Shown here: piece after piece, positions 1-64,000 of the stretch | Layout of the letters: every line of letters begins with the position of its first letter | How positions within the stretch are numbered: the first letter of the stretch is position 1 | Assembly (NCBI GenBank): GCA_002413835.1 | Contig: DHXU01000009.1 | Span: forward strand, 14,626-78,625 | Origin: Candidatus Saccharibacteria bacterium UBA5148 | Lineage (GTDB): Bacteria > Patescibacteriota > Saccharimonadia > Saccharimonadales > UBA4665 | Direction of reading: 5' to 3' | Length of the DNA: 64,000 nt | Position numbers and translations under genes: made by a program | Notes under the pieces: generated by a model | What the model saw: only the letters and a program-made list of their open reading frames with translations | Databases searched by the model: none | Told to the model about the DNA's origin: nothing

Positions 1-643
1 CATTATGAACTCCTGAATCCTGGTGATTGTCCAGATGCTCCTGATGGCCGTGGAAGGCCTGCTTGATCTGTTCCCGGGTATACGACACAGTCCGGTCGGT
101 GGCTACTTCCATAGCGTGGTTGGTCTCTTCGCCAAAACACAGGTAGGTGATGCTGGCGCCGGATTTGCGGGCGATGTTCAAGGCCGGTATCATGTCGGCG
201 TCCGAGCTCAGTACGATGATCTCGCGCACATTATCATGCACGGCTGCCATGACCATTTCCGAGGCCAGCCGGACATCGACGCCCTTTTCCTGCAGCACCA
301 TGGTACGGCGACCACAGTGGTAACAGGCGTTGCTTTCGTGGACTTTCAGATTACCGGCCTTCACAACCTGGATACCCTGATTGGTCAACATAGCGATCCA
401 GCGCCGGTGCGACTCCTGGATAGATGTTATTTTGTTCATCAGCAGCTCGGGAATCTCAAACTTCGGCTGCTTGATACGGGTCGTGTAGTAGGCAATGCTA
501 TCCGGTGTCTCGGGCAATGCCGCGTGGATCAGCTGCCGGATGTCCAGCTGGAACGTCTCGTCGCGGTCACTGATCATGTGCTCCTGAAATAAGACCTCAA
601 CCAGTCGGTGTCGTAGATTTTCGCCGTCGATGAATACTTTCAC
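1..643 (-). CDS. NYN/LabA-like (DUF88) domain protein; C-terminus runs off the window
   Basis: Absent from the ORF track because it stays open to the window edge. Manual minus-strand translation from GTG (643-641) gives VKVFIDGENLRHRLVEVLFQEHMISDRDETFQLD... and later ...VHDNVREIIVLSSDADMIPAL. The FIDGxNL and SxDxDxxP motifs are typical of NYN/LabA domains. The listed + ORF 23..592 is its antisense shadow. Confidence 0.55.
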   Translation of the reverse strand, partial: MKVFIDGENLRHRLVEVLFQEHMISDRDETFQLDIRQLIHAALPETPDSIAYYTTRIKQPKFEIPELLMNKITSIQESHRRWIAMLTNQGIQVVKAGNLKVHESNACYHCGRRTMVLQEKGVDVRLASEMVMAAVHDNVREIIVLSSDADMIPALNIARKSGASITYLCFGEETNHAMEVATDRTVSYTREQIKQAFHGHQEHLDNHQDSGVHN

Positions 644-744
644 GTGTGTCTCATTTCGTTAGGGTTTTATGCGAACAGGTTACCAGTCGCTATGCAGTGT
701 CACTAGGATATATTGTAGCAAGTTTTTCGAAAGTATTTTGAGTC

Positions 745-781
745 AAAAAAGCCCCGCTGAGGTCCGAGGACCAACACGGGG
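745..781 (-). terminator. Rho-independent terminator after the GNAT gene
   Basis: On the minus strand, a CCCCG...CGGGG stem (752-756 / 777-781) with an inner GGTC/GACC pairing is followed by TTTTTT (750-745). It lies 50 nt downstream of the stop at 834. Confidence 0.55.
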
Positions 782-833
782 TGTATTTCGTATTGTACGA
801 CTTACACCCCTGTTTGTCAATGTGGTTATCAAC

Positions 834-1280
834 TTATACTAATTCTTTCTGCATCGGGAGGTGGCGAAGGCCGCGGAGCTCGAACTCCGGGCCGCAGACA
901 CTATACCCGACTCGCTCATACAAACTTCTAGCGTCGATCCGGGCGTTTAATATGATAGCTTCCGCCCCGACATGCTGCGCCAAAGATTCCATGTACCACA
1001 GGATTTGTTGTCCATATCCGCGGCCACGATACTCCGGGTCAGTTGCCATGTACCGAACCTGCAATAGCGTTGGGTCTGCTAGTGTTTGATTCAAGCGGCC
1101 GGTAGCAACCAGCCGTTCGTCAACAAAAACTGCGCCGTGAACTGTTCCTTCCGAATAGTCCAGGTCGTCGTGTTCTAAGCCTTTCGGTTCTCCGAGTGGT
1201 GCGCGCAATACTTTCCAGCGTAAATCAAAGACCTGGGACATTTCCTCTGCTGTTGGTACGCGAACTATCGCTTCTGCCAT
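834..1280 (-). CDS. GNAT family N-acetyltransferase
   Basis: ORF 834..1439 is trimmed to the internal Met (MAEAIVRV) at 1280, because the upstream part overlaps the dnaK 3' end. It carries the acetyl-CoA-site-like motif YRGRGYGQQIL and has a GNAT-sized body. It starts 1 nt after the dnaK stop. Confidence 0.7.
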   Translation of the reverse strand: MAEAIVRVPTAEEMSQVFDLRWKVLRAPLGEPKGLEHDDLDYSEGTVHGAVFVDERLVATGRLNQTLADPTLLQVRYMATDPEYRGRGYGQQILWYMESLAQHVGAEAIILNARIDARSLYERVGYSVCGPEFELRGLRHLPMQKELV

Positions 1281-1281
1281 G

Positions 1282-3228
1282 TTATTTCTTGTCGTCGACG
1301 ACTTCGCCTTCGACGGGGCCTTCTTCGGTCTTATTGTCTGTGCGCTTAGCAGTCGATTCGCCGTCTGCTTCTGCGGCACCATCTTCGCTGGCACCTTCAG
1401 TCGGAGCATCTTTGCTGGCCTGCTCGTACATCTTGGCACCGATCGGCATCAGTTTGTCGTTGAGCTCTTTGGCGGCCTTCTCGAGCTCTTCCTTGCTGGC
1501 CTTGTCATCTTTGACGACCTTCTGGGCGGCTTCTACGGCTTCGTCGAGGGTTTTCTTGTCTTCGTCGCTGATCTTGTCGCCATTGTCTCTCTTCAGCTTC
1601 TCAGCCTGGTAGACGGCGCTGTCCAGCAGATTCCGGGCTTCGACGGCGTCTTTGCGCTGTTTGTCCTCTTCGGCATGAGTTTCGGCTTCTTTGGCCATCT
1701 TTTCGACTTCAGTCTTGTCGAGGTTACCACTGCCGGAGATAGTGATGCTCTGCTCCTTGCCGGTGCCCTTGTCTTTGGCAGCGACGTGCAAGATACCGTT
1801 GGCGTCGATATTGAAGGTAACTTCGACCTGCGGGACGCCGCGAGGGGCTGGCGGGATGCCATCAAGTATGAAGCGGCCGAGCGACTTGTTACCGTCGATC
1901 ATATCGCGCTCACCCTGGGCAACGTGGATTTCTACCTGGTTCTGGTTGTCGGCAGCCGTCGAGAAAACTTCAGACTTAGAAGTTGGGATGGTCGTGTTGC
2001 GCTCAATCAGCTTTGTCATGACACCACCCATGGTCTCAATACCGAGGCTCAATGGAGTCACGTCAAGAAGCAGGACGTCTTTGACGTCACCCTGCAGGAC
2101 ACCGCCCTGGATGGCGGCACCGACAGCGACGACTTCGTCAGGGTTCACACCCTTCATCGGGTCTTTGCCGAAGATTTTCTTGACCTGTTCCTGGACAGCT
2201 GGCATGCGGGTCATACCACCGACCAGGACGATGGCTTCGATGTCGCTGGCCTGCAGGCCAGCATCTTTCAGGGCTTTAATACAAGGATCAGCCGTCTTGC
2301 TGATCAGGTCGCCGACCAGGCTTTCCAGCTTGGCACGCGTCAACTTGTGTTCGAAGTGCTTCGGACCGTCAGCGTCAGCGGTCAGGAATGGCAGGTTGAC
2401 GTTAACTTCCTGGGCGGATGAGAGTTCGATCTTGGCCTTTTCAGCTTCGTCGCGCAGACGTTGCATAGCGGCTTTGTCATTCGATATGTCGAGTCCGCTG
2501 TCTTTCTTGAACTCATCGACGAAATAGTTCACCAGTACGCGGTCAAAGTCGGCGCCGCCGAGGTGGGTGTCGCCGTTGGTAGATTTCACTTCAAAGACAC
2601 CATCGCCAAGTTCCAGGATGGATACATCAAACGTACCACCACCGAGGTCGTAGACAGCGATTTTCTCGTCTTTTTTGTCGCCCTTATCAAGGCCGTAGGC
2701 CAGAGCGGCGGCAGTTGGTTCGTTGATGATGCGCTTAACCTCGAGGCCGGCGATCTTACCAGCGTCCTTAGTCGCCTGGCGCTGTGAGTCGTCGAAGTAA
2801 GCCGGTACGGTGATAACAGCTTCAGTAACCGGGCCGCCGAGGAAGCTTTCAGCGTCAGCCTTCAGCTTGCCGAGGATCATGGCGCTGATTTCCTCTGGGC
2901 TGTATTCCTTGTCGGCCATCTTTACCTTGACACCATTGCCGGATTTGACGATTTCGTAGCCCATCAGCTTGAGGTCGCGCTGGACTTCTTTGTCGCTGAA
3001 GTTGCGGCCGATCAGACGTTTGACTTCATAAATCGTATTTTTAGAGTTAGTAACCTGCTGGCGGCGGGCCACCTGACCAACCAGGCGTTCGCCGTTTTTA
3101 TTGACAGCAACAACAGATGGGGTAGTGCGAGCGCCTTCAGAGTTAGCGATAATCTCCGGCTTGCCGGACTGCATGACGGCCATTGCCGAGTTGGTTGTAC
3201 CGAGGTCGATTCCGATGATCTTACCCAT
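1282..3228 (-). CDS. dnaK: Molecular chaperone DnaK (Hsp70)
   Basis: 648 aa with Hsp70 signatures [19 protein letters not shown] and [10 protein letters not shown]. An AAGGAG RBS lies upstream of the ATG. Confidence 0.98.
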
Positions 3229-3292
3229 AGTATTGGTTCTCCTTTGAATATATTACTTAGCAAGTAGCATACGTGAGTGCTAGAACTATTTT

Positions 3293-3321
3293 ATCATAAA
3301 TAATTGGCACTCAATAGTCAA
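3293..3321 (-). promoter_or_regulatory. Sigma-70-like promoter of dnaK (TTGACT-17-TATGAT) embedded in CIRCE
   Basis: Read on the minus strand, the -35 TTGACT (3321-3316) lies in the CIRCE spacer, followed by a 17-nt spacer and the -10 TATGAT (3298-3293). Confidence 0.55.
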
Positions 3322-3330
3322 GAGTGCCAA
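3304..3330 (-). promoter_or_regulatory. CIRCE-like HrcA operator upstream of dnaK
   Basis: Perfect inverted repeat TTGGCACTC-N9-GAGTGCCAA. Each arm differs by one base from the CIRCE consensus TTAGCACTC-N9-GAGTGCTAA. Confidence 0.8.
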
Positions 3331-3509
3331 TCTCTTTTGTCCGGTCAATTGGTCGGTAAATAGTATGGCTACTGATAGCCTGGGAAAACATAATGCATAC
3401 CTGCCATGCCGACAGGGACAAAGTCACCGTTTGCACGGTGCCTTAAAAACCAACCCGGTGGCTTATGCCAAACAATACGCGGACGAGCAAAAGCTAAGAG
3501 CCAGCCAGC

Positions 3510-3998
3510 CTAGCGGGCCGAATGTACTTGCCCGGATGCTAACCGAAACAAAAATAATTGCGAGAAGTTTGCGAGACAGGGTGTTGCAGAAAACCTGACA
3601 GCAATACCAAAGGTTTGGGCTATAAGCCCGAGACGCCTTGAGCGTGCTGGAGTCGTCGTAAACGCCAAGATTTCCAGAAGCACAGTCGCATGTATCTCTG
3701 AAATCATGTGGGTACCCGTCGTGTCATACCACGCCATGATTGCGGTGTCAGTCGCCAGCGTGGCGCTCGTCCGCCAGTACGTGCGAGCGTAGTACCAGTG
3801 ATTCTGAACACCCGCGACGGTAGTATTGTTCCACTCGAGCGTCGCAAACGGGTTGGTCGCCATCGAGTAAGCCGCTGCTCCGCTGCGAACAGTGGTAGTT
3901 GAGATCCCGACCGTGCCCGATATCGCATTGAACTCAGCCGACGGAAAACTCGCGGCACTGAACTGTAACTCGGCGCCCGCTGTGGCTAGCCGCGCCAT
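3510..3998 (-). CDS. Hypothetical protein, possibly a decayed jelly-roll-like fragment
   Basis: 162-aa ORF whose ATG overlaps the upstream stop (TAATG coupling at 3996-4000). The first ~100 aa look protein-like (WYYARTYWRTSATLATDTAIMAWYD). The last ~55 aa look like random read-through. Confidence 0.3.
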   Translation of the reverse strand: MARLATAGAELQFSAASFPSAEFNAISGTVGISTTTVRSGAAAYSMATNPFATLEWNNTTVAGVQNHWYYARTYWRTSATLATDTAIMAWYDTTGTHMISEIHATVLLEILAFTTTPARSRRLGLIAQTFGIAVRFSATPCLANFSQLFLFRLASGQVHSAR

Positions 3999-5221
3999 TA
4001 GTTGGCATATCCTGGTGAGACGTAGTGGTAGCCGGCGACACCGACACCTCCCGTAGTGTTGCCAAGAACGAAATCGCCGCCAGGGGGCGTGCCCTGCTTC
4101 AGTCCACCCGTGATTTTCAGAGCGCTACTGTTGGTGTTGGGGAAGGTGTAAGTATTAGCGCCAGCGTTCCAAACTCCCTTGCAACCAGCGGGCTGATCGG
4201 TATCGGGCCATATACTGTTTATTGAAAGCGTGCCGTTCGGTTCAGCCGCCCAGTCATTGGTTAAGCTGACGCCCCCGGTCGTGCATTCCGGCGGGCCGCC
4301 AGTGATCCACCACGTGTATTTGTCGCCAATATTACCGGTGTGCGGGTTGTTGAGCGCGTAGATGTCAACATTGCGAATGTCGTATGAAGGCTCGGTGCCG
4401 GGACCAAAAGTCCCTGCGGTGTAGTCCGGGTCTATGTTCATCCCCTGACAGTCGCTCGAGCCAGTCAGTCCATCGATCTTGACGGCCGAGTTGGGGATTC
4501 CATAGAACTGGATGATGTCGGCGTGATTGGTGTCACCCGGATCGCATCCGTCTATCCTGTCGATACGAATGTTTTCCAGAGTGATGTTCGTCTGATTGGG
4601 ACTTGGCAGCGCGTATGCGTCAATCCCGTCTCCTGTGTAAGAGGCTGCAGTGTTCGCCAGCGGACTCGTCTGATTCTTGATCCAAACGCCTTCGATGAAA
4701 ACCATGCCTCCCGTGCCGCTCTCACGTGCTACCTGGATGCCCATGCAGGCAGTGACCGCTGCCGTGCAGCTCGGGGTGAAGTCGATCTCTCCGCCGATGA
4801 TTTGGACGTTGTGGCCGCCATTGATTGTGATGCCCCCGACGAGCGATCCCGATGCGGGAAGGTGGATGCGATAGTCGACGTTGGGACTGAGCGATGGAGT
4901 TTGGTGCGAACCCGTGTTCGTGAGGGTAAGATCGATGCAGGTGTCGCCGTCCGCGCCCCCGCACACCGGCGGCGCCCATGAGAGCAGGGTTGTGCCCGAT
5001 CCAAACTTCACAGACTGGCCGCCGCTGGCTGTCGAGTCAGTTTGGAGGGTGGCACCACCAGTTAACGTACCACTCTCGGCTTCGAATGCGCCGCTAGGGG
5101 TAGCGGCATGAGAATATAAGTGTACTGCGGTTCCGGTTGTGGCCACTGTCAGAACGACCAGGGCCGCAATTAATAGCTGGCGCCGGTTCGGCGGTTGGTT
5201 ACTTATATACTGCTTAATCAT
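3998..5221 (-). CDS. Secreted protein with N-terminal anchor, EAExG module and probable parallel beta-helix body
   Basis: 407 aa. It has a hydrophobic N-terminal helix (LLIAALVVLTVATTGTAV), the module FEAESGTLTGGATLQTDSTASGGQSVKFGSG, then G/N/T-rich repeats (GGITINGGHNVQIIGGEIDF, ITLENIRIDRIDG) typical of pectin-lyase-fold proteins. Confidence 0.6.
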   Translation of the reverse strand: MIKQYISNQPPNRRQLLIAALVVLTVATTGTAVHLYSHAATPSGAFEAESGTLTGGATLQTDSTASGGQSVKFGSGTTLLSWAPPVCGGADGDTCIDLTLTNTGSHQTPSLSPNVDYRIHLPASGSLVGGITINGGHNVQIIGGEIDFTPSCTAAVTACMGIQVARESGTGGMVFIEGVWIKNQTSPLANTAASYTGDGIDAYALPSPNQTNITLENIRIDRIDGCDPGDTNHADIIQFYGIPNSAVKIDGLTGSSDCQGMNIDPDYTAGTFGPGTEPSYDIRNVDIYALNNPHTGNIGDKYTWWITGGPPECTTGGVSLTNDWAAEPNGTLSINSIWPDTDQPAGCKGVWNAGANTYTFPNTNSSALKITGGLKQGTPPGGDFVLGNTTGGVGVAGYHYVSPGYAN

Positions 5222-5304
5222 AGGTTATAACTTATTAAAAGTATACATTGTGCGCCGGTTCGGTGGCAAGTTGCACTCTTGTCCAAGCTAGTTGTGGATG
5301 CCCA

Positions 5305-5793
5305 CTATTGCGTCGTAACTTTTACCATGGCATGGCGGATAACTTCGTTACCAATCTTATAGCCGGCCTGGAGTTCATCACTGACAACTTCCTGGGTACC
5401 TTCGGTTTCGTCCATAGCTACAGCTTCGTGGTAGGTCGGATCAAAGGCTTCGCCGACGGTTTTGATACGTTCGACACCAATATCACTCAGTGATTTCTCG
5501 AATTGTTTGACGACACCCTGGACGCCTTTAATGTAATCGTTTCCTTCAAGCTCATTCGGCACATGCCTCAGGGCGCGCTCAAAGTTATCAATGACCGGCA
5601 GTAGATCCCGGACGACATTGGCCTTGACCATGGTGCGCATCCCGGCAATCTGCTCGTCATGGCGGCGGCGAATGTTGATAGCGTCGGCCCGCTCACGCTG
5701 CAGGGCTTCAGTCAGGTCAGATAGCTGCTGTTGCAGAGTCAGAATCTCTTCATTCGGTTGCTCATCATTGGTTATGTGGTGCTTGCTAGGCAT
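5305..5793 (-). CDS. grpE: Nucleotide exchange factor GrpE
   Basis: GrpE-like sequence (LLPVIDNFERAL, GEAFDPTYHEAV). The start is set at the internal ATG 5793, which has a GAGGAGG RBS 6 nt upstream. The track start at 5823 is less likely. Confidence 0.9.
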   Translation of the reverse strand: MPSKHHITNDEQPNEEILTLQQQLSDLTEALQRERADAINIRRRHDEQIAGMRTMVKANVVRDLLPVIDNFERALRHVPNELEGNDYIKGVQGVVKQFEKSLSDIGVERIKTVGEAFDPTYHEAVAMDETEGTQEVVSDELQAGYKIGNEVIRHAMVKVTTQ

Positions 5794-6496
5794 AGAGAAC
5801 CTCCTCGAGCTCTTCGCCGGCATGGCGCACTAAGTTCATAACTTCTTTATAACTCTGGCGGGTCGGGCCGAGCGTGCCGATATAACTGCGGTCGCTGAAC
5901 GGGCTGCGGAAGCGACTGATAACCAGGCTGCAGCCGGCAGTCCGGCCGATTGGGTTTTCACGGCCGATATAGACACTGAGCGGCTGATTGGGAGCAGCTT
6001 CGCGGAGCCATGGCTGCAGGTTATCGAGCAGACTGGCGACAGCCTGGACCTGGCCGGCCTGAATAAATTCCGGCTGTCCGAACAGATTTGATAAACCGCT
6101 CATGTAGAGCTGGTTGCCGATAGTAGCGATGCCAAGGTTATGGGTCAGCTCGACCAGCGTATCAACAGCGCTGCGGATAGTCTGCTCCGGCATACCCCCG
6201 GATTGTACACGGGCACTGAGCGCCCGTTCACCACGTCGGGGCGTCTGGATAACACCGGGCGTGTCATCGGTCAGCCGATTGACATAGAGCCGGTAACCTT
6301 TGTCCGTCGGAACCCGGCCGGCACTAGTATGCGGTTGCGCGATATAACCGCCGCGTTCCAGTTCGGCCATCTCGGCACGGACAGTAGCCGACGATACATG
6401 AAAGGCCTTGGCAAGGAGGTTACTGCCAACCGGACTGGCGACTTCGGCGTATTGTTCGATGATAGCTGATAATATCTGCTCTTGGCGTTCGGTCAT
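5786..6496 (-). CDS. hrcA: Heat-inducible transcription repressor HrcA (short, 236 aa)
   Basis: N-terminal winged helix MTERQEQILSAIIEQYAEVASPVGSNLLAKAFHVSSATVRAEMAELERGGYIAQPHTSAGRVPTDKGYRLYV. It is followed by grpE and preceded by a perfect CIRCE. Confidence 0.88.
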   Translation of the reverse strand: MTERQEQILSAIIEQYAEVASPVGSNLLAKAFHVSSATVRAEMAELERGGYIAQPHTSAGRVPTDKGYRLYVNRLTDDTPGVIQTPRRGERALSARVQSGGMPEQTIRSAVDTLVELTHNLGIATIGNQLYMSGLSNLFGQPEFIQAGQVQAVASLLDNLQPWLREAAPNQPLSVYIGRENPIGRTAGCSLVISRFRSPFSDRSYIGTLGPTRQSYKEVMNLVRHAGEELEEVLYA

Positions 6497-6521
6497 GGTT
6501 TGTAATCCAATCTATAGCCAT

Positions 6522-6551
6522 AGTATAGCCGGCTTAGCACTCTGTCGTCAA
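6522..6551 (-). promoter_or_regulatory. Sigma-70-like promoter of hrcA (TTGACG-18-TATACT) embedded in CIRCE
   Basis: On the minus strand, the -35 TTGACG (6551-6546) lies in the CIRCE spacer and the -10 TATACT is at 6527-6522. The ATG follows 25 nt downstream. Confidence 0.5.
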
Positions 6552-6560
6552 GAGTGCTAA
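6534..6560 (-). promoter_or_regulatory. CIRCE operator (consensus) upstream of hrcA
   Basis: TTAGCACTC-TGTCGTCAA-GAGTGCTAA, an exact match to the CIRCE consensus arms. Confidence 0.9.
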
Positions 6561-6585
6561 GCCGAACGCAGGCTCCGTGTCATCG

Positions 6586-6627
6586 CTCATAAGAACAGAC
6601 CGGCTGCTGCCGGTCTGTTCTTATGAG
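6586..6627 (-). terminator. Long hairpin downstream of the Ig/dockerin gene
   Basis: 19-bp perfect stem CTCATAAGAACAGACCGGC / GCCGGTCTGTTCTTATGAG with a 4-nt loop, 19 nt after the stop at 6646. No clear U-tract follows. Confidence 0.5.
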
Positions 6628-6645
6628 CTTACTTCGAAGCGTCTG

Positions 6646-8178
6646 TTACCAGGTCCAGTTGAGTGGAGAAATCAGTATTGCCATGTCGGCTGCACCGACA
6701 GTGCCATCGTGGTTGAAGTCAGCAGGAGCGTAGTTCTGGCCGTCATGGGAGATGAGCGAGGATAGATCGATGGCGTTGACGCGTCCATCACCGTTGACAT
6801 CCCCGTTACCTACCGTGGTAGAAGTCAGCGTCACACTGACAGCACCTGAGGTAGTCACAAGATTAGCCGCATCGTAGGCTTTGGCTGTCAGGCTATGAGC
6901 GCCGGCTACAAGACCGGTGGTAGCCCAGCTGTAAGCATATGGAGTGGCCGTATCTGTCGACTTCAGTGCACCGTCGACATAGAACTCGACTTTGGTTACT
7001 GCAACGTTGTCAGCGGCATTGGCAGTAATGTTCACGGCTGTGCCGACCGCAGTTGAGCTGCCGTTTGCTGGAGCGCTGATTGAGACAGTTGGAGCAGTCC
7101 CGTCCGTGACCGTGACGCCGACATTGGGCGAGGACGTGGAATTACCAGCGGCGTCGTAAGCTTTGGCTGTCAATGCATGCGCACCAAGAGTGCTTGCACC
7201 CGTTGTTACCCAGTTGTAGGTGTATGGTGATGTCGTGTCGGTACCCATCAAGGCCGTACCGGAGTAGAATTCAACTTTCGTAACTCCGACATTGTCGGTG
7301 GCAGTCGCAGCGAGCGCAACCGTACCACCGGTTGCGACACTTGTCGGACTGGCCGTGAAGGCTGAGATCGTTGGAGGCGTCGTGTCGGTATTACTTACGG
7401 TCACGCTGACCGCAGTACTTGTCCCGGCATTGCCCACTGTATCTGTAGCTCTGGCTGTAAGCGTATGCGTGCCATTTGTGGCCGTCGTAGTGTTCCAAAT
7501 GTAGCTGTAAGCAGAGGTGGTGTCGGTTGCAACGACGACGTTGTCGATAAGGAATTCTACCTTGGCAACACCGGAAGCGTCTGTCGCCGTAGCGCTTATA
7601 GTAACCGATCCAGTGACTGTAGTGCCAGCTGTTGGCGAACCGATCGATACGGACGGCGCAGTAATATCAGTGGACGCACAGTTATCACCAGTACCAGTAG
7701 GGACACAGGAGGTATCAACCAGCAGCAGGACACGGTCGAGCTGAACGTCTGCTTCTTTACCGGTGTAGATGAGCGTATGCGCTCCAGCCGTCAACGTAAC
7801 GTTGATAGTTGAAGTCGTCGTAGCATCCTGATAATTGACCCAGGTCCAGGCTCCAGCCGGGATAGCGGTAGAATCGCCAACGTTATAGGCACAAGCACCG
7901 GCGTCGGTCTGGAAGTAGTAGGAATTTGCGGTCGTGTTAGGCGCCTTGATGCGGCTCCATACCCGGTATGTGCCGGCAGTTACCACGTTTATAGTCTGCT
8001 TGACCTGGCCGTAGGTGGTCGGTGGTGCAGTCGCCAAACAGGCAGCCGAAGCCGTGCCGGTGAATGGATTATAGCGTGCAGGAGCATACGAAAGAAGTCC
8101 TCCCATCAACACAAGGCTGAGCACGAATAAAGGCAATGTTTGTATCTTGATTGACCGGTGTTTGAACAGTGTTTTCAT
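6646..8178 (-). CDS. Secreted protein: CBM-like jelly-roll, three Ig-like repeats and a C-terminal dockerin
   Basis: 510 aa with a signal anchor. It has three repeats of ~95 aa (VAKVEFLIDN.., VTKVEFYSGT.., VTKVEFYVDGA..) ending AHxLTAKAYDAA. The C-terminus GDVNGDGRVNAIDLSSLI ... DFNHDGTVGAADMAILI matches the duplicated type I dockerin calcium-binding repeat. Confidence 0.75.
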   Translation of the reverse strand: MKTLFKHRSIKIQTLPLFVLSLVLMGGLLSYAPARYNPFTGTASAACLATAPPTTYGQVKQTINVVTAGTYRVWSRIKAPNTTANSYYFQTDAGACAYNVGDSTAIPAGAWTWVNYQDATTTSTINVTLTAGAHTLIYTGKEADVQLDRVLLLVDTSCVPTGTGDNCASTDITAPSVSIGSPTAGTTVTGSVTISATATDASGVAKVEFLIDNVVVATDTTSAYSYIWNTTTATNGTHTLTARATDTVGNAGTSTAVSVTVSNTDTTPPTISAFTASPTSVATGGTVALAATATDNVGVTKVEFYSGTALMGTDTTSPYTYNWVTTGASTLGAHALTAKAYDAAGNSTSSPNVGVTVTDGTAPTVSISAPANGSSTAVGTAVNITANAADNVAVTKVEFYVDGALKSTDTATPYAYSWATTGLVAGAHSLTAKAYDAANLVTTSGAVSVTLTSTTVGNGDVNGDGRVNAIDLSSLISHDGQNYAPADFNHDGTVGAADMAILISPLNWTW

Positions 8179-8311
8179 ATTTTCGTTATTATCTGGTTAT
8201 GTTTATTGTATATGCTTTCAGTATTACTGATTTTTTTGATAATGCAAGTGCGTACTTTTACCATTTCGTATTCTGGCAGCCAACAATGCAGAGCGTAGCA
8301 GTAGTACTGCC

Positions 8312-8467
8312 TCAGAGCTGGGAGTGGACCTGGCGTAATATATCACCGGCAACTCTTTTCGCCGCATCCTGCGCTTCCTCGCTAAGCTCGCTCCGTTCGA
8401 CGATCGCCTGTATGTCTTCTACACATTGCGCAACATTATTATTTACAACAAATCTAAAATACGGCAT
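8312..8467 (-). CDS. Small hypothetical protein (51 aa from the internal Met)
   Basis: ORF 8312..8506 is trimmed to MPYFRFVVNNN... so that it does not overlap the cmk-like gene. It has a weak RBS and no recognisable domain. Confidence 0.3.
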   Translation of the reverse strand: MPYFRFVVNNNVAQCVEDIQAIVERSELSEEAQDAAKRVAGDILRQVHSQL

Positions 8468-8483
8468 TGCCGATTCTCGGTAG

Positions 8484-9059
8484 TTAAGACTTGAGCCAAG
8501 CGTCATAGGCCTCGAGGACTGTCCGCAGTGTATCGGCTATGCTATTTGCCTGCGTATCGACAACCAGATCATAGCTTGTCATGTCGTATGGGTCGATGTC
8601 GTACAGTTTCCTGTACCGCCTGGATTCACTATCTAGCCTCGCTTGCAGTGTATCTGCATACGCATCAATGTCATCATGGACATGCTCGCTAGATGAGCGT
8701 TCGTCATCAATCTCGGACAATATTCGTTCGGCTGCTGTCCGTATATCCAAATTAAGAAACACTTTGAAAGATCCCGGCATCCAGTGCCAAGCGGTACGCG
8801 AATCAATGACCTGCCGATCCTCAGATTTACCGATTTCCTGCAAACGGGCGTCGACGAGCATATCCACTTCTGAATTTTGCTCGGCACTTAGATTAGCATC
8901 GAGTAGGTTTATACCCTGCTCTCTGGCAATCGCTCGGAATAAGTCGCCCGACGAAAAGTGGTCATAACCAAGTTTGGCTGCCGCCAGTTTAGCGCTCGTT
9001 GATTTACCGCTTCCCGGACGACCGGAGATAGTTATAATATGCTTTTTCTCGATAGGCAT
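8484..9059 (-). CDS. Cytidylate kinase-like P-loop nucleotide kinase
   Basis: The sequence IITISGRPGSGKSTSAKLAAAKLGYDHFSSGDLFR contains a Walker A motif. The ~190 aa length fits short (d)CMP kinase family members. Confidence 0.7.
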   Translation of the reverse strand: MPIEKKHIITISGRPGSGKSTSAKLAAAKLGYDHFSSGDLFRAIAREQGINLLDANLSAEQNSEVDMLVDARLQEIGKSEDRQVIDSRTAWHWMPGSFKVFLNLDIRTAAERILSEIDDERSSSEHVHDDIDAYADTLQARLDSESRRYRKLYDIDPYDMTSYDLVVDTQANSIADTLRTVLEAYDAWLKS

Positions 9060-9092
9060 AGTCGACTGGTCCTTATTTACTGTGGTATATAC

Positions 9093-10907
9093 TTAATCAC
9101 GCTTGAGCATCACCGTAAAGGCTTCAGATGGAATATCGACTTTACCGAAGCGCTTCATGCGTTTTTTGCCCTTGGCCTGCTTGGCCAGGACTTTCTTTTT
9201 GCGGGAGACGTCGCCACCGTAGAGGCCGGTGGTGACATCTTTGCGGTAGGCGCTGAGGTCGGCCCGGGCAATAAATTTACCACCAATCGCCGCCTGCAGG
9301 GCGACCTGGAAGTTTTGGCGCGGAATGACTTCTTTGAGCTTATCGACGATTTCGCGGCCGAGGCTTTGTGATTCAGTGCGGTGGGCCATGACGCTCAGGG
9401 CACCGACGATTTCACCGGCGACGTAGAAGTCGACCCGCACCAGATCTTCAGCGCGGTAATCATCAAGCTCGTAGTTGAACGAGCCATAGCCACTGGTGAT
9501 ACTCTTTAGCTGGTCGTAAAAGTCAGTCAATAAGTTAGCCAGCGGTGCTTCGAAGCTGACCAGCGCCCGGGCATCGACATAGCTCAGGTTCTTGTGAATA
9601 CCACGCTTGGTGGAAATCAGCTGGATCACCGCGCCGACGTAATCCTGCGGCACGACGATTTCACCCTTGATCCAGGGCTCGCGAATTTCTTTGATGCGGG
9701 CCGGGTCAGGCAGGTCACTGGCGCTCTTGATGTCGATTTCATCGCCGTTATTCAGGCTGATCTGGTAGTCAGTTGACGGATTGGTGACGACCAGGTCGAG
9801 ATTATACTCGCGCTCCAGCCGCTCGCGGATGATGTCCATGTGCAGCAGTCCCAGGAAGCCGATCCGGACGCCAAACCCGAGCACTGGGGAGTTCTCAGGC
9901 TCGTACTGCAGTGCCGAGTCGCTGAGTGACAGCTTTTCGATGGCCTCCTTGAGCTCGTTATAATATTCATTGCTCTCCGGGAAAAAGCCGGCGTAGACGA
10001 ACGGCTGGACGTTTTTGTAGCCCGGCAACGGCTCGCTGGCCGGATTCGCCACCAAGGTGATCGTGTCGCCGACCTTGGCGTCCCGAGTAGTCTTCAGGTT
10101 GGTCACGATGTAGCCAATTTCGCCTGATTCCAGGGTTTTGCCCGGCGTCATGTCGGGTTTGAGCGCGCCGACTTCCAGGGCGATGCCTTGGGCGCTGGTG
10201 TTGAGCATTTTTATCTGGGCATTTTTGACAATTTCGCCGCCAAAGACCCGGACGTACAATATGACGCCGCGGTAATCATCGTAGTAGCTGTCAAAGATCA
10301 GGGCTCGAGTTTGCTCGCCGCCGACAAGTTCGATGTCGTCGCGCTTGGTTGGGTCAGGAATATCTTTGACAACCCGCTCTAACACTTTATCAACGCCGAC
10401 GCCGGTTTTGGCAGAGATCTCCAAGATGTCTTCACGGGCACAGCCCAGTAAGCTGATAATCTCCGCACTCACCCGCTCGACATCAGCAGCCGGGAGGTCG
10501 ATCTTATTGAGCACCGGTATGATCGTCAGGTCGGCCGCAATTGCCAGATAGACATTAGCCAGCGTTTGGGCCTGAATCCCCTGCGTGGCATCCACGACTA
10601 ACAAGGCGCCCTCACAGGCCTCCAGCGAGCGTGAGACTTCGTAGCTAAAGTCAACGTGGCCTGGCGTGTCGATCAGGTTCAGCTCGTAGCTGGTGCTGGT
10701 AGCCTTCAATGTGTACTCCATACGTACCGGCGCCAGCTTGATGGTAATGCCCTTTTCACGCTCCAGATCCATGCGGTCGAGCAGCTGGGCTTTCATATTG
10801 CGCTTCTCGACGGTGCCGGTCATCTCCATCAGGCGGTCAGCCAGCGTCGACTTGCCGTGGTCGATATGCGCAATAATACAGAAGTTACGAATTTTTGATT
10901 GATCCAT
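9093..10907 (-). CDS. lepA: Elongation factor 4 (LepA)
   Basis: 604 aa with IRNFCIIAHIDHGKSTLADR, NLIDTPGHVDF and LNKIDLP G-motifs plus a LepA C-terminal region. A TAGGAG RBS is present. Confidence 0.97.
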   Translation of the reverse strand: MDQSKIRNFCIIAHIDHGKSTLADRLMEMTGTVEKRNMKAQLLDRMDLEREKGITIKLAPVRMEYTLKATSTSYELNLIDTPGHVDFSYEVSRSLEACEGALLVVDATQGIQAQTLANVYLAIAADLTIIPVLNKIDLPAADVERVSAEIISLLGCAREDILEISAKTGVGVDKVLERVVKDIPDPTKRDDIELVGGEQTRALIFDSYYDDYRGVILYVRVFGGEIVKNAQIKMLNTSAQGIALEVGALKPDMTPGKTLESGEIGYIVTNLKTTRDAKVGDTITLVANPASEPLPGYKNVQPFVYAGFFPESNEYYNELKEAIEKLSLSDSALQYEPENSPVLGFGVRIGFLGLLHMDIIRERLEREYNLDLVVTNPSTDYQISLNNGDEIDIKSASDLPDPARIKEIREPWIKGEIVVPQDYVGAVIQLISTKRGIHKNLSYVDARALVSFEAPLANLLTDFYDQLKSITSGYGSFNYELDDYRAEDLVRVDFYVAGEIVGALSVMAHRTESQSLGREIVDKLKEVIPRQNFQVALQAAIGGKFIARADLSAYRKDVTTGLYGGDVSRKKKVLAKQAKGKKRMKRFGKVDIPSEAFTVMLKRD

Positions 10908-11040
10908 TACTCCTATTTTAACAGATAAGACTTACGGATTTGATTTAATGATAAAAAGTAGTATAGTCTTTCGTCCAGATATTGATTTCGATCATGCTTT
11001 AGTGGAGCAACTATCTTTGACATTTATATAAGTTGATAGT

Positions 11041-11619
11041 ATGCTAATTCTTATGGTCAAAATGATACGCGAGTTCAAACCCGCTGAAGAAATTACTAGA
11101 GAATCGCTGGCATTAAGCGCCGGCTTAAGAGGCTACACGCAACAAGAGATTTTACTTCTTCATTTGGATGAACAATGGCTAACTACCACTTCACCCCGAA
11201 CTCCTCTACCTGAACTAAATAGATTGCGTAATCAGGCTACAGCTAGTCAACTTGAACAAGCTAGAAATGTTGCAACAGTGGAAAAAATACTCGACGACAA
11301 CGGACGTCAAATAGAAATCACCGGACAGCGCAGACATTTCTTTTTCGGTGACCATATTCCCGAGACCATCTCAGATAGTCCTCTTGCGGATATGACCATT
11401 CAGGGAGTAGTTGTTGGTGAGATTGATTTTGCTGAACGCGACCTAGACTTGTCTACATCCATTGGCAAAGTATTAATTCACTATTTGGATGTGGTTATTG
11501 ATCGTGAAACACGTGAACCAGTTGTTGAGATGCAGGTTGATATTACAACAGTAAGAAGTTATGTAGATCGCCTTCCTACGCCTGACGAGCTAGTCCTTAT
11601 CGAACAACAATCACAGTAG
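11041..11619 (+). CDS. Hypothetical protein
   Basis: 192-aa ORF with no recognisable domain. A TTGACA-17-TATGCT promoter ending at 11045 suggests the true start may be the in-frame ATG at 11053 (a leaderless transcript). Confidence 0.5.
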   Translation: MLILMVKMIREFKPAEEITRESLALSAGLRGYTQQEILLLHLDEQWLTTTSPRTPLPELNRLRNQATASQLEQARNVATVEKILDDNGRQIEITGQRRHFFFGDHIPETISDSPLADMTIQGVVVGEIDFAERDLDLSTSIGKVLIHYLDVVIDRETREPVVEMQVDITTVRSYVDRLPTPDELVLIEQQSQ

Positions 11620-11627
11620 AGTTAGCC

Positions 11628-13259
11628 CTAGTACGGTTGTCCAATAGACTTGTAAATCAGTTTACGAATTCGGTGGAAGACCGGACGGATTTCTGCCAGG
11701 TCGAAAATAGCAGATATCCCGATGTGGACGCTGAACGTCACCAGTGACAGCAGCGCCAGCTTGGTTCCAAGTGTTACGAAGCCGCGGTCGTTAATGCCCA
11801 ATGGATAGAGTGTCACGGTTGCGAAGGCTGCTACAGTACTAAATCCGGTGACTGAAATAATTTTTGTCATCGAACCCCAGAATGACCAATCGATCAGCTT
11901 GCGGTCGCGGATCATCATGATGCTGAACAGGATAGTCACCTCGACCGCCGCGACGATCGATTGCGCCAGCGCCAAGCCCGGTAGCCCATATGCAGTTGGC
12001 CGCGACAGCATGTAGGCCAGGATAATATTCAGCAAGATTATAAAGATGGAGACTACCAGCGGTGTGACCGTATCCTTTTGTGAATAAAACCAGCGTGATA
12101 TCAATGCATATATTGTCCTAAAGAAAATCGCTACTACCAGGAATCCAAAGACCAGCGCGATGTCAGGCGCATTCTGGCTGAAGATCAGACGGGCCAGATA
12201 ACCGCGGGCGAAGAATGCAACCACTACAACCGGAGTCGTCAGCCAGACGATTAAGCGCAGGATACGCAGGAAATCCTTGCGGAACAAGTCCGGGCGACCC
12301 ATCGATAGCCGCTCATTGAGGCGCGGAAAGGCTGCAGTCGAAATCGCCGTGCCGAGCAGCAGGATCGGGGCGGTGTGCAGGATGTAGGCGTTGTTATAGT
12401 TGCTGATGGCCGTCGCCGCGCCCATAGATGTTGCCTGGCCGATCTGTGACGCAAAGCGCGTGTCGACGACACTCTGGAACTGGTCAATCCCCTGATCCAG
12501 CGAGCGCGGCGGCAGTTGGCGCAGCATGGCTTTGAAGTCTTTGTTGTGCCACATAATCTTCGGATGCCAGTGGAAATCCGTGCCGATAAGACCGAGAGCC
12601 ACAATACCGAGCTGTAAGACACCACCCACCAGCGCTCCGATTCCCAGGCCAACGATACCGATCTCGGTTCCCTTGAATATATATATGCTGGCGATGATAC
12701 TGACGTTATAAAACAGCGGCGCGATGGCATAGAAAAAGAACCGGCCGATTGTCTGCTGGGTACTCGTAATGATTCCCGATATTGTAAACAGGAATGGGGT
12801 GAGCGACAGAAAGCGCATCAATGAGACGGCATTATGCTTCTCTTCCAGGCTTAGCCCTGGTGCCACGAGATGAATCAGTGGGTAAGCACACGTAAAGATT
12901 ACTACGCCGACGACCAACATGATCAGTGCCAACAGATTCATCAGGCTGGCAGACAGCTCCCACATACCGCGCCGGTCACCTCTGTGCAGATGGTCTGCCA
13001 GGTATGGCATGAAGGCAACACCAAGCGCTCCGGCTGCGATGGTATAAAAGAACAGATCAGGAATCTGGAAAGCCGCAAAGTAGACACCGGCGTGCTGCGC
13101 TACTGGCGTGTGCGGGTTATCGAAGTTAGCGTTGATCAGCTTGGTACGCAGAAATCCCAGGACCTGCCCGATCATGGCGGTACCTATCAGCAGCAAAGCC
13201 ACACTGCTGAGCCGGACACGTTTCACTATTTTTGGTTTCGGTACTTGTGGTATGGGCAT
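11628..13259 (-). CDS. murJ: Lipid II flippase MurJ/MviN
   Basis: 543 aa and polytopic. The N-terminal region GFLRTKLINANFD...AFQIPDLFFYTIAAGALGVAFMP is typical of MurJ. Confidence 0.85.
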   Translation of the reverse strand: MPIPQVPKPKIVKRVRLSSVALLLIGTAMIGQVLGFLRTKLINANFDNPHTPVAQHAGVYFAAFQIPDLFFYTIAAGALGVAFMPYLADHLHRGDRRGMWELSASLMNLLALIMLVVGVVIFTCAYPLIHLVAPGLSLEEKHNAVSLMRFLSLTPFLFTISGIITSTQQTIGRFFFYAIAPLFYNVSIIASIYIFKGTEIGIVGLGIGALVGGVLQLGIVALGLIGTDFHWHPKIMWHNKDFKAMLRQLPPRSLDQGIDQFQSVVDTRFASQIGQATSMGAATAISNYNNAYILHTAPILLLGTAISTAAFPRLNERLSMGRPDLFRKDFLRILRLIVWLTTPVVVVAFFARGYLARLIFSQNAPDIALVFGFLVVAIFFRTIYALISRWFYSQKDTVTPLVVSIFIILLNIILAYMLSRPTAYGLPGLALAQSIVAAVEVTILFSIMMIRDRKLIDWSFWGSMTKIISVTGFSTVAAFATVTLYPLGINDRGFVTLGTKLALLSLVTFSVHIGISAIFDLAEIRPVFHRIRKLIYKSIGQPY

Positions 13260-13262
13260 AAT

Positions 13263-15935
13263 CTAATGTTTCAGTATTATTTCCTGTTCAGGCGCAGGCG
13301 TCGTGGTTCGGGCAACGTCAGCAGAGCCCGGCGTGTCTGTAGTCGGGGTTTTTCGCTTACGATGACGGGTACGCTTCCGCTTTGGCGACACGGCGCCATC
13401 GTCAGATGACTGGACGCTCGGGTCACTGGATACTACACCCTGCGAAGGGTTCGGCTGAACTGTAGGTTGACTGACTATTCCGGCAGGTAGCGAAATTGAT
13501 CCATTATTGCCACGTTCTGCCGGCCGATCACTGCCGGCCGTATTATAGTGTGGCCGGTTCGTAGCCTGAGGCTGCGGCTTCTGTTCTGCCGGCCGGCGTG
13601 ATGGCGCCCTGTCTGATCCAGCCGAAGCAGGGCGGAAGTCATCGAACTGGTAGCGTTCATTCACATATCGCTCGACGTATTGCTTCGACGATGCATAGCG
13701 GTTCCGGCTGTTCTCAATGATGGCGGCACTGTAATCCGTCTGTTGTGGCGGCAGGTTGAGGCTGATGGCCGAAAAGGCCGGCGTTTTCTCGCCCTCGATC
13801 GTCATACTGATGACGAAGTGGCGATTATGCATATGCACCAGGTCATATTCTTCAAATTTCGGCTCAAAATAGCGCAGCATACTGCGGGCGTCATCAGCGC
13901 CCATCCGGAAAGCGACGATAGAACCGACATTACCAAACACAGCATCCTTCACTTCAATAGCCATCTGGGCAGTGTACTGGTTGGCGACCGTCAGGTTCAG
14001 GCCATACTTGCGAGCTTCCGACAGGATGGTCGCAAATGAATCAGTAGCAAAGTTCTGGAATTCATCGACGTAGAGATAGAACGGCGTACGCTGTTCGGCC
14101 GGCATATCGGCGCGGCTCATAGCACCGAGCTGTATCTTGGTTACCAGCAGCGCACCAAGCAGCGAGGCGTTATCCTCACCCAGCAAGCCTCTCGAAAGAT
14201 TAACAAGTAATATCTTGTGCTCATCCATGATCTGCCGGACACTAAAACTGCTCTTGGGTTGGCCGATGATGTTGCGCACCAGCGGGTTGGCGACAAAAGC
14301 ACCGACTTTGTTGAGTACCGGAGCGACAGCTTCAGCTGCAAATTTGTCATTCCAGCTGGCAAATTCTACGGTCCAGAAATTGCGCACTACTGGGTCCTGC
14401 ACGTGTTTCAATACTTCCATCCGGAATTTCTTCTCTGTCAGGATACGGGTGATATCCAGCATCGTAGCGTCAGGATAATCAAGCAGCGCCAGCAAGCTGT
14501 AGCGCAGGATATACTCCAGGCGTGGCCCCCAGCTTTCGAACATCCGCTTCAGTACACCGATCAGCTCTGACGCAGTGTGTGTTTTGAGCTTCGGATCGGT
14601 GACTTCCATCGGATTGAAAGCCATCGGAAATTCCGTGTCGGCCGGGTTGAAATATATGACGTCCTTGGCGCGTTCCACTGGAATTCGCCGCAGGGTATTG
14701 ATAGCATAATCACCGTGCGGATCGATGACTGCAAAGCCGTGTGGACTGTAAATATCAGATATCGTCAGCAGCTCAAGCAGCCCGGATTTACCGACGCCAG
14801 TCTGTCCGATAATGTACAAATGTCGGCTGCGGTCGACCCGTGGCATGCCAAACATGGTGTTATGGCCGCGGAAATTGGTCGTTGCGACCGGGCTCAAGTC
14901 CTGACGGAACTCCGCCGTGATTATCGGCAGGTTGGCTGGCGGTTCGGCGGTCTGCGACGACGCCCACAAGATGTACGGCGTCTCGACGTTGGTGTGGGGC
15001 AGGTGACAGAGCGTCGCAACCTCTTCGATGTTCAGGATATAGCCATGCTTATTAAAGTTCCTTGTCCGGTACAGCCCGAGCACATACGGGTCGGGCGAAA
15101 TTCGTTTCTGTTCAAAGCCGTTCAGATAGGTCGTATTAAACTGTTTATAACTGGCAATAATCGATTGCAGACGCAAACGTGCCTGATTCATATCACCGTG
15201 GCCGCGGTAGACGACGCGCAGCTGCGTCTCAAAGGCCAGCTTCTGACTTTTTTCTTCGGCACCTTTTGCACGAACTGATTCGTATTCAGCAGGTTTGGCG
15301 GCTTCTGTCTTCGCTGCCGGCGGCGTCCAGAGAGCGCTGACCAGCCCGGTCATACTGGTTTTGCTGCCACCTTTGACTTTGGCGATATAGCGCTCGCTTT
15401 TGCGGTGCCAGTTCGAGGTGGCTGGCCGCAGGGTCAGCTGTACCCAGGCTTCCTCATCCGGTTCAAACTTGGCAAATGTGGCTGTAATTGACGCCAGTGG
15501 GTCAACTTCAAAGCTTTGGAAGGTCTTGATCGGCAGGACGTCCGGCCCTGTTAATTTCAGTTCAGTAACCAAAATAGAGCTGAAGCTGGAATCCGGCTGC
15601 GCCTCCGAAGTAGAATAATCCGGTACTTCAGAGATCTGCACTGATGGGTACTGAGCATACATCTGTTCCTCGACGTATGTTTTCAAATAGGTTGGGACCC
15701 AGACATAGAACCCTATACGCCGCTGTACGACAGCAATTTCAAAGCTGATTCTTTCACGGATCGTCGTCTGGAACAATCCCTGGGCCGGGATAGTCAGTAG
15801 CCCGTAGAGACTGGCGAACATCTGCTCGGCGGCCAGCTCTTTCTTATCATTCGTCCGGGGAACCTGCATAAGCAATACAACACCTGGGTCAGGAGGTAAC
15901 TTTTGTGATGGAGAGCCGGAAGTAGTACGTGCCAT
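13263..15935 (-). CDS. VirD4/TraD/HerA-like P-loop ATPase with N-terminal uncharacterised domain and disordered C-terminal tail
   Basis: 890 aa with Walker A IIGQTGVGKSG, Walker B-like FYLYVDEFQNF and the downstream ARKYGLNLTVANQ, typical of coupling-protein/TraD-type ATPases. The last ~140 aa are P/S/T/R-rich low complexity. Confidence 0.6.
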   Translation of the reverse strand: MARTTSGSPSQKLPPDPGVVLLMQVPRTNDKKELAAEQMFASLYGLLTIPAQGLFQTTIRERISFEIAVVQRRIGFYVWVPTYLKTYVEEQMYAQYPSVQISEVPDYSTSEAQPDSSFSSILVTELKLTGPDVLPIKTFQSFEVDPLASITATFAKFEPDEEAWVQLTLRPATSNWHRKSERYIAKVKGGSKTSMTGLVSALWTPPAAKTEAAKPAEYESVRAKGAEEKSQKLAFETQLRVVYRGHGDMNQARLRLQSIIASYKQFNTTYLNGFEQKRISPDPYVLGLYRTRNFNKHGYILNIEEVATLCHLPHTNVETPYILWASSQTAEPPANLPIITAEFRQDLSPVATTNFRGHNTMFGMPRVDRSRHLYIIGQTGVGKSGLLELLTISDIYSPHGFAVIDPHGDYAINTLRRIPVERAKDVIYFNPADTEFPMAFNPMEVTDPKLKTHTASELIGVLKRMFESWGPRLEYILRYSLLALLDYPDATMLDITRILTEKKFRMEVLKHVQDPVVRNFWTVEFASWNDKFAAEAVAPVLNKVGAFVANPLVRNIIGQPKSSFSVRQIMDEHKILLVNLSRGLLGEDNASLLGALLVTKIQLGAMSRADMPAEQRTPFYLYVDEFQNFATDSFATILSEARKYGLNLTVANQYTAQMAIEVKDAVFGNVGSIVAFRMGADDARSMLRYFEPKFEEYDLVHMHNRHFVISMTIEGEKTPAFSAISLNLPPQQTDYSAAIIENSRNRYASSKQYVERYVNERYQFDDFRPASAGSDRAPSRRPAEQKPQPQATNRPHYNTAGSDRPAERGNNGSISLPAGIVSQPTVQPNPSQGVVSSDPSVQSSDDGAVSPKRKRTRHRKRKTPTTDTPGSADVARTTTPAPEQEIILKH

Positions 15936-16020
15936 AATAAATTAGCCGCAGCCTTTATAGCGCCACAAGCATTTATATATTGTCGCATTTTTACCGTTCG
16001 AAATACAGGAGAATTGATGA

Positions 16021-17889
16021 CTAATAGAGTGCAGCTGTTTTGGGTAGGACAGCACCGATGAATACTTCTGTGACTTCTTCGGCATCAACTGTTTCTTTGT
16101 CGAGCAGGCGGTCCTTGAGGGCTTCGAGCTTATCAATGTTAGCCTTGATGACTGCTCTGGCCCGTTCTGCAGCCTCGGTAATCAGCCCTTCGACTTCCTG
16201 ATCAATCAGCTTCTTGGTGTCTTCTGACTGGTTGCTTTCCTGCACCAGCCGGTCCATCATCATACCTTCGTCAACCTGGAAGACCTGGTCGCGCAATTTC
16301 GTACCCATGCCCTGGTTCATAATCATATCGCGGGCCAGTTCAGCTGCTTTCTGCAAGTCATTGCTGGCGCCAGTCGTAATCCGGTCTACTCCAAACATAA
16401 CTTCTTCAGCTATACGGCCGCCGAGTCCACGGGCCAGAATATCCTTATACTGGATAAGCGAGACATAATAGCGGTCCTCTGGCGGTATAAACCAGGTGAC
16501 ACCACCGGTACCGCCGCGGGGTATGATAGTCACCTTGTGCACAGGGTCGCTGTCCGGCAGGACATGTCCGACAAGGGCATGGCCGGCTTCATGGAAAGCA
16601 GTCAGGACCTTGTCAGCTTCGGTCATGACCTTACTCTTGCGTTCCGGGCCAATGGCTACACGCTCAAAAGCTTCAGTAACGTCATGCTGGCTGATCTCGG
16701 TGTGATTATGGCGGGCCGCAATAATCGCCGATTCGTTGGCGATATTCGCCAGGTCGGCACCTGATGACCCAGCTGATTTGCCAGCCAGCGCATTCAGGTC
16801 AACATTCTTGGCGAGCGGCTTCTTGGCAAAGTGGATGTTCAGAATCGCTTCGCGGTCCTGGCGGTCCGGTAGTCCGATGTTGACACGGCGGTCAAAACGT
16901 CCTGGGCGAAGCAGGGCAGGATCGAGTACGTCAGCCCGGTTCGTAGCGGCTAGCACAATAACATTCTGTCCTTGTTCAAAGCCGTCCATCTCGACCAGTA
17001 TCTGGTTCAGCGTCTGCTCACGCTCATCATGGCCGCCACCCATGCCGGAGCCACGGCGCCGGCCGACAGCATCAATTTCATCAACGAAGATAATACATGG
17101 CGCGTTCTTCTTTGCCTTTGCAAACAAATCACGAACACGCGATGCGCCAACACCGACGAACATTTCAACGAATTCCGATCCGGAGATGCTGAAGAATGGC
17201 ACGTTAGCTTCACCGGCGACGGCTCGGGCCAACAACGTCTTACCAGTTCCGGGAGGACCGACCAGCAGCACACCCTTCGGGATGCGGGCACCGACACTGG
17301 AAAACTTCTTTGGGAACTTCAAAAATTCGACAACTTCCTCGAGATCCTGCTTGGCTTCGTCGCTGCCGGCGATTTCTTTGAAGGTAACTTTGTCTTTCTC
17401 ATTGCCATACAGCCGGGCCTTGCTTTTGCCAAATGACATTGCCTGGTTGCCCTGACCCTGAGCACTCCGCAACATAAAATACAACATGCCGCCGATTAAG
17501 ATGATTGGCAAAGCAGAGATGAGCAGGCCGCCCCATACTGAGCCGCCGGAAGATGCCGGGGAATTGATATTCTCAAATTTTGAGGTGTTGAAGCCCTCTT
17601 CCTTGAGCGTAGCATTCGGATCGACGTACGCCTTGAGTGTTGGCTGGCTATCGCCGCGCTTCGTTATCTTCAGTTCATTACCGCTCTTGGTGACTTTGGA
17701 GTACTGCCCGCTGTTTGCCTGGCTGATGGCTGTCGATTCTGGAATTTCTTTGAGGCCACCAGACTGGCCGTAAGCGGCAAAAATTACCAGCGCCACCAAA
17801 ACGACCATTGCCACAAAGCCAATATTCTTAAAGCCGCGGCGGCCTTTGCTGTTCTTTGATTTGCCGTTCTTAAAGGGTTTCTTATCCAT
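16021..17889 (-). CDS. ftsH: ATP-dependent zinc metalloprotease FtsH
   Basis: 622 aa with two N-terminal TM segments, the AAA motif [23 protein letters not shown], and the zinc site HEAGHAL. Confidence 0.97.
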
Positions 17890-17925
17890 ATGTTGGTCTA
17901 TTATATACTGTCCAAAATAAATTAT

Positions 17926-18813
17926 CTAGCGCTCAATGTGTTTGAGTGCCAAATAAGCTTTACCAACGTGCATCGTCAGGTTCCCGGCCACATGAACCTG
18001 CCGCCCAGGCTGGAAGATCTTGGCGGCATGTACCAGCCGTTCGACCATTTTTTTGTCGATGTCGCCTACACCGCCTTGGCGTAACCAGGCGGCCATAACT
18101 TCGCGGGCTGCAGTATGTGGCAACATAATGAACCAGCTGCGCGTCATCCCTTTTTCGCTCAGCTGCTCGGCCAAAACATTGTCCAGCACGGCATCCAGCT
18201 CGGCATTTGTCTGACGCATCGCCACGATAATCCCGTGTAGCTTTTCCCGATCGGCTGCATTGAAGCGCGGTACAATATTGTGCCGGATGTAATTACGTGT
18301 ATAGGCATCGCCGGCATTAGTACTATCCTCGCGCCATAACAACTGATTGTCCTTGGCATATTGGATGATTTCCGTCTTCGGAATATGTAGCAGCGGCCGC
18401 TTGATACCATCGGTTGACCGCAGGCTGGTCAGGCCACGCCGACCGGTGCCGCGCAGTATGTTATGTATTGCTGTCTCCAACGCATCGTCCTGATGATGGG
18501 CTGTCACGATCGCATCGGCCGCTGCCGCACGCCGCACTGTATGCAAAAAGTCATAGCGGGCCTGGCGGGCTGCCGCTTCACTGATATCCGGTCCGAGATT
18601 TCCCCGCGCCGTGACATATGGCAGATCATATGATTTCGCCATCCCGCGTACCAACTTTTCATCTTCAGCAGAGTCCACCCGAACGCCGTGGTCAAAGTGC
18701 GCCACCGTCAGTTTCAGGCCAGGCTGCGCCAGAAGCACATGCAGCAGTGTAACCGAGTCAACGCCGCCGGATACAGCGACTACGTAACTGCCTGGGGCAA
18801 GCGTTATATGCAT
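17926..18813 (-). CDS. tilS: tRNA(Ile)-lysidine synthase TilS
   Basis: PP-loop motif VAVSGGVDSVTLL. The 295 aa protein sits directly downstream of ftsH, a common arrangement. Confidence 0.88.
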   Translation of the reverse strand: MHITLAPGSYVVAVSGGVDSVTLLHVLLAQPGLKLTVAHFDHGVRVDSAEDEKLVRGMAKSYDLPYVTARGNLGPDISEAAARQARYDFLHTVRRAAAADAIVTAHHQDDALETAIHNILRGTGRRGLTSLRSTDGIKRPLLHIPKTEIIQYAKDNQLLWREDSTNAGDAYTRNYIRHNIVPRFNAADREKLHGIIVAMRQTNAELDAVLDNVLAEQLSEKGMTRSWFIMLPHTAAREVMAAWLRQGGVGDIDKKMVERLVHAAKIFQPGRQVHVAGNLTMHVGKAYLALKHIER

Positions 18814-18839
18814 ATGTAAACTCTAGTATACTGACAATC

Positions 18840-19409
18840 ATGCCTGAACTCACCTTTGTTACCGGGAATGATGACAAATTTATTACCTGTCAGCACGTCT
18901 GTGCCAAATACGGAATTACTCTCATGCGGGAATCACCGGAGATCGATGAAGTCCAATCCGAAGACTCGATGTACATCGCCTGCAAAAAAGCTGAAGCTGC
19001 GTACCACCTGCTGCAGCGGCCGCTCGTCGTCAGTGATGACACCTGGGAAATTACCAGCCTCAATGGATTCCCGGGTTCCTACATGAAATCCATGAACCAC
19101 TGGCTGACTGTCGACGACTTCCTGCGCCTATTGGCACCGATGTCGGACAGATCATGCACCTTACGGCAATATCTGGTATATCAGGATGGAACTGAGCAAA
19201 AGGTCTTCACCAATGAGGTACGCGGCGAAATCCTTACCGAAGCCCGCGGTGATATCAGCACTCCCTGGACCGCACTCGTTAGTCTGGAGGGCGATAATGG
19301 ACTGACAATCGCCGAGGTCCGGGCTGCCCAGCGCGACCGCAGTGACCGCGGTGCCGCCGATGTCTGGCGCGGACTGTTGGACTGGTACACCGCTCGTCCT
19401 ACCACGTAG
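18840..19409 (+). CDS. Non-canonical purine NTP pyrophosphatase (HAM1/RdgB family)
   Basis: TFVTGNDDKF ... VVSDDTWEITSLNGFPGSYMK resembles the ITPase family motifs. Confidence 0.7.
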   Translation: MPELTFVTGNDDKFITCQHVCAKYGITLMRESPEIDEVQSEDSMYIACKKAEAAYHLLQRPLVVSDDTWEITSLNGFPGSYMKSMNHWLTVDDFLRLLAPMSDRSCTLRQYLVYQDGTEQKVFTNEVRGEILTEARGDISTPWTALVSLEGDNGLTIAEVRAAQRDRSDRGAADVWRGLLDWYTARPTT

Positions 19410-19472
19410 CACGGCACGTATGGCATGGCTATTTTCTAGGCCAACGCCCAATATTATGACAAAATAGAGCTC

Positions 19473-20225
19473 ATGCTTAGCCTCGGACTTTTTATCACCA
19501 GTTTGCTTGCCGGCATGGTCAATTCCGTGGCCGGCGGCGGCATCCTGGTCATCTTCCCTGCCCTGCTGGCAGCCGGCCTGCCACCGATTACCGCCAATGC
19601 GACCAGTAATCTCATATCCTGGCCCGGAGCCCTCAGCTCAGCCTATGGTTACCGAGCCCACCTCCGCAAACTACCGGCAAAATATTTGCTACTGCTCATT
19701 CCCTGCTTCGTTGGTGCCGTCATCGGAGCCGTACTACTCGCCCAGACAGACAGCCACGAGTTCGCCCACGCTGTGCCGTGGTTAGTCCTGGCGGCAGTAC
19801 TGCTCTTCACCTTTCAGCCGTTTTTGCACCGCCACCTGGCCCGCAACCTTAGTCAGCACCGCAATGCACCACTGGTTGTTATCGGCCTGGCCCTGCTTCC
19901 GATGTCCATCTACGGCGGCTACTTCGGAGCTGGCTTCGGCTTCCTGATGTTGGCCTTTCTCGGCTTCACCCGCATTACCGACATGCACCAGATTAACGGC
20001 CTGAAGAATCTGGCCGGCGCGACCATCACACTCGTCTGCACCATATATTTCGGTTTCACGGGACTCATAGATTGGCATTTCGCACCTGCTATGATCGTCG
20101 GTAGTCTCCTCGGCGGATTCATCGGTTCGCACTGGGCTCAGCGAGTAAACCAGGCGCACGTCCACAATCTCATCGTTGTCGTCGGTCTGGTAGTCGCCTG
20201 CATGCTTTTTCTCAAACCATCCTGA
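19473..20225 (+). CDS. TauE/SafE (DUF81) family anion exporter
   Basis: 250 aa with ~7-8 TM segments. The start LLAGMVNSVAGGGILVIFPALL is typical of DUF81 proteins. Confidence 0.7.
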   Translation: MLSLGLFITSLLAGMVNSVAGGGILVIFPALLAAGLPPITANATSNLISWPGALSSAYGYRAHLRKLPAKYLLLLIPCFVGAVIGAVLLAQTDSHEFAHAVPWLVLAAVLLFTFQPFLHRHLARNLSQHRNAPLVVIGLALLPMSIYGGYFGAGFGFLMLAFLGFTRITDMHQINGLKNLAGATITLVCTIYFGFTGLIDWHFAPAMIVGSLLGGFIGSHWAQRVNQAHVHNLIVVVGLVVACMLFLKPS

Positions 20226-20315
20226 CACTCCGTTACGCGTTCTTGGGCTAGCCAACAGAGACAAATCGTGCTATATTTACCCCTGTCCTACCAATGTTTC
20301 ACGGACATTTCACGC

Positions 20316-20391
20316 GGCGACGTAGCTCAGTGGTTAGAGCACAGGACTCATAAGCCTGGGGTCGGTGGTTCAAATCCACCCGTCGCTACCA
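20316..20391 (+). tRNA. tRNA with CAT anticodon (elongator Met or lysidine-modified Ile2)
   Basis: 76-nt cloverleaf GGCGACG/CGTCGCT acceptor (G1-U72), T-arm GGTGG-TTCAAAT-CCACC, anticodon loop CTCATAA (CAT at 20349-20351), and an encoded CCA. Confidence 0.9.
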
Positions 20392-20405
20392 ATTTGCTTA
20401 TGTTT

Positions 20406-20430
20406 AAAACTCCCTGAAAAGGGAGCTTTA
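20406..20430. terminator. Bidirectional hairpin terminator between the tRNA and the protease gene
   Basis: AAAACTCCCT-GAAA-AGGGAGCTTTA: a 6-bp GC-rich stem with A-rich and T-rich flanks on either side. Confidence 0.5.
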
Positions 20431-20451
20431 AATTCACAGAATATATCTTGC

Positions 20452-21246
20452 TTACTGGTGGTCTGCCAATACAACCAGTGTTGCAAGTTTGCTGCCGTCC
20501 TGGAACTGCCTCTCATAGATTTCCAGATGGCCTTCTTTTCCACGGAAGACGCGTCGACCCCAGTTGGCGGATTGATTTTTATCACTTTGGTCTTTGTCGG
20601 CCTGAGTCGAAGTCGTAACGCTCCCGACTGTCGTCGTAGTATCAAGGTGGGCGTAGATGGTCGACAACTCTTCATAATCATGAGCGTTCGGGTGCTGGCT
20701 TCCTAGGTCCATCGAATAATCCATGCAGGTTCCGAGGGCTGCACCGCTTTCGTCCTGATGTCCGAGCCCAAAAGTGTGGCCAACTTCCTGACACATGACA
20801 TGGTTTTTCTCGGCAGGAGTATTGTAGCTCTGCATCGCGAAATAGGTATCGTTCAGCTTGGTCGTGCCCTGTGTAATGTGACTACCGGTCAGCCAGATTT
20901 GCGCCAGACCGAGCCAGCCATTTTGCCCGTAGCGCGAATTACAAACTTCCACCTGGCCCAGCTTTGGTTTACACGTCTTCGGATTGGACGTGCCGGCAAC
21001 GATAGTCGTATCGAGCACCTCTGATACCGACCAGTCGGCTGATGTCTGCTGGAGATATGGCTTCCAGGCAGCACCCAGATTATCACTCAGCTTCAAATTG
21101 AATGGATTACTCTGCCGCGCCCAATGATAGCCGCCCCACGAATGATTAGCACTCACAGCGCCCCCAAAAGAAACGATAGCTGTCAGCGCAACACCCACTG
21201 CAAGTAGCGCCCTCATCTGCCCATTCGAACCCTTGAAAAGTTTCAT
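20452..21246 (-). CDS. Secreted metzincin-like zinc metalloprotease (variant motif)
   Basis: 264 aa with a signal peptide. It has the motif HVMCQEVGHTFGLGHQD (xExxHxxGxxH with Gln in place of the first His) followed by GTCMDYS, a Met-turn-like segment. Confidence 0.6.
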   Translation of the reverse strand: MKLFKGSNGQMRALLAVGVALTAIVSFGGAVSANHSWGGYHWARQSNPFNLKLSDNLGAAWKPYLQQTSADWSVSEVLDTTIVAGTSNPKTCKPKLGQVEVCNSRYGQNGWLGLAQIWLTGSHITQGTTKLNDTYFAMQSYNTPAEKNHVMCQEVGHTFGLGHQDESGAALGTCMDYSMDLGSQHPNAHDYEELSTIYAHLDTTTTVGSVTTSTQADKDQSDKNQSANWGRRVFRGKEGHLEIYERQFQDGSKLATLVVLADHQ

Positions 21247-21480
21247 ATTTTCCCCCTAATCTTTCTAATTATGGTTATTATACCGCATTTTGCCGTTAGC
21301 ATTTTACTAACTTACTACACCTCCCGGCAGCCACAGGTGTTATTGCTTGTATTATCCTACAGCGCTTCTTTTTGCAGACAGTAGACCTGGGACAAACACA
21401 ATATTGAATACATTACAACTAATTCAGCATGTACTCGGTTCCAACTCATCAAACCCGCGCCTACCAATTCGTTATGTTCA

Positions 21481-22011
21481 ATGGATCCGAGCAAGAAGTC
21501 AATTTTTTGCTATGATGGGTCCATGCAAGAAGTGAGTTTAAACGAACTAAAAGATCGGGCATTATCACTCCATCATGATGGTTCAGTTTGGCACTTTCAC
21601 ATTCTGACGCCTGGCTGCAAATTCAATGACAGTGATATGTATGCGTTTGTACTCGAAGATATAACGGCATCGTCTCGGTTCGTGCATTATTCTAAGACTG
21701 CAGCATCTGATCTCAGCGCCGAGCTTGCTCCACTATTGCATGGAGGGGATGTGTTCAATTCCACCCAAGCTACAAAACAAAGCGTTGAAGTCGAAGCTAT
21801 GTGCGCACGCGCAGCAGTACTCAACCAGGCCGGCATACAATGGCATCACCATGTCCTGTTCCCTGGTTGCCAATACAATGCCAATGACCCTCGATATACA
21901 TTAGTTTTTGAAGATTCGGAAACGGGTAGCACGCTCGTGAGCATCAGTGACAGTGAACCAATAGCTGCCCTGTCCGTATTAGAACCGTTATTTTATTCCC
22001 AGAGTAGTTGA
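21481..22011 (+). CDS. Hypothetical protein with an internally duplicated ~65-aa domain
   Basis: Two repeats carry GSVWHFHILTPGCKFND and GIQWHHHVLFPGCQYNAND, each followed by a (V/L)(L/F)ED acidic segment. The start is uncertain (21481 or 21523). Confidence 0.55.
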   Translation: MDPSKKSIFCYDGSMQEVSLNELKDRALSLHHDGSVWHFHILTPGCKFNDSDMYAFVLEDITASSRFVHYSKTAASDLSAELAPLLHGGDVFNSTQATKQSVEVEAMCARAAVLNQAGIQWHHHVLFPGCQYNANDPRYTLVFEDSETGSTLVSISDSEPIAALSVLEPLFYSQSS

Positions 22012-22212
22012 CCAGCTCTACCACAAGATATAGACCAGTGAGATTCTATCCGGCCATTGTACAATCGTCTCGTCCGACTGAGCCGCCTATTGCGTTATTA
22101 TTCTTATGAGCTACATTATGCTTATGAGCAGTCGCCAACCTACTCAGCCTGGCGTAGACAGGCCAACCCAATTAGTCTGGTATCTGTAATTTGGACGACT
22201 ATCGTATACAAA

Positions 22213-22238
22213 AAGAGCCCGGACATAGTCCGGGCTCT
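22213..22238 (-). terminator. Rho-independent terminator (stronger on the minus strand)
   Basis: AGAGCCCGG-ACATAGT-CCGGGCTCT, a 9-bp stem. The minus-strand reading is followed by TTTTT. Confidence 0.6.
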
Positions 22239-22265
22239 TTATATATGTACTATCTACGTGTTGTC

Positions 22266-22364
22266 TCAGATATTCTTGAGAAAACGGTCGAAGCGGGAGA
22301 TCTGTGCGTCATTGGTGCTGACGAATTCAAATGCTAAGCCGCTTTTTGTGTTGTTAGTCTTCAT
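22266..22364 (-). CDS. Candidate small protein (32 aa)
   Basis: Found manually, below the track cutoff: MKTNNTKSGLAFEFVSTNDAQISRFDRFLKNI. It has a GAAGGA RBS ~8 nt upstream and the terminator hairpin 28 nt downstream. Confidence 0.35.
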   Translation of the reverse strand: MKTNNTKSGLAFEFVSTNDAQISRFDRFLKNI

Positions 22365-22597
22365 TGATACTGTCCTTCGTGTAATTCTTACTTTTTAATT
22401 TTTTGTCCGTTAGAACGTTTTTGTTTGTGATCACAACATCTATTATTATACACAGGTTTGCTATTTTGTCAAATCTATATGTAATAATTCTTATGTTTGT
22501 TGCTACCAGGTCGGTTCATCATACCCTATGAAGCCAGCAAGGGCAACAAATATCTGTAGTGCAAATTACCCTCTACCATTGCCGGAAAGCGGCGTGG

Positions 22598-22625
22598 TTG
22601 TCAAAAATCTCGCCTGCTATATAAT
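22598..22625 (+). promoter_or_regulatory. Candidate promoter TTGTCA-16-TATAAT
   Basis: -35 at 22598-22603 and -10 at 22620-22625, upstream of the TTG start at 22652, which itself has an AGGGGTGA RBS. Confidence 0.4.
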
Positions 22626-22651
22626 ACTAACGGTAATGTCAGGGGTGAAAA

Positions 22652-24133
22652 TTGGACATAATCGGGGCAACAAACAATACATCGACGACGGACGGTATCT
22701 TCGACCGACCGTTAGTGTTCGTCGATATTGAGACGAACGGGTTAAACCATATCCGCGGACGAGTCATCGAAGTCGCCGCCATCCGAGTGGAGCATGGCCG
22801 GATTACCAGAGTCTTCAACCAGCTGGTCGATCCGGAAGCCGAACTGCCCTACTTTATTACCAACCTCACCGGCATACGCAGCGAGGACTTGCGCGGCGCG
22901 GCACCATTCCGCCAGATTGCCAGCGAGCTGCATGACATACTGAGCGGCGCTGTCTTCGTGGCTCACAACGTGCGCTTCGATTATTCATTTCTCAAGCAGG
23001 AGTTCAAGCGCATCAACCAGACGTTCCTACCCAAGCAGCTCTGCACCGTCAAGTTGTCGCGCGCCCTCTATCCCGATCAAAAGAGTCATAAGCTGGAGAG
23101 CCTGATCGCCCGGCACGGCTTCAGCTTCGAGAAGCGCCACCGGGCCTATGACGACGCCCTGGTACTGTGGCAGTTCCTGCAGCATATCAGTGCCAACTTC
23201 CCGCCGGAGACAGTCCAGGCAGCCATCGCCCGTCAGCTCAAACAGCCAGCTCTGCCGAAAGGCCTGGCGCCAGACGTGGTCCGTGATCTGCCGGAAGCCC
23301 CCGGAGTCTACATATTCGAAGACGAGCAGAACAAGCCGCTGTACATCGGCAAAAGTATCAACATCAAGAAGCGGGTGCTGAGCCACTTCGGCCACGATCA
23401 TGACGACAACAAAGAATTCAAGATTGCCCAGACCATCAAGCACATCTCGACGCAGCAGACGGGCGGGGAATTGGAGGCGCTGCTGCTGGAGTCGCGGCTT
23501 GTCAAAGAAATGATGCCACTGTACAACCGCCAGCTGCGCCGAACTCAAAAACTGCTGGTCGCTCGCCAAACAATGGACGAATCCGGATACTTACACGTCA
23601 GCCTGGAGGAAGCCAGCCAGCTCGACCCCGACGGTCTCGGCGACATCCTGGCTGTCTACGCCCGGCGATCGCAAGCCCGCAGTTCCCTGGATGACATCCA
23701 AAAGCTCTACGGCCTCTGCCCTAAACTACTCGGACTTGAAAAGTCCTTGCGAAAGGGAGACACCGCCTGCTTCCTCTACCAACTTCACAAATGCCGCGGC
23801 GCCTGCGTGGCTGCTGAGCCGCCAGAACCCCACAACCAGCGGCTACGCCTCGCCTTTGAACGGCAGCGGATACAGGATTGGCCATACAACGGGGCAGTGC
23901 TGGTACAGGAAAAGTTCACCGAATCGACCATCTCGTCCGGTATCGTTGTCGACAAATGGTGCATCCTGGCTGAAATGAGCCAGGAAGAATACTGCGAACC
24001 GAAAGTTCACAGTCACAGCCGAACATTTGACCTGGATGCCTACAAGATATTGCATAGCTTTTTGACTACCAAGCTACACAAACTCGTCATCCAGCCGCTT
24101 ACTCAGCAACAGTTGCTGCAGCTCGGTATGTAG
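22652..24133 (+). CDS. DEDDh 3'-5' exonuclease (DnaQ-like) fused to a GIY-YIG (UvrC/Cho-like) nuclease domain
   Basis: The exonuclease motifs are FVDIETNG, AHNVRFDYSFL and HRAYDDALV. They are followed by the GIY-YIG motif GVYIFEDEQNKPLYIGKSINIKKRVLSH and a UvrC-like Cys region CFLYQLHKCRGAC. Confidence 0.75.
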   Translation: MDIIGATNNTSTTDGIFDRPLVFVDIETNGLNHIRGRVIEVAAIRVEHGRITRVFNQLVDPEAELPYFITNLTGIRSEDLRGAAPFRQIASELHDILSGAVFVAHNVRFDYSFLKQEFKRINQTFLPKQLCTVKLSRALYPDQKSHKLESLIARHGFSFEKRHRAYDDALVLWQFLQHISANFPPETVQAAIARQLKQPALPKGLAPDVVRDLPEAPGVYIFEDEQNKPLYIGKSINIKKRVLSHFGHDHDDNKEFKIAQTIKHISTQQTGGELEALLLESRLVKEMMPLYNRQLRRTQKLLVARQTMDESGYLHVSLEEASQLDPDGLGDILAVYARRSQARSSLDDIQKLYGLCPKLLGLEKSLRKGDTACFLYQLHKCRGACVAAEPPEPHNQRLRLAFERQRIQDWPYNGAVLVQEKFTESTISSGIVVDKWCILAEMSQEEYCEPKVHSHSRTFDLDAYKILHSFLTTKLHKLVIQPLTQQQLLQLGM

Positions 24134-24160
24134 CTGCACACTATCCGGCGCAGTACGGCC

Positions 24161-25126
24161 CTAAAACCAATGTTTGCCGCGGAAGTACATATACATAGCC
24201 AGTGCCAGTGCAAACGACGCGGCAATCAGGACCTCAAACGTGGTATATGGGCCGAGGAAAGTCCAGGCACCAGTCGCTAGGCCACCTGGTAGCGGAACGT
24301 TCATGCCGTACAGCGTACCGAAGACTGTAATCGGTATCGTAAAGGTGAACAGGATGGTCAGTACAGCCAGGACCTCGTTGGTCTGCTCGGTACTCGTTGT
24401 AAAGTCGGCGTCTTTGTAGATTTCCACCGTTTCTTTGGCTTCTTCAATGACTTCCCAGAGCTTGTTGGCAGTCTTGGTGTTGTTGGAGTAGTACTTTGAT
24501 ACACTCTGACCGACAAACGAATTAGCCTCCTCGGCCAGGCCTTGTAACAGCAGCCGTTTCGGTCCGATCACACGACGCAGCCTGACTATTTTCTGGCGCA
24601 GCTTACCAATTCGCTGGGCGTCAGAATTATTATTATCAAACACCATATCTTCTATCGTATCGAGCTCGCTGATGACGTGATCAGTCATGGCCGATATGTA
24701 CTGTAAGAGATCACTTATAAGCATATAGAGCAAGTAGCCCGAACCTTGTTCAAATACCTTTCCGGCGGTCTCATGCTGCGCGGCATACTTCTCGAACAAG
24801 TCAGTGATTACCTTACAGCGTCCAGTCCGAATTGTGATAACAAAATCCTTACCAAGAAAAACGCCGACCTGATTGACCAGAATCTTATCAGTTTTTGGTT
24901 CGTACACTGGAACATGCAGGACCAAGAACAGATAATTATCCTCATGCTCAACCTCTATATGCTGGATACGCTGCATGCTTTCGTGCAGATGCACCGGATG
25001 CAGGTGATAGGATTCTTCAAGTTGCGTCAATACTTGATGACTGGGACTTTCGACATCAAGCCAGGTCGTGTCGTTATATTTCAGAGACTGTAGCTCGTGC
25101 GGGACGACCGGTTTTTTGTTATCCAT
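24161..25126 (-). CDS. corA: Magnesium/cobalt transporter CorA
   Basis: 321 aa with two C-terminal TM helices and the signature YGMNVP (GMN motif). Confidence 0.9.
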   Translation of the reverse strand: MDNKKPVVPHELQSLKYNDTTWLDVESPSHQVLTQLEESYHLHPVHLHESMQRIQHIEVEHEDNYLFLVLHVPVYEPKTDKILVNQVGVFLGKDFVITIRTGRCKVITDLFEKYAAQHETAGKVFEQGSGYLLYMLISDLLQYISAMTDHVISELDTIEDMVFDNNNSDAQRIGKLRQKIVRLRRVIGPKRLLLQGLAEEANSFVGQSVSKYYSNNTKTANKLWEVIEEAKETVEIYKDADFTTSTEQTNEVLAVLTILFTFTIPITVFGTLYGMNVPLPGGLATGAWTFLGPYTTFEVLIAASFALALAMYMYFRGKHWF

Positions 25127-25357
25127 GATTTACCTTAATAATAAACTAAAGCAGTCTAAAGATATACCCGCAAACTTATATAGCTGGCCCTAGCTACATC
25201 GGGCGTAGGCCAGGATGAGCAGGGCAAGGCCCTTATTTTTTACAGTTTCTATCACAAGCGATCCTTCAGGGTTATGTAGTTACCCATCAGTATAAATAAA
25301 TACTTGATGATGTCAAATATTAATACTATCAAGTATAATGTACACTCAGGAGACACT

Positions 25358-25765
25358 ATGGACCGCATCGATACCCGGATTTGCTTACAAATACTTGAGG
25401 CATGGCAACAGCTTAAGTCTATTATTGAGACGTACGCTGCCAGCCGCAATCTTACCTTACAGCAGATATTCGTCCTCTACCACCTCTACAGTGAGGATCA
25501 CATACTGATGGGAACGCTCGCCAAACAGCTACACTGCGACGCATCAAACGTCACTGGCATGATCGACAGATTAGAAGTTACGGGCTTGATTACCCGTCAG
25601 GCATTGCCAGCCGACCGGCGCGCCAAACAACTGACAATCACGGCAACGGGAAGGGAACTGATCGACAATCTGATTCCCTACTTGCCTGCCGGCCTCGGCC
25701 TGCAGAAGCTGGCCTCCAGCGAACAGAGCAACCTACACTGTATTCTCGCCAAACTGACGAGCTAA
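25358..25765 (+). CDS. MarR family transcriptional regulator
   Basis: Winged helix region LGTLAKQLHCDASNVTGMIDRLEVTGLITRQALPADRRAKQLTITATG. The start is set at ATG 25358, which has an AGGAGA RBS 5 nt upstream. The track start at 25304 is less likely. Confidence 0.8.
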   Translation: MDRIDTRICLQILEAWQQLKSIIETYAASRNLTLQQIFVLYHLYSEDHILMGTLAKQLHCDASNVTGMIDRLEVTGLITRQALPADRRAKQLTITATGRELIDNLIPYLPAGLGLQKLASSEQSNLHCILAKLTS

Positions 25766-25806
25766 ACTTCACCTGACGAGCTTATGTAGCCGCAACCTTG
25801 TCAAGC

Positions 25807-26352
25807 TTACGCCGGTGTTGGTGGCGTGTATTCTACGCCTGCCTCAGACAATAGCTTGGCTATGTTCTGAGCTACGTATTCAGACGGCGGAACGATCCAG
25901 CTAGGCTCAACATCACCGCCGGGGACTCGCTGATAATTAACCACATTATCTTCGGTAAGTTCCTGGGGATCATTAAGAACATACGCATCGCCTCGCGGAC
26001 TCATCCGAGCGATGCCGAAGAATCCAGTTTCAGTGACAACAAACGGCACTGTCATAAGATGGCTCACGCGAACCGCACTCTCGCGGTGTTGGACATGGAC
26101 AATGCCAACAGGCCAGCCTTTCTCGACACGTAACAACTCATCGTAGCCGGAATACCGTGAGCGGCCATACACTTCAACCGGGCTTGCCGGAACATACTCG
26201 ACGAGCTGCGGAAGCCAAGCCACCAACGCTTCATAAGTGCGTCTACGATTTTCGGAAATTTCCTGGAGTTCATCAGGAGAAAGTGCTGCTAAACCTTCGG
26301 GGTTCTGAACTTTTTCACCGTCATATGTAGCAAATGTGGGCCTGGAACTCAT
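25807..26352 (-). CDS. Hypothetical protein
   Basis: 181-aa ORF, same strand and 111 nt downstream of the TPR gene. No recognisable domain. Confidence 0.5.
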   Translation of the reverse strand: MSSRPTFATYDGEKVQNPEGLAALSPDELQEISENRRRTYEALVAWLPQLVEYVPASPVEVYGRSRYSGYDELLRVEKGWPVGIVHVQHRESAVRVSHLMTVPFVVTETGFFGIARMSPRGDAYVLNDPQELTEDNVVNYQRVPGGDVEPSWIVPPSEYVAQNIAKLLSEAGVEYTPPTPA

Positions 26353-26463
26353 TTTTATTCTCCTTACATGTTCTAACTATATAACCACCTGTTAGGATTC
26401 ATGTCAATAAACTGTCTACATTTTATAATATTTACAAGCATATTCACAGCCGAACCGACAGTT

Positions 26464-27279
26464 TTATACGGCAATGGTATTCGGGCCATCTTCATCAAAA
26501 AAGCGCTTTGTACCCTTTTGCCGGATATATAAGGGCGTGTATCGGCGACCGTCAGCTTCGCGGCGCTGCTTGTCTTTGAGCTCGCGCTGTATCCAGTCCA
26601 TGTGCTGCTGGAAATAATTATAAGTCGGATCGAGCCGCATGGCGTCCCGGAAGAATTGATCGGCTTTGTCGAGGTCGCCCTGCAGGATATATATCATACC
26701 AACAGTGTCGAGGACCTGCATGTCATTAGGTGCATCATGCAGCGCCTGTTCGGCCACCTGCACACTTTCGGCAACTTTGTGCTGGCGCAGTAACGCCAGA
26801 GCCAGGCGGCTGCGGTATTCAGCCTGGTTCGGGTTCAACTGGGCGGCCTGAGCCAGATATTTGGCTGCCTTGTCAGCTTCGCGGTTTATCAGATAAATTT
26901 CGCCAAGCTGGCGATGAAAATCAGCATCCTGCGGCCGCATATTGATAGCCGTCAACAGGCAGTCGCGAGCCTGGATATACTGCGCACCGCCGTACCAGAG
27001 GTAGTAATGATACAGCAGGTAATAAAATTCCGGCACATTCGGATAGACGCCGAGCGCCTGCTCGATAGTACCCCGCATCCTGGTAAAGTCGTCATCGGCC
27101 TGCGTCTGGCAGGCGATGCCGTACTGCGCACTGGCCAAGGCGTAGAGCGCCGTGCCGTTGTAGGGAGATAGTGTCAGAATGCGGGTCGCAATATCGCTGA
27201 TGAGGTCATGCCGGTGGCTGCCTGTCAGGGCCCGTAATTCAGCTTCCAGCCGTTCGAATTGTTCGGGATCAGCGCTCAT
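26464..27279 (-). CDS. Tetratricopeptide repeat protein
   Basis: 271 aa with repeated A/Y/L-patterned 34-aa units (e.g. AKYLAQAAQLNPNQAEYRSRLALALL, ADQFFRDAMRLDPTY). It overlaps the AAA gene stop by 11 nt. Confidence 0.7.
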   Translation of the reverse strand: MSADPEQFERLEAELRALTGSHRHDLISDIATRILTLSPYNGTALYALASAQYGIACQTQADDDFTRMRGTIEQALGVYPNVPEFYYLLYHYYLWYGGAQYIQARDCLLTAINMRPQDADFHRQLGEIYLINREADKAAKYLAQAAQLNPNQAEYRSRLALALLRQHKVAESVQVAEQALHDAPNDMQVLDTVGMIYILQGDLDKADQFFRDAMRLDPTYNYFQQHMDWIQRELKDKQRREADGRRYTPLYIRQKGTKRFFDEDGPNTIAV

Positions 27280-28408
27280 CTTTGACGGTTTTCAAATAGG
27301 AGGCAACCTGGTCGAACAGACCAGAGTCATTGCTGTATTCTATATAGTTTTTTACGGTATTGAACCATTCGTTGATGGAGGAGTGCGATTTGTCGGTAAT
27401 CTCGACCATCAGCTTGCTGCTGATAAGTTCTTCCTTGCCGGAACGGATTGCCAGCTTGAAAGTTTCTTCGCTGGCCAGGTCGCAGATATATACGATATCG
27501 GCTGCTGAATACTGCGTCGTCTTGTCAGCCAGCAGCGCGTAGTCGATGTCATCATGAGGCTTGCCGGCCATATTCAGTTCGAATAACCGGGCCCGGGCGC
27601 CTTTGTCAGGCGGTGGTACGAACAGAATCTTGTCAAAGCGGCCAGGACGGCGCAAGGCGTTATCTACTTCCCACGGCAGGTTCGTGGCACCGATGATCAG
27701 CAGATCTTTGTTGTTGTCATCAATTCCGTCCATTTCGGTCAGCAGCTGATTGACTATGGGGCGGACGACTGAGTTCAGGCCGGAGCGGTTGCCGCCGATG
27801 GCATCAATCTCGTCGAAGAACACCACTGCCGGCGCCTTCTGGCGCGCCAACTCAAAGATGGCATGCATACTGCGTTCGCCTTGCCCGGCGTAGGAGCTGA
27901 GTAGCTCATGAATCGAACTGCTGATAAATTCAGCGTTAATCTCGCCAGCTGAGGCTCGGGCAATGTAGGTTTTACCGCAGCCCGGAGGGCCGAACATCAG
28001 GATGCCTTTGCCAGACTGCTTATTGTATTTGGCATATACCTCCGGGTGTTGGAAGGGGTAGATTATATCTGTCCGGATAGCTTCCTTGACCTCATCCATC
28101 CCGGCGACATTGGCGAAGGTTATGACATTTTTGCGGGGCAATGGCACGTCGGATTCGTCGCTGGTAACGAAGCCCAGACTACGGCCTTTCGGCTCAAGCT
28201 TCAGCGCGATGTCGTTGAGGGCATGTTCGACATTCAGGTCTTTATCAACCTCGAATACCTCGGCGAGTAGTGAACGGGCATCCTTTAATTCATTCTTCTT
28301 GTAGAGTTCCAGGGCAAAATACTTTTTGAAGTTCAGATCTTCGGGGTTAGTTTCGTAGACCTGACGCAGCGAGTCCAGAAACGTATCGTCGTAGTTTTTA
28401 CTTGACAT
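27269..28408 (-). CDS. AAA+ ATPase (classical CDC48/Vps4/FtsH-type module) with helical N-terminal domain
   Basis: Walker A ILMFGPPGCGKTY, Walker B VVFFDEIDA, and second region of homology ATNLPWEVDNALRRPGRFD. The ~100 aa N-terminal region is helical and TPR/MIT-like. Confidence 0.8.
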   Translation of the reverse strand: MSSKNYDDTFLDSLRQVYETNPEDLNFKKYFALELYKKNELKDARSLLAEVFEVDKDLNVEHALNDIALKLEPKGRSLGFVTSDESDVPLPRKNVITFANVAGMDEVKEAIRTDIIYPFQHPEVYAKYNKQSGKGILMFGPPGCGKTYIARASAGEINAEFISSSIHELLSSYAGQGERSMHAIFELARQKAPAVVFFDEIDAIGGNRSGLNSVVRPIVNQLLTEMDGIDDNNKDLLIIGATNLPWEVDNALRRPGRFDKILFVPPPDKGARARLFELNMAGKPHDDIDYALLADKTTQYSAADIVYICDLASEETFKLAIRSGKEELISSKLMVEITDKSHSSINEWFNTVKNYIEYSNDSGLFDQVASYLKTVKDER

Positions 28409-28565
28409 ATTATTCCATACTATACACTAAACCATCAATAATCCAAGCATAAGTCACCTGGAGTTGGTGAGTCGTTATACAGTTTGTGCGTGCAGTACAT
28501 CTAGCACCATGACAGCCACTTTTGGCGTATAGATACTATCTAAAGACTTGGGTTTAACTATATAT

Positions 28566-28594
28566 TTGTAATAGTCGCACATTTGATGTAAAAT
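28566..28594 (+). promoter_or_regulatory. Candidate promoter TTGTAA-17-TAAAAT, 8 nt before the ATG
   Basis: -35 at 28566-28571 and -10 at 28589-28594, with the ATG at 28603. This geometry implies a leaderless or near-leaderless mRNA. Confidence 0.4.
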
Positions 28595-28602
28595 CTTGGA
28601 AA

Positions 28603-29403
28603 ATGCATCGATTTCTAAGCCCAGATTTTTCCAGAGAAAGTGTCGCCGCGTTCGCTGCCGCAGTAGTCGGAGCGGCGGTTTTGACCGGCTGTGGGTCTGG
28701 CCGGCCTGACGAATCAAGCCCAAGCCCTACCAGCTCTGAGCAGGCCTCACCATCTACTACGCCTCCATCAGCAGAACAAATCCAGCTTGAAGCCAATGCC
28801 CACACCTCGCATATCGAAACCTCTATTCTCAGTAGGAACAAGGTCGACACTGATAGTATGAAAGCCCTGGCAGCCACTGTATACAGCCCTGTCAAGCGAG
28901 CCATCGACAAAAAAACACCGGCCGACAAGCTCCCGAAGCCAGCCAGCGCCGGAGCCAGTTTGAACGCCTTGTTTAAGACAGATTTCAATCTATCCGAAGT
29001 ACATACGGCCAAAGACGCCGCCCAACGGCTGGTCGACACCACGGCTTTCATTGATATCACGCCTGATATACAACCGGAGGACATGCCCTACTTGCCTGAA
29101 GGTACAATAGTCGTCGAGGCCGGAGCACCAGGATCCTATTTCCTGGCCGTGTCACTGCGCTCAGATAATCCAGCCGCGACCAAGGGCCGGTCTGTACTTG
29201 CCAACTCTTTTGGGATGGAAGATATCCAGAAGCAGATCGACAAGAAGACGCTGACGTACGTCTTGGTGCCAGTCAAGCCGAAGATACCGCTTCCGCCAGC
29301 AGTATCGCCAACCCCCACGGCATCACCGACTCCTACTGTATCACCAACTCCTACCGCGTCGCCCACTCCCAAAGCTTCAAAGCCTGGCAACCCTGCCGTA
29401 TAG
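28603..29403 (+). CDS. Lipoprotein with C-terminal Pro/Thr-rich repeat
   Basis: Lipobox AAVLTGC after a hydrophobic N-terminus. The C-terminal repeat is SPTPTASPTPTVSPTPTASPTPKAS. Confidence 0.65.
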   Translation: MHRFLSPDFSRESVAAFAAAVVGAAVLTGCGSGRPDESSPSPTSSEQASPSTTPPSAEQIQLEANAHTSHIETSILSRNKVDTDSMKALAATVYSPVKRAIDKKTPADKLPKPASAGASLNALFKTDFNLSEVHTAKDAAQRLVDTTAFIDITPDIQPEDMPYLPEGTIVVEAGAPGSYFLAVSLRSDNPAATKGRSVLANSFGMEDIQKQIDKKTLTYVLVPVKPKIPLPPAVSPTPTASPTPTVSPTPTASPTPKASKPGNPAV

Positions 29404-29470
29404 CCGATTGCCGACGCTCGATAAACTGACCTACACCCGGGAAAGGTCATCGTAAGCTATAATAGTCTCA

Positions 29471-30178
29471 ATGACCTCACCCATAACACCTCACCCCCAC
29501 GAAATACATAGATCCCACCGCTCAGGCTGGCTGCGGGCAGCAGTCCTGGGCGTAAATGACGGAATTGTTTCAACATCCAGCTTAATGCTCGGCGTGGCCA
29601 CTGCTTCATCAAGTACCTCAGCTGTGCTGACAGCCGGTATTGCAGGCCTGGCAGCCGGCGCATTTTCCATGGCTGTCGGCGAGTATGTATCTGTCAGCTC
29701 GCAGCGCGATTCTGAACGGGAAGACATAGCCATAGAAGAACGGTCGCTGGCTGCCAACCCGGATGCCGAGCTGGAAGAACTGGCCACTATCTATCAGAGC
29801 CGTGGTCTGGATGTCGAGCTCTCCATGCAGGTTGCCCGGCAGTTACACGACCACGATGCCGTAGCAGCCCACGCCCGGGATGAACTCGGTATTGACCATG
29901 AAGCATTGGCAAATCCCGGCCAGGCAGCACTGGCTTCGGCCTTAGCGTTTTCAGTCGGCGCCTTCGTCCCGATACTGGCTACGCTGATAACGACCGGTCG
30001 TGCCGGGTCATATCTGATAGTTATATTCTCGCTGGTTGCGCTCGGCGTCTCCGGTGCCATCGGGGCATATGTCGGCGGTGGCCACAAGCTGAAGGCTGCA
30101 GCCCGGGTCCTGCTCGGAGGTAGTGTAGCCATGGCCGCGACGGCATTTATCGGACATCTTATAGGCTCGACTATCTAA
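29471..30178 (+). CDS. VIT1/CCC1 family iron/manganese transporter
   Basis: GVNDGIVSTSSLMLGVA near the N-terminus, an acidic central loop (ERSLAANPDAELEEL), and C-terminal TM helices. Confidence 0.8.
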   Translation: MTSPITPHPHEIHRSHRSGWLRAAVLGVNDGIVSTSSLMLGVATASSSTSAVLTAGIAGLAAGAFSMAVGEYVSVSSQRDSEREDIAIEERSLAANPDAELEELATIYQSRGLDVELSMQVARQLHDHDAVAAHARDELGIDHEALANPGQAALASALAFSVGAFVPILATLITTGRAGSYLIVIFSLVALGVSGAIGAYVGGGHKLKAAARVLLGGSVAMAATAFIGHLIGSTI

Positions 30179-30321
30179 GGTGGCCGGCTACCAGCCAGAT
30201 TCCGAACCGCTCCCATTTGTGGGACGCATTGTTTCCAGCCTGTGATCATAGCCGGCCATACCTGCTGATCATTTTCAATGATACTTGACAGCTCATAGTA
30301 CCTTGTATAACATAGTACTAT

Positions 30322-30681
30322 ATGAATAATTCTACTAATAATGACAACTTGATAGCCCAGTCCGAAACCCAGATGCGTAAAGGCATGCTGACCTACTGTG
30401 TCCTGCTGCTGCTCAAAGACGGCAAGGTCTATACATCCGAGATCATCCGTGCCCTGCACGAGGCCGAACTGATTGTCGTCGAAGGCACACTCTACCCTCT
30501 CCTGAACCGCTTGGCCCGGGACAATCTGCTGGCCTACGAGTGGCAGGAAAGCGAACAAGGACCGCCGCGTAAGTACTATTGGTTGACAGACGAAGGTCAT
30601 GAACTTCAGAAAGAGCTCAAAGCCAACTATCACAAGTTACACAGCTCGATTAAGGCACTGGAAAAAGGAGCCAACACATGA
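30322..30681 (+). CDS. PadR family transcriptional regulator
   Basis: The motif GTLYPLLNRLARDNLLAYEWQESEQGPPRKYYWLTDEG is characteristic of PadR. Confidence 0.85.
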   Translation: MNNSTNNDNLIAQSETQMRKGMLTYCVLLLLKDGKVYTSEIIRALHEAELIVVEGTLYPLLNRLARDNLLAYEWQESEQGPPRKYYWLTDEGHELQKELKANYHKLHSSIKALEKGANT

Positions 30682-32000
30682 ACGAAGTAACAAACATCCA
30701 CCTTGGTCGGCAGGCCTTTACGATATCGGCCAGCGCCCACCATGCGCTCAAGGCCTATCTGGATGACATCCAGAAGCAGGTCGGTGACAAAGAAGTCGTC
30801 AACGAAGTCGAGCTGCGGATGGCCGAGATATTGAACGAACGCGGTATCGTCGGCGAGAAAGTGGTTCTGCCGGAGGACATAGAGTATCTGAAGCAGCAGC
30901 TTGGCAATCCCGCTGATTTCTCAGAAGATGGTGATACTTCTGCCGCAGCGCAGCCCACCGAACCGGCCGCTACCAAAAGATTGTTCCGCGATACCGAGAA
31001 TGCCATGTTGGCTGGCGTATCGGCTGGCCTGGCCAATTATTTTGGCCTGGACGTTGTACTGATGCGAATCATCTTCGTGGCGCTAGCTATATTCGGTGGT
31101 GGCGTTGGTATATTGCTATATGTCGTACTCTGGCTGGTCGTACCACCGGCCACGACCTCGAGCGAGAAACTGCAGATGAAAGGCAGATCCGTCACTATTG
31201 ATGCCCTCAAAGAATCAGTCAACAGAGCCGACCTGCCAGGTGCTGCCCGCCAGATGAACCAGACAGTTTTGCCCGTCATTAATCTGGTGCTCCGGATAGT
31301 CCTCAAAATACTCGGTGTCGGATTTATCGTGGCAGGACTGGCAGTCATCTTTGGACTGGCTGCAGTCAAAGGCTACATGCTGTTGCACCACGGCCAACTA
31401 TTTCAGGAAAACTTCTTCCCTGTCGGTACACGCGAGCAGCTGCTAGCCGGCCTGGCCATGGTTTTGGCAGCTATCATCGCAGTCTGCTCGATACTGGTAG
31501 GCGTCGGCGTTTTCAAACATAAATGGCCGATACGCGGCTGGGTGACCGCAGTACTGATCAGCATTTTTCTACTTGGCTCAGCCGCCGGCATCGCATTGTC
31601 TGCCGATATCGCACCCCGAGTGCGAGCCCGTTACGAATCCTCCATGTACACGACAGGGGTCAAAAACATCCAAAGCTTCAACAATGTCACGACTGATGGC
31701 GGCGTAGACGTGGAATACATAGCGTCACCTGACTATGCGGTCAATATGCGCTACTACGGCCACCCTGATATTTCCAAGATAAAATTTACTGTCGTCAATA
31801 AAACCCTGCACATAGATTCGTCAGCCTTCAATGGCAGTCGGCATTGCACCATGCTTTGCCTGTTTCCGGAATACAACATGGTAGTCCAGGTTGCGGCACC
31901 TAATGTCCAGAACTTCCGGATGCCTCCGGGGTCTGAGTTATTCTTCCCTGATCGGCCTCCCAGCCCGGTTATGCCATACTACCGGCCGGAAAAGCCATAG
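30678..32000 (+). CDS. PspC domain-containing membrane protein
   Basis: PspC motif LFRDTENAMLAGVSAGLANYFGLDVVLMRIIFV. A 4-nt ATGA overlap with padR indicates an operon. Confidence 0.8.
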   Translation: MNEVTNIHLGRQAFTISASAHHALKAYLDDIQKQVGDKEVVNEVELRMAEILNERGIVGEKVVLPEDIEYLKQQLGNPADFSEDGDTSAAAQPTEPAATKRLFRDTENAMLAGVSAGLANYFGLDVVLMRIIFVALAIFGGGVGILLYVVLWLVVPPATTSSEKLQMKGRSVTIDALKESVNRADLPGAARQMNQTVLPVINLVLRIVLKILGVGFIVAGLAVIFGLAAVKGYMLLHHGQLFQENFFPVGTREQLLAGLAMVLAAIIAVCSILVGVGVFKHKWPIRGWVTAVLISIFLLGSAAGIALSADIAPRVRARYESSMYTTGVKNIQSFNNVTTDGGVDVEYIASPDYAVNMRYYGHPDISKIKFTVVNKTLHIDSSAFNGSRHCTMLCLFPEYNMVVQVAAPNVQNFRMPPGSELFFPDRPPSPVMPYYRPEKP

Positions 32001-32037
32001 TTTATCGGTCATCCGTTACCAACTCGAGACTACGACC

Positions 32038-32907
32038 TTAGGGATACCGCTGGAATAATCGGTCCATCGCAACAATCCGGCTATCAATGTTTAGGTCGAC
32101 GCATAATTTCGCAAACCTTCGATGCGGACCAATATCCTCAGTACCTTCAAATGGTTTGTCGAAAATTCTCCTGTAGGCTTCCAGGATTTTCCGGTTATTA
32201 TTGACGAGCTTTAAGCCGCGTATAACCTGCAATTCATTCCCTGCATGCAAGGCTTCTGCTGTAATAGTCTCGGCATGCTTTATCTCATCCCCCCTGCGGT
32301 TCAGATACTTCTCATACGGAAGTTGCCAGAACTGATAGGTGTGTGGATTTGGAGGAGTATTCCGTTTCGACCATGCAATGAACCGTTCGCGTACCTGATT
32401 GCGGACGCAGCCACGGAAAAACAATGCGGCCGGCGTCTCAGCACCGCTGCCCGGCTTGCGGGGCGACCAAACCCGTTCGTTCACGCCATCACCAACCTTG
32501 TACGCTTTTCCGCGCTGCTCAAGCTCACGCATACCTCTATACCGGACGAGCTGATCATCGGGGACTATCCTGACAAATTCGACTGCGCTCGTTATATTCG
32601 GGATAGGGGCATCCAGTTCAGTAAATCTTTCTAATCTGGGAGTAGTGCTCGTCTTCGGCGGAGAGTCGGGAGGAGTCCATAGTGGCGGTCTGGACACAGG
32701 TGTGGCCTGAACTCCAGGACGTCTGCCTCGTCCTTCGTCTATCAATCTGTTCCGGGCCTGCAACTCCTCCTCGTATTCCTGCCGGGTTCGGAAATCTTGC
32801 GGGTGGGTTCCACCGACCGACTGTTCTCTCGAACCCTGATAATCTGCTGGATAGGTATCCGGGTTAAACCATGGATCGGTGTAGCCGTTATAAAAGTCTC
32901 CTGACAT
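32038..32907 (-). CDS. Hypothetical protein
   Basis: 289-aa ORF with a P-rich N-terminal third. No recognisable domain. Confidence 0.5.
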   Translation of the reverse strand: MSGDFYNGYTDPWFNPDTYPADYQGSREQSVGGTHPQDFRTRQEYEEELQARNRLIDEGRGRRPGVQATPVSRPPLWTPPDSPPKTSTTPRLERFTELDAPIPNITSAVEFVRIVPDDQLVRYRGMRELEQRGKAYKVGDGVNERVWSPRKPGSGAETPAALFFRGCVRNQVRERFIAWSKRNTPPNPHTYQFWQLPYEKYLNRRGDEIKHAETITAEALHAGNELQVIRGLKLVNNNRKILEAYRRIFDKPFEGTEDIGPHRRFAKLCVDLNIDSRIVAMDRLFQRYP

Positions 32908-33019
32908 CTAGCCGCTCCTCGCCTATGTAATTGGAGCTATACTACCATGTTGTTAGTCAAATGTCGTATATAGGTTCGAAAGCAGTGCCAATTTTGTATT
33001 TAATCAGGGACCTCGATGC

Positions 33020-33436
33020 TCAACCGATAATCTTTTCGATGTATTCAGCGTGTGTATCAGTTTTGAGATGCTTATAATCGGCGTACTGCAAGCTAGTTGG
33101 CGTTAATTGCAGCGGCATATAGCTGCCGGCTTTCAGTTTCTCGACTGGTGGCACCCAGGCATAGTCGCCTTTTGAGCGAAGGTCAGCGAACTTAGTGAAG
33201 AATATATCCATATACTGCTGCACAGGCACGGCAGATATCTTACCCGTTAGCTGAACTGTAGTTTGGCTGTCGCTGTCCGCAATAGTCAGTGCAGCCAGCG
33301 CCGTATTATCGATATTCTGGTACTTCAGCGTCTCAGCCCGTGTCACGAAATAGAAGTTAAAGTCCTCATCGGCAATATAGTATACAGCCGAACCCCACGG
33401 TGTGCCGTTATCTGATACGGTGGATAAGATTCCCAT
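33020..33436 (-). CDS. Pyridoxamine 5'-phosphate oxidase-like (general stress protein 26-type) FMN-binding protein
   Basis: The split-barrel-like N-terminus GILSTVSDNGTPWGSAVYYIADEDFNFYFVTRAETLKYQNI matches this family. The true start probably lies upstream (see findings). Confidence 0.6.
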   Translation of the reverse strand: MGILSTVSDNGTPWGSAVYYIADEDFNFYFVTRAETLKYQNIDNTALAALTIADSDSQTTVQLTGKISAVPVQQYMDIFFTKFADLRSKGDYAWVPPVEKLKAGSYMPLQLTPTSLQYADYKHLKTDTHAEYIEKIIG

Positions 33437-33801
33437 CGGATGATGCCGTAAAAAGGCATGGACTTTTTGATGATCGTGAACTTGATGTGATTCTTTAATA
33501 GTAACTCCTTGATGGGTTAGCGATTTTCAGCAAGCGACGCCTAGTGTATTCTCTGTCGTCAAACACTATGTCATCGATATCCAAACGAGAGATGGATGGT
33601 ACTTTCCCGGACGATTTACTGGTTACCACGTTCACTCCCCCTTGTTATACCATAGCTCATTCACTTACTAGAATAACTGGTTTAATTGTCCAAGTATGTG
33701 CACAGACGCACGCAACTTACAATTTCGTAACAAGACTCTATCATGCGCATAGTTTATGCTTACAGGGGGTACATAGACCAAGCACACTAGCGGCCGCTCT
33801 G

Positions 33802-34494
33802 TTACGCCGGCAGCATGCCTCTGACTCTTGCCAGGAAGTCAGCTCCGCTATCCAAATCAAGTGACATCTGTCTAGGAATTATTACGTGAGCCATCTGTCT
33901 ATACAGGCCACTTCTGCGGCTTAGAAGCTCTGGGTAGCAACGAGCCAATGCGTCTTGTGGAGACTTGTCAGTTTGCCCACAGTAAACATCGCCCCACACT
34001 ACCGGTTTTGGCTCTGCAATATACAACTCAAACATCGCCTGTTGCATTTCTGCAGTAGCTTCCAAATAGACAACCGTACTATGACTTGCTAAGTCTTCGC
34101 AGAGTTCACCGCTTGTATGGACAACACTACCGGTTGTGTCCACGACTATGTTCCCGCCTAAGGGTGGCTGTTTAAGCCGGTCAATCGTGCGGCGGATGGT
34201 CATAGTTTCAAGGTCGAGATATGTTTGCTGGTTTGCCGCAAAGCGTAAATCGTGCGGCTGCCCCATCCATTTTGCCACGTCCGTGATACCGCCATTAAGC
34301 CCTGCTTCTTGCAGTACAGTTCCGAGCTCGGCCTCTATTAGATCATCACAACCTATAACGCTAAAACCCTCGGTATGTGTTAGGCTTGTTGACCAAAATG
34401 ACTTACCGACATTAGACATGCCGACCAGCGTCAAAGCTAGCTCTCCGGCTTCTCGTCGTTCATCAAATTCGCGTTGTGTTATGGTTTCAGCCAT
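33802..34494 (-). CDS. Shikimate-kinase-like P-loop kinase
   Basis: Walker A LVGMSNVGKS, then VIGCDDLIE and VVDTTGSVV...VVYL. The layout resembles the AroK/gluconate kinase family. Confidence 0.5.
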   Translation of the reverse strand: MAETITQREFDERREAGELALTLVGMSNVGKSFWSTSLTHTEGFSVIGCDDLIEAELGTVLQEAGLNGGITDVAKWMGQPHDLRFAANQQTYLDLETMTIRRTIDRLKQPPLGGNIVVDTTGSVVHTSGELCEDLASHSTVVYLEATAEMQQAMFELYIAEPKPVVWGDVYCGQTDKSPQDALARCYPELLSRRSGLYRQMAHVIIPRQMSLDLDSGADFLARVRGMLPA

Positions 34495-34530
34495 ATGTAA
34501 ACTCTATAGACAACTAGTTAGGACTCGAAC

Positions 34531-34788
34531 CTAGCCATACAGTTGGGAATGAGTGCCAATTTTGTCAAAAATTGCTTCGTTTTCCCTCTGCAGATACAGT
34601 GCTCGATAATCGCGGGTTATATTGATGCTCCTGTATAACGAATATCTCCCTCTGAGCGCATGATTGCGAAGCCTAGGATGAAGCGGATTGTCCCTAAACA
34701 GCGTGATATGTTCATATAGCTGCAGCTGTAATTTCGTAGACAATTTCTCTGCTTGTTTTACAAACTCTTTCGAGTAGGTGATTTTCAT
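34531..34788 (-). CDS. Type II toxin, RelE/YafQ/ParE superfamily
   Basis: 85 aa: ...LFRDNPLHPRLRNHALRGRYSLYRSINITRDYRALY..., the typical RelE-fold C-terminal pattern. It overlaps the antitoxin stop by 4 nt. Confidence 0.8.
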   Translation of the reverse strand: MKITYSKEFVKQAEKLSTKLQLQLYEHITLFRDNPLHPRLRNHALRGRYSLYRSINITRDYRALYLQRENEAIFDKIGTHSQLYG

Positions 34789-35072
34789 TTTAGTTTAAGC
34801 TTGTTGGCCAAAAAATTGAGTGCTTCGTCGTTATTCTCAAACTTATAGTAGTCTCCAGCCTCAATCTGCTTGCGAGAAGCCGCCAACTCTTTCGCTGTCT
34901 TGGCGTTCGGGACTTCAGGCACATCGAAGGTAACGCTTTGCTCAGCCGCAAAACGTCGGAGCTCATTATTTAAAACAGCACTCACACTAATCCCAAGCTT
35001 ATCTGCAGCTTTTGCGGCAAGTATCTTTAGCTCAGGATCAGTCTTTAAATTAATGACCGCATATTTACTCAT
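34785..35072 (-). CDS. Type II antitoxin, RelB/DinJ family
   Basis: 95 aa with a ribbon-helix-helix-like N-terminus INLKTDPELKILAAKAADKLGISVSAVLNNELRRF. It lies directly upstream of and overlaps the toxin gene. Confidence 0.75.
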   Translation of the reverse strand: MSKYAVINLKTDPELKILAAKAADKLGISVSAVLNNELRRFAAEQSVTFDVPEVPNAKTAKELAASRKQIEAGDYYKFENNDEALNFLANKLKLK

Positions 35073-35078
35073 ACCATA

Positions 35079-35107
35079 AGTATATACCTTTGGACAAAGT
35101 TTGTAAA
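35079..35107 (-). promoter_or_regulatory. Promoter TTTACA-17-TATACT, 6 nt before the antitoxin ATG (leaderless geometry)
   Basis: On the minus strand, -35 is at 35107-35102 and -10 at 35084-35079, with the ATG at 35072. Confidence 0.55.
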
Positions 35108-35108
35108 C

Positions 35109-35137
35109 AGAAAAATAGCCGGCTGGTACCGGCTATT
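35109..35137 (-). terminator. Rho-independent terminator
   Basis: The minus-strand hairpin AATAGCCGG-TACCAG-CCGGCTATT is followed by TTTTT. It separates the exonuclease/tRNA unit from the TA promoter. Confidence 0.65.
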
Positions 35138-35169
35138 AACTTCTTACAAATAATTTCCGTGTTACATAG

Positions 35170-35190
35170 AAATGGTTGCGGGACCAGGAC
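35170..35190 (-). repeat. Duplicated 3' end of tRNA-fMet (att-like direct repeat)
   Basis: AAATGGTTGCGGGACCAGGAC is identical to 35902-35922, which is the tRNA acceptor/T-stem 3' part plus 3 nt of flank. ACATA just outside is also shared. Confidence 0.8.
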
Positions 35191-35284
35191 AGCGCACGTT
35201 AATCCAGCCGCCCGCTACGCTGTGGGCTGTGACTAACGACCGAACCTTTCGCTCCTGGCCGATATGATCACAGAGCTAACATGG

Positions 35285-35839
35285 TTACATCTGAGCCTGC
35301 TCAAAGTGATACGTAGCCGCAGCCATACTCCTCACATCATGAAGAGCATTATGAACATGTCCGTCCATTTTAAGCCCCGCCGCTTTGTATAAGGTGCCAC
35401 TTGAATACTCACTTTGAGTCAGGCCCCATTTTTTTAAACTCTTTTGGATACGAATAAATGGCGCCTTCTCAAAGGGAAAATCGATATCGTAGTAACCGCA
35501 GTTTTGCCTTAAAACATACCAGTCCTTATCAAACGTATATATACTTACGTCGGCGCAAAACTTTACAAATTTTTCAAGGGCAACAGGAAAGATAATCGCT
35601 TTTTCATCCACCTGCTCCTGGGTGATACCTGTCAGCTCAATAAAAAAATTTGGTAGTTCTTTTGTATAAGGTGGAGATGTGAACACATTAAACGAGCTCA
35701 GCTCTTTGCCGGCACTATGGTCATAGCAAATTGCCGCTATTTGTACCACCTGCCGCAAGTCATTTTCACCCGGCCTTCCAGTTTGCCGAGTCATACCCGG
35801 ATAGCAATACTCCAAATCAAGATATACTCTCTTATTCAT
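35285..35839 (-). CDS. DEDDh 3'-5' exonuclease (KapD/ERI-like)
   Basis: YLDLEY (Exo I), TFDKDWY (Exo II-like) and HNALHDVRSMA (Exo III H-x4-D). Confidence 0.7.
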   Translation of the reverse strand: MNKRVYLDLEYCYPGMTRQTGRPGENDLRQVVQIAAICYDHSAGKELSSFNVFTSPPYTKELPNFFIELTGITQEQVDEKAIIFPVALEKFVKFCADVSIYTFDKDWYVLRQNCGYYDIDFPFEKAPFIRIQKSLKKWGLTQSEYSSGTLYKAAGLKMDGHVHNALHDVRSMAAATYHFEQAQM

Positions 35840-35904
35840 AATCTACTCTTAGGATAACAAAAGAACCGCTAATGCGGTTCTAATTACTTCCATTCTACAT
35901 AAAA

Positions 35905-35979
35905 TGGTTGCGGGACCAGGACTCGAACCTGGGACCTCGTGGTTATGAGCCACGCGAGCTGCCGCTGCTCCATCCCGCG
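35905..35979 (-). tRNA. Initiator-type tRNA-Met (CAT)
   Basis: CGCGGGATGGAGCAGCGGCAGCTCGCGTGGCTCATAACCACGAGGTCCCAGGTTCGAGTCCTGGTCCCGCAACCA has the C1-A72 mismatch and close overall similarity to bacterial tRNA-fMet. Its anticodon stem has only two of the usual three consecutive G-C pairs next to the loop. Confidence 0.9.
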
Positions 35980-36039
35980 TTATCGGCTGTTGACAAGCTT
36001 TCGTAACTATACCAAACAGAGGTATATCTGTCAATGTGC

Positions 36040-36501
36040 CTAGACGCTGGCAGTGTCACGGTGCAAGAAGAAATTGAGCCAGGTCTGGACATTGCGCTGG
36101 TAGAATGGCTGCTTCTTCGGAGCTTCGCTGGTCTGGGTTACAGCCGTGACGGCGATACCTTGAACATGGGCCATGGCGACACTCTTAGGGACGATGAGCT
36201 CTTTCTCGCCCGGCGCAGCCAGACCGAAATTCTGGCGCGCAGCTAGCTCGAGGTACTGCGACGTACCGTAATACTGATTCTTCAGTTTCTGGTTGTTATT
36301 CTGCAGCTGTTGCACGTCATTTTCCTGGCGCAATCGCGATATCTGCTGCTCCAGCTTGTAATTGGACTGAATCGCTTTGACACCGCTCCAGCTGACCAGC
36401 AGCACGATGACGGCAAACACTATCAGGCCCAGCGACCGGACATCGCGGAAGTTCCGTAGGAAAGGATAGGTAGTATTTTTGATCGTATCTAGCATAGCCA
36501 T
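36040..36501 (-). CDS. Septum formation initiator (FtsB/DivIC family)
   Basis: A single TM segment is followed by the coiled coil KLEQQISRLRQENDVQQLQNNNQKLKNQ and the conserved YLELAARQNFGLAAPGE. Confidence 0.75.
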   Translation of the reverse strand: MAMLDTIKNTTYPFLRNFRDVRSLGLIVFAVIVLLVSWSGVKAIQSNYKLEQQISRLRQENDVQQLQNNNQKLKNQYYGTSQYLELAARQNFGLAAPGEKELIVPKSVAMAHVQGIAVTAVTQTSEAPKKQPFYQRNVQTWLNFFLHRDTASV

Positions 36502-36537
36502 ACCGCTCTTAGTATAACCGCTTTCAGCTATCCCCCG

Positions 36538-37635
36538 CTACTTGTACATGCTGAAGGTGCCGTTGGTCTTGTATTTAGCAAACCCGTAATCGCTGTTGTC
36601 TTTGATATTGCTGGTTTTGCATGACAAGTCCTTAGTTTGTTCCATCAGGTCTGAATAGTCTCCTGGCAGGAAGTCCAATGGGTTGGCGGTGTGCCAGGGG
36701 TTAGCATAGGTTCCGAAATACGTTGCACTATCGCTGATGCCGAAATGCAGATGCGGCTGGCCGGGCGCGCCGACTTCGCCAGAGGTGCCGATGCGCTGGC
36801 CTTTCGTCACCGTTGCGCCGTTATTGACGGTTATCGACGACATATGTTCAAAGACGGCGTAGAGGGTTTTGCCAGTGGCAGCATTCGTGCCGGTGTTGAT
36901 AATCATTGTATTGAAGCCGTCGCTATACTTACCAACAACTTTGCCAGCATGCGGAGCATAGACCGGTTTATAACTAACGCCAATGTCCATGGCTGCGTGG
37001 TAGCTTTGCCTGACAGAATAATAATGCAGCCAGCACTGTGTCAAGCCAGCAGCCGGATTGGTAATATCCGCAACATTTACCGGCCACGTCCAATCCGATA
37101 CCGGCGCAGTGGCAGTTTTGGTAACGGGCGTACTCTGGTGGCCGGTCGTGTCGTAGGAAACAATCGTGTAGGTGTAGGTCGTCCCTTGCTTGACGACCGT
37201 ATTTTCGTATGTCGTACCAGTTGGCGAGGCGTATGGATTGGTCGTCGTATCAGGTGCTGTTGTGCCGATGCTACGCCAGAATCTATAACCAGCTAGCTTA
37301 CAGTTGGCAGCTGCTTTGCCGGCTGTCCAGGTCATCGAGATACTCGGCTTCACAGTACCTGTTAGCACATAGCTGCCGGGCGGAGTCGGTGCGACAGTAC
37401 ATGGAGGGCTCGCAAAAGTTATAGCACTCCCGTTTGACGCTGCCACGTCGGGGACCACCTTGGCAGTGCCGCTGGGCGTGCCCTGCTCCGGCTCAGTCGA
37501 AATAACCGGTGTTGCAGCACGGCTGAGCAAGATGACGATCAGGCCAACGAAAGCGACCGCTGCAATGGCAACAATGGCCCCGAATAGCCACGTAGGGTTC
37601 GCGCGAAGCTTAAGCATATTACTACTATAGTACAA
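36538..37635 (-). CDS. Secreted M23 family metallopeptidase with Fn3-like domain
   Basis: N-terminal anchor and EPEQG module, an Fn3-like segment (YRFWRS...TYTYTIVSYD), then the M23 motifs HAAMDIG (HxxxD) and PHLHFGI (HxH). Confidence 0.8.
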   Translation of the reverse strand: MYYSSNMLKLRANPTWLFGAIVAIAAVAFVGLIVILLSRAATPVISTEPEQGTPSGTAKVVPDVAASNGSAITFASPPCTVAPTPPGSYVLTGTVKPSISMTWTAGKAAANCKLAGYRFWRSIGTTAPDTTTNPYASPTGTTYENTVVKQGTTYTYTIVSYDTTGHQSTPVTKTATAPVSDWTWPVNVADITNPAAGLTQCWLHYYSVRQSYHAAMDIGVSYKPVYAPHAGKVVGKYSDGFNTMIINTGTNAATGKTLYAVFEHMSSITVNNGATVTKGQRIGTSGEVGAPGQPHLHFGISDSATYFGTYANPWHTANPLDFLPGDYSDLMEQTKDLSCKTSNIKDNSDYGFAKYKTNGTFSMYK

Positions 37636-37684
37636 TTTTGGCGGTATATTTGCTATACTTTTATCTGTTAATCACCTACCATCT

Positions 37685-37760
37685 GGGGGCGTAGCTCAGT
37701 GGTTAGAGCAGTCGGCTCATAACTGATTGGTCGTTGGTTCAAGTCCAACCGCCCCCACCA
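37685..37760 (+). tRNA. tRNA with CAT anticodon (elongator Met or Ile2)
   Basis: 76 nt with GGGGGCG/CGCCCCC acceptor, T-arm GTTGG-TTCAAGT-CCAAC, anticodon loop CTCATAA, and an encoded CCA. Confidence 0.9.
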
Positions 37761-37782
37761 AGCATAAGAATTATCAATTATT

Positions 37783-38397
37783 TTAATTTATTTGCCGCTC
37801 AATGCATTTTGCAAGGATATCAATCTCTCGTTTCACTGAGTCGACACTATCACTTCCGTGAACTAGGTCATTGTAATTATTTGTGGCCATTCCTCCACGG
37901 ATCGTGGATAGGTCGCGTATGGAATCAACGTTCCAATTTCCAAGATGACTACGCCAAGTTTCAATTGCCTCGTCAGATTTTAGCAATAATACTGTGCATG
38001 GCGCAGACAGCATAAGGCCTTTATATTCCTCCCATTTGTTTTTGAAGTGAGGGAAAGAATACGGTGCCATCTCCAGCATTGTATCTCTAGGGCCACCTGC
38101 ATAAAACTCTTCAACAGCCTGATCGTCAAGCAGGACAGAGAATTTAGCCAGCATCCCCATGCCACTAACCCGTTCTTCTATCGCGTCGGCAGCCTGTGCA
38201 TCGTCAAGCATAAATAGGTTTGCGTCCGGCCCAAGTTGCGGCCTTAATAAGGCTAAAGTCAATTCACCGCCTTCAATCAGTTCTTGCACTCGAGCACTAC
38301 GTAATAGCGCATGGGCTTCCTGCAAGCCAGGTATGTTTAAGGCTTCGGTGCGGTTAAGGTGGTAATTATGAAAAGGGAATTTAAATCTGTTTTCCAT
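37783..38397 (-). CDS. Nucleoside diphosphate kinase-like protein with ~45-aa N-terminal extension
   Basis: LTLALLRPQL, AVEEFYAG and the active-site-like NDLVHGSDSVDSVKREI (N-x-x-H-G-S-D of NDK). At 204 aa it is longer than canonical NDK. Confidence 0.65.
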   Translation of the reverse strand: MENRFKFPFHNYHLNRTEALNIPGLQEAHALLRSARVQELIEGGELTLALLRPQLGPDANLFMLDDAQAADAIEERVSGMGMLAKFSVLLDDQAVEEFYAGGPRDTMLEMAPYSFPHFKNKWEEYKGLMLSAPCTVLLLKSDEAIETWRSHLGNWNVDSIRDLSTIRGGMATNNYNDLVHGSDSVDSVKREIDILAKCIERQIN

Positions 38398-38490
38398 GTG
38401 CTAATTAAACAATTAAGTATAGTGTGAATCAAGCTATTATTGTGCATTTACCGATAATACGACATAATAATATCAAAGGATAAAATAACA

Positions 38491-39123
38491 ATGAGTAGAG
38501 ATATCGTATTGTTACAGGGATACCCGGGCTCTGGAAAATCTTCTGCTGCTACGCAACTTGCTGAAACATATAATAACCCTGACTACGATCAGTTAGCCCA
38601 CTATTCGGTGGGCAACCATTTGCGCGGCATTATCAATGGGACTATTGAATCAACTCAAACCGCGCATATACTCGAGCAATCTGAGGTGCTAGCTGTCTCA
38701 CAGCGTCTCGATGACCATGTCGTGAATGAGGTCGTAAAAGAACATTTAGCCACACTTCCTGCACGGAGCATAACGCTCATAGACGCCTATCCGCTATATG
38801 TCGATCAGATACCTGAATTTCAGAGAAATGTTACAGAACTGAGCGCCAAGGTACTTGGTGTCGTTGAGATTGAGATAGATCCAAAAATTGCATTCGGTCG
38901 TATAATTCAGCGCGGTACGCGAACCCACGAAGACCATGCTGATGTGGCTTTCGCGCAGCGCAGAATCGATGAGCATACCACTGATTGCCTACCAACTACA
39001 GTAGCCTTAGGACGTATCTACCCGACCTTACATATCGACGGTTCGCGAACAAGTTCCGAGGTCGTAACACTTTTAGATGAGGCTATCGACATACTTGCAG
39101 CCAGAGAGACGGGAATTCAATAA
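38491..39123 (+). CDS. Adenylate/nucleoside-monophosphate kinase-like P-loop protein
   Basis: LLQGYPGSGKSSAATQLAE (Walker A), YSVGNHLRG (compare the ISTGDLLR motif of adenylate kinase), and IDAYP (compare DGFPR). Confidence 0.6.
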   Translation: MSRDIVLLQGYPGSGKSSAATQLAETYNNPDYDQLAHYSVGNHLRGIINGTIESTQTAHILEQSEVLAVSQRLDDHVVNEVVKEHLATLPARSITLIDAYPLYVDQIPEFQRNVTELSAKVLGVVEIEIDPKIAFGRIIQRGTRTHEDHADVAFAQRRIDEHTTDCLPTTVALGRIYPTLHIDGSRTSSEVVTLLDEAIDILAARETGIQ

Positions 39124-39145
39124 TGTTCATGTACAAAGATGATGC

Positions 39146-39907
39146 ATGAAAAAAACTGTCAATAATTACGATGACTACGCCGATGACATAGCTCAAAGCA
39201 ACCAAGAGGGAACTAACAGGGCGCATCTATATATCGAGAAGCCTGCAATGTACGAGGCATTGCCTGATGTGTCAGACAAGCATATTCTGTGCGTTGGCTG
39301 CGGCACAGGCGAGGAATGTGACCATATGGCCAGCATGGGCGCAGTAGTAACCGGAATAGATATTTCACGTCGCTCAATTGAGATAGCACGAAAAAGATTT
39401 GAATCAACAAAATTTGAAATTATGGATATGAGCGAATTGCACTATCAAGACAATAGTTTCGACTTGGTATATTCTAGCCTGACCATTCATTATGCAGAGT
39501 ATCTTGAACAAGTGTTGAAAGAAATATTTCGAGTACTGAAGCCGGGCGGTAATTTGATATTTTCAACATTGCACCCGATCAAATGGGGCTCCGAGGTTAG
39601 ACGCGACGCAAAGGAAGAGCGCAAAAAGTCATTCGTATTAGGCTACGATTCATTCGTAGAACCGTCCCATGTCTATGGTGATTACTTGCATACGAAACAA
39701 ATAACCCAAAAACCCGAAGGCTATCCGGTAATAAGTTACTGGAATAGACCAATATCAGAATATTTAAGAATCATTAAGGAGGTTGGTTTTAACCTCGTCG
39801 ATTTTATCGAGCCTTCTCCAGTCAGCGAGCTAAAGTCAATGGATATAGATTACTGGGAAATCCAATCAAAAATACCGCAGTTCATGATCTTTAAACTAGC
39901 AAAATAG
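39146..39907 (+). CDS. Class I SAM-dependent methyltransferase
   Basis: Motif I ILCVGCGTGEE, post-I GIDIS, motif II FDLVYSS, and LKPGGNLIF. Confidence 0.8.
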   Translation: MKKTVNNYDDYADDIAQSNQEGTNRAHLYIEKPAMYEALPDVSDKHILCVGCGTGEECDHMASMGAVVTGIDISRRSIEIARKRFESTKFEIMDMSELHYQDNSFDLVYSSLTIHYAEYLEQVLKEIFRVLKPGGNLIFSTLHPIKWGSEVRRDAKEERKKSFVLGYDSFVEPSHVYGDYLHTKQITQKPEGYPVISYWNRPISEYLRIIKEVGFNLVDFIEPSPVSELKSMDIDYWEIQSKIPQFMIFKLAK

Positions 39908-39913
39908 TCATTT

Positions 39914-41179
39914 CTATTTCAGGGAATGATTGGCCATTAGGTAATCACTAACTTTTGCTATGCCCTCAATGTAAGATTCGACGACGCTGGATTCGTCCTG
40001 GAAACCCCATACGGGCAACTTGATTATTCCACTATGAAATTTTTCCGCATTAGGAAAAGGCCCCTGTAACGGTAAAGGATTTTTATATAAGCGTGGCATA
40101 ATCTCATTAGGTGAGATGAATAAGGGCAGTTCGTTTATTAGCCCGGTAGAACCTGGTATATCTACTTCAACAAGACCTTCGGCTGTTAATGCGTCAGCAA
40201 ACTCCTGACGAGATACGCCAAAAGATCGCTGTTCATCGTACTGAAGTACATATGCGTACCAGCTACTCTGCGTGCCGGTAGAAATTGTCTGGGGAGTCTT
40301 TAAGAAAGGATATCGTTCGAATGCATTTGTAAATGCTTCAGCGTAAGTCTGGCGCTGAGCTATAAATTCCTCAAGGTGTTTAAATTGCTGTGCCGCGAGC
40401 GCTACTGCTAACGGATGAGCTCTCAGCTTTAGGCCAAGCCCCGTAAGATAATATCGCGCTTCCATGTCGCTACTAGGAATTTCATTTTTTGGACGCTTAT
40501 TATAATGTCCTTGCAAGAGTGCTCGATTGAAGAGTTTACTGTCATCCGTTAAGAATACTCCACCCTCGCCGCCGGTTATCGTCTTTGGACCTTGGATACT
40601 CCAAGCAGCAGCTGAGCCGAATGCCCCTACAGGCCGGTCATGAATACGTGCTCCATGCGCATGGGAGCAATCCTCTAACAAATAGATGTTTTTCGAGGCG
40701 CACCAGTCGCTTATCAGCGCAATGTCCTTAACAGGAATTCCCCACATGTGAGTCACAATTACTGCTTTAGTTTTATCGGTAAGTTTTGTTTTGATTTCTT
40801 CAAAACTAATACTACCCTGATCGTCACAGTCAGCAAACACGGGAACCGCTCCTGTATACATGAGGGGGCTGACAGTTGCATGAAAAGTATAGACTGGAGC
40901 GATGACCTCATCTCCAGGCATCAGGCCGATTGCTTCAAACATCGAGAATATAGCAGATGTGCCCGAGTTAGAGAGAATAGCTAATTTTTTGCCATGATAT
41001 GACGCAAAGGCATCTTCAAATTCACCAAAAATTCCTGACCTATCATATATAGAAATGCTCTTATGCAACTGATTGACAACCGCATCTTCGGCCTCTTGAG
41101 TTATTCTTGGCCAAACATACTTTGCTCTATCATCTTCAATAGTTTTTTGACCGCCATTAATCGCTAGTTTAGAGGCCAT
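39914..41179 (-). CDS. DegT/DnrJ/EryC1/StrS family PLP-dependent aminotransferase
   Basis: AINGG start, LSNSGTSAI, LLEDCSHAHG, and the lysine motif SIQGPKTITGGEGG. Confidence 0.85.
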   Translation of the reverse strand: MASKLAINGGQKTIEDDRAKYVWPRITQEAEDAVVNQLHKSISIYDRSGIFGEFEDAFASYHGKKLAILSNSGTSAIFSMFEAIGLMPGDEVIAPVYTFHATVSPLMYTGAVPVFADCDDQGSISFEEIKTKLTDKTKAVIVTHMWGIPVKDIALISDWCASKNIYLLEDCSHAHGARIHDRPVGAFGSAAAWSIQGPKTITGGEGGVFLTDDSKLFNRALLQGHYNKRPKNEIPSSDMEARYYLTGLGLKLRAHPLAVALAAQQFKHLEEFIAQRQTYAEAFTNAFERYPFLKTPQTISTGTQSSWYAYVLQYDEQRSFGVSRQEFADALTAEGLVEVDIPGSTGLINELPLFISPNEIMPRLYKNPLPLQGPFPNAEKFHSGIIKLPVWGFQDESSVVESYIEGIAKVSDYLMANHSLK

Positions 41180-41181
41180 AG

Positions 41182-42222
41182 TTATTTGATCTCCTTTAAT
41201 TTATTCAGGCATGTGTGCGGATCAATAGTTGAATGATTTTCGGCTGATTCATATGAGGCTTCTATAAATGCAACATGCTCGAGATGTTGAGGGTCGATGC
41301 ATCCTCGATTTTTTCCATCGATTATATTCCTGGCAAACTCGTCAAGCTGATCCAATATAGCTGAGGGCCAAGATCCTATACGCTCTAATACTTCTATCTC
41401 GTTCCCGTCTATGTCTCTACGACATACTTTGCCTCTTTTGATGTAGACACTGCCTTTAGAGCCGTAAGCGATTAATGATTCATCTTTCTCGGGATATACA
41501 CGAGATACAACTAAACTGCCTAGTATGACTTGATCATCACCCTTGTTTTCACTGTATGTAAAATTCGCTATTGCCGTATCTTCTACGTCATACTGCTGAC
41601 CTTCTCGGTTGCTTGTAGAGAGCCGACACGTGATGGAGTCGGGAAGCCCGAAGTACCACACTATCAAATCGATATAATGATAGCCGAGGTCAACCAAAGC
41701 TCCACCTCCTGCGAAAACTTTGCTCGAACGCCAACCTTCATCTAATCGGGCGATGTTTAATGTGTACCTCGCCTCGATTGAATATATTTTACCGATTCGT
41801 TTAACCAGCTGACTAAAGCTCAAGAAAATAGGATTGAACCTTCTTTGTAAGGTGACCTGTATTGAGATATCATTCTCCTGTGCGAGCTTAACCATAGCAC
41901 TAGCTTCCTCGAATGAGGTTGCAAATGGTTTCTCCTTGATAATGTTTATTTTCTTAGCGGCGAGTACATCGATTAATGGCAAGTAATCTTTATGAGGAAC
42001 GGCTATTAGAGCAACGTCGGGTAGTTTAGGTAAAAGCCGTAAGAGGTCTGATACTTCCGTAGCATAAGGAACATTATATTCTTCTGCTGTCTTTTGAGAA
42101 ACGGACTGATCAATATCGGAAACGCCAACTAAATTCCAATAATTACTTTCTTGTATAGCCGGAAGGTGATCTTCTAGACTTTGATGGCCAAGTCCAATCA
42201 CTATAATATCTAGCTTACTCAT
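41182..42222 (-). CDS. Gfo/Idh/MocA family NAD(P)-dependent oxidoreductase
   Basis: Rossmann start DIIVIGLGHQSLEDHLP and EKPFA motif. It lies 2 nt upstream of the aminotransferase gene. A GGAG RBS is present. Confidence 0.8.
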   Translation of the reverse strand: MSKLDIIVIGLGHQSLEDHLPAIQESNYWNLVGVSDIDQSVSQKTAEEYNVPYATEVSDLLRLLPKLPDVALIAVPHKDYLPLIDVLAAKKINIIKEKPFATSFEEASAMVKLAQENDISIQVTLQRRFNPIFLSFSQLVKRIGKIYSIEARYTLNIARLDEGWRSSKVFAGGGALVDLGYHYIDLIVWYFGLPDSITCRLSTSNREGQQYDVEDTAIANFTYSENKGDDQVILGSLVVSRVYPEKDESLIAYGSKGSVYIKRGKVCRRDIDGNEIEVLERIGSWPSAILDQLDEFARNIIDGKNRGCIDPQHLEHVAFIEASYESAENHSTIDPHTCLNKLKEIK

Positions 42223-42318
42223 TTGAACTCCGTTGACTTAGGGTAGCATGCTATAATTACGCTACTATTATTCAGTTATTTATACACTATACGAGTAACC
42301 CTAACAAGAAAGTACATC

Positions 42319-42864
42319 ATGACAGACATCAGTGTTAGTAGCATCGAGCTCGAGCTAACGTACCTAGCAAGCTCTTTACCTAAAGAGATAAATGGCGCAG
42401 CAGCTACGACGCTAAAGGATATATACGTACCTCAGACTGATGGCATACATCCACGACTTCGTATTCGTAGAAAAGGCGACAAGTATGAAATAACCAAAAA
42501 AGTACCCATTGATGAAAATGACGCATCTGCGCACACCGAGTTAACAATCCCACTTAATCAAGATGAGTTTGAGGCACTCGAGCATACTAGCAATAAGGTG
42601 GTTCAGAAGGATAGATACAAAATAGTTATCGATGGCCATGTCGCTGAAGTCGATGTATTTACAGGTGACTTGGAAGGTTTAGTGGTTATTGACTTTGAGT
42701 TTGATACAGAAGAAGAGAAGTCGAATTTTGTTGCTCCAAACGTTTGTCTTGCAGACGTCACCCAAGAGCAGTTCATTGCTGGCGGTAAGCTGGCGGGTAA
42801 ACGGTATGCGGACATACAGGATGAGCTAGACAGGTTCAATTTTAAGCCATTGAAGATTTCGTAA
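42319..42864 (+). CDS. CYTH domain protein (triphosphate tunnel metalloenzyme family)
   Basis: N-terminal IELELTYL (ExEx-T instead of ExExK), RLRIRRKGDKYEITKK, DRYKI...AEVDVFTGDLEGLVVIDFEF. Confidence 0.65.
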   Translation: MTDISVSSIELELTYLASSLPKEINGAAATTLKDIYVPQTDGIHPRLRIRRKGDKYEITKKVPIDENDASAHTELTIPLNQDEFEALEHTSNKVVQKDRYKIVIDGHVAEVDVFTGDLEGLVVIDFEFDTEEEKSNFVAPNVCLADVTQEQFIAGGKLAGKRYADIQDELDRFNFKPLKIS

Positions 42865-42868
42865 TGGT

Positions 42869-43258
42869 TTGCCACACATGACTCAAGAAATCACAGATCT
42901 CGTAGAACAAGCATCGGAACATCTCCGTCAAAACTACAAACAATACCAGCATCATGTTGCTTCGGCATTGAAATGCAACGATAAAGTATACCTGTCATTG
43001 CATCTTGATACAAAGGGTTTTGATATTTGCGCTGAGCCAATTGCCCTTTCCAACGCACTCGCGAACGGCGAAACAGAATTTAAATATATAGTGGCGGTGA
43101 TTATGAAGAAAGATGGTCTGACTGAGATTGTAAGTCCTTGTGGTAACTGTAGACAAATGCTACTCCAATACTGTCCTCAGGTAGAAGTAATCCTTAACGC
43201 CGATGATCGTATCGCTACAGTTGCAGCAAGTAAGTTGTTGCCATGGCCATACAACTAA
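42869..43258 (+). CDS. Cytidine/blasticidin-S deaminase-like zinc deaminase
   Basis: 129 aa with CAEPIA (C/H-A-E) and PCGNCRQ zinc-ligand motifs. It starts 4 nt after the CYTH gene. Confidence 0.75.
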   Translation: MPHMTQEITDLVEQASEHLRQNYKQYQHHVASALKCNDKVYLSLHLDTKGFDICAEPIALSNALANGETEFKYIVAVIMKKDGLTEIVSPCGNCRQMLLQYCPQVEVILNADDRIATVAASKLLPWPYN

Positions 43259-43391
43259 TATCACCTCGATCGGATTAATTGAACTCTTGAATAATTCCTC
43301 AAAGTGCCTACGTTTAGCTGTGCATAAAAAATCCGATTAGTCAAAACTATTAATACGTTCAAGGCAGACCGTGCTATACCAAAACTATGCT

Positions 43392-43601
43392 TTAATATCG
43401 ATAGTTATTCTCTGAGTAAGCAACGACTTGCCTGGTTTCATTCCTCCATATTGGCGTCGGACTGTCTATAAACCACTGAACGAGGTCAATCATCATCCGT
43501 TCAAAACTTGTCGCTTCTGCCCCACCAAAACCATTTTCAGTCGATTTAATAAATGTGTCGAAAGGCTCTTTCGTAGTTCTTGGTGCTGGCGTAGCGCTCA
43601 T
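43392..43601 (-). CDS. Small hypothetical protein (paralogous to the fragment at 44966-45148)
   Basis: 69 aa with FERMMIDLVQWFIDSPTPIWRN. It lies 5 nt downstream of the Nudix-like gene. Confidence 0.45.
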   Translation of the reverse strand: MSATPAPRTTKEPFDTFIKSTENGFGGAEATSFERMMIDLVQWFIDSPTPIWRNETRQVVAYSENNYRY

Positions 43602-43606
43602 ACGAT

Positions 43607-44092
43607 TTAGGCAACTAAATCAGAGCCTTCAAGCGATGCTATCCACTCGTCACGGTCTAGCAACCCTGTATCGGTCAGGAATATACTGCTGCAACATGAG
43701 CCGTGTTTGGCGGACGGCATAAGGTCTGATGGGTCGGAAGCCCAGTTCTGCTCAATGTAAGCAGTGTGCTCGGTTTCGGCCTTTGTAACGTCAGGCTCGC
43801 TACCTGCCGTAAGGTTCATCTCGATGTCCATCAAGAAGATGTCGTAACTATTGCGCTTTTGGAACATTATGCCCAAGAAGCGGCCAGGAGTGGCTTCACA
43901 GGCCAGTTTCTCGCGGCAGACCCTTGCTGCGGCCTGTTCTGGCAATTCACCAGGTAACATTGTTACGGCGGGTAGCCCTACCGCGCCTCTTAAATCTGGG
44001 TCGTCATCAGGACGCTTCACGGTTAGAAAATGGTCAGGCCTGTTTGGGTCGGTTAGTATGACGGCTACTACATATTTTATTTGTTTACTCAT
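43607..44092 (-). CDS. Nudix-like hydrolase (degenerate Nudix box)
   Basis: VVAVILTD...FLTVKR...LPGELPEQAAARVCREKLACE approximates GX5EX7REUXEEXGU, with the EE pair not conserved. Confidence 0.5.
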   Translation of the reverse strand: MSKQIKYVVAVILTDPNRPDHFLTVKRPDDDPDLRGAVGLPAVTMLPGELPEQAAARVCREKLACEATPGRFLGIMFQKRNSYDIFLMDIEMNLTAGSEPDVTKAETEHTAYIEQNWASDPSDLMPSAKHGSCCSSIFLTDTGLLDRDEWIASLEGSDLVA

Positions 44093-44129
44093 GCGCTAAT
44101 AATACCAGAGTTTGAAATAAAGTATGATG

Positions 44130-44891
44130 TTACACAAGTGTAAGTATGACTGGGTAGTGGTCTGATATTGCATCGGTTAGGTTGTCTTTTGGCACCTCAA
44201 TGCCTACTACCGACTTAATGAGACTCGCTGTGGCGAACATGTAGTCTAAGCGCATGTTAGCGGCATGGTACATATCCCTGTTTGCTGGTGTGGGAACAGT
44301 AGTCTGACGCTTACCTAACAGTGCCGCAACATCAATTAAGCCTTTGTCCGTAAAGTAGGCTGTTACGTCATAGCGCAGCTTGTCGGTGCCGAACTTCTTT
44401 ATTCCTTGTAGCGCAAGGTTGCTAATTAGCTCATCAGGATATTTATCACTCTCATTAAGGCTGTTAAAGTCACCCATAATTATCGTGGGCTTATCCATAT
44501 CAACCAGCGACGTTAATAGTGTGGCCTCGGCCAGTCTGCTGTCCTCGTCGCCTGGGTTCAGGTGAACATTCCAAAGGTCTAGTGTTTCATCGCCATGTTG
44601 TATGGTCGTTTGTACGGCACTATGCCAGAAGCCGTCTGTATGTACCTGTGAGCGTAGAATTGGTAGGCGCAATAGAGTAGCCAGCTTAAAGCGCGTATTA
44701 CTATCGCCATATACATACGAATTAAGACCCGTCTCGGCTGCCAGCGTTTCAAGTTGCGATGGTAAGCCATCATTCCAGCCATTTGCCTCTTGAACGCATA
44801 AGACATCAACGTCTTGCTGCGCAACAAAGTCTTGCACCAAAGGTAGAGTATCCTGTGCGCCCTCAAAGAGGTTATAAGTGGCTATACGCAT
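44130..44891 (-). CDS. Endonuclease/exonuclease/phosphatase (EEP) family protein
   Basis: RIATYNLFEG, DVLCVQEANGW, GDFNS and SDHYPV motifs. Confidence 0.8.
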   Translation of the reverse strand: MRIATYNLFEGAQDTLPLVQDFVAQQDVDVLCVQEANGWNDGLPSQLETLAAETGLNSYVYGDSNTRFKLATLLRLPILRSQVHTDGFWHSAVQTTIQHGDETLDLWNVHLNPGDEDSRLAEATLLTSLVDMDKPTIIMGDFNSLNESDKYPDELISNLALQGIKKFGTDKLRYDVTAYFTDKGLIDVAALLGKRQTTVPTPANRDMYHAANMRLDYMFATASLIKSVVGIEVPKDNLTDAISDHYPVILTLV

Positions 44892-44897
44892 GTCTTT

Positions 44898-44926
44898 ATT
44901 ATAGCATAATTAGTATTAACGGTCAA
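44898..44926 (-). promoter_or_regulatory. Promoter TTGACC-17-TATAAT, 6 nt before the EEP ATG (leaderless geometry)
   Basis: On the minus strand, -35 is at 44926-44921 and -10 at 44903-44898, with the ATG at 44891. Confidence 0.55.
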
Positions 44927-44965
44927 AATAGTTCAAGGCCAGACTAGTTACACTTATTACGCCGC

Positions 44966-45409
44966 TTAATATCTATAAGACATCTCATGTTTAATAGTAG
45001 CGGCGGCACTTAATTGGCGTTTCCACGGCGGTGTCGGATTATCTATAAACCACTGAACGAGGTCTGCTATCATTAGTTCAAAGTTTGTCTGTTCGTCCCC
45101 ACCATAAAGCTTATGCTTAATGACTTCTTCGGAAGTTATTTTTGTTTGCTATGATTTGTACATGCCAGAAACAAAACACCTTTACTTGCATACGCTTGAA
45201 ATCGAACCATTAGAAGTTGGCGGATCTTACAATCCCTTGCCCGCGCACCGTAGCGTAACCAGCCGCCCAAGGCCAAGTTGTTCCTTGACGAGCAAATATA
45301 AAAGCTGCAACAATCTGAAAAACCGGTGATTGTAATAGGCTTGCCACATATCAGCATCAAGTTCGCCGACCTTCTGGCCGTCGAAATCTTTCAAATCAGC
45401 TTTTTTCAT
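44966..45409 (-). pseudogene. Probable decayed gene spread over three reading frames
   Basis: Three consecutive minus-strand ORF pieces in different frames. The first is MKKADLKDFDGQKVGELDADMWQAYYNHRFF... (45409-45227). The second is ...GGWLRYGARARDCKIRQLLMVRFQAY... (to 45136). The third is ...NFELMIADLVQWFIDNPTPPWKRQ... (45148-44966), which lacks an ATG until 45073. Confidence 0.4.
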
Positions 45410-45455
45410 AGGTACACTAAATTATAGCCTATGGTTCGGTACGTCACCACGCTCT

Positions 45456-45956
45456 CTAAGCTGACAATTCGATCGGAGACACGACGGCCGGGTCACGTGG
45501 CGGGATGACTGTCTCGATAGTGTGGTTGACGGCAGTGCCGAAAGCGATGACCTGATCGGCTACCATACTAGCTTCATCACCGGATGCCGGCAGGTTTTTT
45601 GAAGCCACGAAACGGCCAGCCTGGTCAATTCCCAGTGCCACTTCGCGCGAACTGGCGATACTTGTTAGTACATGTACCAGGACAGCGCCGGCGCGGGTTG
45701 GATAACGGTCTGTAATATTCTCATCGGTAATGAGTGCACTGAGCCCATAGGTTGCGGTCTTCCAATCATAGATTGCCATGCCGCCGAGAGGCTTCACGAC
45801 ATGCGTCGTCTTGTCGTCATCGACTGCCAGGAGATCGAACAACCTGGCGCCTTGCCCGGATTGCTGATTACCGATGCCGGCAGACGTCAGCTGGGCTGCA
45901 AATCTATCTAATTCAGTTAATCTTGTTGGTGGAGTAGAGCGTACTTGATGTTTCAT
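45456..45956 (-). CDS. Hypothetical protein
   Basis: ORF 45456..46139 is trimmed to the internal Met MKHQVRSTPP at 45956. The upstream part is AT-rich promoter DNA overlapping the divergent GT2 gene. Confidence 0.5.
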   Translation of the reverse strand: MKHQVRSTPPTRLTELDRFAAQLTSAGIGNQQSGQGARLFDLLAVDDDKTTHVVKPLGGMAIYDWKTATYGLSALITDENITDRYPTRAGAVLVHVLTSIASSREVALGIDQAGRFVASKNLPASGDEASMVADQVIAFGTAVNHTIETVIPPRDPAVVSPIELSA

Positions 45957-46028
45957 ATTTGTTAATATACAACCGAAAATATAGAATGTAAAATGCTTAT
46001 GTACGCAATAATAAACTATAAAATATAC

Positions 46029-46057
46029 TTGCATAATCATAAGTATTATGTTACTAT
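46029..46057 (+). promoter_or_regulatory. Promoter TTGCAT-17-TACTAT, 6 nt before ATG 46064 (leaderless geometry)
   Basis: -35 at 46029-46034 and -10 at 46052-46057. This implies the synthase starts at ATG 46064 rather than at the track's GTG 46058. Confidence 0.5.
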
Positions 46058-46063
46058 GTGGCA

Positions 46064-47680
46064 ATGGATTTATTTGGACGGAGTAATGGTGGTAATCACC
46101 CCGGATCTGGACCGCATCTGCACGGCCCGACTTTGTCATTGATCGTCGGTATTGCTGTACTTGGCGCCCTGTTATACGGCCACTTCATCTATAATTATCA
46201 TAACGCCGGCGACCTGTTGCCGTATATCCTTGTCGCCATCGCTGAGGGCATTATTTTGCTCCAGGCACTGATAGCCCTGTGGACGATTCTGTCCGGCGGC
46301 TTCAACCCGCGCGATTATTATTACTACGCCGCAAAGAGTTATCTGGTAAACAACGACCGGATCAGCTCTGAGACGCCGCTGTTCCTGCGCAGCAAACACG
46401 TCAGCATCGATGTCTTCGTGCCTGTGTACGGCGAGCCGCTGGAAACAATACGCCGCACCGCTATCGCCGCCCGGAACCTCAATGGCCTGCACACGACATA
46501 CATACTTGATGATGGTAAAAGTGACCAGGTCCAGACGATGGCAGCCGAAATCGGTGTCCGGTACATCCGCCGCGCGAACAATGCCCATGCAAAAGCCGGT
46601 AACCTGAACTATGCACTGCACATGACCCGTGGCGAATACTTTGTTATCTTCGACGCCGACTTTGTGGCCAAACCTAATTTTCTGCTCGAGACACTGCCAT
46701 TCTTCGTCAAACCGCAGGTCGCCTTTGTTCAGACGCCACAGCATTACGGCAACCTGAACAACTTGATCTCCCGCGGCGCCGGCTTCATGCAGAACGTCTT
46801 CTACCGCCTGATCCAGCCCGGCAAGAACCGCTTCAACGCCGCGTTTTGTGTCGGCACCAATGTCATCTTCCGCCGTTCGGCCATCGAAGAGGTGGGCGGC
46901 ATCTACGAAGCATCCAAATCTGAGGACATCTGGACCTCACTGGCACTGCACGAAAAGGGTTACCAGTCGATATTTATCAATGATATCCTGGCAACTGGTG
47001 ACGCACCGGAAACTATCAGCGCCTTCTTCAAGCAGCAATTACGCTGGGCGACCGGCGGCTTTGAAATCCTGTTCGGCCATAACTTCTTCCGCAGCTCACT
47101 GAGCTTTGACCAGAAGCTGCAGTACATCGGCACAGCCTCATACTACCTGCACGGCCTGGCTATCCTGCTGCTGATGATGCTGCCGCCGCTGCACATCTTT
47201 CTCAACCTGTCACCAGTCAACCTATCTGTTGCGTTCATCACCTGGCTGCTATTCTACGTCGGCTTTTACGGCATGCAGATTGTTGTCGCCATCTACACCA
47301 TGAACGGCTTCCGACTGGAAACGATTATCCTGGCTATGGCATCCTTCCCGATCTATCTGAAGGCCCTGACAAATGTCCTGCGCGGTCATGACGAAGCCTG
47401 GCAGGCTACCGGCACTGATGGCAAAAAAGACAACCCGTTCAACTACGTATCGGCTCAGATCCTGTTATTCGTCTTCCTGTTCTTCACCTCTGCCTTCGGC
47501 ATCTGGAAAATCTACTACACCGGCGTCTTTGCGCTGTCGGTCGTCTGGAACCTGATCAACACCTTCATCTTTGCTGCCTTCCTGGTCATCGTCTGCAAGG
47601 AACGATTATCAATGCGCACGGCACACCCCCACCGTAGCAAAATTGCTATGCCGGTTAAAATGCAGGAGGTTACATCATGA
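46064..47680 (+). CDS. Processive family-2 glycosyltransferase, cellulose/curdlan-synthase-like
   Basis: The D,D,D,QxxRW set is present: VFVPVYGEP, YILDDG, VIFDADF, VQTPQ, SEDIWTS and QQLRWATGG. TM helices flank the catalytic domain, and no PilZ-like C-terminal domain is present. Confidence 0.85.
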   Translation: MDLFGRSNGGNHPGSGPHLHGPTLSLIVGIAVLGALLYGHFIYNYHNAGDLLPYILVAIAEGIILLQALIALWTILSGGFNPRDYYYYAAKSYLVNNDRISSETPLFLRSKHVSIDVFVPVYGEPLETIRRTAIAARNLNGLHTTYILDDGKSDQVQTMAAEIGVRYIRRANNAHAKAGNLNYALHMTRGEYFVIFDADFVAKPNFLLETLPFFVKPQVAFVQTPQHYGNLNNLISRGAGFMQNVFYRLIQPGKNRFNAAFCVGTNVIFRRSAIEEVGGIYEASKSEDIWTSLALHEKGYQSIFINDILATGDAPETISAFFKQQLRWATGGFEILFGHNFFRSSLSFDQKLQYIGTASYYLHGLAILLLMMLPPLHIFLNLSPVNLSVAFITWLLFYVGFYGMQIVVAIYTMNGFRLETIILAMASFPIYLKALTNVLRGHDEAWQATGTDGKKDNPFNYVSAQILLFVFLFFTSAFGIWKIYYTGVFALSVVWNLINTFIFAAFLVIVCKERLSMRTAHPHRSKIAMPVKMQEVTS

Positions 47681-48387
47681 ACTTTATGAAACGACTAAAA
47701 CTTTTACTGGCCATCATCATTCTCGGCATAGGCTGCTTCGGTATCATTGTCTATGAAGACAATGCCATCGCGACCGTCGGCGCAAGTTCCGCCTCAATCA
47801 GCGCACCAGCCTACAATGTAGGCAGCGAATATGACGGTGTCATCACCCGCCAATACGTCAACACTGGCGACAGTGTCAAAGCCGGCCAGAATCTGTTTGA
47901 ACTACGTAGCAACCGCCTGACGACTGACCTGGAATCCGGTACGATCAAGGCTTCGAACCTGACTTCAAAATTGTCTGATGACGGAGGCCTGATACTGGCT
48001 GCTCAGCGCGATGGTGTCGTCAACCAGATCTCCTATCTCGAAGGCTCGTTTGTCAGCGGCGGCAAAACGATTGCTACCATTTCCGGCACCAACGGTGTCA
48101 GTGTGCGGGCCAACTTCGAGCTTTCCGGCCAGCAGTATGCCAAGGTCAAACCCACAACTGCAGTACTGGTACAGCTCGGTGGTACGACGATAGCCGCGAC
48201 TATAACCAGCATCACGCAGCAGTCCAGCAACGGCCACACCATCACGACGGTCAACGCCAATCTGCCAACCTTGCAGATACGCCAGGCTATCTACTCTACC
48301 GGCACACCGACAACCGCTACATTGCAATTGAACGCCAATCCGCTGTACAAACAGTTGCAGCAATCAGCGAAAAGCTATATACACTAA
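47677..48387 (+). CDS. HlyD-like membrane-fusion/biotin-lipoyl-like barrel protein
   Basis: N-terminal TM segment, lipoyl-like hairpin GVITRQYVNTGDSVKAGQNLFEL and a second half DGVVNQISYLEGSFVSGGKTIATI. It has an ATGA overlap with the synthase gene. Confidence 0.6.
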   Translation: MNFMKRLKLLLAIIILGIGCFGIIVYEDNAIATVGASSASISAPAYNVGSEYDGVITRQYVNTGDSVKAGQNLFELRSNRLTTDLESGTIKASNLTSKLSDDGGLILAAQRDGVVNQISYLEGSFVSGGKTIATISGTNGVSVRANFELSGQQYAKVKPTTAVLVQLGGTTIAATITSITQQSSNGHTITTVNANLPTLQIRQAIYSTGTPTTATLQLNANPLYKQLQQSAKSYIH

Positions 48388-48390
48388 ACT

Positions 48391-50394
48391 ATGACTACAC
48401 GCCTCCGGTCTATCCTGTTGGTTGGGCTTGCAATACTACTGATCGTGTGCGCCAGTTACTTTGCGTGGCGCAGTCATGCGTCCACAGCAGCGCCGACGCA
48501 GTTGACTGTCAGTCAGAAAGCCGCCGATGCCCTGCCCCGCCGGTCTCCGAACATACCGCATCCACTGCTGGCGGCCGGCCTGCTGCCACCGACCAACAAA
48601 TGGTATAGTTCGCTGGCCTTTTCTGCACAGCACCAGCCGGTCTATATCTATCCACTGACGTACGCTCCGACCGATACCGGATTCAGTATCAGTAACCCGC
48701 CGATTGTCAGTAGCGCCGGGGCTATCTTCGGCAGCCATGTACCTGATGTCAGTGTCAACCTTGGCACGGCCCGGCATATTGTGCAGGCATACGACGATCT
48801 GTCGGTAACTGTCGGGCAACAGGATGCGGCTGGCGCAACCACAGCAACCACCCGGATAACCCAGGGCTCGCCGTTTGCCTTTACTGAATTACGACAGGCC
48901 GGTTCTGTCACAGTCAGCGTACTCGGGACTGTCACGGCACGCAGTGCCCAGACATATCTCCTGACGGTCGGCGAACGACACTATGGTCTATACACCACGG
49001 CGCCGGCCAGCGTGCATGGCCAGACGCTGGATATTGATGGCAAAAAGGGTGGCATCGTGACCGTTTTTACACTACCGGCCGGAGCGAATCAGCAGCTGTA
49101 TTTTGATGCTGCCTCCCACCCGATTACCAGCACCAGCGTTACTTATAAGACGACGAATTCGGCCATTACAACCGACTATGTCATGTCAGCCGGCGGCAAA
49201 AAGACCCTATTCGCCGCGACTCCAACGATGCATATCGATGGACAGCCGACAGGTGGTACATTTACGACACTACTCGGCAAACAGCCGGTATACAGCGGCA
49301 CGAGCTTCAGCGACCGGCAGGATGCCCCTGCCATGCCGCCATCTGAACTTCCACTCGGCAATCTGACAGCCAGCCAGCGTACTGACCTCATCCAGAAGTT
49401 GGACAGTGATACCGCCAGCCTTAGCTTCACGCAGACCGACAGCTATTTCGGTGGTAAAGAACTGTACCGCGCCGCCAACCTGCTGCAGATTGCCGAAAGC
49501 CTACATCAGACCAATACTGCCGCCGTTATAAAAGCTAAGTTATCCGCCCGTTTCGACACCTGGCTGGAACCATCAGGTGCCCTGCACCGCGATACGCTGA
49601 GCTTTTATTACGACCCGAATTATCACGGCGTAGTCGGTCTGAAATCCAGTTACGGCTCGGATACATTCAATGATCATCATTTTCACTACGGTTATTTCAT
49701 GTATGCCGCGGCAATCCTGAGCAAATATGACAGCAGCTTTTCCAAAAAACACGGTGACATGATAAACCTTCTGATATCCGACATCGCCAGCAATGCTTCC
49801 AGCAGCCTGTTCCCGAAACTTCGAGTCTTTGATTCCTACGCCGGTCACAGCTGGGCTTCCGGCACTGGCGATTTTGCCGATGGTAACAACCAGGAATCCA
49901 GTTCTGAAGCCACCAATGCCTGGTACGGTATGTATCTCTGGAGCCAGGTAACCCATAATGCACCGCTGGCCTCTGAAAGCCGCTGGTTATACAGCCATGA
50001 AAGCCGCGCAGCTACCAATCAGTGGCTGTCCGTCAGCAGCCCTATAGCTGATGGCGTGCCCTATAGCCATCCTACATCCGGCATCGTCTGGGGCGGCAAG
50101 ATTGACTATTCGACATTCTTTAGTCCACGGCCCCAGGCCATCCTTGGTATCCAGCTGATTCCGATGAGCCCAGGACAGACCTATCTCCAAAACACGGCAA
50201 TCACCTCGAATATTACTTCGGCAGCACCAGCTCCAAAAGACCTCTCGGGGCAGTTTGATGATTACCTGGTTATGTATCAGGCACTTCATGATCCAGCGCA
50301 GGCGCTCTCGAATGCCACGCATATCAGCGGCCCTGATGACCTGGACAATGGCAACTCGCTGACCTATCTCTACGCCTGGCTCTACAGCCACTAA
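48391..50394 (+). CDS. Glycoside hydrolase family 81-like endo-beta-1,3-glucanase, membrane-anchored or secreted
   Basis: 667 aa with an N-terminal anchor. FNDHHFHYGYFMYAAA and DGNNQESSSEATNAWYG match the GH81 catalytic-region signatures as I recall them. It starts 3 nt after the HlyD-like gene. Confidence 0.7.
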   Translation: MTTRLRSILLVGLAILLIVCASYFAWRSHASTAAPTQLTVSQKAADALPRRSPNIPHPLLAAGLLPPTNKWYSSLAFSAQHQPVYIYPLTYAPTDTGFSISNPPIVSSAGAIFGSHVPDVSVNLGTARHIVQAYDDLSVTVGQQDAAGATTATTRITQGSPFAFTELRQAGSVTVSVLGTVTARSAQTYLLTVGERHYGLYTTAPASVHGQTLDIDGKKGGIVTVFTLPAGANQQLYFDAASHPITSTSVTYKTTNSAITTDYVMSAGGKKTLFAATPTMHIDGQPTGGTFTTLLGKQPVYSGTSFSDRQDAPAMPPSELPLGNLTASQRTDLIQKLDSDTASLSFTQTDSYFGGKELYRAANLLQIAESLHQTNTAAVIKAKLSARFDTWLEPSGALHRDTLSFYYDPNYHGVVGLKSSYGSDTFNDHHFHYGYFMYAAAILSKYDSSFSKKHGDMINLLISDIASNASSSLFPKLRVFDSYAGHSWASGTGDFADGNNQESSSEATNAWYGMYLWSQVTHNAPLASESRWLYSHESRAATNQWLSVSSPIADGVPYSHPTSGIVWGGKIDYSTFFSPRPQAILGIQLIPMSPGQTYLQNTAITSNITSAAPAPKDLSGQFDDYLVMYQALHDPAQALSNATHISGPDDLDNGNSLTYLYAWLYSH

Positions 50395-50672
50395 GCGGCT
50401 CGTCTATACCTTATTTGACATATGTGTTATAGTCCTTATGTAAATCTTAAACACAAACACCATGAAACAATCAAAAAACCATGGTATGAAGTACGAATTC
50501 ATGCCCAAACCAGCCTCTAAGAACAAGAAGAAATAGCCAGAAATAGCCAGGTGATATCCCTTGCGGCGTACTAATTAATAGCCGATTAAGAACATATTCG
50601 AGTCAATAAGCACTGTCGTGTACATTCTCGCGTTTTCTGGCTATACTCAAAAGATAGAGCATTAGCGGTACT

Positions 50673-52817
50673 ATGAATTTTAGTAGTTTCAGAAAATACA
50701 TTGGCAAGGTTGATCATAAGCTACTGATTGTTATCGGCTTCTTCGTCGTTGCTGGCCTTATTTCGTTAGCTTTCACTAGAGCCGCATCGCAGTCTGTCGG
50801 TGTCGAGGCAGAAAACGGCGTGCTCGCCAAAGGCGCGACTTATGTGAGTAACTCATCCGCCTCCGGTGGCAGCGCAATCGCGTTTGGATCGAGCAGTAGC
50901 GGTCCGGGAACATTCCAGAAACTGGCATCCGTTCGAACCGCGCCGGCGCCATATTCTAAGCTGATTGGCGCAGGTGCTACGGCCGGAAGCCAGAAGTTTT
51001 ATCTGGGCTATGAAAACGTCAACCACCCTTTTGCTCTTGTCACTGTCGATCCAAAGAACAATTACGCAGCCACAACCTATATATCTCCGCTGCCGTCAGA
51101 ATTTACGGCTTCGCAGATGGCAGTAGGTGTGGATAACAACGTCTACATCGGCACTAAATCAACTACCAACGTGCATATTTTCAAGTTCACGACAGCCTCC
51201 CCGAAGTTAGTCGATCTCGGGGCGGCGCCGGTTGATATTCGGGCTTCTGTCAAACAGACATACATCTGGAATCTTACGGCTAGTCCCGTCGACCACCGCC
51301 TGTACGGTTGTACGTATCCATCGGCAGACCTCGTCAGCTATGGCCCCTCGGATCCTATTCCCCACCTTACTAATCTCGGGACGGTAGATAGTAGTAACCA
51401 GTACGGCCGCTACTGCGTAGCCGACCCGGCACATGCTTACATATATATCGGTACAGGAAGTATCAACCCCAAGATCGTGGCCTACAATATCCAGACCAAG
51501 CAGGTAACTGTCCTGAGTAGTGTGCCAGGTGCCGGTTTTGCCAGAGTCTGGCTCGGGAGCGACAATAAAATATACGGCACAAACGGGACGGGGCAGTTCA
51601 GTATCAGCAACGGCGTCGCAACTCCGGTTACGAAAACAACCACGGCGGCCTCGGCCTACGTATTCAGCAATGGCGACAAGATTGCCCTCAGTCCTGATAA
51701 TAATTCTGTCGTCGTGAAACACCCGGATGGGTCGCAGGATACACACCCCTACGCCTATGGCGGGGCATTCCCGACTATCTTCAGAGTCGCAGAGGGCCCG
51801 AACAATGAAATCTACGCCGGGACAGTCTTACCATTTTACTTAACCAAATACTCACCCACCGCGCCGGCTGCCGGACTGACCAACCTGGGCTATTTTGGGG
51901 GCGGAGAGCCCTATTCGATGCTTACCACCGGCAGTAAGCTGGCGATAGGAGCCTACTCGGCAGGCGCGCCACTGCTCACCTACGACCCGGCTCTGCCAGT
52001 TGTGCCGAATCCATATATCAGTCCGGCCTGTAGCGCCACTACCAACCCACCTAATCCGCAATGCATTCGTGATATTACCGGCTTGGACAGCGCACGCTCA
52101 TCCGATGATTTACGTCCCAAGCCACTGATAGCCGGACTCGATGGCAACTTATATACCGGTTCTGTCGGGCACTATGGGCAGACCAATGGCCCACTCGTAA
52201 AATGGAACCAGCCAAGCAACACCGCCTCCGCCTATTACCCTTTTCCTAATCTTGGTATCTCGTCGTTGGCATCGGTTCCTAGCTGTCAGGGAATAACCGG
52301 CACGAATACCTGCCTCGTCGCTGGGACGACCACCGACGTCGGAGGCGGAGCCACAGTCACCGCAACGACGTCGCCGCTGATTATCTGGAATACCGCGACG
52401 AACAGCATGGTCAAGCAGTTGGCTATTCCGGCCGTCTCCAATATCACCGAAATTACGTGCCTTATCCTGAATCCAGCCAATAATTACGTCTATGGTGTCG
52501 CGATTAATGCTACCGGGAGTTACTTATTTATCTTCAATCCAAAAACCGGCACTTTCGTCAATGGCGGTACCAAGCTGACATTTCCAGCCCCCCGTTACAA
52601 CAGCGTGGCCATCGGCTCCGACGGTAATATATGGGGAGTTTACAATACAGGAATATTCAAGATCGATGTCACGACCAACACCGCGCAGTCCGTGACGGCC
52701 GCACCCGTAGCTGTCACTACCGGATTTGCGCTCGTGAAAAACGCAACGAGCGGCGATAAGCTCTATTTTGGCTCGGATACAGATCTATATGTCTACAACA
52801 TCCCGGCCACGCACTAA
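50673..52817 (+). CDS. Secreted beta-propeller-like repeat protein, paralog A
   Basis: 714 aa with an N-terminal anchor and the EAENG module. About 9-10 blade-like repeats follow (LYGCTYPSADLVSYGP, IYIGTGSINPKIVAYN, IYAGTVLPFYLTKYSP, LYTGSVGHYGQTNGPLVKWN, IWGVYNTGIFKID, LYFGSDTDLYVYN). Confidence 0.7.
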   Translation: MNFSSFRKYIGKVDHKLLIVIGFFVVAGLISLAFTRAASQSVGVEAENGVLAKGATYVSNSSASGGSAIAFGSSSSGPGTFQKLASVRTAPAPYSKLIGAGATAGSQKFYLGYENVNHPFALVTVDPKNNYAATTYISPLPSEFTASQMAVGVDNNVYIGTKSTTNVHIFKFTTASPKLVDLGAAPVDIRASVKQTYIWNLTASPVDHRLYGCTYPSADLVSYGPSDPIPHLTNLGTVDSSNQYGRYCVADPAHAYIYIGTGSINPKIVAYNIQTKQVTVLSSVPGAGFARVWLGSDNKIYGTNGTGQFSISNGVATPVTKTTTAASAYVFSNGDKIALSPDNNSVVVKHPDGSQDTHPYAYGGAFPTIFRVAEGPNNEIYAGTVLPFYLTKYSPTAPAAGLTNLGYFGGGEPYSMLTTGSKLAIGAYSAGAPLLTYDPALPVVPNPYISPACSATTNPPNPQCIRDITGLDSARSSDDLRPKPLIAGLDGNLYTGSVGHYGQTNGPLVKWNQPSNTASAYYPFPNLGISSLASVPSCQGITGTNTCLVAGTTTDVGGGATVTATTSPLIIWNTATNSMVKQLAIPAVSNITEITCLILNPANNYVYGVAINATGSYLFIFNPKTGTFVNGGTKLTFPAPRYNSVAIGSDGNIWGVYNTGIFKIDVTTNTAQSVTAAPVAVTTGFALVKNATSGDKLYFGSDTDLYVYNIPATH

Positions 52818-52903
52818 ACCACCTGCCTGAGTCAATGGAAGCTCCAGCGTGTGTTTTCTGGCGTTTTTGCTATACTCAAAAGATAGAGCATTAGCGGTAC
52901 AGT

Positions 52904-55054
52904 ATGAGATTTGATAGATTCAGAAAATACATTGGTAAATTAGACCATCCAATACTGATTGTTGTCGGCCTGTTTGTCGCCGCCGGTCTTATTTCGTTAG
53001 CTTTCTCCAGAGCAGCATCCCAGTCTATCAGCGCTGAGGTAGAGAATGGAATACCGGCAAAAGGCGCAACTTTCGTGACCGATCCATTGGCTTCTAGTGG
53101 CAGTGCAGTAGCGTTTGGTTCGGGCACCGGTAATTCACCATTCCAAAAACTGTCATCGGTCAGGACTCCGCCGGCACCATATAATAAACTGATTGGTCCA
53201 GGCGTAACTACCGGAAGTCAAAAATTTTACCTGGGTTATCAAAACCTCAGCAACCCGTTTAGTTTTGTCGCGGTTGATCCAAAGAATAATTATACAGCCG
53301 TTACGTATACCTCGCCGCTGGCAACTGAATTTACGGCTTCGGGGATGGCAGTCGGCGTAGACAACAACGTCTACATCGGTACAAAATCCACGGTTAATAC
53401 GCACATTTTTAAGTTCACGACCGCCTCGCCGAAGCTCGTCGATCTCGGGGCAGTGCCAGTTGATATTCGGGCTTCTGTCAAGCAGACGTTCATGTGGGAT
53501 CTCACGGCCAGCCCTGTCGATCATCGCCTGTATGGCTGTACGCACCCGTCGGCAGACTTAGTCAGTTATGGCCCTTCGGATCCTATCCCACACATTAGCA
53601 ACCTAGGAACTGTAGATAGCAGTAATCAGTACGCCCGTTACTGCGTGGCCGACCCGCAGTACCCCTACATATACGTTGGCACGGGCAGTGTCAATCCAAA
53701 GATCGTTGCCTACAATATCCAGACCAAGCTGACAAAAGTACTGGGTAGCATGACGGGGGCAGGCTTTGCCACAGTTTGGCTTGGCAGCGACAACAAAATA
53801 TATGGCTACTATACTAATAACGGAACACAACATTTTAGTATCAGCAATGCGGTTCTAACCCCTGTGACGCAAACAACCAGTCGCTCCTCGGTCTACGCGT
53901 TTAGTAATGGCGACAAGATTGCCCTCAGCCCTGATAACGCTTCGGTCGTCGTCAAACATCCTGATGGGACCCAAGATACACGCGCGTATACTTACGGAGG
54001 GGCCTTCCCAAACATCTTTCGGCTGGCGCAGGGTCCAGACAATGCAATCTACGCCGGAACTGTCTTGCCATATTATTTAACCAAGTTTTCGCCCGCCGCT
54101 CCCGCCGCAGCCTTAACCAATCTCGGCTACCTTGGCGGTGGGGAGCCCTATTCTATGCTTGCCTCTGGTGGCAAGCTAGTGATGGGAGCCTATTCGGCTG
54201 GCGCTCTACTGCTCAACTATGACCCGTCTCTACCGGTTGCGCCGAATCCATACATAAATCCTAAGTGTAGTGCCACGACAAATCTGCCTAACCCACAATG
54301 CATACAGAATATTGCCGGCTTGGATAACGCTCGGCCATCCGGTGATTTACGCACAAAGCCACTGATTGCCGGACTCGATGGCAACTTATATACCGGATCT
54401 GTGGGGCACTATGGACAGACCAATGGGCCGCTGATTAAATGGAATCAACAAAGCAACACCGCCTCCGCCTATTATCCGTATCCTAATCTTGGTATCGCAT
54501 CGTTAGCGTCAGCTCCTGTCTGCCAAGGAATAACCACTGCGAATGCCTGCCTAATCGCGGGAACGACCACTGGAGTTGGAGGTGGCGCCACAGTCACCGC
54601 AACGACGTCGCCGCTATTTATCTGGAACACCGCGACGAACGCCATGGTCAAGCAGTTCACAATTCCGTCCGTCACCAATATCGTCGAGATTTCGTCTCTA
54701 ATCCTGAATCCGGCCACTAATTACATCTACGGTATTGCAAATAATACTCACGGTAGCTACTTATTCATCTTCAATCCAAAAACCGGCACATTTATTAACG
54801 GTGGCACTAAACTACCGTTCACCGCCCCCCTTTATAGCAGCGTTGCCATCGGCTCCGACGGTAACATCTGGGGAATCTACGGGACTGGAATATTCAAGAT
54901 TAATGTTACGACTAACACCGTTCAATCTGTGGCGACCGCACCTGTGGCTATCACGGCGGGGTTTGCCCTAGTAAAGAACGCGGCGAGCGGCGATAAGCTC
55001 TATTTTGGCTCATATGCAGATCTATATGTCTACAAACTCCCGGCCACGCCCTAA
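52904..55054 (+). CDS. Secreted beta-propeller-like repeat protein, paralog B
   Basis: 716 aa, collinear with paralog A along its whole length and with most residues identical by eye. It has the same upstream leader sequence. Confidence 0.7.
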   Translation: MRFDRFRKYIGKLDHPILIVVGLFVAAGLISLAFSRAASQSISAEVENGIPAKGATFVTDPLASSGSAVAFGSGTGNSPFQKLSSVRTPPAPYNKLIGPGVTTGSQKFYLGYQNLSNPFSFVAVDPKNNYTAVTYTSPLATEFTASGMAVGVDNNVYIGTKSTVNTHIFKFTTASPKLVDLGAVPVDIRASVKQTFMWDLTASPVDHRLYGCTHPSADLVSYGPSDPIPHISNLGTVDSSNQYARYCVADPQYPYIYVGTGSVNPKIVAYNIQTKLTKVLGSMTGAGFATVWLGSDNKIYGYYTNNGTQHFSISNAVLTPVTQTTSRSSVYAFSNGDKIALSPDNASVVVKHPDGTQDTRAYTYGGAFPNIFRLAQGPDNAIYAGTVLPYYLTKFSPAAPAAALTNLGYLGGGEPYSMLASGGKLVMGAYSAGALLLNYDPSLPVAPNPYINPKCSATTNLPNPQCIQNIAGLDNARPSGDLRTKPLIAGLDGNLYTGSVGHYGQTNGPLIKWNQQSNTASAYYPYPNLGIASLASAPVCQGITTANACLIAGTTTGVGGGATVTATTSPLFIWNTATNAMVKQFTIPSVTNIVEISSLILNPATNYIYGIANNTHGSYLFIFNPKTGTFINGGTKLPFTAPLYSSVAIGSDGNIWGIYGTGIFKINVTTNTVQSVATAPVAITAGFALVKNAASGDKLYFGSYADLYVYKLPATP

Positions 55055-55091
55055 CAGTTTGACTCTATTTTATATCTGCTATGATTGATCA

Positions 55092-55213
55092 ATGGCAGAA
55101 CTCGTCGGCATTCTCAACATTACTCTGGACAGCTTAGTGACGGCAGACAGTACTTCGACTCCCGGGCCGCGCTTGCCCACGCAGCTAAGATGGTTGATGA
55201 CGTGGCCTTCTAA
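55092..55213 (+). pseudogene. Relic of the dihydropteroate synthase (folP-like) 5' end
   Basis: ATG at 55092 gives MAELVGILNITLDS. After a 1-nt frame slip the reading continues SDGRQYFDSRAALAHAAKMVDDVAF then stops. This matches the DHPS N-terminal pattern ILNxTPDSFSDGG...A..HA..M...GA but covers only ~40 codons. Confidence 0.5.
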
Positions 55214-55244
55214 GCAATGATGGAGATGGAACGTTACCCGTCAG

Positions 55245-56000
55245 CTAATTTGCGTCGCGGCGCAGGAACAGCACCCAGGCTATCAGCCAGCCGCCGACGA
55301 TATAACTGAGCACCAGTAGCGTAGCGGTGCTATGAGATAGAGTAGCACCAGCGTTAATAGCTGCGCTCGGAGCATCCCGGAGTATCGAGCTCAGTGCGTT
55401 AAACGGCAGATACTTGGCGTTCTGCTTCAGTAGTAAACCGAGTAGTGATTCACCAAGGCCCGGAAGCAGGAACAGGATGGCGATTGCACCGACCTGACTC
55501 CTGACGATAGCCGTAATAATCAGAGCCAGCATCGAATACCCCCAGCCGTAAAAGACGCTGCGAATCATCAGATCACTAAATGGGAAGGTTTGCGGTGATA
55601 CTGTCAGACCTTTGGCGTGCAGACCGAACTGCGTCAGGTATGGTGCCGCGGCGCAGACAATGGCGGTCAGAACGATGGCGAACACGGAGACAACGATAAT
55701 CTTCGCCACTAGCACCGTCGTGCGGCTGCGGGCTGCCGTCAGGGTGTACATGATGGTGTTGTACCGATATTCATGTGTGAACAGCAGCACACCCGCCAAG
55801 GCGATAAACAGACCAAGAGCCTGGGCAGCACTGGTAACTTCCGAGGCTAATTTGTCGGCCGACGTCACGTTGGCCGTCTGACGAAAACCTTCGATGTAAA
55901 ACGCGAAGAATATAGTAATCAGGGCACACAGGGCGATGATGACGTACGTCGACCGCACGGTCAGTAATTTACGGAATTCTGCTCGGATAGCCGGTATCAT
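55245..56000 (-). CDS. ABC-2 type transporter permease
   Basis: 251 aa with six predicted TM segments. It has a 4-nt overlap with the upstream ATPase gene. Confidence 0.7.
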   Translation of the reverse strand: MIPAIRAEFRKLLTVRSTYVIIALCALITIFFAFYIEGFRQTANVTSADKLASEVTSAAQALGLFIALAGVLLFTHEYRYNTIMYTLTAARSRTTVLVAKIIVVSVFAIVLTAIVCAAAPYLTQFGLHAKGLTVSPQTFPFSDLMIRSVFYGWGYSMLALIITAIVRSQVGAIAILFLLPGLGESLLGLLLKQNAKYLPFNALSSILRDAPSAAINAGATLSHSTATLLVLSYIVGGWLIAWVLFLRRDAN

Positions 56001-56938
56001 ACGGATGCTCCTGTCTCTCGTTTTGTCTCACCGCCGCCCGCGCTGAGCGTCTTGTATTCCTCAGAGCCAGCCGTCAGCTCCAAGAAGGCTTCTTCGAGTG
56101 AGGCGGCACGGTTGGCAAGTTCCAGAATAGGTACCCCCGACTCATAGGCCAGCTTACCAATATCATCAGTTGAAACGCCTTCGACGTTCAGGCCGCCATC
56201 GCTGTGGGTGAAGGTCATTGTCCGTTGTCTCAACACCCGTTCCAGTTTCTGGAGGCTGCTGGTGCGCACGAAGACGGCAGAATGGCTGCTGCCCGATATC
56301 AAGGTCGATATAGAGGTACTGGCAATCAGTTTCCCCTTGCCGATGACAACGACATTGTCAGCCATCTGGGCCATTTCGCTGAGCAGGTGGCTGGATACGA
56401 AGACCGCATTGCCATCGTCGGCATAGTTCTGAATAAACTTCCGAAGCCAGGCGATGCCCTCAGGATCAAGACCGTTCGCCGGCTCGTCGAGAATCAGATA
56501 TTTGGGCTTGCCGAGAATTGCAGCCGCGATACCCAGGCGCTGCGACATGCCCAGCGAGAACTTACCTGGACCCTTTTTGGCAACCTCTGTCAGCCCGACA
56601 GTATCAAGGACTTCAGCCACTCGAGATGGAGCGATACCACCAGCGGCGGCTAATATTTTGAGGTGATTACGGGCCGAGCGGGTCGGATGGAAGGCTTTGG
56701 CTTCCAGTAATACACCGACTATTTTAGACGGCCGCGTATATTCACGGAGGGCTTTGCTGTCAAAGGTAGTCGTACCGCTGCCGGCATCCAGGCCGAGCAT
56801 CAGTCGCATAGTCGTGGACTTGCCAGCGCCGTTCGGCCCGAGAAAGCCCGTCACCTTGCCGGTTTCAACCCGAAAAGAGACATTATCAACAGCTGTTTTG
56901 TGGCGATAGGTTTTGGTGAGCCCGGTTGCTTCAATCAT
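55997..56938 (-). CDS. ABC transporter ATP-binding protein
   Basis: Walker A GPNGAGKST, signature-like FSLGMSQRL and Walker B LILDEP. Confidence 0.9.
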   Translation of the reverse strand: MIEATGLTKTYRHKTAVDNVSFRVETGKVTGFLGPNGAGKSTTMRLMLGLDAGSGTTTFDSKALREYTRPSKIVGVLLEAKAFHPTRSARNHLKILAAAGGIAPSRVAEVLDTVGLTEVAKKGPGKFSLGMSQRLGIAAAILGKPKYLILDEPANGLDPEGIAWLRKFIQNYADDGNAVFVSSHLLSEMAQMADNVVVIGKGKLIASTSISTLISGSSHSAVFVRTSSLQKLERVLRQRTMTFTHSDGGLNVEGVSTDDIGKLAYESGVPILELANRAASLEEAFLELTAGSEEYKTLSAGGGETKRETGASV

Positions 56939-56977
56939 TGCCTTAACTATAGGCCAGACTACCTAGTATTGCCAGGT

Positions 56978-57331
56978 TCAGACGGAATGCGTGCGGTGGT
57001 AGCCGCCAGAGAACAGTCGCGACACCAGTGAGGCAATGACCCCATATATTACCAGAGCGATCAACGTTTCAAACTCGAAGCGTCCCGTCAGCAGATTGAT
57101 ATCGTGGTTAAAAATACCGAAGAATGGCGTCACCAGCGGCTGGCTGGTCGCATAAACCCACGATACGATGCCGTTATCCGGATTTGCCCCGAGCAGACGG
57201 AAGATGAACCGGAAGGCAACGATAGCCAGGATAATCCCGAAAAATAAGCTGACAAGACCGCCGATCAGTCCGTAACCTTTTTGGTTCAGGCGTGCGTGAC
57301 GACTAGGGTGAGAAACAGAAATATGTGGCAT
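56978..57331 (-). CDS. Small membrane protein, possibly YggT-like
   Basis: 117 aa with two hydrophobic helices flanking SWVYATSQPLVTPFFGIF. The family assignment is tentative. Confidence 0.4.
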   Translation of the reverse strand: MPHISVSHPSRHARLNQKGYGLIGGLVSLFFGIILAIVAFRFIFRLLGANPDNGIVSWVYATSQPLVTPFFGIFNHDINLLTGRFEFETLIALVIYGVIASLVSRLFSGGYHRTHSV

Positions 57332-57391
57332 AAAACTTTCCTTGTTTACGCTCCCACAATAACACCAATGCGGTGTGTCGTAAGTAAGATA

Positions 57392-58375
57392 TCAGACTGA
57401 AAATGATAGCGCACTGGCACGCAAGATAGCCGGCTGCAGCAGGCTGAGCAACTCGTCGGTACTGGCGGCCGCCATCAACTGTTCGCGGAGTTCTTTGGCG
57501 CCGTCAAAGCCACTGACGTAGACCTTGCAGAAGCGGTTCAGCGTCGGTACCCGGCGTTCGCCGTTCTGCCAGGTTTCTGCAAACAGACGGATATGTTTTT
57601 CATATAACTTCAGCCTGTCGACTGGTTGTTTGCTCGTCCAGGGACTATTGGTAGCAAAGACATATGGGTCCTGAAAAATTCCGCGGCCGATCATGATACC
57701 ATCAAGTTTGTATGTCGCGGCCAGTTCCACGCCCTGCTGCCGGCTCAGAACGTCGCCGTTGCCGACAATCAGTGTCTGTGGCGCGAGCTGGTCGCGTAGT
57801 TCCCTGACCTGGCCGATACTATCCCAGTATGCCGGGACTTCGCTCATTTCACTGCGTGTCCGACCGTGGATGGTCAGCATATCCAGCTTATGGCCCAGCA
57901 GGAATTCATGCCAGGTGTAATCAATCTCGTTGAAACCAAGCCGGGTCTTGACGCTGACGGGCAGCTTGCCGCCGGCGCCGGCCTGCGTCGCCTTGATCAT
58001 TTCGCCGGCCAACTGGCGGTTATTGATAAGTGCGCTGCAGGTACCGTTCTTGACGACCGTTTTCTCCGGGCAGCCCATGTTGATATCGATGCCGGCGAAA
58101 CCCATTTCGACGAGTTGCTGAGCGGTTGTATAAAAATTCTCGGGATTCTTACCCCAGATCTGGGCGATGAGGGGCCTTTCGGCAGCTGTGAATTGCAGTT
58201 TTTTAATAACGCGCCCGCGTCCCTCACTTTGTAGGCCATCGACATTCACAAACTCTGTGAAATACAGGTCCGGTGCAGCAGTATCAGCCACGATTCGGCG
58301 GAATACCGTGTCAGTAACGTCGTCCATCGGCGCCAGGACAAAGAACGGTCGTGGTACATCGCTATATCCAGCCAA
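57392..58375 (-). CDS. tRNA-dihydrouridine synthase
   Basis: LAPMDDVTDTVFR, GIDINMGCP and TIHGRT motifs of the Dus family. Confidence 0.88.
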   Translation of the reverse strand: MAGYSDVPRPFFVLAPMDDVTDTVFRRIVADTAAPDLYFTEFVNVDGLQSEGRGRVIKKLQFTAAERPLIAQIWGKNPENFYTTAQQLVEMGFAGIDINMGCPEKTVVKNGTCSALINNRQLAGEMIKATQAGAGGKLPVSVKTRLGFNEIDYTWHEFLLGHKLDMLTIHGRTRSEMSEVPAYWDSIGQVRELRDQLAPQTLIVGNGDVLSRQQGVELAATYKLDGIMIGRGIFQDPYVFATNSPWTSKQPVDRLKLYEKHIRLFAETWQNGERRVPTLNRFCKVYVSGFDGAKELREQLMAAASTDELLSLLQPAILRASALSFSV

Positions 58376-58380
58376 AACGA

Positions 58381-58851
58381 CTAGCCTGCTCTAGCTTCTA
58401 AAATCTTTTTAAACTTGTTTCTGTCGGCACGATGGGCGCTGCCAGCGAACCGGGAAGAGAAAGCTATGAAGTCAAGTTCAGCCATTTCGACGGCATCTTC
58501 CCTGGACAGGAGACCGCTATACTGCAAGCTGATATAACCGGCTCCGAACTTAAACTGGAATCTGGCATCTTCAGTATCGGCGACCCGCTTCTTGGCAGCA
58601 GCACTCAGAAATTTCGGAAGCGCCTGCTGATAGCGGTTCGTGAGGTCTGCCTTATGGGGCGTCTGGCTGGCATCTACAAAGCCCATCAGTTGGCTGGCAT
58701 GGCCTAATCGGTTGAGCGCATGAGTCAGATGTTCGGCTCGCTCCTGTAACAGCACAAAGACTCCCACTTCTTGCTCAGCCGATGCATCAACTGGTACATC
58801 AAATAAAGCAGCCTGGACAGGCTCAGAGTCAAACTGGTGGCTGATTGTCAT
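58381..58851 (-). CDS. Hypothetical protein
   Basis: 156-aa ORF, 5 nt upstream of dus on the same strand. No recognisable domain. Confidence 0.45.
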   Translation of the reverse strand: MTISHQFDSEPVQAALFDVPVDASAEQEVGVFVLLQERAEHLTHALNRLGHASQLMGFVDASQTPHKADLTNRYQQALPKFLSAAAKKRVADTEDARFQFKFGAGYISLQYSGLLSREDAVEMAELDFIAFSSRFAGSAHRADRNKFKKILEARAG

Positions 58852-58903
58852 GTCGGTACTATAACACTTTTGCTTTTAATTTTCAAGACCATTTGAGCCG
58901 ATA

Positions 58904-60019
58904 CTACTCCCAGCGGAACAGCTTGAAGGCGATGGCGTAGATAACGATCGACCAGATAGCCATCAATCCAAGCTGCGGACCGATGTCTACCAGGTGATAC
59001 CCCTGGGTTGTCAGCAGTCGGATGCCATCAATAACAGGCGTCAGCGGCAGGAAGGTAGAGACATGCTGCAACCATTCCGGCATGGCAAATCGCGGGAAGA
59101 ACGTGCCTGACAGGAACAGCATCGGGAAGACGACGATGTTACTGAGCGGTGCGGCCTGACGCTCGTTCTTGGCCCAGCCGCCGATGGCCAGTCCGATGCC
59201 AAGTATCGACATGATACTGAAGACGAGGAATAGCAGGATTTCAATATAATTACCAACGACCTTGAGATGGAATACCAGAATGGCGGCAATGAACATGACG
59301 GCCAGCGAGACAATACCAATAATAGCCTGGGCAATCATGGTCGACAGGAAATACTGCCAGACCTTGAGCGGTGTGGTGTGCAGGCGACGCAGAATACCCT
59401 GCTTCTTGAGTTCCGGGAAGACATTGATCGGCCCGAAGATTCCCATACCGACAATTGCGAAACCGAGCAAACCTGCAAACGCATAATCAAACGGCTTCAA
59501 ACTCTTCTGGTTGGTCTGATTGGTCTCAACTTTGAGCGGAGGATCGACTTTGGTGAACTGCTGGTTGAGCGCTGCAAACTGACCCTGCAATGCTGTCGCC
59601 AGGCCGCGGCCAGCCTGCTCGTTGTTCTGAGTAAATGACACCCGGGCCTGTCCTGTCGGGTAGTTCTTGCTGCCAACTTCACCGAAGTTACTCGGCAAAG
59701 TTATAGTAGCGTCGAGCTGGCCCTTGCCCATGCGGTCTGTTGCCTGGGCCGTGGTCGTTATACTGTCGTCGACCTTGATAACTTCGCTTTTCGTGAGCTG
59801 TTTGACAAAGGTATCTGCAAATGTACTGTGCGACTGGTTGATAACAGCCACATGGAATGTCGGGGCGCCATTACCTCCGGAAATACCGCCGAAAACAAAC
59901 AGGAAGATCAGCGGGAATAGGATTCCAAAGAAGATTGACAGCCGGTCGCGAAAAAAGCGCTTGGTGTTAAGCTTGGCGAACACTGAAACTGTATATAGTG
60001 ATTTGTTAAGTCTGCTCAT
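58904..60019 (-). CDS. ABC-2 type transporter permease
   Basis: 371 aa with an N-terminal TM segment, a large extracytoplasmic loop and then five TM segments, the typical ABC-2 layout. Confidence 0.75.
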   Translation of the reverse strand: MSRLNKSLYTVSVFAKLNTKRFFRDRLSIFFGILFPLIFLFVFGGISGGNGAPTFHVAVINQSHSTFADTFVKQLTKSEVIKVDDSITTTAQATDRMGKGQLDATITLPSNFGEVGSKNYPTGQARVSFTQNNEQAGRGLATALQGQFAALNQQFTKVDPPLKVETNQTNQKSLKPFDYAFAGLLGFAIVGMGIFGPINVFPELKKQGILRRLHTTPLKVWQYFLSTMIAQAIIGIVSLAVMFIAAILVFHLKVVGNYIEILLFLVFSIMSILGIGLAIGGWAKNERQAAPLSNIVVFPMLFLSGTFFPRFAMPEWLQHVSTFLPLTPVIDGIRLLTTQGYHLVDIGPQLGLMAIWSIVIYAIAFKLFRWE

Positions 60020-60026
60020 GATATCT

Positions 60027-60067
60027 TATTCCGTCTCTATTCCGTCTCTATTCTCGTCTCTATTCTC
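60027..60067. repeat. Tandem 11-12-nt repeat in the ABC ATPase/permease junction
   Basis: TATTCCGTCTC TATTCCGTCTC TATTCTCGTCTC TATTCTC, about 3.5 units. The ATPase stop codon lies in the last unit. Confidence 0.85.
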
Positions 60068-60827
60068 TTAAAGCTTTGCCGGTTAAATCGATGAATACAT
60101 CTTCCAGGTCGGCCTGCTCGACATGCTGGGCTTTGCTAAAACCGCGGTCCAGTAGCTGTTTGATGAGGTTCTTGGGGGTATCGATGGCAATTATCTTGCC
60201 CTTGTCCATGATGGCAACGCGGTCACAAAGTAGTTCGGCCTCGTCCATGTAATGCGTCGTCATAACGACCGTCACGCCCTTGTCACGGATCTGCTGTGTC
60301 AATTCCCAGAGGTTGCGCCGAGCCTGCGGGTCGAGGCCGGTTGTCGGTTCGTCCATAAAGAACACTTTCGGGTCATGCACCAGGGCAGCGGCGATACTGA
60401 GGCGCTGTCGCTGGCCGCCGGAGAGATTCTCGGCGTAACTGCTGGCCTTTTCTCCAAGCTGGACATCGTCGAGAAATTCTTTGGCATATACCTTCTCACC
60501 ATACGCTGCACCGAAGAGTTGGATTATCTCAGTCAGTTTGGTTTTGTCCTGGAAAGCCGGCGCTTGAGGCTGGACGCCAATTATGCGCTTGACAGCGTCA
60601 GTATCTTTGGCGACGTCAAGCCCGTCGACCGTGATACGACCACCATCGATCGGCCGCATCGTCTCGATCATTTCCAGCGTCGTCGTCTTGCCGGCGCCGT
60701 TCGGACCAAGAATACCGAAGATCTCGCCGCGCTTGACGTCAAACGAGATGCCGTCAACGACAGCAATGTCGTCGTATACTTTCCGTAAATCTGTAACTTT
60801 GAGAATCGTGTCTGCCATTACCAACAA
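60060..60827 (-). CDS. ABC transporter ATP-binding protein
   Basis: Walker A GPNGAGKTT, signature LSGGQRQRL and Walker B FFMDEPTTGLD. Confidence 0.92.
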   Translation of the reverse strand: MLVMADTILKVTDLRKVYDDIAVVDGISFDVKRGEIFGILGPNGAGKTTTLEMIETMRPIDGGRITVDGLDVAKDTDAVKRIIGVQPQAPAFQDKTKLTEIIQLFGAAYGEKVYAKEFLDDVQLGEKASSYAENLSGGQRQRLSIAAALVHDPKVFFMDEPTTGLDPQARRNLWELTQQIRDKGVTVVMTTHYMDEAELLCDRVAIMDKGKIIAIDTPKNLIKQLLDRGFSKAQHVEQADLEDVFIDLTGKALRE

Positions 60828-60947
60828 TTATATCAATACTTCAAGTTTTTGTGACCCGTACGTGCCAGATTTTGTTTATTGAGATTCAAAAAAGACCCAG
60901 CAATAAAGCCAGGCCTTTAATGTGGAGCTAATACTCTATATTGACTC

Positions 60948-61145
60948 TTATTTCTTGTTGCTGACAGTCAGGAAACCGTTGCGCGGATTCTCTTTGACAA
61001 CCTTACCGTCAGGCAGGTCGACAGCTTCCGGGCGCTCGTCTTTGCTGAAGTAGTAGATCGGCTGTTCCTTACCACCGCGAAGTGTGACCTTCTTGGAGTT
61101 TAAATAGTAAGTAACGCCTTTCGAGTTCGTGTGCTTGTATGCCAT
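60948..61145 (-). CDS. Small conserved-looking hypothetical protein (65 aa)
   Basis: MAYKHTNSKGVTYYLNSKKVTLRGGKEQPIYYFSKD... with a GAGAGGG RBS upstream. No family assignment. Confidence 0.55.
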   Translation of the reverse strand: MAYKHTNSKGVTYYLNSKKVTLRGGKEQPIYYFSKDERPEAVDLPDGKVVKENPRNGFLTVSNKK

Positions 61146-61343
61146 GTGAGTTACCCTCTCTTATGGTTGTCTCTTTAATTGATAGTCGTCCAAGGTCTAA
61201 CACCTCAGTACCCCTAAAATACTCTTGAGATATTTTACTTGTCAACTATTTCATCAGATATGGTTACCTGTTGCCTGTGTAAAGTTTATGTATTACACTA
61301 GAAGTTACTGTAACCATAATAAGTTTAAGGGTAGGGTAGATAG

Positions 61344-61988
61344 ATGGATTTTAGAGGCAACAGCAGTCAAGAGTCCGGTACGCCGGCAGCAAGAACCGTA
61401 AGTCAGACACCTGGCAGTAGCACATTCGGCGGCGGCCTATCCGGGCAAACGGCCCCGAAGCCTACGCGTAAGTTATTTAAAATCGGATTAGTAGTATTGT
61501 TATTCTCCATAACCGCGCTGGTTATCGCCCTGACATTACTGCTCGTCTTCAGCGGCAACTCTCAAGCCAAGGCCGTCAAAGCCGGCTCGTATCAGGCAGT
61601 ATTCCTGAACAATGGCCAGGTTTACTTCGGTAACATCAAAGCTATCGGTGACAAGACCTTTGATCTCCAGAACATCTATTACCTTCAGACGAACGGCGGC
61701 ACTGATGCTGCAGCCCAGACAACAGCGTCCACCAACGTCTCACTCGTTAAGCTTGGTTGTGAACTGCATGCCCCTGTCGACCAGATGCTTATCAACAGCG
61801 ACCAGGTTATCTTCTGGGAAAATATCAAAGATAGCGGCCAGGTCGTAAAAGCGATTGCCGACTACAAGAAGCAGAACCCTCAAGGAACCTGTAGCCAGCA
61901 GAGCCAGAGCTCAACACAGCAGGCTCCATCGACAACTCCTGCAACTACTCCGCCAACAACGACACCTACTACAACTAAGAAACCATAG
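61344..61988 (+). CDS. Membrane-anchored hypothetical protein with Pro/Thr-rich C-terminal tail
   Basis: 214 aa with TM segment IGLVVLLFSITALVIALTLLLVF and the tail PSTTPATTPPTTTPTTTKKP. Confidence 0.55.
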   Translation: MDFRGNSSQESGTPAARTVSQTPGSSTFGGGLSGQTAPKPTRKLFKIGLVVLLFSITALVIALTLLLVFSGNSQAKAVKAGSYQAVFLNNGQVYFGNIKAIGDKTFDLQNIYYLQTNGGTDAAAQTTASTNVSLVKLGCELHAPVDQMLINSDQVIFWENIKDSGQVVKAIADYKKQNPQGTCSQQSQSSTQQAPSTTPATTPPTTTPTTTKKP

Positions 61989-62055
61989 TAATCTTCGGCA
62001 CTCCCGGCAAAATAAATCCCCGACTTCACAGCCGGGGATTTATTTTATAATGTAT

Positions 62056-62688
62056 CTACCGGGTTTGATGTCTATGCAGCCGGCGTAGTACGAACATAAC
62101 TATGGCTGTCAGTAGCAATGCTATTGTCGCTACAGCCGTCCAGCCAGCAAGGTCGGGTGACCAGACAGGTGATACAAAATCAAATTTGTAGAGACTGTCG
62201 GGAATAGGCTTGGCGGCAGCGGCCTGCCCATGCGTCGAAACATACTCCTGAATACACGGAACTCTGTTCCGTCCGGAGAAATCAGTGCTGTTCTGACCTT
62301 CGCAGTATGTCTGGGCGTCGTTGTAAAGCTGCTCGTTACTGACGGGCTTATTATTAGCCGCCTGTAACCGTTCATAGGTGTATTTGAGCTGTATCGGTGG
62401 ATACACGGAGTTATGGCTCGGCGTCAGGTCAGTGTTCATGTGCGTCGTGACGTAATGCTGCAGGTTCGTCAGCGTTCCGCGGACGTCACCGTCATCTTTG
62501 TCTGCCTGATAGACATCGGCCCGCAGTTTGACCATCGTCAGGTTATTGGTACGCAGGCCATTGATGCAGATCAGACAGCAAACGCCAGCCGCAAGGAAAT
62601 ACCAGCCCGGGTTTGTCAACGGATTGCCTTCCCGAAGGTGAGATAATTTTACGTTTGGCATGTTGCTAATGATTATAACCGATTGCAT
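62056..62688 (-). CDS. Hypothetical membrane protein (N- and C-terminal TM helices)
   Basis: 210 aa with hydrophobic segments WYFLAAGVCCLICI and WTAVATIALLLTAIVMFVL. Confidence 0.5.
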   Translation of the reverse strand: MQSVIIISNMPNVKLSHLREGNPLTNPGWYFLAAGVCCLICINGLRTNNLTMVKLRADVYQADKDDGDVRGTLTNLQHYVTTHMNTDLTPSHNSVYPPIQLKYTYERLQAANNKPVSNEQLYNDAQTYCEGQNSTDFSGRNRVPCIQEYVSTHGQAAAAKPIPDSLYKFDFVSPVWSPDLAGWTAVATIALLLTAIVMFVLRRLHRHQTR

Positions 62689-62763
62689 GGCGCCCCGTGC
62701 TCGGAATGTCTGGTGCTGTCTGTTTGGCTTGCGTCATTGCCGACCATAGCCGATACTTATGAT

Positions 62764-64000
62764 ATGCATATTTTCTTCTCCGGCATCGGCGGAACAGGCC
62801 TCGGACCGCTAGCACTCATAGCACACCAGGCTGGCTACACGGTTTCCGGGTCAGACAAGCAGGATTCGCAGTACATCCAGTATCTCCGTGAATATGGCAT
62901 CAGTGATATTGAGATCGGCCAGACTGCCGAACAGATCGGGGCAGTTCACGCCGGCAATCCTATTGATTGGTACGTGTATTCATCGGCCGTTGCTATCGAG
63001 AACCCCAGCGCGCCGGAACTACACTTCTGCCAGACTGAACATATCAAACACACCAAACGCGACGAGCTGCTCAATGCTATCCTGGACGAAAAGAACCTGA
63101 AACTTATCGCTATTGCCGGCACGCACGGCAAAACTACCACCACGGCCATGGCCATCTGGCTTTTCAAGAGCTTCGACATACCGGTCAGCTACTCGGTCGG
63201 AGCCAAGATGCCATTTGGCGAAATGGGACACTATGACCCGGCCAGCCAGTACTTCGTCTACGAAGCTGATGAGTTCGACCGCAACTTTTTAGCCTTTCAT
63301 CCGTTCGTTTCGATCATTACCGGTATCGATTGGGACCACCATGACATCTACCCGACCCGCGGGTCATACGAGCAGGCCTTTGATCAGTTCATCGGCCAAA
63401 GCAGCCGAACACTGCTCTGGACCGATGATATATTCAAGATTTCCAGTACTGCGGGCAGCGTACCCGAGGCTGCCAATAAGGCAAATCCGGACATCAACAC
63501 TATGCTGCATCTCCCCGGCATGGTGAACCGCGAAGATGCCTGGCAAGTCGCTATGGCACTCCAGCCTATTATCAACCGGCCACTCATGCAGCTGGTGCAG
63601 GCGCTTGACGCATTTCCAGGCGTCTCACGCCGGTTTGAACAAGTTATACCTAACCTGTATAGCGATTACGCTCATACCCCGCCCAAAATCCGCGGTACGC
63701 TCGAGACAGCCCAGGAAGTTGCCAAGGGTCGCAAAGTTATTGTGGTCTACGAGGGGCTGCACAATACCCGGCAGCATTTCATCAAAGACGAGCTCAAGAC
63801 GTTATTTGATACTGTCGACCATCTGTACATCGTACCGAGTTATCTGGCCCGCGAAGATCAGACACTTCCCCTGCTCTCCCCTACTGACCTCAAGAACTTC
63901 CTGAGCGATACTGCCCGAGCCAAAACGGACGCCGCCGCCCTGGACGGTGAGCTGGAAAAGATTATCAAAGACCACCTCGCCGCCGGAGACGTCGTAGTCT
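62764..64000 (+). CDS. murC: UDP-N-acetylmuramate--L-alanine ligase (MurC/Mpl family), 3' end outside the window
   Basis: Absent from the track because it is open to the window end. Manual translation gives MHIFFSGIGGTGLGPLALIA..., IAIAGTHGKTTTTAM, YEADEFDRNF, ITGIDWDHHDIY and DYAHTPPKI, which are Mur ligase motifs. Confidence 0.8.
   Translation, partial: MHIFFSGIGGTGLGPLALIAHQAGYTVSGSDKQDSQYIQYLREYGISDIEIGQTAEQIGAVHAGNPIDWYVYSSAVAIENPSAPELHFCQTEHIKHTKRDELLNAILDEKNLKLIAIAGTHGKTTTTAMAIWLFKSFDIPVSYSVGAKMPFGEMGHYDPASQYFVYEADEFDRNFLAFHPFVSIITGIDWDHHDIYPTRGSYEQAFDQFIGQSSRTLLWTDDIFKISSTAGSVPEAANKANPDINTMLHLPGMVNREDAWQVAMALQPIINRPLMQLVQALDAFPGVSRRFEQVIPNLYSDYAHTPPKIRGTLETAQEVAKGRKVIVVYEGLHNTRQHFIKDELKTLFDTVDHLYIVPSYLAREDQTLPLLSPTDLKNFLSDTARAKTDAAALDGELEKIIKDHLAAGDVVV

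Follow-up and report, generated by a model that had tools for sequence, protein, structure and literature searches.

The locus reported here is related to the adg and pur gene sets. In E. coli, adgB-E, which have pur10, pur4, pur7 and pur3 as homologues, lead to 3'-amino-3'-deoxyguanosine (PMC9239236), the functions of the pur genes having been described (PMC11641026). In the known pathways, the Nudix hydrolase Pur7/AdgD both advances synthesis and holds the toxic NTP analogue low, the (pyro/tri)phosphatase pushing the product to the free nucleoside (PMC9239236; PMC11641026). We analyzed a window (the whole stretch of DNA examined, 64,000 nucleotides) from Candidatus Saccharibacteria bacterium UBA5148, in which a first-pass annotation had singled out an island that it could not match to a named system. 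By homology, the system can now be named as a Pur10/Pur4 (AdgB/AdgC)-type 3'-amination cassette with a CYTH enzyme in the Nudix position. The reading that we favor, and to which we give about an even chance, is that the island is a horizontally acquired cassette that would start from a ribonucleoside triphosphate and yield a 3'-amino-3'-deoxy nucleoside or nucleotide of the puromycin-core or 3'-amino-3'-deoxyguanosine type.

Regarding its composition, the island (37761-45455) has a GC content of 43.5%, against 52.0% for the remainder of the window, and no other 7.7-kb segment of the 64 kb is as low. The mean GC3 is 0.43 for the nine island ORFs (those of at least 90 aa entering the test) versus 0.58 for the 53 other ORFs (Mann-Whitney p=4e-5), two island genes, those for the Nudix (0.51) and EEP (0.47) proteins, lying nearer to host-like GC. 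The left border is a tRNA(CAT) gene, which is a probable insertion hotspot; 22 nt separate it from the island, whose first gene ends at 37783. Neither an integrase in the island nor a tRNA-derived direct repeat at the island was found. The compositional drop 3' of the tRNA, the absence of an integrase and the domain calls of the island genes (all confirmed, using Pfam, NCBIfam and PDB) stand as first annotated (Table 1).

Table 1. Features of the island and its left border (window positions).
Feature	Coordinates	Strand	Evidence
tRNA, anticodon CAT (Met or Ile2 type)	37685..37760	+	ARAGORN; Rfam 72 bits
NDK-like protein, 204 aa	37783..38397	-	Pfam NDK E 1.4e-13
Adenylate-kinase-like P-loop NMP kinase, 210 aa	38491..39123	+	Pfam ADK E 1.9e-11
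Class I SAM methyltransferase, 253 aa	39146..39907	+	Pfam Methyltransf_11 E 8e-27
DegT-family PLP aminotransferase, 421 aa, AdgC/Pur4 homologue	39914..41179	-	Pfam DegT E 1e-65
Gfo/Idh/MocA NAD-dependent dehydrogenase, 346 aa, AdgB/Pur10 homologue	41182..42222	-	Pfam
CYTH/triphosphate-tunnel metalloenzyme, 181 aa	42319..42864	+	triphosphatase NeuTTM (2fbl, 3typ) E 7e-9
Tetrameric-type cytidine/blasticidin-S-deaminase-like protein, 129 aa, TTG start	42869..43258	+	Pfam dCMP_cyt_deam_1
69-aa ORF, last gene of EEP-Nudix operon	43392..43601	-	ORF; gene call on contig L005
Nudix-fold protein, 161 aa, degenerate box	43607..44092	-	Pfam NUDIX E 9e-6
EEP (ExoIII-like) phosphoesterase, 253 aa	44130..44891	-	Pfam Exo_endo_phos E 7.5e-21
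Truncated paralogue of the 69-aa gene (pseudogene)	44966..45148	-	78-nt direct repeat, 79% identical; translation, alignment
60-aa ORF, right edge of low-GC stretch	45227..45409	-	ORF; called on L001-L003, L006

Comparison with UBA5152, a related Saccharibacterium, indicates that the island is missing at the orthologous tRNA, which is identical and is followed by an ABC-2 transporter where the window has the island. The variable segment at this tRNA spans ~17.5 kb (37761-55244), and the foreign composition is limited to its first 7.7 kb; the extent first proposed thus describes the foreign part and falls short of the variable segment. In other hosts as well, the cassette forms a GC-deviant island (L097, -11%; Mycobacteroides L012, -11%; L053, -13%; Photorhabdus L100, -7%). 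Because of this foreign composition, the absence from UBA5152 and the GC-deviant cassettes elsewhere, horizontal acquisition of the island beside the tRNA, as originally suggested, is supported. A tRNA also lies at most 1 kb from the cassette in L013, L056, L098 and L099. The cassette is widespread in CPR bacteria, and its core is common to taxa as scattered as Mycobacteroides, Streptomyces plasmids, Enterobacterales plasmids and archaea.

The tie to Pur10 and Pur4 runs through adg homology, the window proteins having been aligned with the Photorhabdus AdgB and AdgC orthologues. These belong to locus L100, in which the gene order is Gfo-aminotransferase-Nudix-inositol monophosphatase and the start of the Gfo gene is matched by the adgB primer from PMC9239236. 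The window DegT is 40% identical to the AdgC orthologue over 369 aa (E 3e-93, 273 bits), and the Gfo protein, encoded 2 nt upstream of DegT, is 27% identical to the AdgB orthologue over 332 aa (E 3e-34) and 39% identical to its counterpart in the Streptomyces sp. 769 plasmid cassette (E 1e-75). The best PDB matches reach 128 bits for DegT and 63 bits for Gfo, and neither protein attains any NCBIfam equivalog cut-off. In a neighbor-joining tree, the window shares a clade with the Pantoea (adg-like) and Streptomyces plasmid cassettes, its DegT falling among Nudix- or CYTH-linked DegT proteins. With only moderate identity to the validated enzymes (27-40%), base specificity, and even substrate class, could therefore differ.

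To place the cassette in context, 58 metagenomic loci were surveyed whose DegT is at least 40% identical to that of the window. Gfo lies immediately upstream of DegT, an order counted in 44 related loci, and a Nudix (41/58) or a CYTH (10/58) protein accompanies nearly every such pair; of the nine loci with neither, six are on contigs that stop at the DegT match or no more than ~100 nt from it. Beside the cassette, CYTH and Nudix are mutually exclusive, Nudix being present in 2 of 10 CYTH loci versus 39 of 48 others (Fisher p=4e-4), and fusion proteins (DegT-Nudix, CYTH-Nudix and HD-CYTH) join several of the components. The window cassette is of the CYTH form, and it differs from the known aminonucleoside cassettes by this CYTH enzyme where a Nudix hydrolase is expected. 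The CYTH gene is divergent from Gfo; its product is not matched by Pfam, has an ExExT motif instead of ExExK and keeps its tunnel residues across 14 orthologues. It is a putative nucleotide triphosphate or pyrophosphate hydrolase standing in for the Pur7/AdgD Nudix. The recurrent neighbors of the cassette are nucleotide enzymes, namely thymidylate-kinase-like (15/58), NDK-like and adenylate-kinase-like proteins, along with Gre/Rnk-like factors (9/58).

The other island enzymes also travel with the cassette: genes for the deaminase, the methyltransferase and the NDK-like and adenylate-kinase-like proteins recur beside it in other lineages. A five-gene core (methyltransferase, DegT, Gfo, CYTH and deaminase) is kept in L096 at 76-93% identity, and the deaminase-CYTH/Gfo-DegT unit is retained down to 58% DegT identity. 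The deaminase-like protein, whose gene forms one operon with CYTH, has intact CAE and PCxxC motifs and matches cytidine deaminases and blasticidin-S deaminase of the PDB with E values of 1e-8 to 1e-10; its pairing with CYTH next to Gfo-DegT is also found in L096, L097, L014 and P0002 contigs. The methyltransferase gene, convergent on DegT, occupies the same position in L096 (76% identity) and P0002 contigs, and relatives occur in five further cassette loci; its PDB matches are generic and do not tell N- from O-methylation. Homologues of the adenylate-kinase-like protein (PDB adenylate kinases, E 1e-8) lie near the cassette in L049 and L052, and those of the NDK-like protein immediately downstream of DegT in L050 and L054. 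The latter protein keeps the HGSDS histidine motif, its Pfam match being restricted to the C-terminal half. Its AlphaFold model (pLDDT 76) has NDKs as all of its top PDB fold matches (~152 columns) and displays a helical N-terminal extension of ~44 aa, in agreement with the extension noticed at first.

On the basis of homology and gene context, which underlie all of its steps, the following pathway can be proposed. The Gfo/Idh/MocA enzyme would oxidize the 3'-OH of an NTP with NAD+, like Pur10 and AdgB, and DegT would turn the 3'-keto group into a 3'-amine, like Pur4 and AdgC, after which CYTH would strip pyrophosphate or triphosphate, replacing the Nudix enzyme in the window lineage. With low confidence, the ExoIII-like EEP might take off the last phosphate, in the part of Pur3/AdgE, or remove 3'-blocked chain ends as a repair enzyme. 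The deaminase-like enzyme and the methyltransferase would modify the base or the amine, or else shield the producer; for the former this may mean deaminating C to U in the product or conferring self-protection, and for the latter a tailoring part like that of Pur5 in puromycin synthesis. Conservation of the deaminase suggests a cytosine nucleotide as substrate, possibly a cytidine nucleotide. Finally, the adenylate-kinase-like (NMP to NDP) and NDK-like (NDP to NTP) proteins might raise salvaged NMP to NTP as feed, or re-activate the analogue. The roles given to the kinases, the EEP, the degenerate Nudix and the 69-aa protein are guesses. Once triphosphorylated in the target cell, the product would be a chain-terminating RNA or DNA nucleotide mimic, and for an episymbiotic Saccharibacterium the target would be its host or a competitor. 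Since the island carries a variant of the enzyme set for 3'-amino "chain-terminator" nucleosides, this reduced Saccharibacterium probably makes a nucleotide-analogue weapon. In contrast to the puromycin and adg cassettes, a Pur7-type Nudix orthologue (HMM search) and an inositol-monophosphatase-type Pur3 orthologue are missing from the island.

The first-pass annotation had left three explanations standing, and among them the nucleoside pathway is now the best supported, because Gfo and DegT are homologues of the validated adgB/adgC and are conserved together with nucleotide phosphohydrolases and nucleotide kinases; the aminocyclitol half of the same proposal is unsupported. It is distinctly unlikely that Gfo and DegT act on a sugar nucleotide, sugar phosphate or inositol, as in the syntheses of kanosamine (RifL/RifK/RifM, NtdC/NtdA/NtdB), UDP-GlcNAc3N (GnnA/GnnB) or scyllo-inosamine (StrI/StsC), with Nudix/CYTH freeing the nucleotide carrier and a kinase re-phosphorylating the product. 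Gfo-plus-DegT logic is common to sugar and cyclitol pathways, radical SAM enzymes take the place of Gfo in some loci, which recalls BtrN of butirosin synthesis, and an APH-family kinase adjoins the cassette in L010. The DegT matches in the PDB include 2-deoxy-scyllo-inosose and scyllo-inositol aminotransferases (~118 bits) and NtdA (58 bits), relatives are annotated by JGI as perosamine synthetase, and Pur10 itself resembles RifL (PMC11641026). However, DegT and Gfo alike score more than twofold higher against the AdgC/AdgB orthologues than against any characterized PDB enzyme for sugars or cyclitols, and UDP-GlcNAc 3-dehydrogenase, inositol 2-dehydrogenase, PseC and other NCBIfam equivalogs are missed by wide margins. 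Moreover, the 58 loci show no recurrent glycosyltransferase, acetyltransferase, amidinotransferase, HAD phosphatase or cyclase by the cassette; the partners that do recur (cytidine deaminase, NMP kinases, NDK-like) have nucleotides and nucleobases as substrates, and a sugar or cyclitol route gives a base-specific deaminase no role. Ordinary salvage, in which housekeeping ndk, adk, cdd and Nudix genes would be clustered and AT-rich by chance, is highly improbable and largely refuted. Saccharibacteria depend on salvage, CPR bacteria are not known to make nucleotides de novo, and several island products belong to salvage-type families (Pfam); but the bit scores are far under the housekeeping equivalog cut-offs (NDK-like, 45 vs 155, NCBIfam; adenylate-kinase-like, 57 vs 168, TIGR01351; deaminase-like, 93 vs 131, PRK06848), and salvage offers no function for Gfo, DegT, CYTH or the methyltransferase. 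The absence of the island from this site in UBA5152, the strong GC3 difference and the core shared by scattered taxa also speak against it.

A closer competitor, which we nevertheless consider unlikely, is an intracellular system against viruses or other mobile elements, in which the kinases, Gfo and DegT would make a 3'-amino-3'-deoxy-NTP chain terminator within the producer, much as prokaryotic viperins make ddhNTPs, while CYTH/Nudix, Gre/Rnk-like factors and the ExoIII-like EEP would curb self-poisoning. Nucleotide kinases neighbor prokaryotic viperins too, and here NMP-kinase-like and NDK-like genes recur by the cassette. An exporter (Pur8/AdgA) is absent from the island, as exporters are from most related loci, and kinases that would activate the analogue are no less compatible with use inside the cell than with export of a prodrug. 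The Gre/Rnk-like factors, also present in L097, could rescue RNA polymerase stalled at a blocked 3' end. The surroundings resemble accessory or defense regions: L010 and L011 have a type ISP restriction enzyme and SLFN-helicase/MazG, L098 and the vicinity of the window island have RelB/YafQ, and P0002 contigs encode Fic proteins. Against this, PADLOC returns generic domains and no known defense family, neither phage carriage of the cassette nor a PHROG association was found, and no sensor or regulator is evident; the conflict system initially envisaged is less well supported than the nucleoside pathway. A (pyro/tri)phosphatase is, in addition, near-universal in the core, and the validated relatives adg and pur make secreted antibiotics.

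Returning to the favored aminonucleoside cassette, the right-hand part of the island, an EEP-Nudix-69aa operon, is not matched at any other cassette locus in the 58-locus survey and may be unrelated cargo. The EEP matches TIGR00633 (xth) over its full length (E 2e-10) with its catalytic motifs present, and finds no match in a PDB sequence search. The Nudix protein was rightly called degenerate, its box reading REKLACEA with both catalytic glutamates replaced; an HMM of the Nudix family found in the cassettes does not hit it even with E relaxed to 10, it has no similarity to the Pantoea Nudix, and on these comparisons it is not orthologous to the cassette enzyme. Neither the 69-aa nor the 60-aa ORF has a family match (Pfam and NCBIfam for the former). 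The decayed gene noted earlier proved to be the truncated paralogue of the 69-aa gene, and the best promoter-like site in the region lies upstream of EEP, at 44926-44898.

GC content, GC3 and tRNA position all confirm the low-GC island that the first-pass annotation had placed 3' of tRNA-Met (anticodon CAT). Indeed, GC content is 43.5% within 37761-45455 as against 52.0% in the rest of the window (sliding profile), the stretch being the minimum among all those of the same length in the 64 kb, while mean GC3 is 0.43 for the nine island ORFs of at least 90 aa and 0.58 for the 53 other ORFs (Mann-Whitney p=4e-5). In GC, the Nudix gene (0.51) and the EEP gene (0.47) come closer to the host than the other island genes do, and the island may hence be composite. 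The first island gene ends 22 nt beyond the tRNA. As had been claimed, domain searches found no integrase domain, and a repeat search found no att-type direct repeat derived from the tRNA 3' end. Among the hallmarks of tRNA-targeted islands, the locus thus shows tRNA adjacency, foreign composition and absence in a relative, and lacks the integrase and the distal tRNA repeat. The coordinates of the features discussed are collected in the table.

Regarding distribution across Saccharibacteria, a single comparison was made, with UBA5152, the sole relative returned by a genome-collection scan with the flanking M23 peptidase. It is a species-level relative (M23 81% identity by tblastn, the best segment of the initial scan having given 76%; DivIC 67%; PNPOx 75%) with an identical tRNA, beyond which an ABC-2 permease and ATPase begin after about 0.5 kb, a junction only partly readable as 276 N mask the sequence just past tRNA-Met. 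Since the window orthologues of these transporter genes, in the same orientation, sit much further downstream, about 17.5 kb present at the tRNA in the window is absent from UBA5152, of which no more than the initial 7.7 kb has a foreign composition. Comparison at the same tRNA in a related genome, as proposed initially, therefore upholds the absence of the island and enlarges the variable segment. Moreover, identical island copies were found on contigs of several permafrost and soil metagenomes, so that the island is stable in this population. Samples JGI 3300012005 and 3300014820, from permafrost and soil, carry this strain. The rest of the variable segment is a block of normal GC, which UBA5152 likewise does not have between its tRNA and its ABC-2 transporter genes. 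The block encodes an unknown protein of 166-227 aa, a GT2 cellulose-synthase-like glycosyltransferase, a HlyD-like adaptor, a GH81 beta-1,3-glucanase and two paralogues of ~715 aa with weak Kelch hints; this gene set resembles a module for the synthesis and turnover of glucan.

Coordinates of the features in the window (positions without prefix) and in the loci compared (prefixed L)
Feature	Position	Strand	Remark
Isolated low-GC ORF	8169-8483		GC 0.425, GC3 0.40
Isolated low-GC ORF	11041-11619		GC 0.425, GC3 0.33
tRNA, anticodon CAT	20316-20391		elongator Met or lysidine-type Ile2
Second lower-GC variable patch	33437-35979		beside initiator-type tRNA-Met
RelB/YafQ toxin-antitoxin pair	about 34528-35072
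RNase T-like exonuclease	35285-35839
tRNA, anticodon CAT	35905-35979	-	C1-A72 mismatch of initiator
tRNA, anticodon CAT	37685-37760		elongator Met or lysidine-type Ile2
Low-GC island	37761-45455
Segment absent from UBA5152	37761-55244		~17.5 kb
NDK-like	37783-38397	-
ADK-like	38491-39123	+
Methyltransferase	39146-39907	+
DegT	39914-41179	-
Gfo	41182-42222	-
CYTH	42319-42864	+	181 aa
CDA	42869-43258	+	cytidine/blasticidin-S-deaminase-like
69-aa protein	43392-43601	-
Nudix	43607-44092	-	box reads REKLACEA
EEP	44130-44891	-	ExoIII-like
Truncated paralogue of 69-aa ORF	44966-45148
Normal-GC block	45456-55244
ABC-2 transporter genes	55245-56938		conserved core sequence in UBA5152
Masked bases in UBA5152	L009:1188-1463		276 N
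Gfo (AdgB orthologue), Photorhabdus	L100:4932-5897
Streptomyces sp. 769 plasmid pSGZL	L094:3417-10709
Radical-SAM gene	L041:8715-10010
Radical-SAM gene	L042:3228-4523
Radical-SAM gene	L051:8870-9988
Gre/Rnk-like	L034:11739-12197		GreA/GreB C-terminal domain
Gre/Rnk-like	L097:7057-7623		GreA/GreB C-terminal domain

All earlier domain calls were reproduced by Pfam, NCBIfam and PDB searches, and the EEP protein proved to be ExoIII-like (Pfam, NCBIfam). For the NDK-like protein, Pfam matches the C-terminal half only, and the AlphaFold model (pLDDT 76, pTM 0.78), in which a helical N-terminal extension of ~44 residues is seen, gives PDB fold matches to NDKs only, over ~152 columns. The CDA retains its zinc ligands and catalytic glutamate, while the Nudix box is degenerate. 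The "decayed gene" initially noted is present and proved to be a truncated paralogue of the 69-aa ORF. The EEP protein has no sequence match in the PDB, and its single-sequence AlphaFold model is of unusably low confidence (pLDDT 47). A TylM1/DesVI-type amino-sugar N,N-dimethyltransferase was considered for the methyltransferase and is unsupported, as the PDB matches are generic, the best annotated being phosphoethanolamine N-methyltransferases. Promoter and terminator counts in the region are at chance level, and the sole strong promoter-like site lies upstream of the EEP gene.

The core of the island is formed by Gfo and, after a 2-nt gap, DegT. All NCBIfam equivalog cut-offs were missed, and no characterised sugar or cyclitol enzyme of the PDB scores above 128 bits against DegT or 63 bits against Gfo. 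By tblastn against plasmids, a 6.3-kb Candidatus Pantoea carbekii plasmid was found to consist of repA and genes for Gfo, aminotransferase, Nudix and inositol monophosphatase only, and a Streptomyces plasmid to carry the Gfo-aminotransferase-Nudix set; in a neighbor-joining tree, both cassettes fall inside the Nudix- or CYTH-linked DegT clade containing the window protein. The Pantoea aminotransferase, used as query, led to Photorhabdus laumondii (72% identity), where a locus (L100) carries the same four genes. As the adgB forward primer (PMC9239236) fits the beginning of the Gfo gene of L100 with 3 mismatches, a match for which the chance expectation is none, L100 is the orthologue of adgB-E. 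The window's DegT shares 40% identity with the AdgC orthologue of this locus, P0138 (E 3e-93, 273 bits); its Gfo shares 27% with the AdgB orthologue in a full-length alignment of 332 aa (E 3e-34), and 39% with the cassette enzyme of Streptomyces sp. 769 (E 1e-75). Identities to validated enzymes are thus moderate. In E. coli, adgB-E leads to 3'-amino-3'-deoxyguanosine, and these genes, which form a low-GC island, are homologous to pur10, pur4, pur7 and pur3 of the puromycin cluster (PMC9239236). There, Pur4 is the aminotransferase, Pur3 the monophosphatase and Pur7 a Nudix NTP pyrophosphatase classed with resistance enzymes (PMC11641026). The homology of the window genes to Pur is drawn through the adg orthologues only.

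The Pantoea plasmid, pBMSBPS2 (L093, NZ_CP010909.1; 6287 bp in whole), belongs to a stink-bug symbiont and its four-gene set is adgB-E-like; the DegT query gave matches in ~46 plasmid records from Pantoea. On the Streptomyces plasmid pSGZL, a second Nudix gene follows the cassette and an extra alanyl-tRNA synthetase gene, perhaps a copy conferring resistance to an aminoacyl-nucleoside product, lies ~2 kb upstream with a regulator gene in between.

Many homologues share 50-85% identity with DegT, and they come from widely separated taxa, the named sources including Patescibacteria, Kaiserbacteria, Parcubacteria, a Holosporaceae bacterium, an archaeon and Mycobacteroides saopaulense; dozens of related loci bear the names of Parcubacteria, Kaiserbacteria, Woesebacteria, Dojkabacteria, Nomurabacteria or a Micrarchaeota archaeon. 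Neighbouring genes were clustered for 80 metagenomic loci with a DegT alignment and for contigs of individual homologues, and counted in 58 related loci, with a DegT identity to the window protein of 40% or more, and in 24 more distant ones. A canonical Nudix is present in 41 related and 2 distant loci, directly downstream of DegT in 38; corresponding figures are 10 and 0 for orthologues of the window CYTH protein, 15 and 2 for a thymidylate-kinase-like P-loop kinase, 9 and 0 for a Gre/Rnk-like protein, 5 and 0 for a methyltransferase, and 2 and 0 for both adenylate-kinase-like and NDK-like proteins, the latter directly downstream of DegT in L050 and L054. Gfo directly precedes DegT in 44 loci. 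CYTH and Nudix are mutually exclusive: among the 58 loci, Nudix occurs in 2/10 with CYTH and 39/48 others (Fisher p=4e-4). Of the nine loci in which both are missing, most are contigs that end at or just past DegT. The components are further linked by fusion proteins, as seen for DegT-Nudix (557-570 aa; P0156, P0159-P0164), CYTH-Nudix (P0256, 325 aa) and HD phosphohydrolase-CYTH (P0307, 409 aa). Neighbour clustering revealed no recurrent glycosyltransferase or acetyltransferase family beside the cassette. In the subclade of the window, the CDA-CYTH / Gfo-DegT unit is kept from 58% to 85% DegT identity, and in locus L096 the methyltransferase is conserved too, the five genes being 76-93% identical. 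Altogether, 7 of the 10 intact island genes are found again beside the cassette in independent lineages; the operon formed by the EEP, degenerate Nudix and 69-aa genes is not, and may be unrelated cargo.

A radical-SAM enzyme is encoded near DegT in 7/58 loci and occupies the Gfo position where inspected (L041, L042, L051), which suggests an oxygen-independent substitute for the Gfo oxidation step. The remaining radical-SAM loci are L037, L040, L043 and L048, and the gene order is CYTH, radical-SAM, DegT. The Gre/Rnk-like small proteins, found in L034 and 8 further loci of the count above and additionally in L097, may free RNA polymerase that has stalled at a blocked 3' end.

Composition and location of the cassette (Gfo, DegT and Nudix or CYTH) fit repeated horizontal transfer. 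Its GC differs from that of the flanks by -8.6 points in the window, -7 in L010 and Photorhabdus L100, -11 in L097 and Mycobacteroides L012, -13 in L053 and about +21 in L015 and L061; it lies <1 kb from a tRNA gene in L013, L056, L098 and L099, and also occurs on small plasmids. The cassette is not phage-borne, phage genomes and IMG/VR contigs giving only distant DegT at 23-30% identity.

The CYTH protein, for which no Pfam match reaches threshold, aligns over the whole tunnel domain of the NeuTTM triphosphatase (E 7e-9), and the acidic and basic triphosphate-binding residues of the tunnel (Arg, Lys, Glu) are kept across 14 orthologues. It differs from such tunnel enzymes by an ExExT motif, instead of ExExK, throughout the subfamily and by a conserved, subfamily-specific C-terminal extension, DVTxExxIAGGxL; the subfamily is small, with 67 representatives among 1.84 billion proteins at E<=1e-30. 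That it is encoded beside Gfo-DegT suggests a nucleotide rather than inorganic triphosphate as substrate. No Pur7/AdgD-family Nudix was found in the island, where CYTH would take this role. The window Nudix was examined as a decayed Pur7-type enzyme and discarded, with its degenerate box and no match to the cassette-Nudix HMM even at E 10. Pfam detects no Inositol_P domain of the Pur3/AdgE type in the island, the EEP phosphoesterase being the only candidate substitute for this monophosphatase, and no transporter that could correspond to the exporter Pur8/AdgA lies within 37761-45455, the nearest being the ABC-2 transporter of the conserved core.

Like the adg operon of P. luminescens, the window cassette is small, of low GC relative to its host, has Gfo immediately followed by a DegT-family aminotransferase and includes a dedicated nucleotide phosphohydrolase. 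In contrast to adg, a CYTH triphosphatase replaces the Nudix AdgD and an ExoIII-like EEP the inositol-monophosphatase AdgE, the MFS exporter is missing, CDA, methyltransferase, NMP-kinase-like and NDK-like genes are added, the genes form divergent and convergent units instead of one operon, and the host is a CPR bacterium. The deaminase indicates that the substrate base is probably not guanine. The Pur logic combines an NAD-dependent NTP 3'-dehydrogenase, an aminotransferase, a pyrophosphatase detoxifying the 3'-amino-NTP, a monophosphatase and a methyltransferase (PMC11641026). Compared with the puromycin (pur), A201A (ata) and cystocin (cst) cores, the window has a candidate for each of the Pur10, Pur4, Pur7, Pur3 and Pur5 roles, those of pyrophosphatase and monophosphatase being covered by unrelated folds (CYTH and EEP), but lacks the peptidyl-aminonucleoside synthetase Pur6, self-resistance by an acetyltransferase or hydrolase (Pac, NapH) and the exporter.

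From homology and gene context, we propose that the Gfo dehydrogenase would oxidise the 3'-OH of an NTP, DegT would transaminate the resulting 3' ketone and CYTH, in place of Pur7/AdgD, would remove pyrophosphate or triphosphate. EEP may act as the final phosphatase or repair 3'-blocked ends, while CDA and the methyltransferase could tailor the product or detoxify it; conservation of the deaminase suggests cytosine as the substrate base. The two kinases might raise salvaged NMP to NTP for the pathway or re-activate the analogue, and the product would be a chain-terminating nucleotide mimic. The same dehydrogenase-aminotransferase logic is nevertheless found in sugar or cyclitol amination (kanosamine, UDP-GlcNAc3N, scyllo-inosamine type), where RifL/RifK/RifM, NtdC/NtdA/NtdB and GnnA/GnnB also combine a Gfo 3-dehydrogenase and a DegT aminotransferase with a phosphohydrolase, and Pur10 reportedly resembles RifL at its amino terminus (32% identity; PMC11641026). 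We disfavor such a function because these enzymes match the window proteins far more weakly (NtdA 58 bits, WbpE 67 bits, WbpB 29 bits), use HAD phosphatases rather than Nudix or CYTH and have no nucleobase-directed partners, whereas the partners of the cassette are nucleotide- and nucleobase-directed. Ordinary nucleotide salvage, also as a lineage-wide core function, is contradicted by the foreign composition of the island, by its absence from UBA5152 and by kinase and deaminase scores below the NCBIfam cut-offs (ndk 44.9 vs 155; adk 57.3 vs 168; cytidine deaminase 93.4 vs 131).

As for the role of the proposed 3'-amino-3'-deoxynucleoside product, it could be exported as a prodrug, as in the validated relatives, or it could be an intracellular antiviral nucleotide, an option which the sequence favors through the kinases, the Gre-like factors and the island's lack of an exporter. 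Prokaryotic viperins (pVips) make ddhNTP chain terminators and are often encoded alongside nucleotide kinases. The analogy is functional only: both would modify the ribose 3' position of an NTP into a chain terminator, but the radical-SAM viperin is unrelated to the window dehydrogenase and aminotransferase. We consider it rather unlikely that cassette, kinases and Gre/Rnk-like factors make up a system for immunity or warfare by nucleotide analogues that is widespread among ultra-small episymbionts (CPR bacteria and DPANN-type archaea); 3'-amino-3'-deoxy-NTP would then be made intracellularly, a viperin-like strategy with unrelated chemistry, and the phosphohydrolase, Gre-like factor and ExoIII-like enzyme would be the producer's safety devices. 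The nucleotide-targeting conflict system suggested earlier does not correspond to a known defence family, since PADLOC-DB v2 gave no defence-system match, only a generic methyltransferase (mad2) and a weak Nudix (PDC-S07, E 2e-5), with nothing for Gfo, CYTH, EEP and the ADK-like protein; PHROGs returned nothing phage-specific among the island proteins.

CPR bacteria such as Saccharibacteria are seen as metabolically minimal and do not make nucleotides de novo, and to our knowledge secondary metabolism has rarely been credited to them. 3'-Amino-3'-deoxynucleosides form the core of puromycin and the GTP-mimic prodrug ADG, and we know of no enzymology for them other than Pur and Adg, to which a saccharibacterial island and dozens of related loci are now linked. 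The chemistry itself is not new, being that of puromycin, A201A, cystocin and ADG. New features appear to be the non-orthologous replacements of Nudix by CYTH and, in other loci, of Gfo by radical-SAM enzymes, the added deaminase, methyltransferase and kinase set, and the broad occurrence of the cassette across CPR bacteria; a literature search found no publication linking these bacteria with an aminonucleoside pathway. The loci also suggest new base specificities, possibly for cytidine, of relevance to nucleoside-analogue discovery. If our proposal is true, episymbionts turn scavenged nucleotides into chain-terminating analogues, which would offer a testable molecular handle on host harm, competition and phage resistance.

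Finally, three tRNA genes with anticodon CAT lie within 18 kb, each followed by a lower-GC patch. The second variable patch holds, besides the exonuclease and the toxin-antitoxin pair, a gene for a 230-aa protein weakly suggestive of a shikimate-kinase-like P-loop. Between DivIC/tRNA and PNPOx, the gene content of UBA5152 differs from that of the window. Elsewhere, the two isolated low-GC ORFs may be foreign too.

Follow-up and report, generated by a model that had tools for sequence, protein, structure and literature searches.

The locus analysed here raises the question of why secreted proteins with different bodies should begin with the same short segment. Four such N-termini had been picked out by a first-pass annotation of the window (64,000 nucleotides from Candidatus Saccharibacteria bacterium UBA5148), and all four were recovered. 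Propeller A, on the forward strand, has a putative signal peptide at 50673..50783 (residues 1–37, with an n-region, an 18-residue hydrophobic core and small residues at -3/-1; it ends T-R-A, with predicted cleavage before A38), followed at 50784..50894 by the module itself, hereafter the tag (residues 38–74, ASQSVGVEAENGVLAKGATYVSNSSASGGSAIAFGSS; HMM score 70.9 bits), which aligns with positions 3–33 of an HMM of intact CBMs and is the equivalent of β1–β3 in a CBM35/6-type fold. Propeller B, also on the forward strand, has its predicted signal peptide at 52904..53014 (assigned from the ORF and the position relative to the module) and its tag at 53015..53125 (residues 38–74; 74.8 bits). On the reverse strand are a beta-helix protein of 407 aa (predicted signal peptide 5105..5221, residues 1–39, ending S-H-A; tag 4994..5104, residues 40–76, 70.8 bits, intact-CBM HMM positions 2–37) and an M23 peptidase (predicted signal peptide 37516..37635, residues 1–40, ending S-R-A; tag 37405..37515, residues 41–77, 74.7 bits; Peptidase_M23 domain at residues 212–303). 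The annotation called the four proteins unrelated; their bodies are indeed diverse, but they are not all unrelated, because propellers A and B are tandem paralogs.

An HMM built from the four segments, the check that the annotation had proposed, identified 15 carriers in the 1.19-Mb genome (E<1e-3), four of them within the window. The match begins at residue 23–57, right behind a lone N-terminal hydrophobic helix, in 15/15. Carriers share one order of parts: a Sec-type signal peptide ending S-[H/R]-A↓A-[T/S]-P, the module of ~37 aa (consensus xxSxE[PA]ExGT..A..V.D.TASGGKAVxFG), a linker rich in P/S/T/G and then unrelated enzyme bodies, with the catalytic domain starting 10–60 residues after the tag. 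Among 1.84 billion public representatives a profile search (E<=1e-3) returned 1,333 protein clusters, defined at 50% identity, that contain the module; it is N-terminal in 137 of the best 151 of these 1,333 matches, and a hydrophobic helix lies just on its N-terminal side in 134 of the 137. This recurrence is far beyond chance, and the idea that secreted proteins of diverse kinds have one N-terminal unit in common is borne out. The cargo is mostly CAZymes and envelope hydrolases, much like the enzymes that bear dockerins, and includes secreted peptidoglycan peptidase, lyases, glycosidases and phosphoesterases.

The helix was at first taken for a transmembrane anchor. It is more likely a cleavable Sec signal peptide with a signal peptidase I site, because a positively charged n-region and a hydrophobic core are followed by small residues at -3 and -1: S/T occupies -3 in 92% of carriers and A occupies -1 in 100%, the residue between them being bulky (H/R/K; signal peptides were assigned by inspection and cleavage was placed by the -3/-1 rule). 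The (R/H)AA(S/T) motif, originally counted as part of the module, was rejected as such and reassigned to the signal-peptidase region, the same junction being present in this genome on cohesin proteins and on enzymes with dockerins, all of which lack the module. Sorting signals of the sortase or exosortase type (LPXTG, PEP-CTERM) pair a C-terminal motif with a TM helix and are cut by a dedicated peptidase that co-occurs with them; the module is N-terminal and no TM helix comes after it. A reading of E-P-E-N-G-T as an N-glycosylation sequon was also rejected, since the Asn occurs in just 40% of tags and position -2 is not acidic.

Searches of Pfam and NCBIfam, with whole proteins and with the isolated tag, found no family for the tag down to E<=10; NCBIfam holds no model for the module, in keeping with the annotation's remark that it matches no described sorting signal. 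A PDB sequence search with the tag profile gave only a non-significant match to a CBM35 (2wz8, E 0.54), a homolog search limited to the tag region returned only the query's own cluster, and a scan of the genomes of named species for a degenerate DNA pattern gave 2 matches in a species set that probably holds no close records.

Aligned to intact CBMs by hhalign, the tag scores 98.0% (E 2.4e-13) across intact columns 2–34, which upholds the suspected likeness to the first CBM6/35 strands: the module matches strands 1–3 of CBM35/6-type jelly rolls, and the remainder of the fold never follows. Likewise, internal partial matches of the profile in other organisms fall on the opening ~30 residues of the Pfam domains CBM_35/CBM_6. 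An intact single-chain CBM35 or CBM6 has ~120–140 residues and 11 strands and passes its family model; the tag, as the annotation held, is too short for a jelly roll. That a full-length CBM35 might lie hidden in the carriers, the annotation's own proposed refutation, was considered and rejected: linker and catalytic domain follow the tag too closely, the carriers have no Pfam CBM matches and PF16990 has no match in the genome even at E<=1.

The genome's best match to the intact-CBM HMM covers positions 40–133 only (E 6.5e-15). It belongs to a candidate partner, or acceptor, encoded on the reverse strand at 6646..8178 (510 aa; signal peptide, N-terminally truncated CBM35/6-like domain, three Big_7 Ig-like domains and Dockerin_1, as recognized by Pfam). 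The truncated domain (7669..8043, reverse strand; residues 46–170) is the equivalent of β4–β11, including the last-strand Asp of 'QLDRV'. It is homologous to intact CBMs over columns 41–144 (hhalign 99.3%, E 5.2e-20), AF2 models it with 8 strands at pLDDT 83, and the top 50 Foldseek matches to that model, in the PDB, are nearly all CBM6/CBM35; neither tag nor partner reaches any Pfam CBM threshold. The C-terminal type I dockerin lies at 6649..6804 (reverse strand; residues 459–510; PF00404, E 3.4e-13). A dockerin ends 11/11 complete N-terminal homologs of the partner, and the shortest forms (318–325 aa) consist of signal peptide, truncated CBM, linker and dockerin alone.

How do the two pieces relate? 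Placed on the intact CBM by hmmalign, the ranges of tag and partner do not overlap, and the split is the same for 8 tags and 12 partners. Each is thus homologous to CBM35/CBM6 for its own part of the fold. The arrangement is that of donor-strand systems: the acceptor is short of strands (8 against 11, with HMM coverage from position 40) and the donor segment is N-terminal on another protein (137/137). In an intact CBM35-type module β1 and β3 edge one of the sheets and β2 edges the other, and Ca2+ is held by both glutamates of E-x-E, by the main-chain carbonyl found 19 residues past the first Glu and by an Asp of the last strand (PMC9843283). The corresponding putative ligand positions are split over the two proteins: E11, E13 and S30 on the tags (93–99% conserved in the 137-carrier family) and the Asp on the partners (invariant D104, kept in 12/12).

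Two observations qualify the fit. The first 10–15 mature residues of the partner are ambiguous, since '...TGTASAAC(L/I)xT' may be either a signal-peptidase site or a vestigial ASGG/β3, and if the latter then the tag's β3 is redundant and the complement inexact. A lipobox reading of 'SAAC' was rejected because homologs carry the non-lipobox 'AQTC'. In addition, the partner may be stable and complete by itself, because AF2 folds it confidently in the tag's absence.

The tag was detected in 15 of 41 related genomes; the partner is present in the same 15/15 and in 0/26 tag-negative genomes (Fisher p 1.6e-11), and in a separate phylum-wide sample 4/4 genomes whose tag matches are strong also encode it. 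In 12/19 genomes the distance between the partner and a tagged gene is no more than ~6 kb. The genomes G013, G029 and G032 have clusters of tagged enzyme, partner and cohesin. Two proteins from other sources (P0037 and P0098) are fusions, with an N-terminal tag and an internal partner domain that has no adjacent β1–3 of its own. There are two counter-cases: G070 has a partner-like domain lacking β1–3 and no detected tags, and G227 has one weak tag match and no partner. Tag and partner are members, with the cohesins and dockerins, of a single accessory gene set, and may therefore co-occur because an island is inherited as a whole and not because they bind each other directly.

We consider it probable, though well short of certain, that tag and partner are a naturally split CBM, a tag/receptor pair that docks enzymes onto a cohesin–dockerin surface scaffold. 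The enzymes would be exported by Sec, and signal peptidase I would most likely cut between the two alanines of the S-[H/R]-A-A-[T/S]-P junction, leaving the tag at the mature N-terminus with the flexible linker behind it. The tag would be the β1–β3 front piece, with the E-x-E calcium ligands, of a CBM35/6-type β-sandwich divided between proteins, and the remaining eight strands, with the last-strand Asp ligand, would form the N-terminal domain of a secreted, dockerin-ended adaptor. By clipping onto the open edge of the incomplete sandwich the tag would restore the 11-strand fold, and probably the structural Ca2+ site too; the adaptor's dockerin would attach the loaded enzyme to the cell's cohesin scaffold proteins. 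If so, then tag and adaptor replace the function that a dockerin has on other enzymes. Genomes encode 1–2 partners and up to 25 tagged enzymes, and the enzymes would therefore have to compete for the partner or exchange on it. From among the options listed in the first-pass annotation (pro-peptide, strand-complementation or anchoring tag, processing or secretion signal) this favors the second, with a likely partner now identified, over the others.

The place of the tag within the cohesin–dockerin system bears on this model. Two beta-helix paralogs, 46% identical over 590 aa, differ only in that one carries a 45-aa N-terminal tag insert and the other a 55-aa C-terminal dockerin of the same type as the partner's. 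The tag thus shares with dockerins the habit of being appended to diverse CAZymes and is swapped for one in paralogs, although it lacks the duplicated ~22-residue Ca2+-binding loop-helix motif of a type I dockerin (PF00404); with a dockerin HMM, dockerins were found on 0/15 tagged proteins of this genome and 0/137 of the wider family. If tag and dockerin are interchangeable, then the tag might bind cohesin directly, for example by β-strand augmentation, as a new dockerin-type module, the truncated-CBM protein being just another dockerin-bearing member. Cohesins are present in 14/15 tag-positive and 2/26 negative genomes, and the present genome, with 6 cohesin proteins comprising at least 9 cohesin modules against 5 dockerins, has some cohesins that lack an obvious ligand. 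Nevertheless, we regard direct binding as unlikely: it leaves unexplained why the partner is exactly the missing part of the same fold, and the existence of tag–partner fusions. Moreover, the correlation of the tag is looser with cohesin, and with dockerin (13/15 tag-positive versus 4/26 negative genomes), than with the partner, and one genome (G019) has tag and partner with no detected cohesin.

A further alternative is that the tag needs no protein partner and is an autonomous mini-domain, a Ca2+-stabilised β-hairpin that binds glycan or cell wall (the cell's own or the host's) and so retains or targets the enzymes. The tag is CBM-derived and borne by carbohydrate-active enzymes, its conserved acidic residues and ASGG loop are Ca2+ ligands in CBM35, and AF2 predicts an all-β structure for it. 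The model is a single hairpin with a pLDDT of only 69, however, in which the E-x-E strand is unformed in isolation, and the sugar-binding sites of CBM6/35 are built largely from loops of that part of the fold which the tag lacks. An independent binder would also leave the perfect co-occurrence with the complementary half unexplained, and we give this alternative little credence. Equally doubtful is a third reading, in which the segment serves as a pro-peptide or as a leader optimised for export, or else is a relic without function, left over from a CBM that once stood at the N-terminus; it would have spread along with the signal peptide through duplication and recombination, to be removed or simply disregarded once outside the cell. 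Signal-peptide junction and tag do evolve as one unit (S-H/R-A-A-T-P is 75–100% conserved) and one paralog functions tag-less, yet residues E, E, G, A, D, A-S and F are near-invariant across the 1,333 clusters on unrelated bodies, which argues for selection acting on the segment itself, a single pro-peptide that inhibits or chaperones more than 30 different folds is implausible, and a relic would not be expected to co-occur with the complementary half, to be linked to it or to be fused with it.

The split-CBM docking model admits a bolder extension, which we put forward as speculation and under which the split CBM would represent a new class of device for protein–protein docking. The partner might be a sugar-binding module that works only once an enzyme's tag completes its fold, such that glycan targeting (of the host cell wall, for example) becomes conditional on docking, and proteins that are both tag and acceptor (P0037, P0098) might donate strands to one another head to tail and so build chains or scaffolds of a higher order. 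The result, for Saccharibacteria, would be a modular, exchangeable surface 'enzymosome' layered on the cohesin–dockerin system.

Comparisons to known systems place the pair more precisely. The relation to CBM35/CBM6 (PF16990, PF03422 and GH115_C-like relatives) is one of homology, with the tag corresponding to the first ~33 residues (β1–β3, E-x-E...D..ASGG), the partner homologous and structurally similar to the other eight strands, and the Ca2+-ligand positions conserved on both pieces; the difference is that here the fold is divided over two polypeptides, with numerous copies of the front piece spread over different enzymes and one or two of the back piece, on an adaptor. As in the cellulosome, a short module sits on many different carbohydrate-active enzymes of one genome, non-catalytic receptor or scaffold proteins are few, Ca2+ dependence is probable, and the tag, itself part of a cohesin–dockerin gene set, substitutes for dockerin on paralogous enzymes. 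Unlike a dockerin with its EF-hand-like helices, the tag is N-terminal, ~37 aa long and predicted all-β, and it is related neither to dockerin nor to cohesin in sequence or fold; binding would complete one fold rather than bring two complete domains into contact, and an additional adaptor layer would stand between enzyme and cohesin.

The proposed completion of an incomplete β-sandwich in trans by the N-terminal segment of another protein recalls donor-strand complementation and exchange in chaperone–usher pili, type V pili and TasA–TapA fibres (PMC10151520), and the two tag-plus-partner fusions could in principle link head to tail in the same manner. Here, though, three strands would be donated and not one, the fold is a CBM jelly roll and not an Ig-like pilin, the apparent purpose is enzyme recruitment rather than fibre building, and there is no chaperone or usher. 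In SpyTag/SpyCatcher and split GFP, too, a single domain has been cut into a small tag and a bigger 'catcher', which come together again; those pairs were engineered, and SpyTag becomes linked through a covalent isopeptide bond, whereas tag and partner would be a natural pair that associates non-covalently.

Should tag and truncated CBM bind each other, they would constitute a natural split-domain tag/receptor pair that loads many enzymes on one adaptor. In the literature searched we found no description of such a docking principle, and nothing relevant on dockerin, cohesin or CBM in Saccharibacteria/Patescibacteria or on split or trans-complemented CBMs; the distribution of tag and adaptor suggests a hitherto undescribed means by which enzymes could be clipped to a scaffold at the cell surface. 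Such a pair would be a clear evolutionary case of a domain split into interacting parts, and might give protein engineers a tag/catcher pair that is small, can be genetically encoded and may be switchable by Ca2+. In the sole genetically tractable Saccharibacterium one of the essential proteins has a dockerin domain (PMC10633639), and the wider system is therefore likely to be physiologically important. The model, if true, would give a role to more than 1,000 N-termini that now lack annotation and to a protein family labelled 'dockerin proteins of unknown function', and would explain how ultra-small epibiotic Saccharibacteria organise their secreted hydrolases at the surface, where the host is met.

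Four proteins in the window share an N-terminal segment of about 37 aa (the tag): propeller A (50673–52817, + strand), propeller B (52904–55054, + strand), a 407-aa beta-helix protein (3998–5221, − strand) and an M23 peptidase (36538–37635, − strand; Pfam). All four N-termini reported by the first-pass annotation were recovered as the starts of these ORFs. It had described the four bodies as unrelated, and their diversity holds; however, the two propellers are tandem paralogs (50673–55054), and the four therefore include one recent duplication. Each propeller retains its own signal peptide and its own tag. A scan of the full genome, also proposed at that stage, was done with an HMM built from the four segments: in the source genome (1.19 Mb, 52% GC, 12 contigs) 15 proteins were matched, in every case directly behind a single N-terminal hydrophobic helix. 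The carrier bodies are beta-helix proteins and phosphoesterases (three each), propellers and proteins of unrecognised fold (two each), and one each of an M23 peptidase, an alginate-lyase-like protein, a phage-RBD-like propeller, a LamG domain protein and a GH30-like protein. The segment falls outside every Pfam and NCBIfam model, even when queried in isolation at E≤10. In some tags a pair of Cys ('...DSC...FGC', '...NNC...FGGC') would tie the start of beta2 to the end of beta3; examples lie on contigs C8 (ORF 33051–35072) and C9 (minus strand, tag at 70344–70463).

The tag occurs in 15 of 41 related genomes, 7 of the 10 congeneric ones among them, and a single genome can have as many as 25 copies; in a phylum-wide sample it was found in only 5 of 250 other genomes, mostly of the same order or class. 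When 1.84 billion cluster representatives were searched exhaustively with the profile, 1,333 matched at E≤1e-3. The tag is N-terminal in 137 of the best 151 of these, and 134 of the 137 have a hydrophobic helix immediately upstream. The consensus runs from the h-region into S-[H/R]-A-A-T-P-x-x-S-x-E-[P/A]-E-x-G-T-[L/V], continues as x-x-[P/G]-A-x-x-V-x-D-x-T-A-S-G-G-K-A-V-x-F-G, and is followed by a P/S/T/G-rich linker. With S at −3, A at −1 and a bulky residue at −2, the leader junction matches the signal peptidase I rule. Most likely, then, the helix taken earlier for a TM anchor is a Sec signal that is removed, and cleavage would leave the tag at the mature N-terminus. Among 105 full-length carriers the cargo consists mainly of enzymes that act on carbohydrates or degrade the envelope (beta-helix, GH16, GH114, GH26, GH71, alginate and other polysaccharide lyases, GDSL esterases, phosphoesterases, M23). 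A degenerate DNA pattern of the tag had just two matches in named species genomes, in an uncultured bacterium MAG (L011) and a Candidatus Brocadiia MAG (L012), which may be the beginnings of intact CBMs in unrelated phyla.

Fourteen of the top matches are large proteins of other organisms, with several partial internal matches each that cover profile positions ~10–36, recur at 130–150-residue spacing and coincide with the beginning of Pfam CBM_35/CBM_6-type domains. The initial impression of a likeness to the first strands of CBM6/35 modules was therefore correct. Profile–profile comparison of 132 tags with 22 intact domains (probability 98.0%, E 2.4e-13) aligned tag columns 3–35 with intact columns 2–34. 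That the tag begins a whole CBM is ruled out: the catalytic domains of carriers start 10–60 residues downstream of it, and the genome yields nothing for PF16990 at E≤1. Given the 132-sequence alignment, AF2 returned for the tag alone only a moderate-confidence hairpin (pLDDT 69).

An HMM of 29 intact domains was searched against all ORFs of the genome. Carriers match it at positions 2–37 only. The top match is a non-carrier, a 510-aa protein encoded at 6646–8178 on the − strand (E 6.5e-15), which matches at positions 40–133 only. This protein, the partner, comprises a signal peptide, a CBM-like domain, three Big_7 domains and Dockerin_1. By hhalign, 12 homologs of the partner domain align with intact columns 41–144 (99.3%, E 5.2e-20), without overlap with the tag span (2–34). 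AF2 folds the domain well by itself, with the tag absent, into eight strands (pLDDT 83, pTM 0.76), and Foldseek comparison of this model with the PDB returned CBM6 and CBM35 modules almost exclusively. Intact modules of the CBM35 type are built of eleven strands, with beta1 and beta3 outermost in one sheet and beta2 outermost in the other (PMC9843283); because beta1–3 lie at sheet edges, their loss leaves a 4+4 sandwich open on one side. The structural Ca2+ is coordinated by the Glu pair of E-x-E, by a carbonyl that follows the first of them by 19 residues, and by an Asp of the last strand (PMC9843283). E11, E13 and S30 are retained in tags and the last-strand Asp in all partners; with the ligands so divided, the Ca2+ site would be whole only when tag and partner combine, and the proposed binding would depend on Ca2+.

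In most genomes the partner domain directly follows the signal peptide, and all 11 complete N-terminal partner ORFs have the dockerin at the C-terminal end. The shortest partners (318–325 aa) have, besides the signal peptide and the dockerin, nothing but the truncated CBM and a linker. The first 10–15 mature residues ('...TASAAC(L/I)xT') can be read either as the cleavage site or as a remnant of ASGG/beta3; on the latter reading the partner would lack no more than beta1–beta2. In partners, Cys is conserved close to the N-terminus ('AAC') and within 'GC', and there is a C-terminal 'SCVPTGTGDNC' pair as well.

The partner domain is present in all 15 tag-positive genomes and in none of the 26 tag-negative genomes (one-sided Fisher p 1.6e-11, the genomes not being phylogenetically independent). 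The positives cover 9 genera, and three same-genus genomes are negative. Because the components all form part of a single accessory gene set, shared inheritance accounts for some of the co-occurrence. In an independent phylum sample the partner was found in 4 of 4 genomes with strong tag matches. Partner-like domains occur in three further genomes, G206, G070 and G230. In G206, which is without tags, the domain (C4:26598–26966, locus L029) is apparently intact and unsplit, with its own E-x-E strand, '...CEGESANPLTAPLVKDGQSTYIYL...' preceding it in the same chain; this may be the ancestral state. In G070 the domain (C7:151290–151649, locus L028) lacks beta1–3 and lies inside a protein of at least 718 aa; no tags were found there at E≤1e-4, an exception to the rule, although they may be too diverged for detection. 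In 12 of 19 genomes the partner has a tagged gene no more than ~6 kb away. One or two partners stand against up to 25 tagged enzymes. Two library proteins, P0037 (1039 aa) and P0098 (1716 aa), combine an N-terminal tag with an internal partner domain that has no adjacent beta1–3 of its own, the truncated CBM lying several hundred residues downstream of the tag; such natural fusions could complement themselves or form head-to-tail links.

Cohesins (14/15 positives, 2/26 negatives) and dockerins (13/15, 4/26) follow the tag more loosely than the partner does. If the tag bound cohesins directly, there would be no explanation for why the protein that correlates best supplies precisely what the tag's fold lacks, and we consider this reading unlikely. 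The same fact goes unexplained if the tag is an autonomous Ca2+/glycan-binding mini-hairpin, which is improbable, or a pro-peptide, export leader or relic, for which the probability is similarly low.

Small as it is (1.19 Mb), the genome has a full cohesin–dockerin system. It encodes six cohesin proteins, among them one with three cohesins, FN3 domains and a dockerin, another with cohesin and dockerin, and a 194-aa protein with an N-terminal TM helix and one cohesin. Genes of this system lie outside the window (C6:14626–78625) as well, at C6 255818–262435, C8 751–3161 and C3 45133–45807; three cohesin genes are in tandem. Dockerins are limited to five proteins, namely the partner and two each of scaffold proteins and enzymes. 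Dockerins were found on none of the 15 tagged proteins of the genome and none of 137 carriers elsewhere. A 673-aa tagged beta-helix enzyme and its 677-aa paralog (46% identity across 590 residues) differ by just two indels: a 45-aa tag plus linker behind 'SHAATPxI' in the former, and a 55-aa C-terminal dockerin of the partner's type. An S-H-A-A-(S/T) junction is common to the tagged enzymes, the enzymes with dockerins and every cohesin protein checked (ORFs compared include C6 200993–203026, 228528–230150 and 255818–258820); it is infrequent among the remaining exported proteins of the genome; the partner has 'ASAAC' in its place, and a GH81 protein (window 48391–50394, + strand) just a loose 'SHAS'. 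Common descent of the leaders could account for this, as could a signal peptidase that is preferred or dedicated.

The homology and complementarity of the two pieces, their co-occurrence, linkage and fusion, the architectures and the swap between paralogs are observed; on this basis we consider it probable that enzymes are recruited to a cohesin scaffold through split-CBM docking to the adaptor. Tag and partner domain are homologous to CBM35/6, neither being a complete module. The working logic would be that of cohesin–dockerin, but the tag resembles neither in sequence or fold. The proposed binding mode is similar to donor-strand complementation in pili and TasA fibres, from which it differs in using three jelly-roll strands and in its supposed purpose, enzyme recruitment; engineered split tags offer a further likeness. 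A literature search found no description of such a system; a study of genetically tractable Saccharibacteria (Cell 2023; PMC10633639) mentions no more than an essential dockerin-domain protein. Provided that binding holds, the docking would be categorically new relative to published systems. Enzymes would be exported by Sec and cut at S-H/R-A|A; the tag (beta1–beta3) would dock where the eight-strand sandwich of the adaptor is open, restoring the CBM35/6 fold and its Ca2+ site; and the adaptor's dockerin would bind scaffold cohesins, with at least one scaffold protein membrane-anchored and the enzymes displayed at the surface. Tag and adaptor together would thus equal a dockerin in function.
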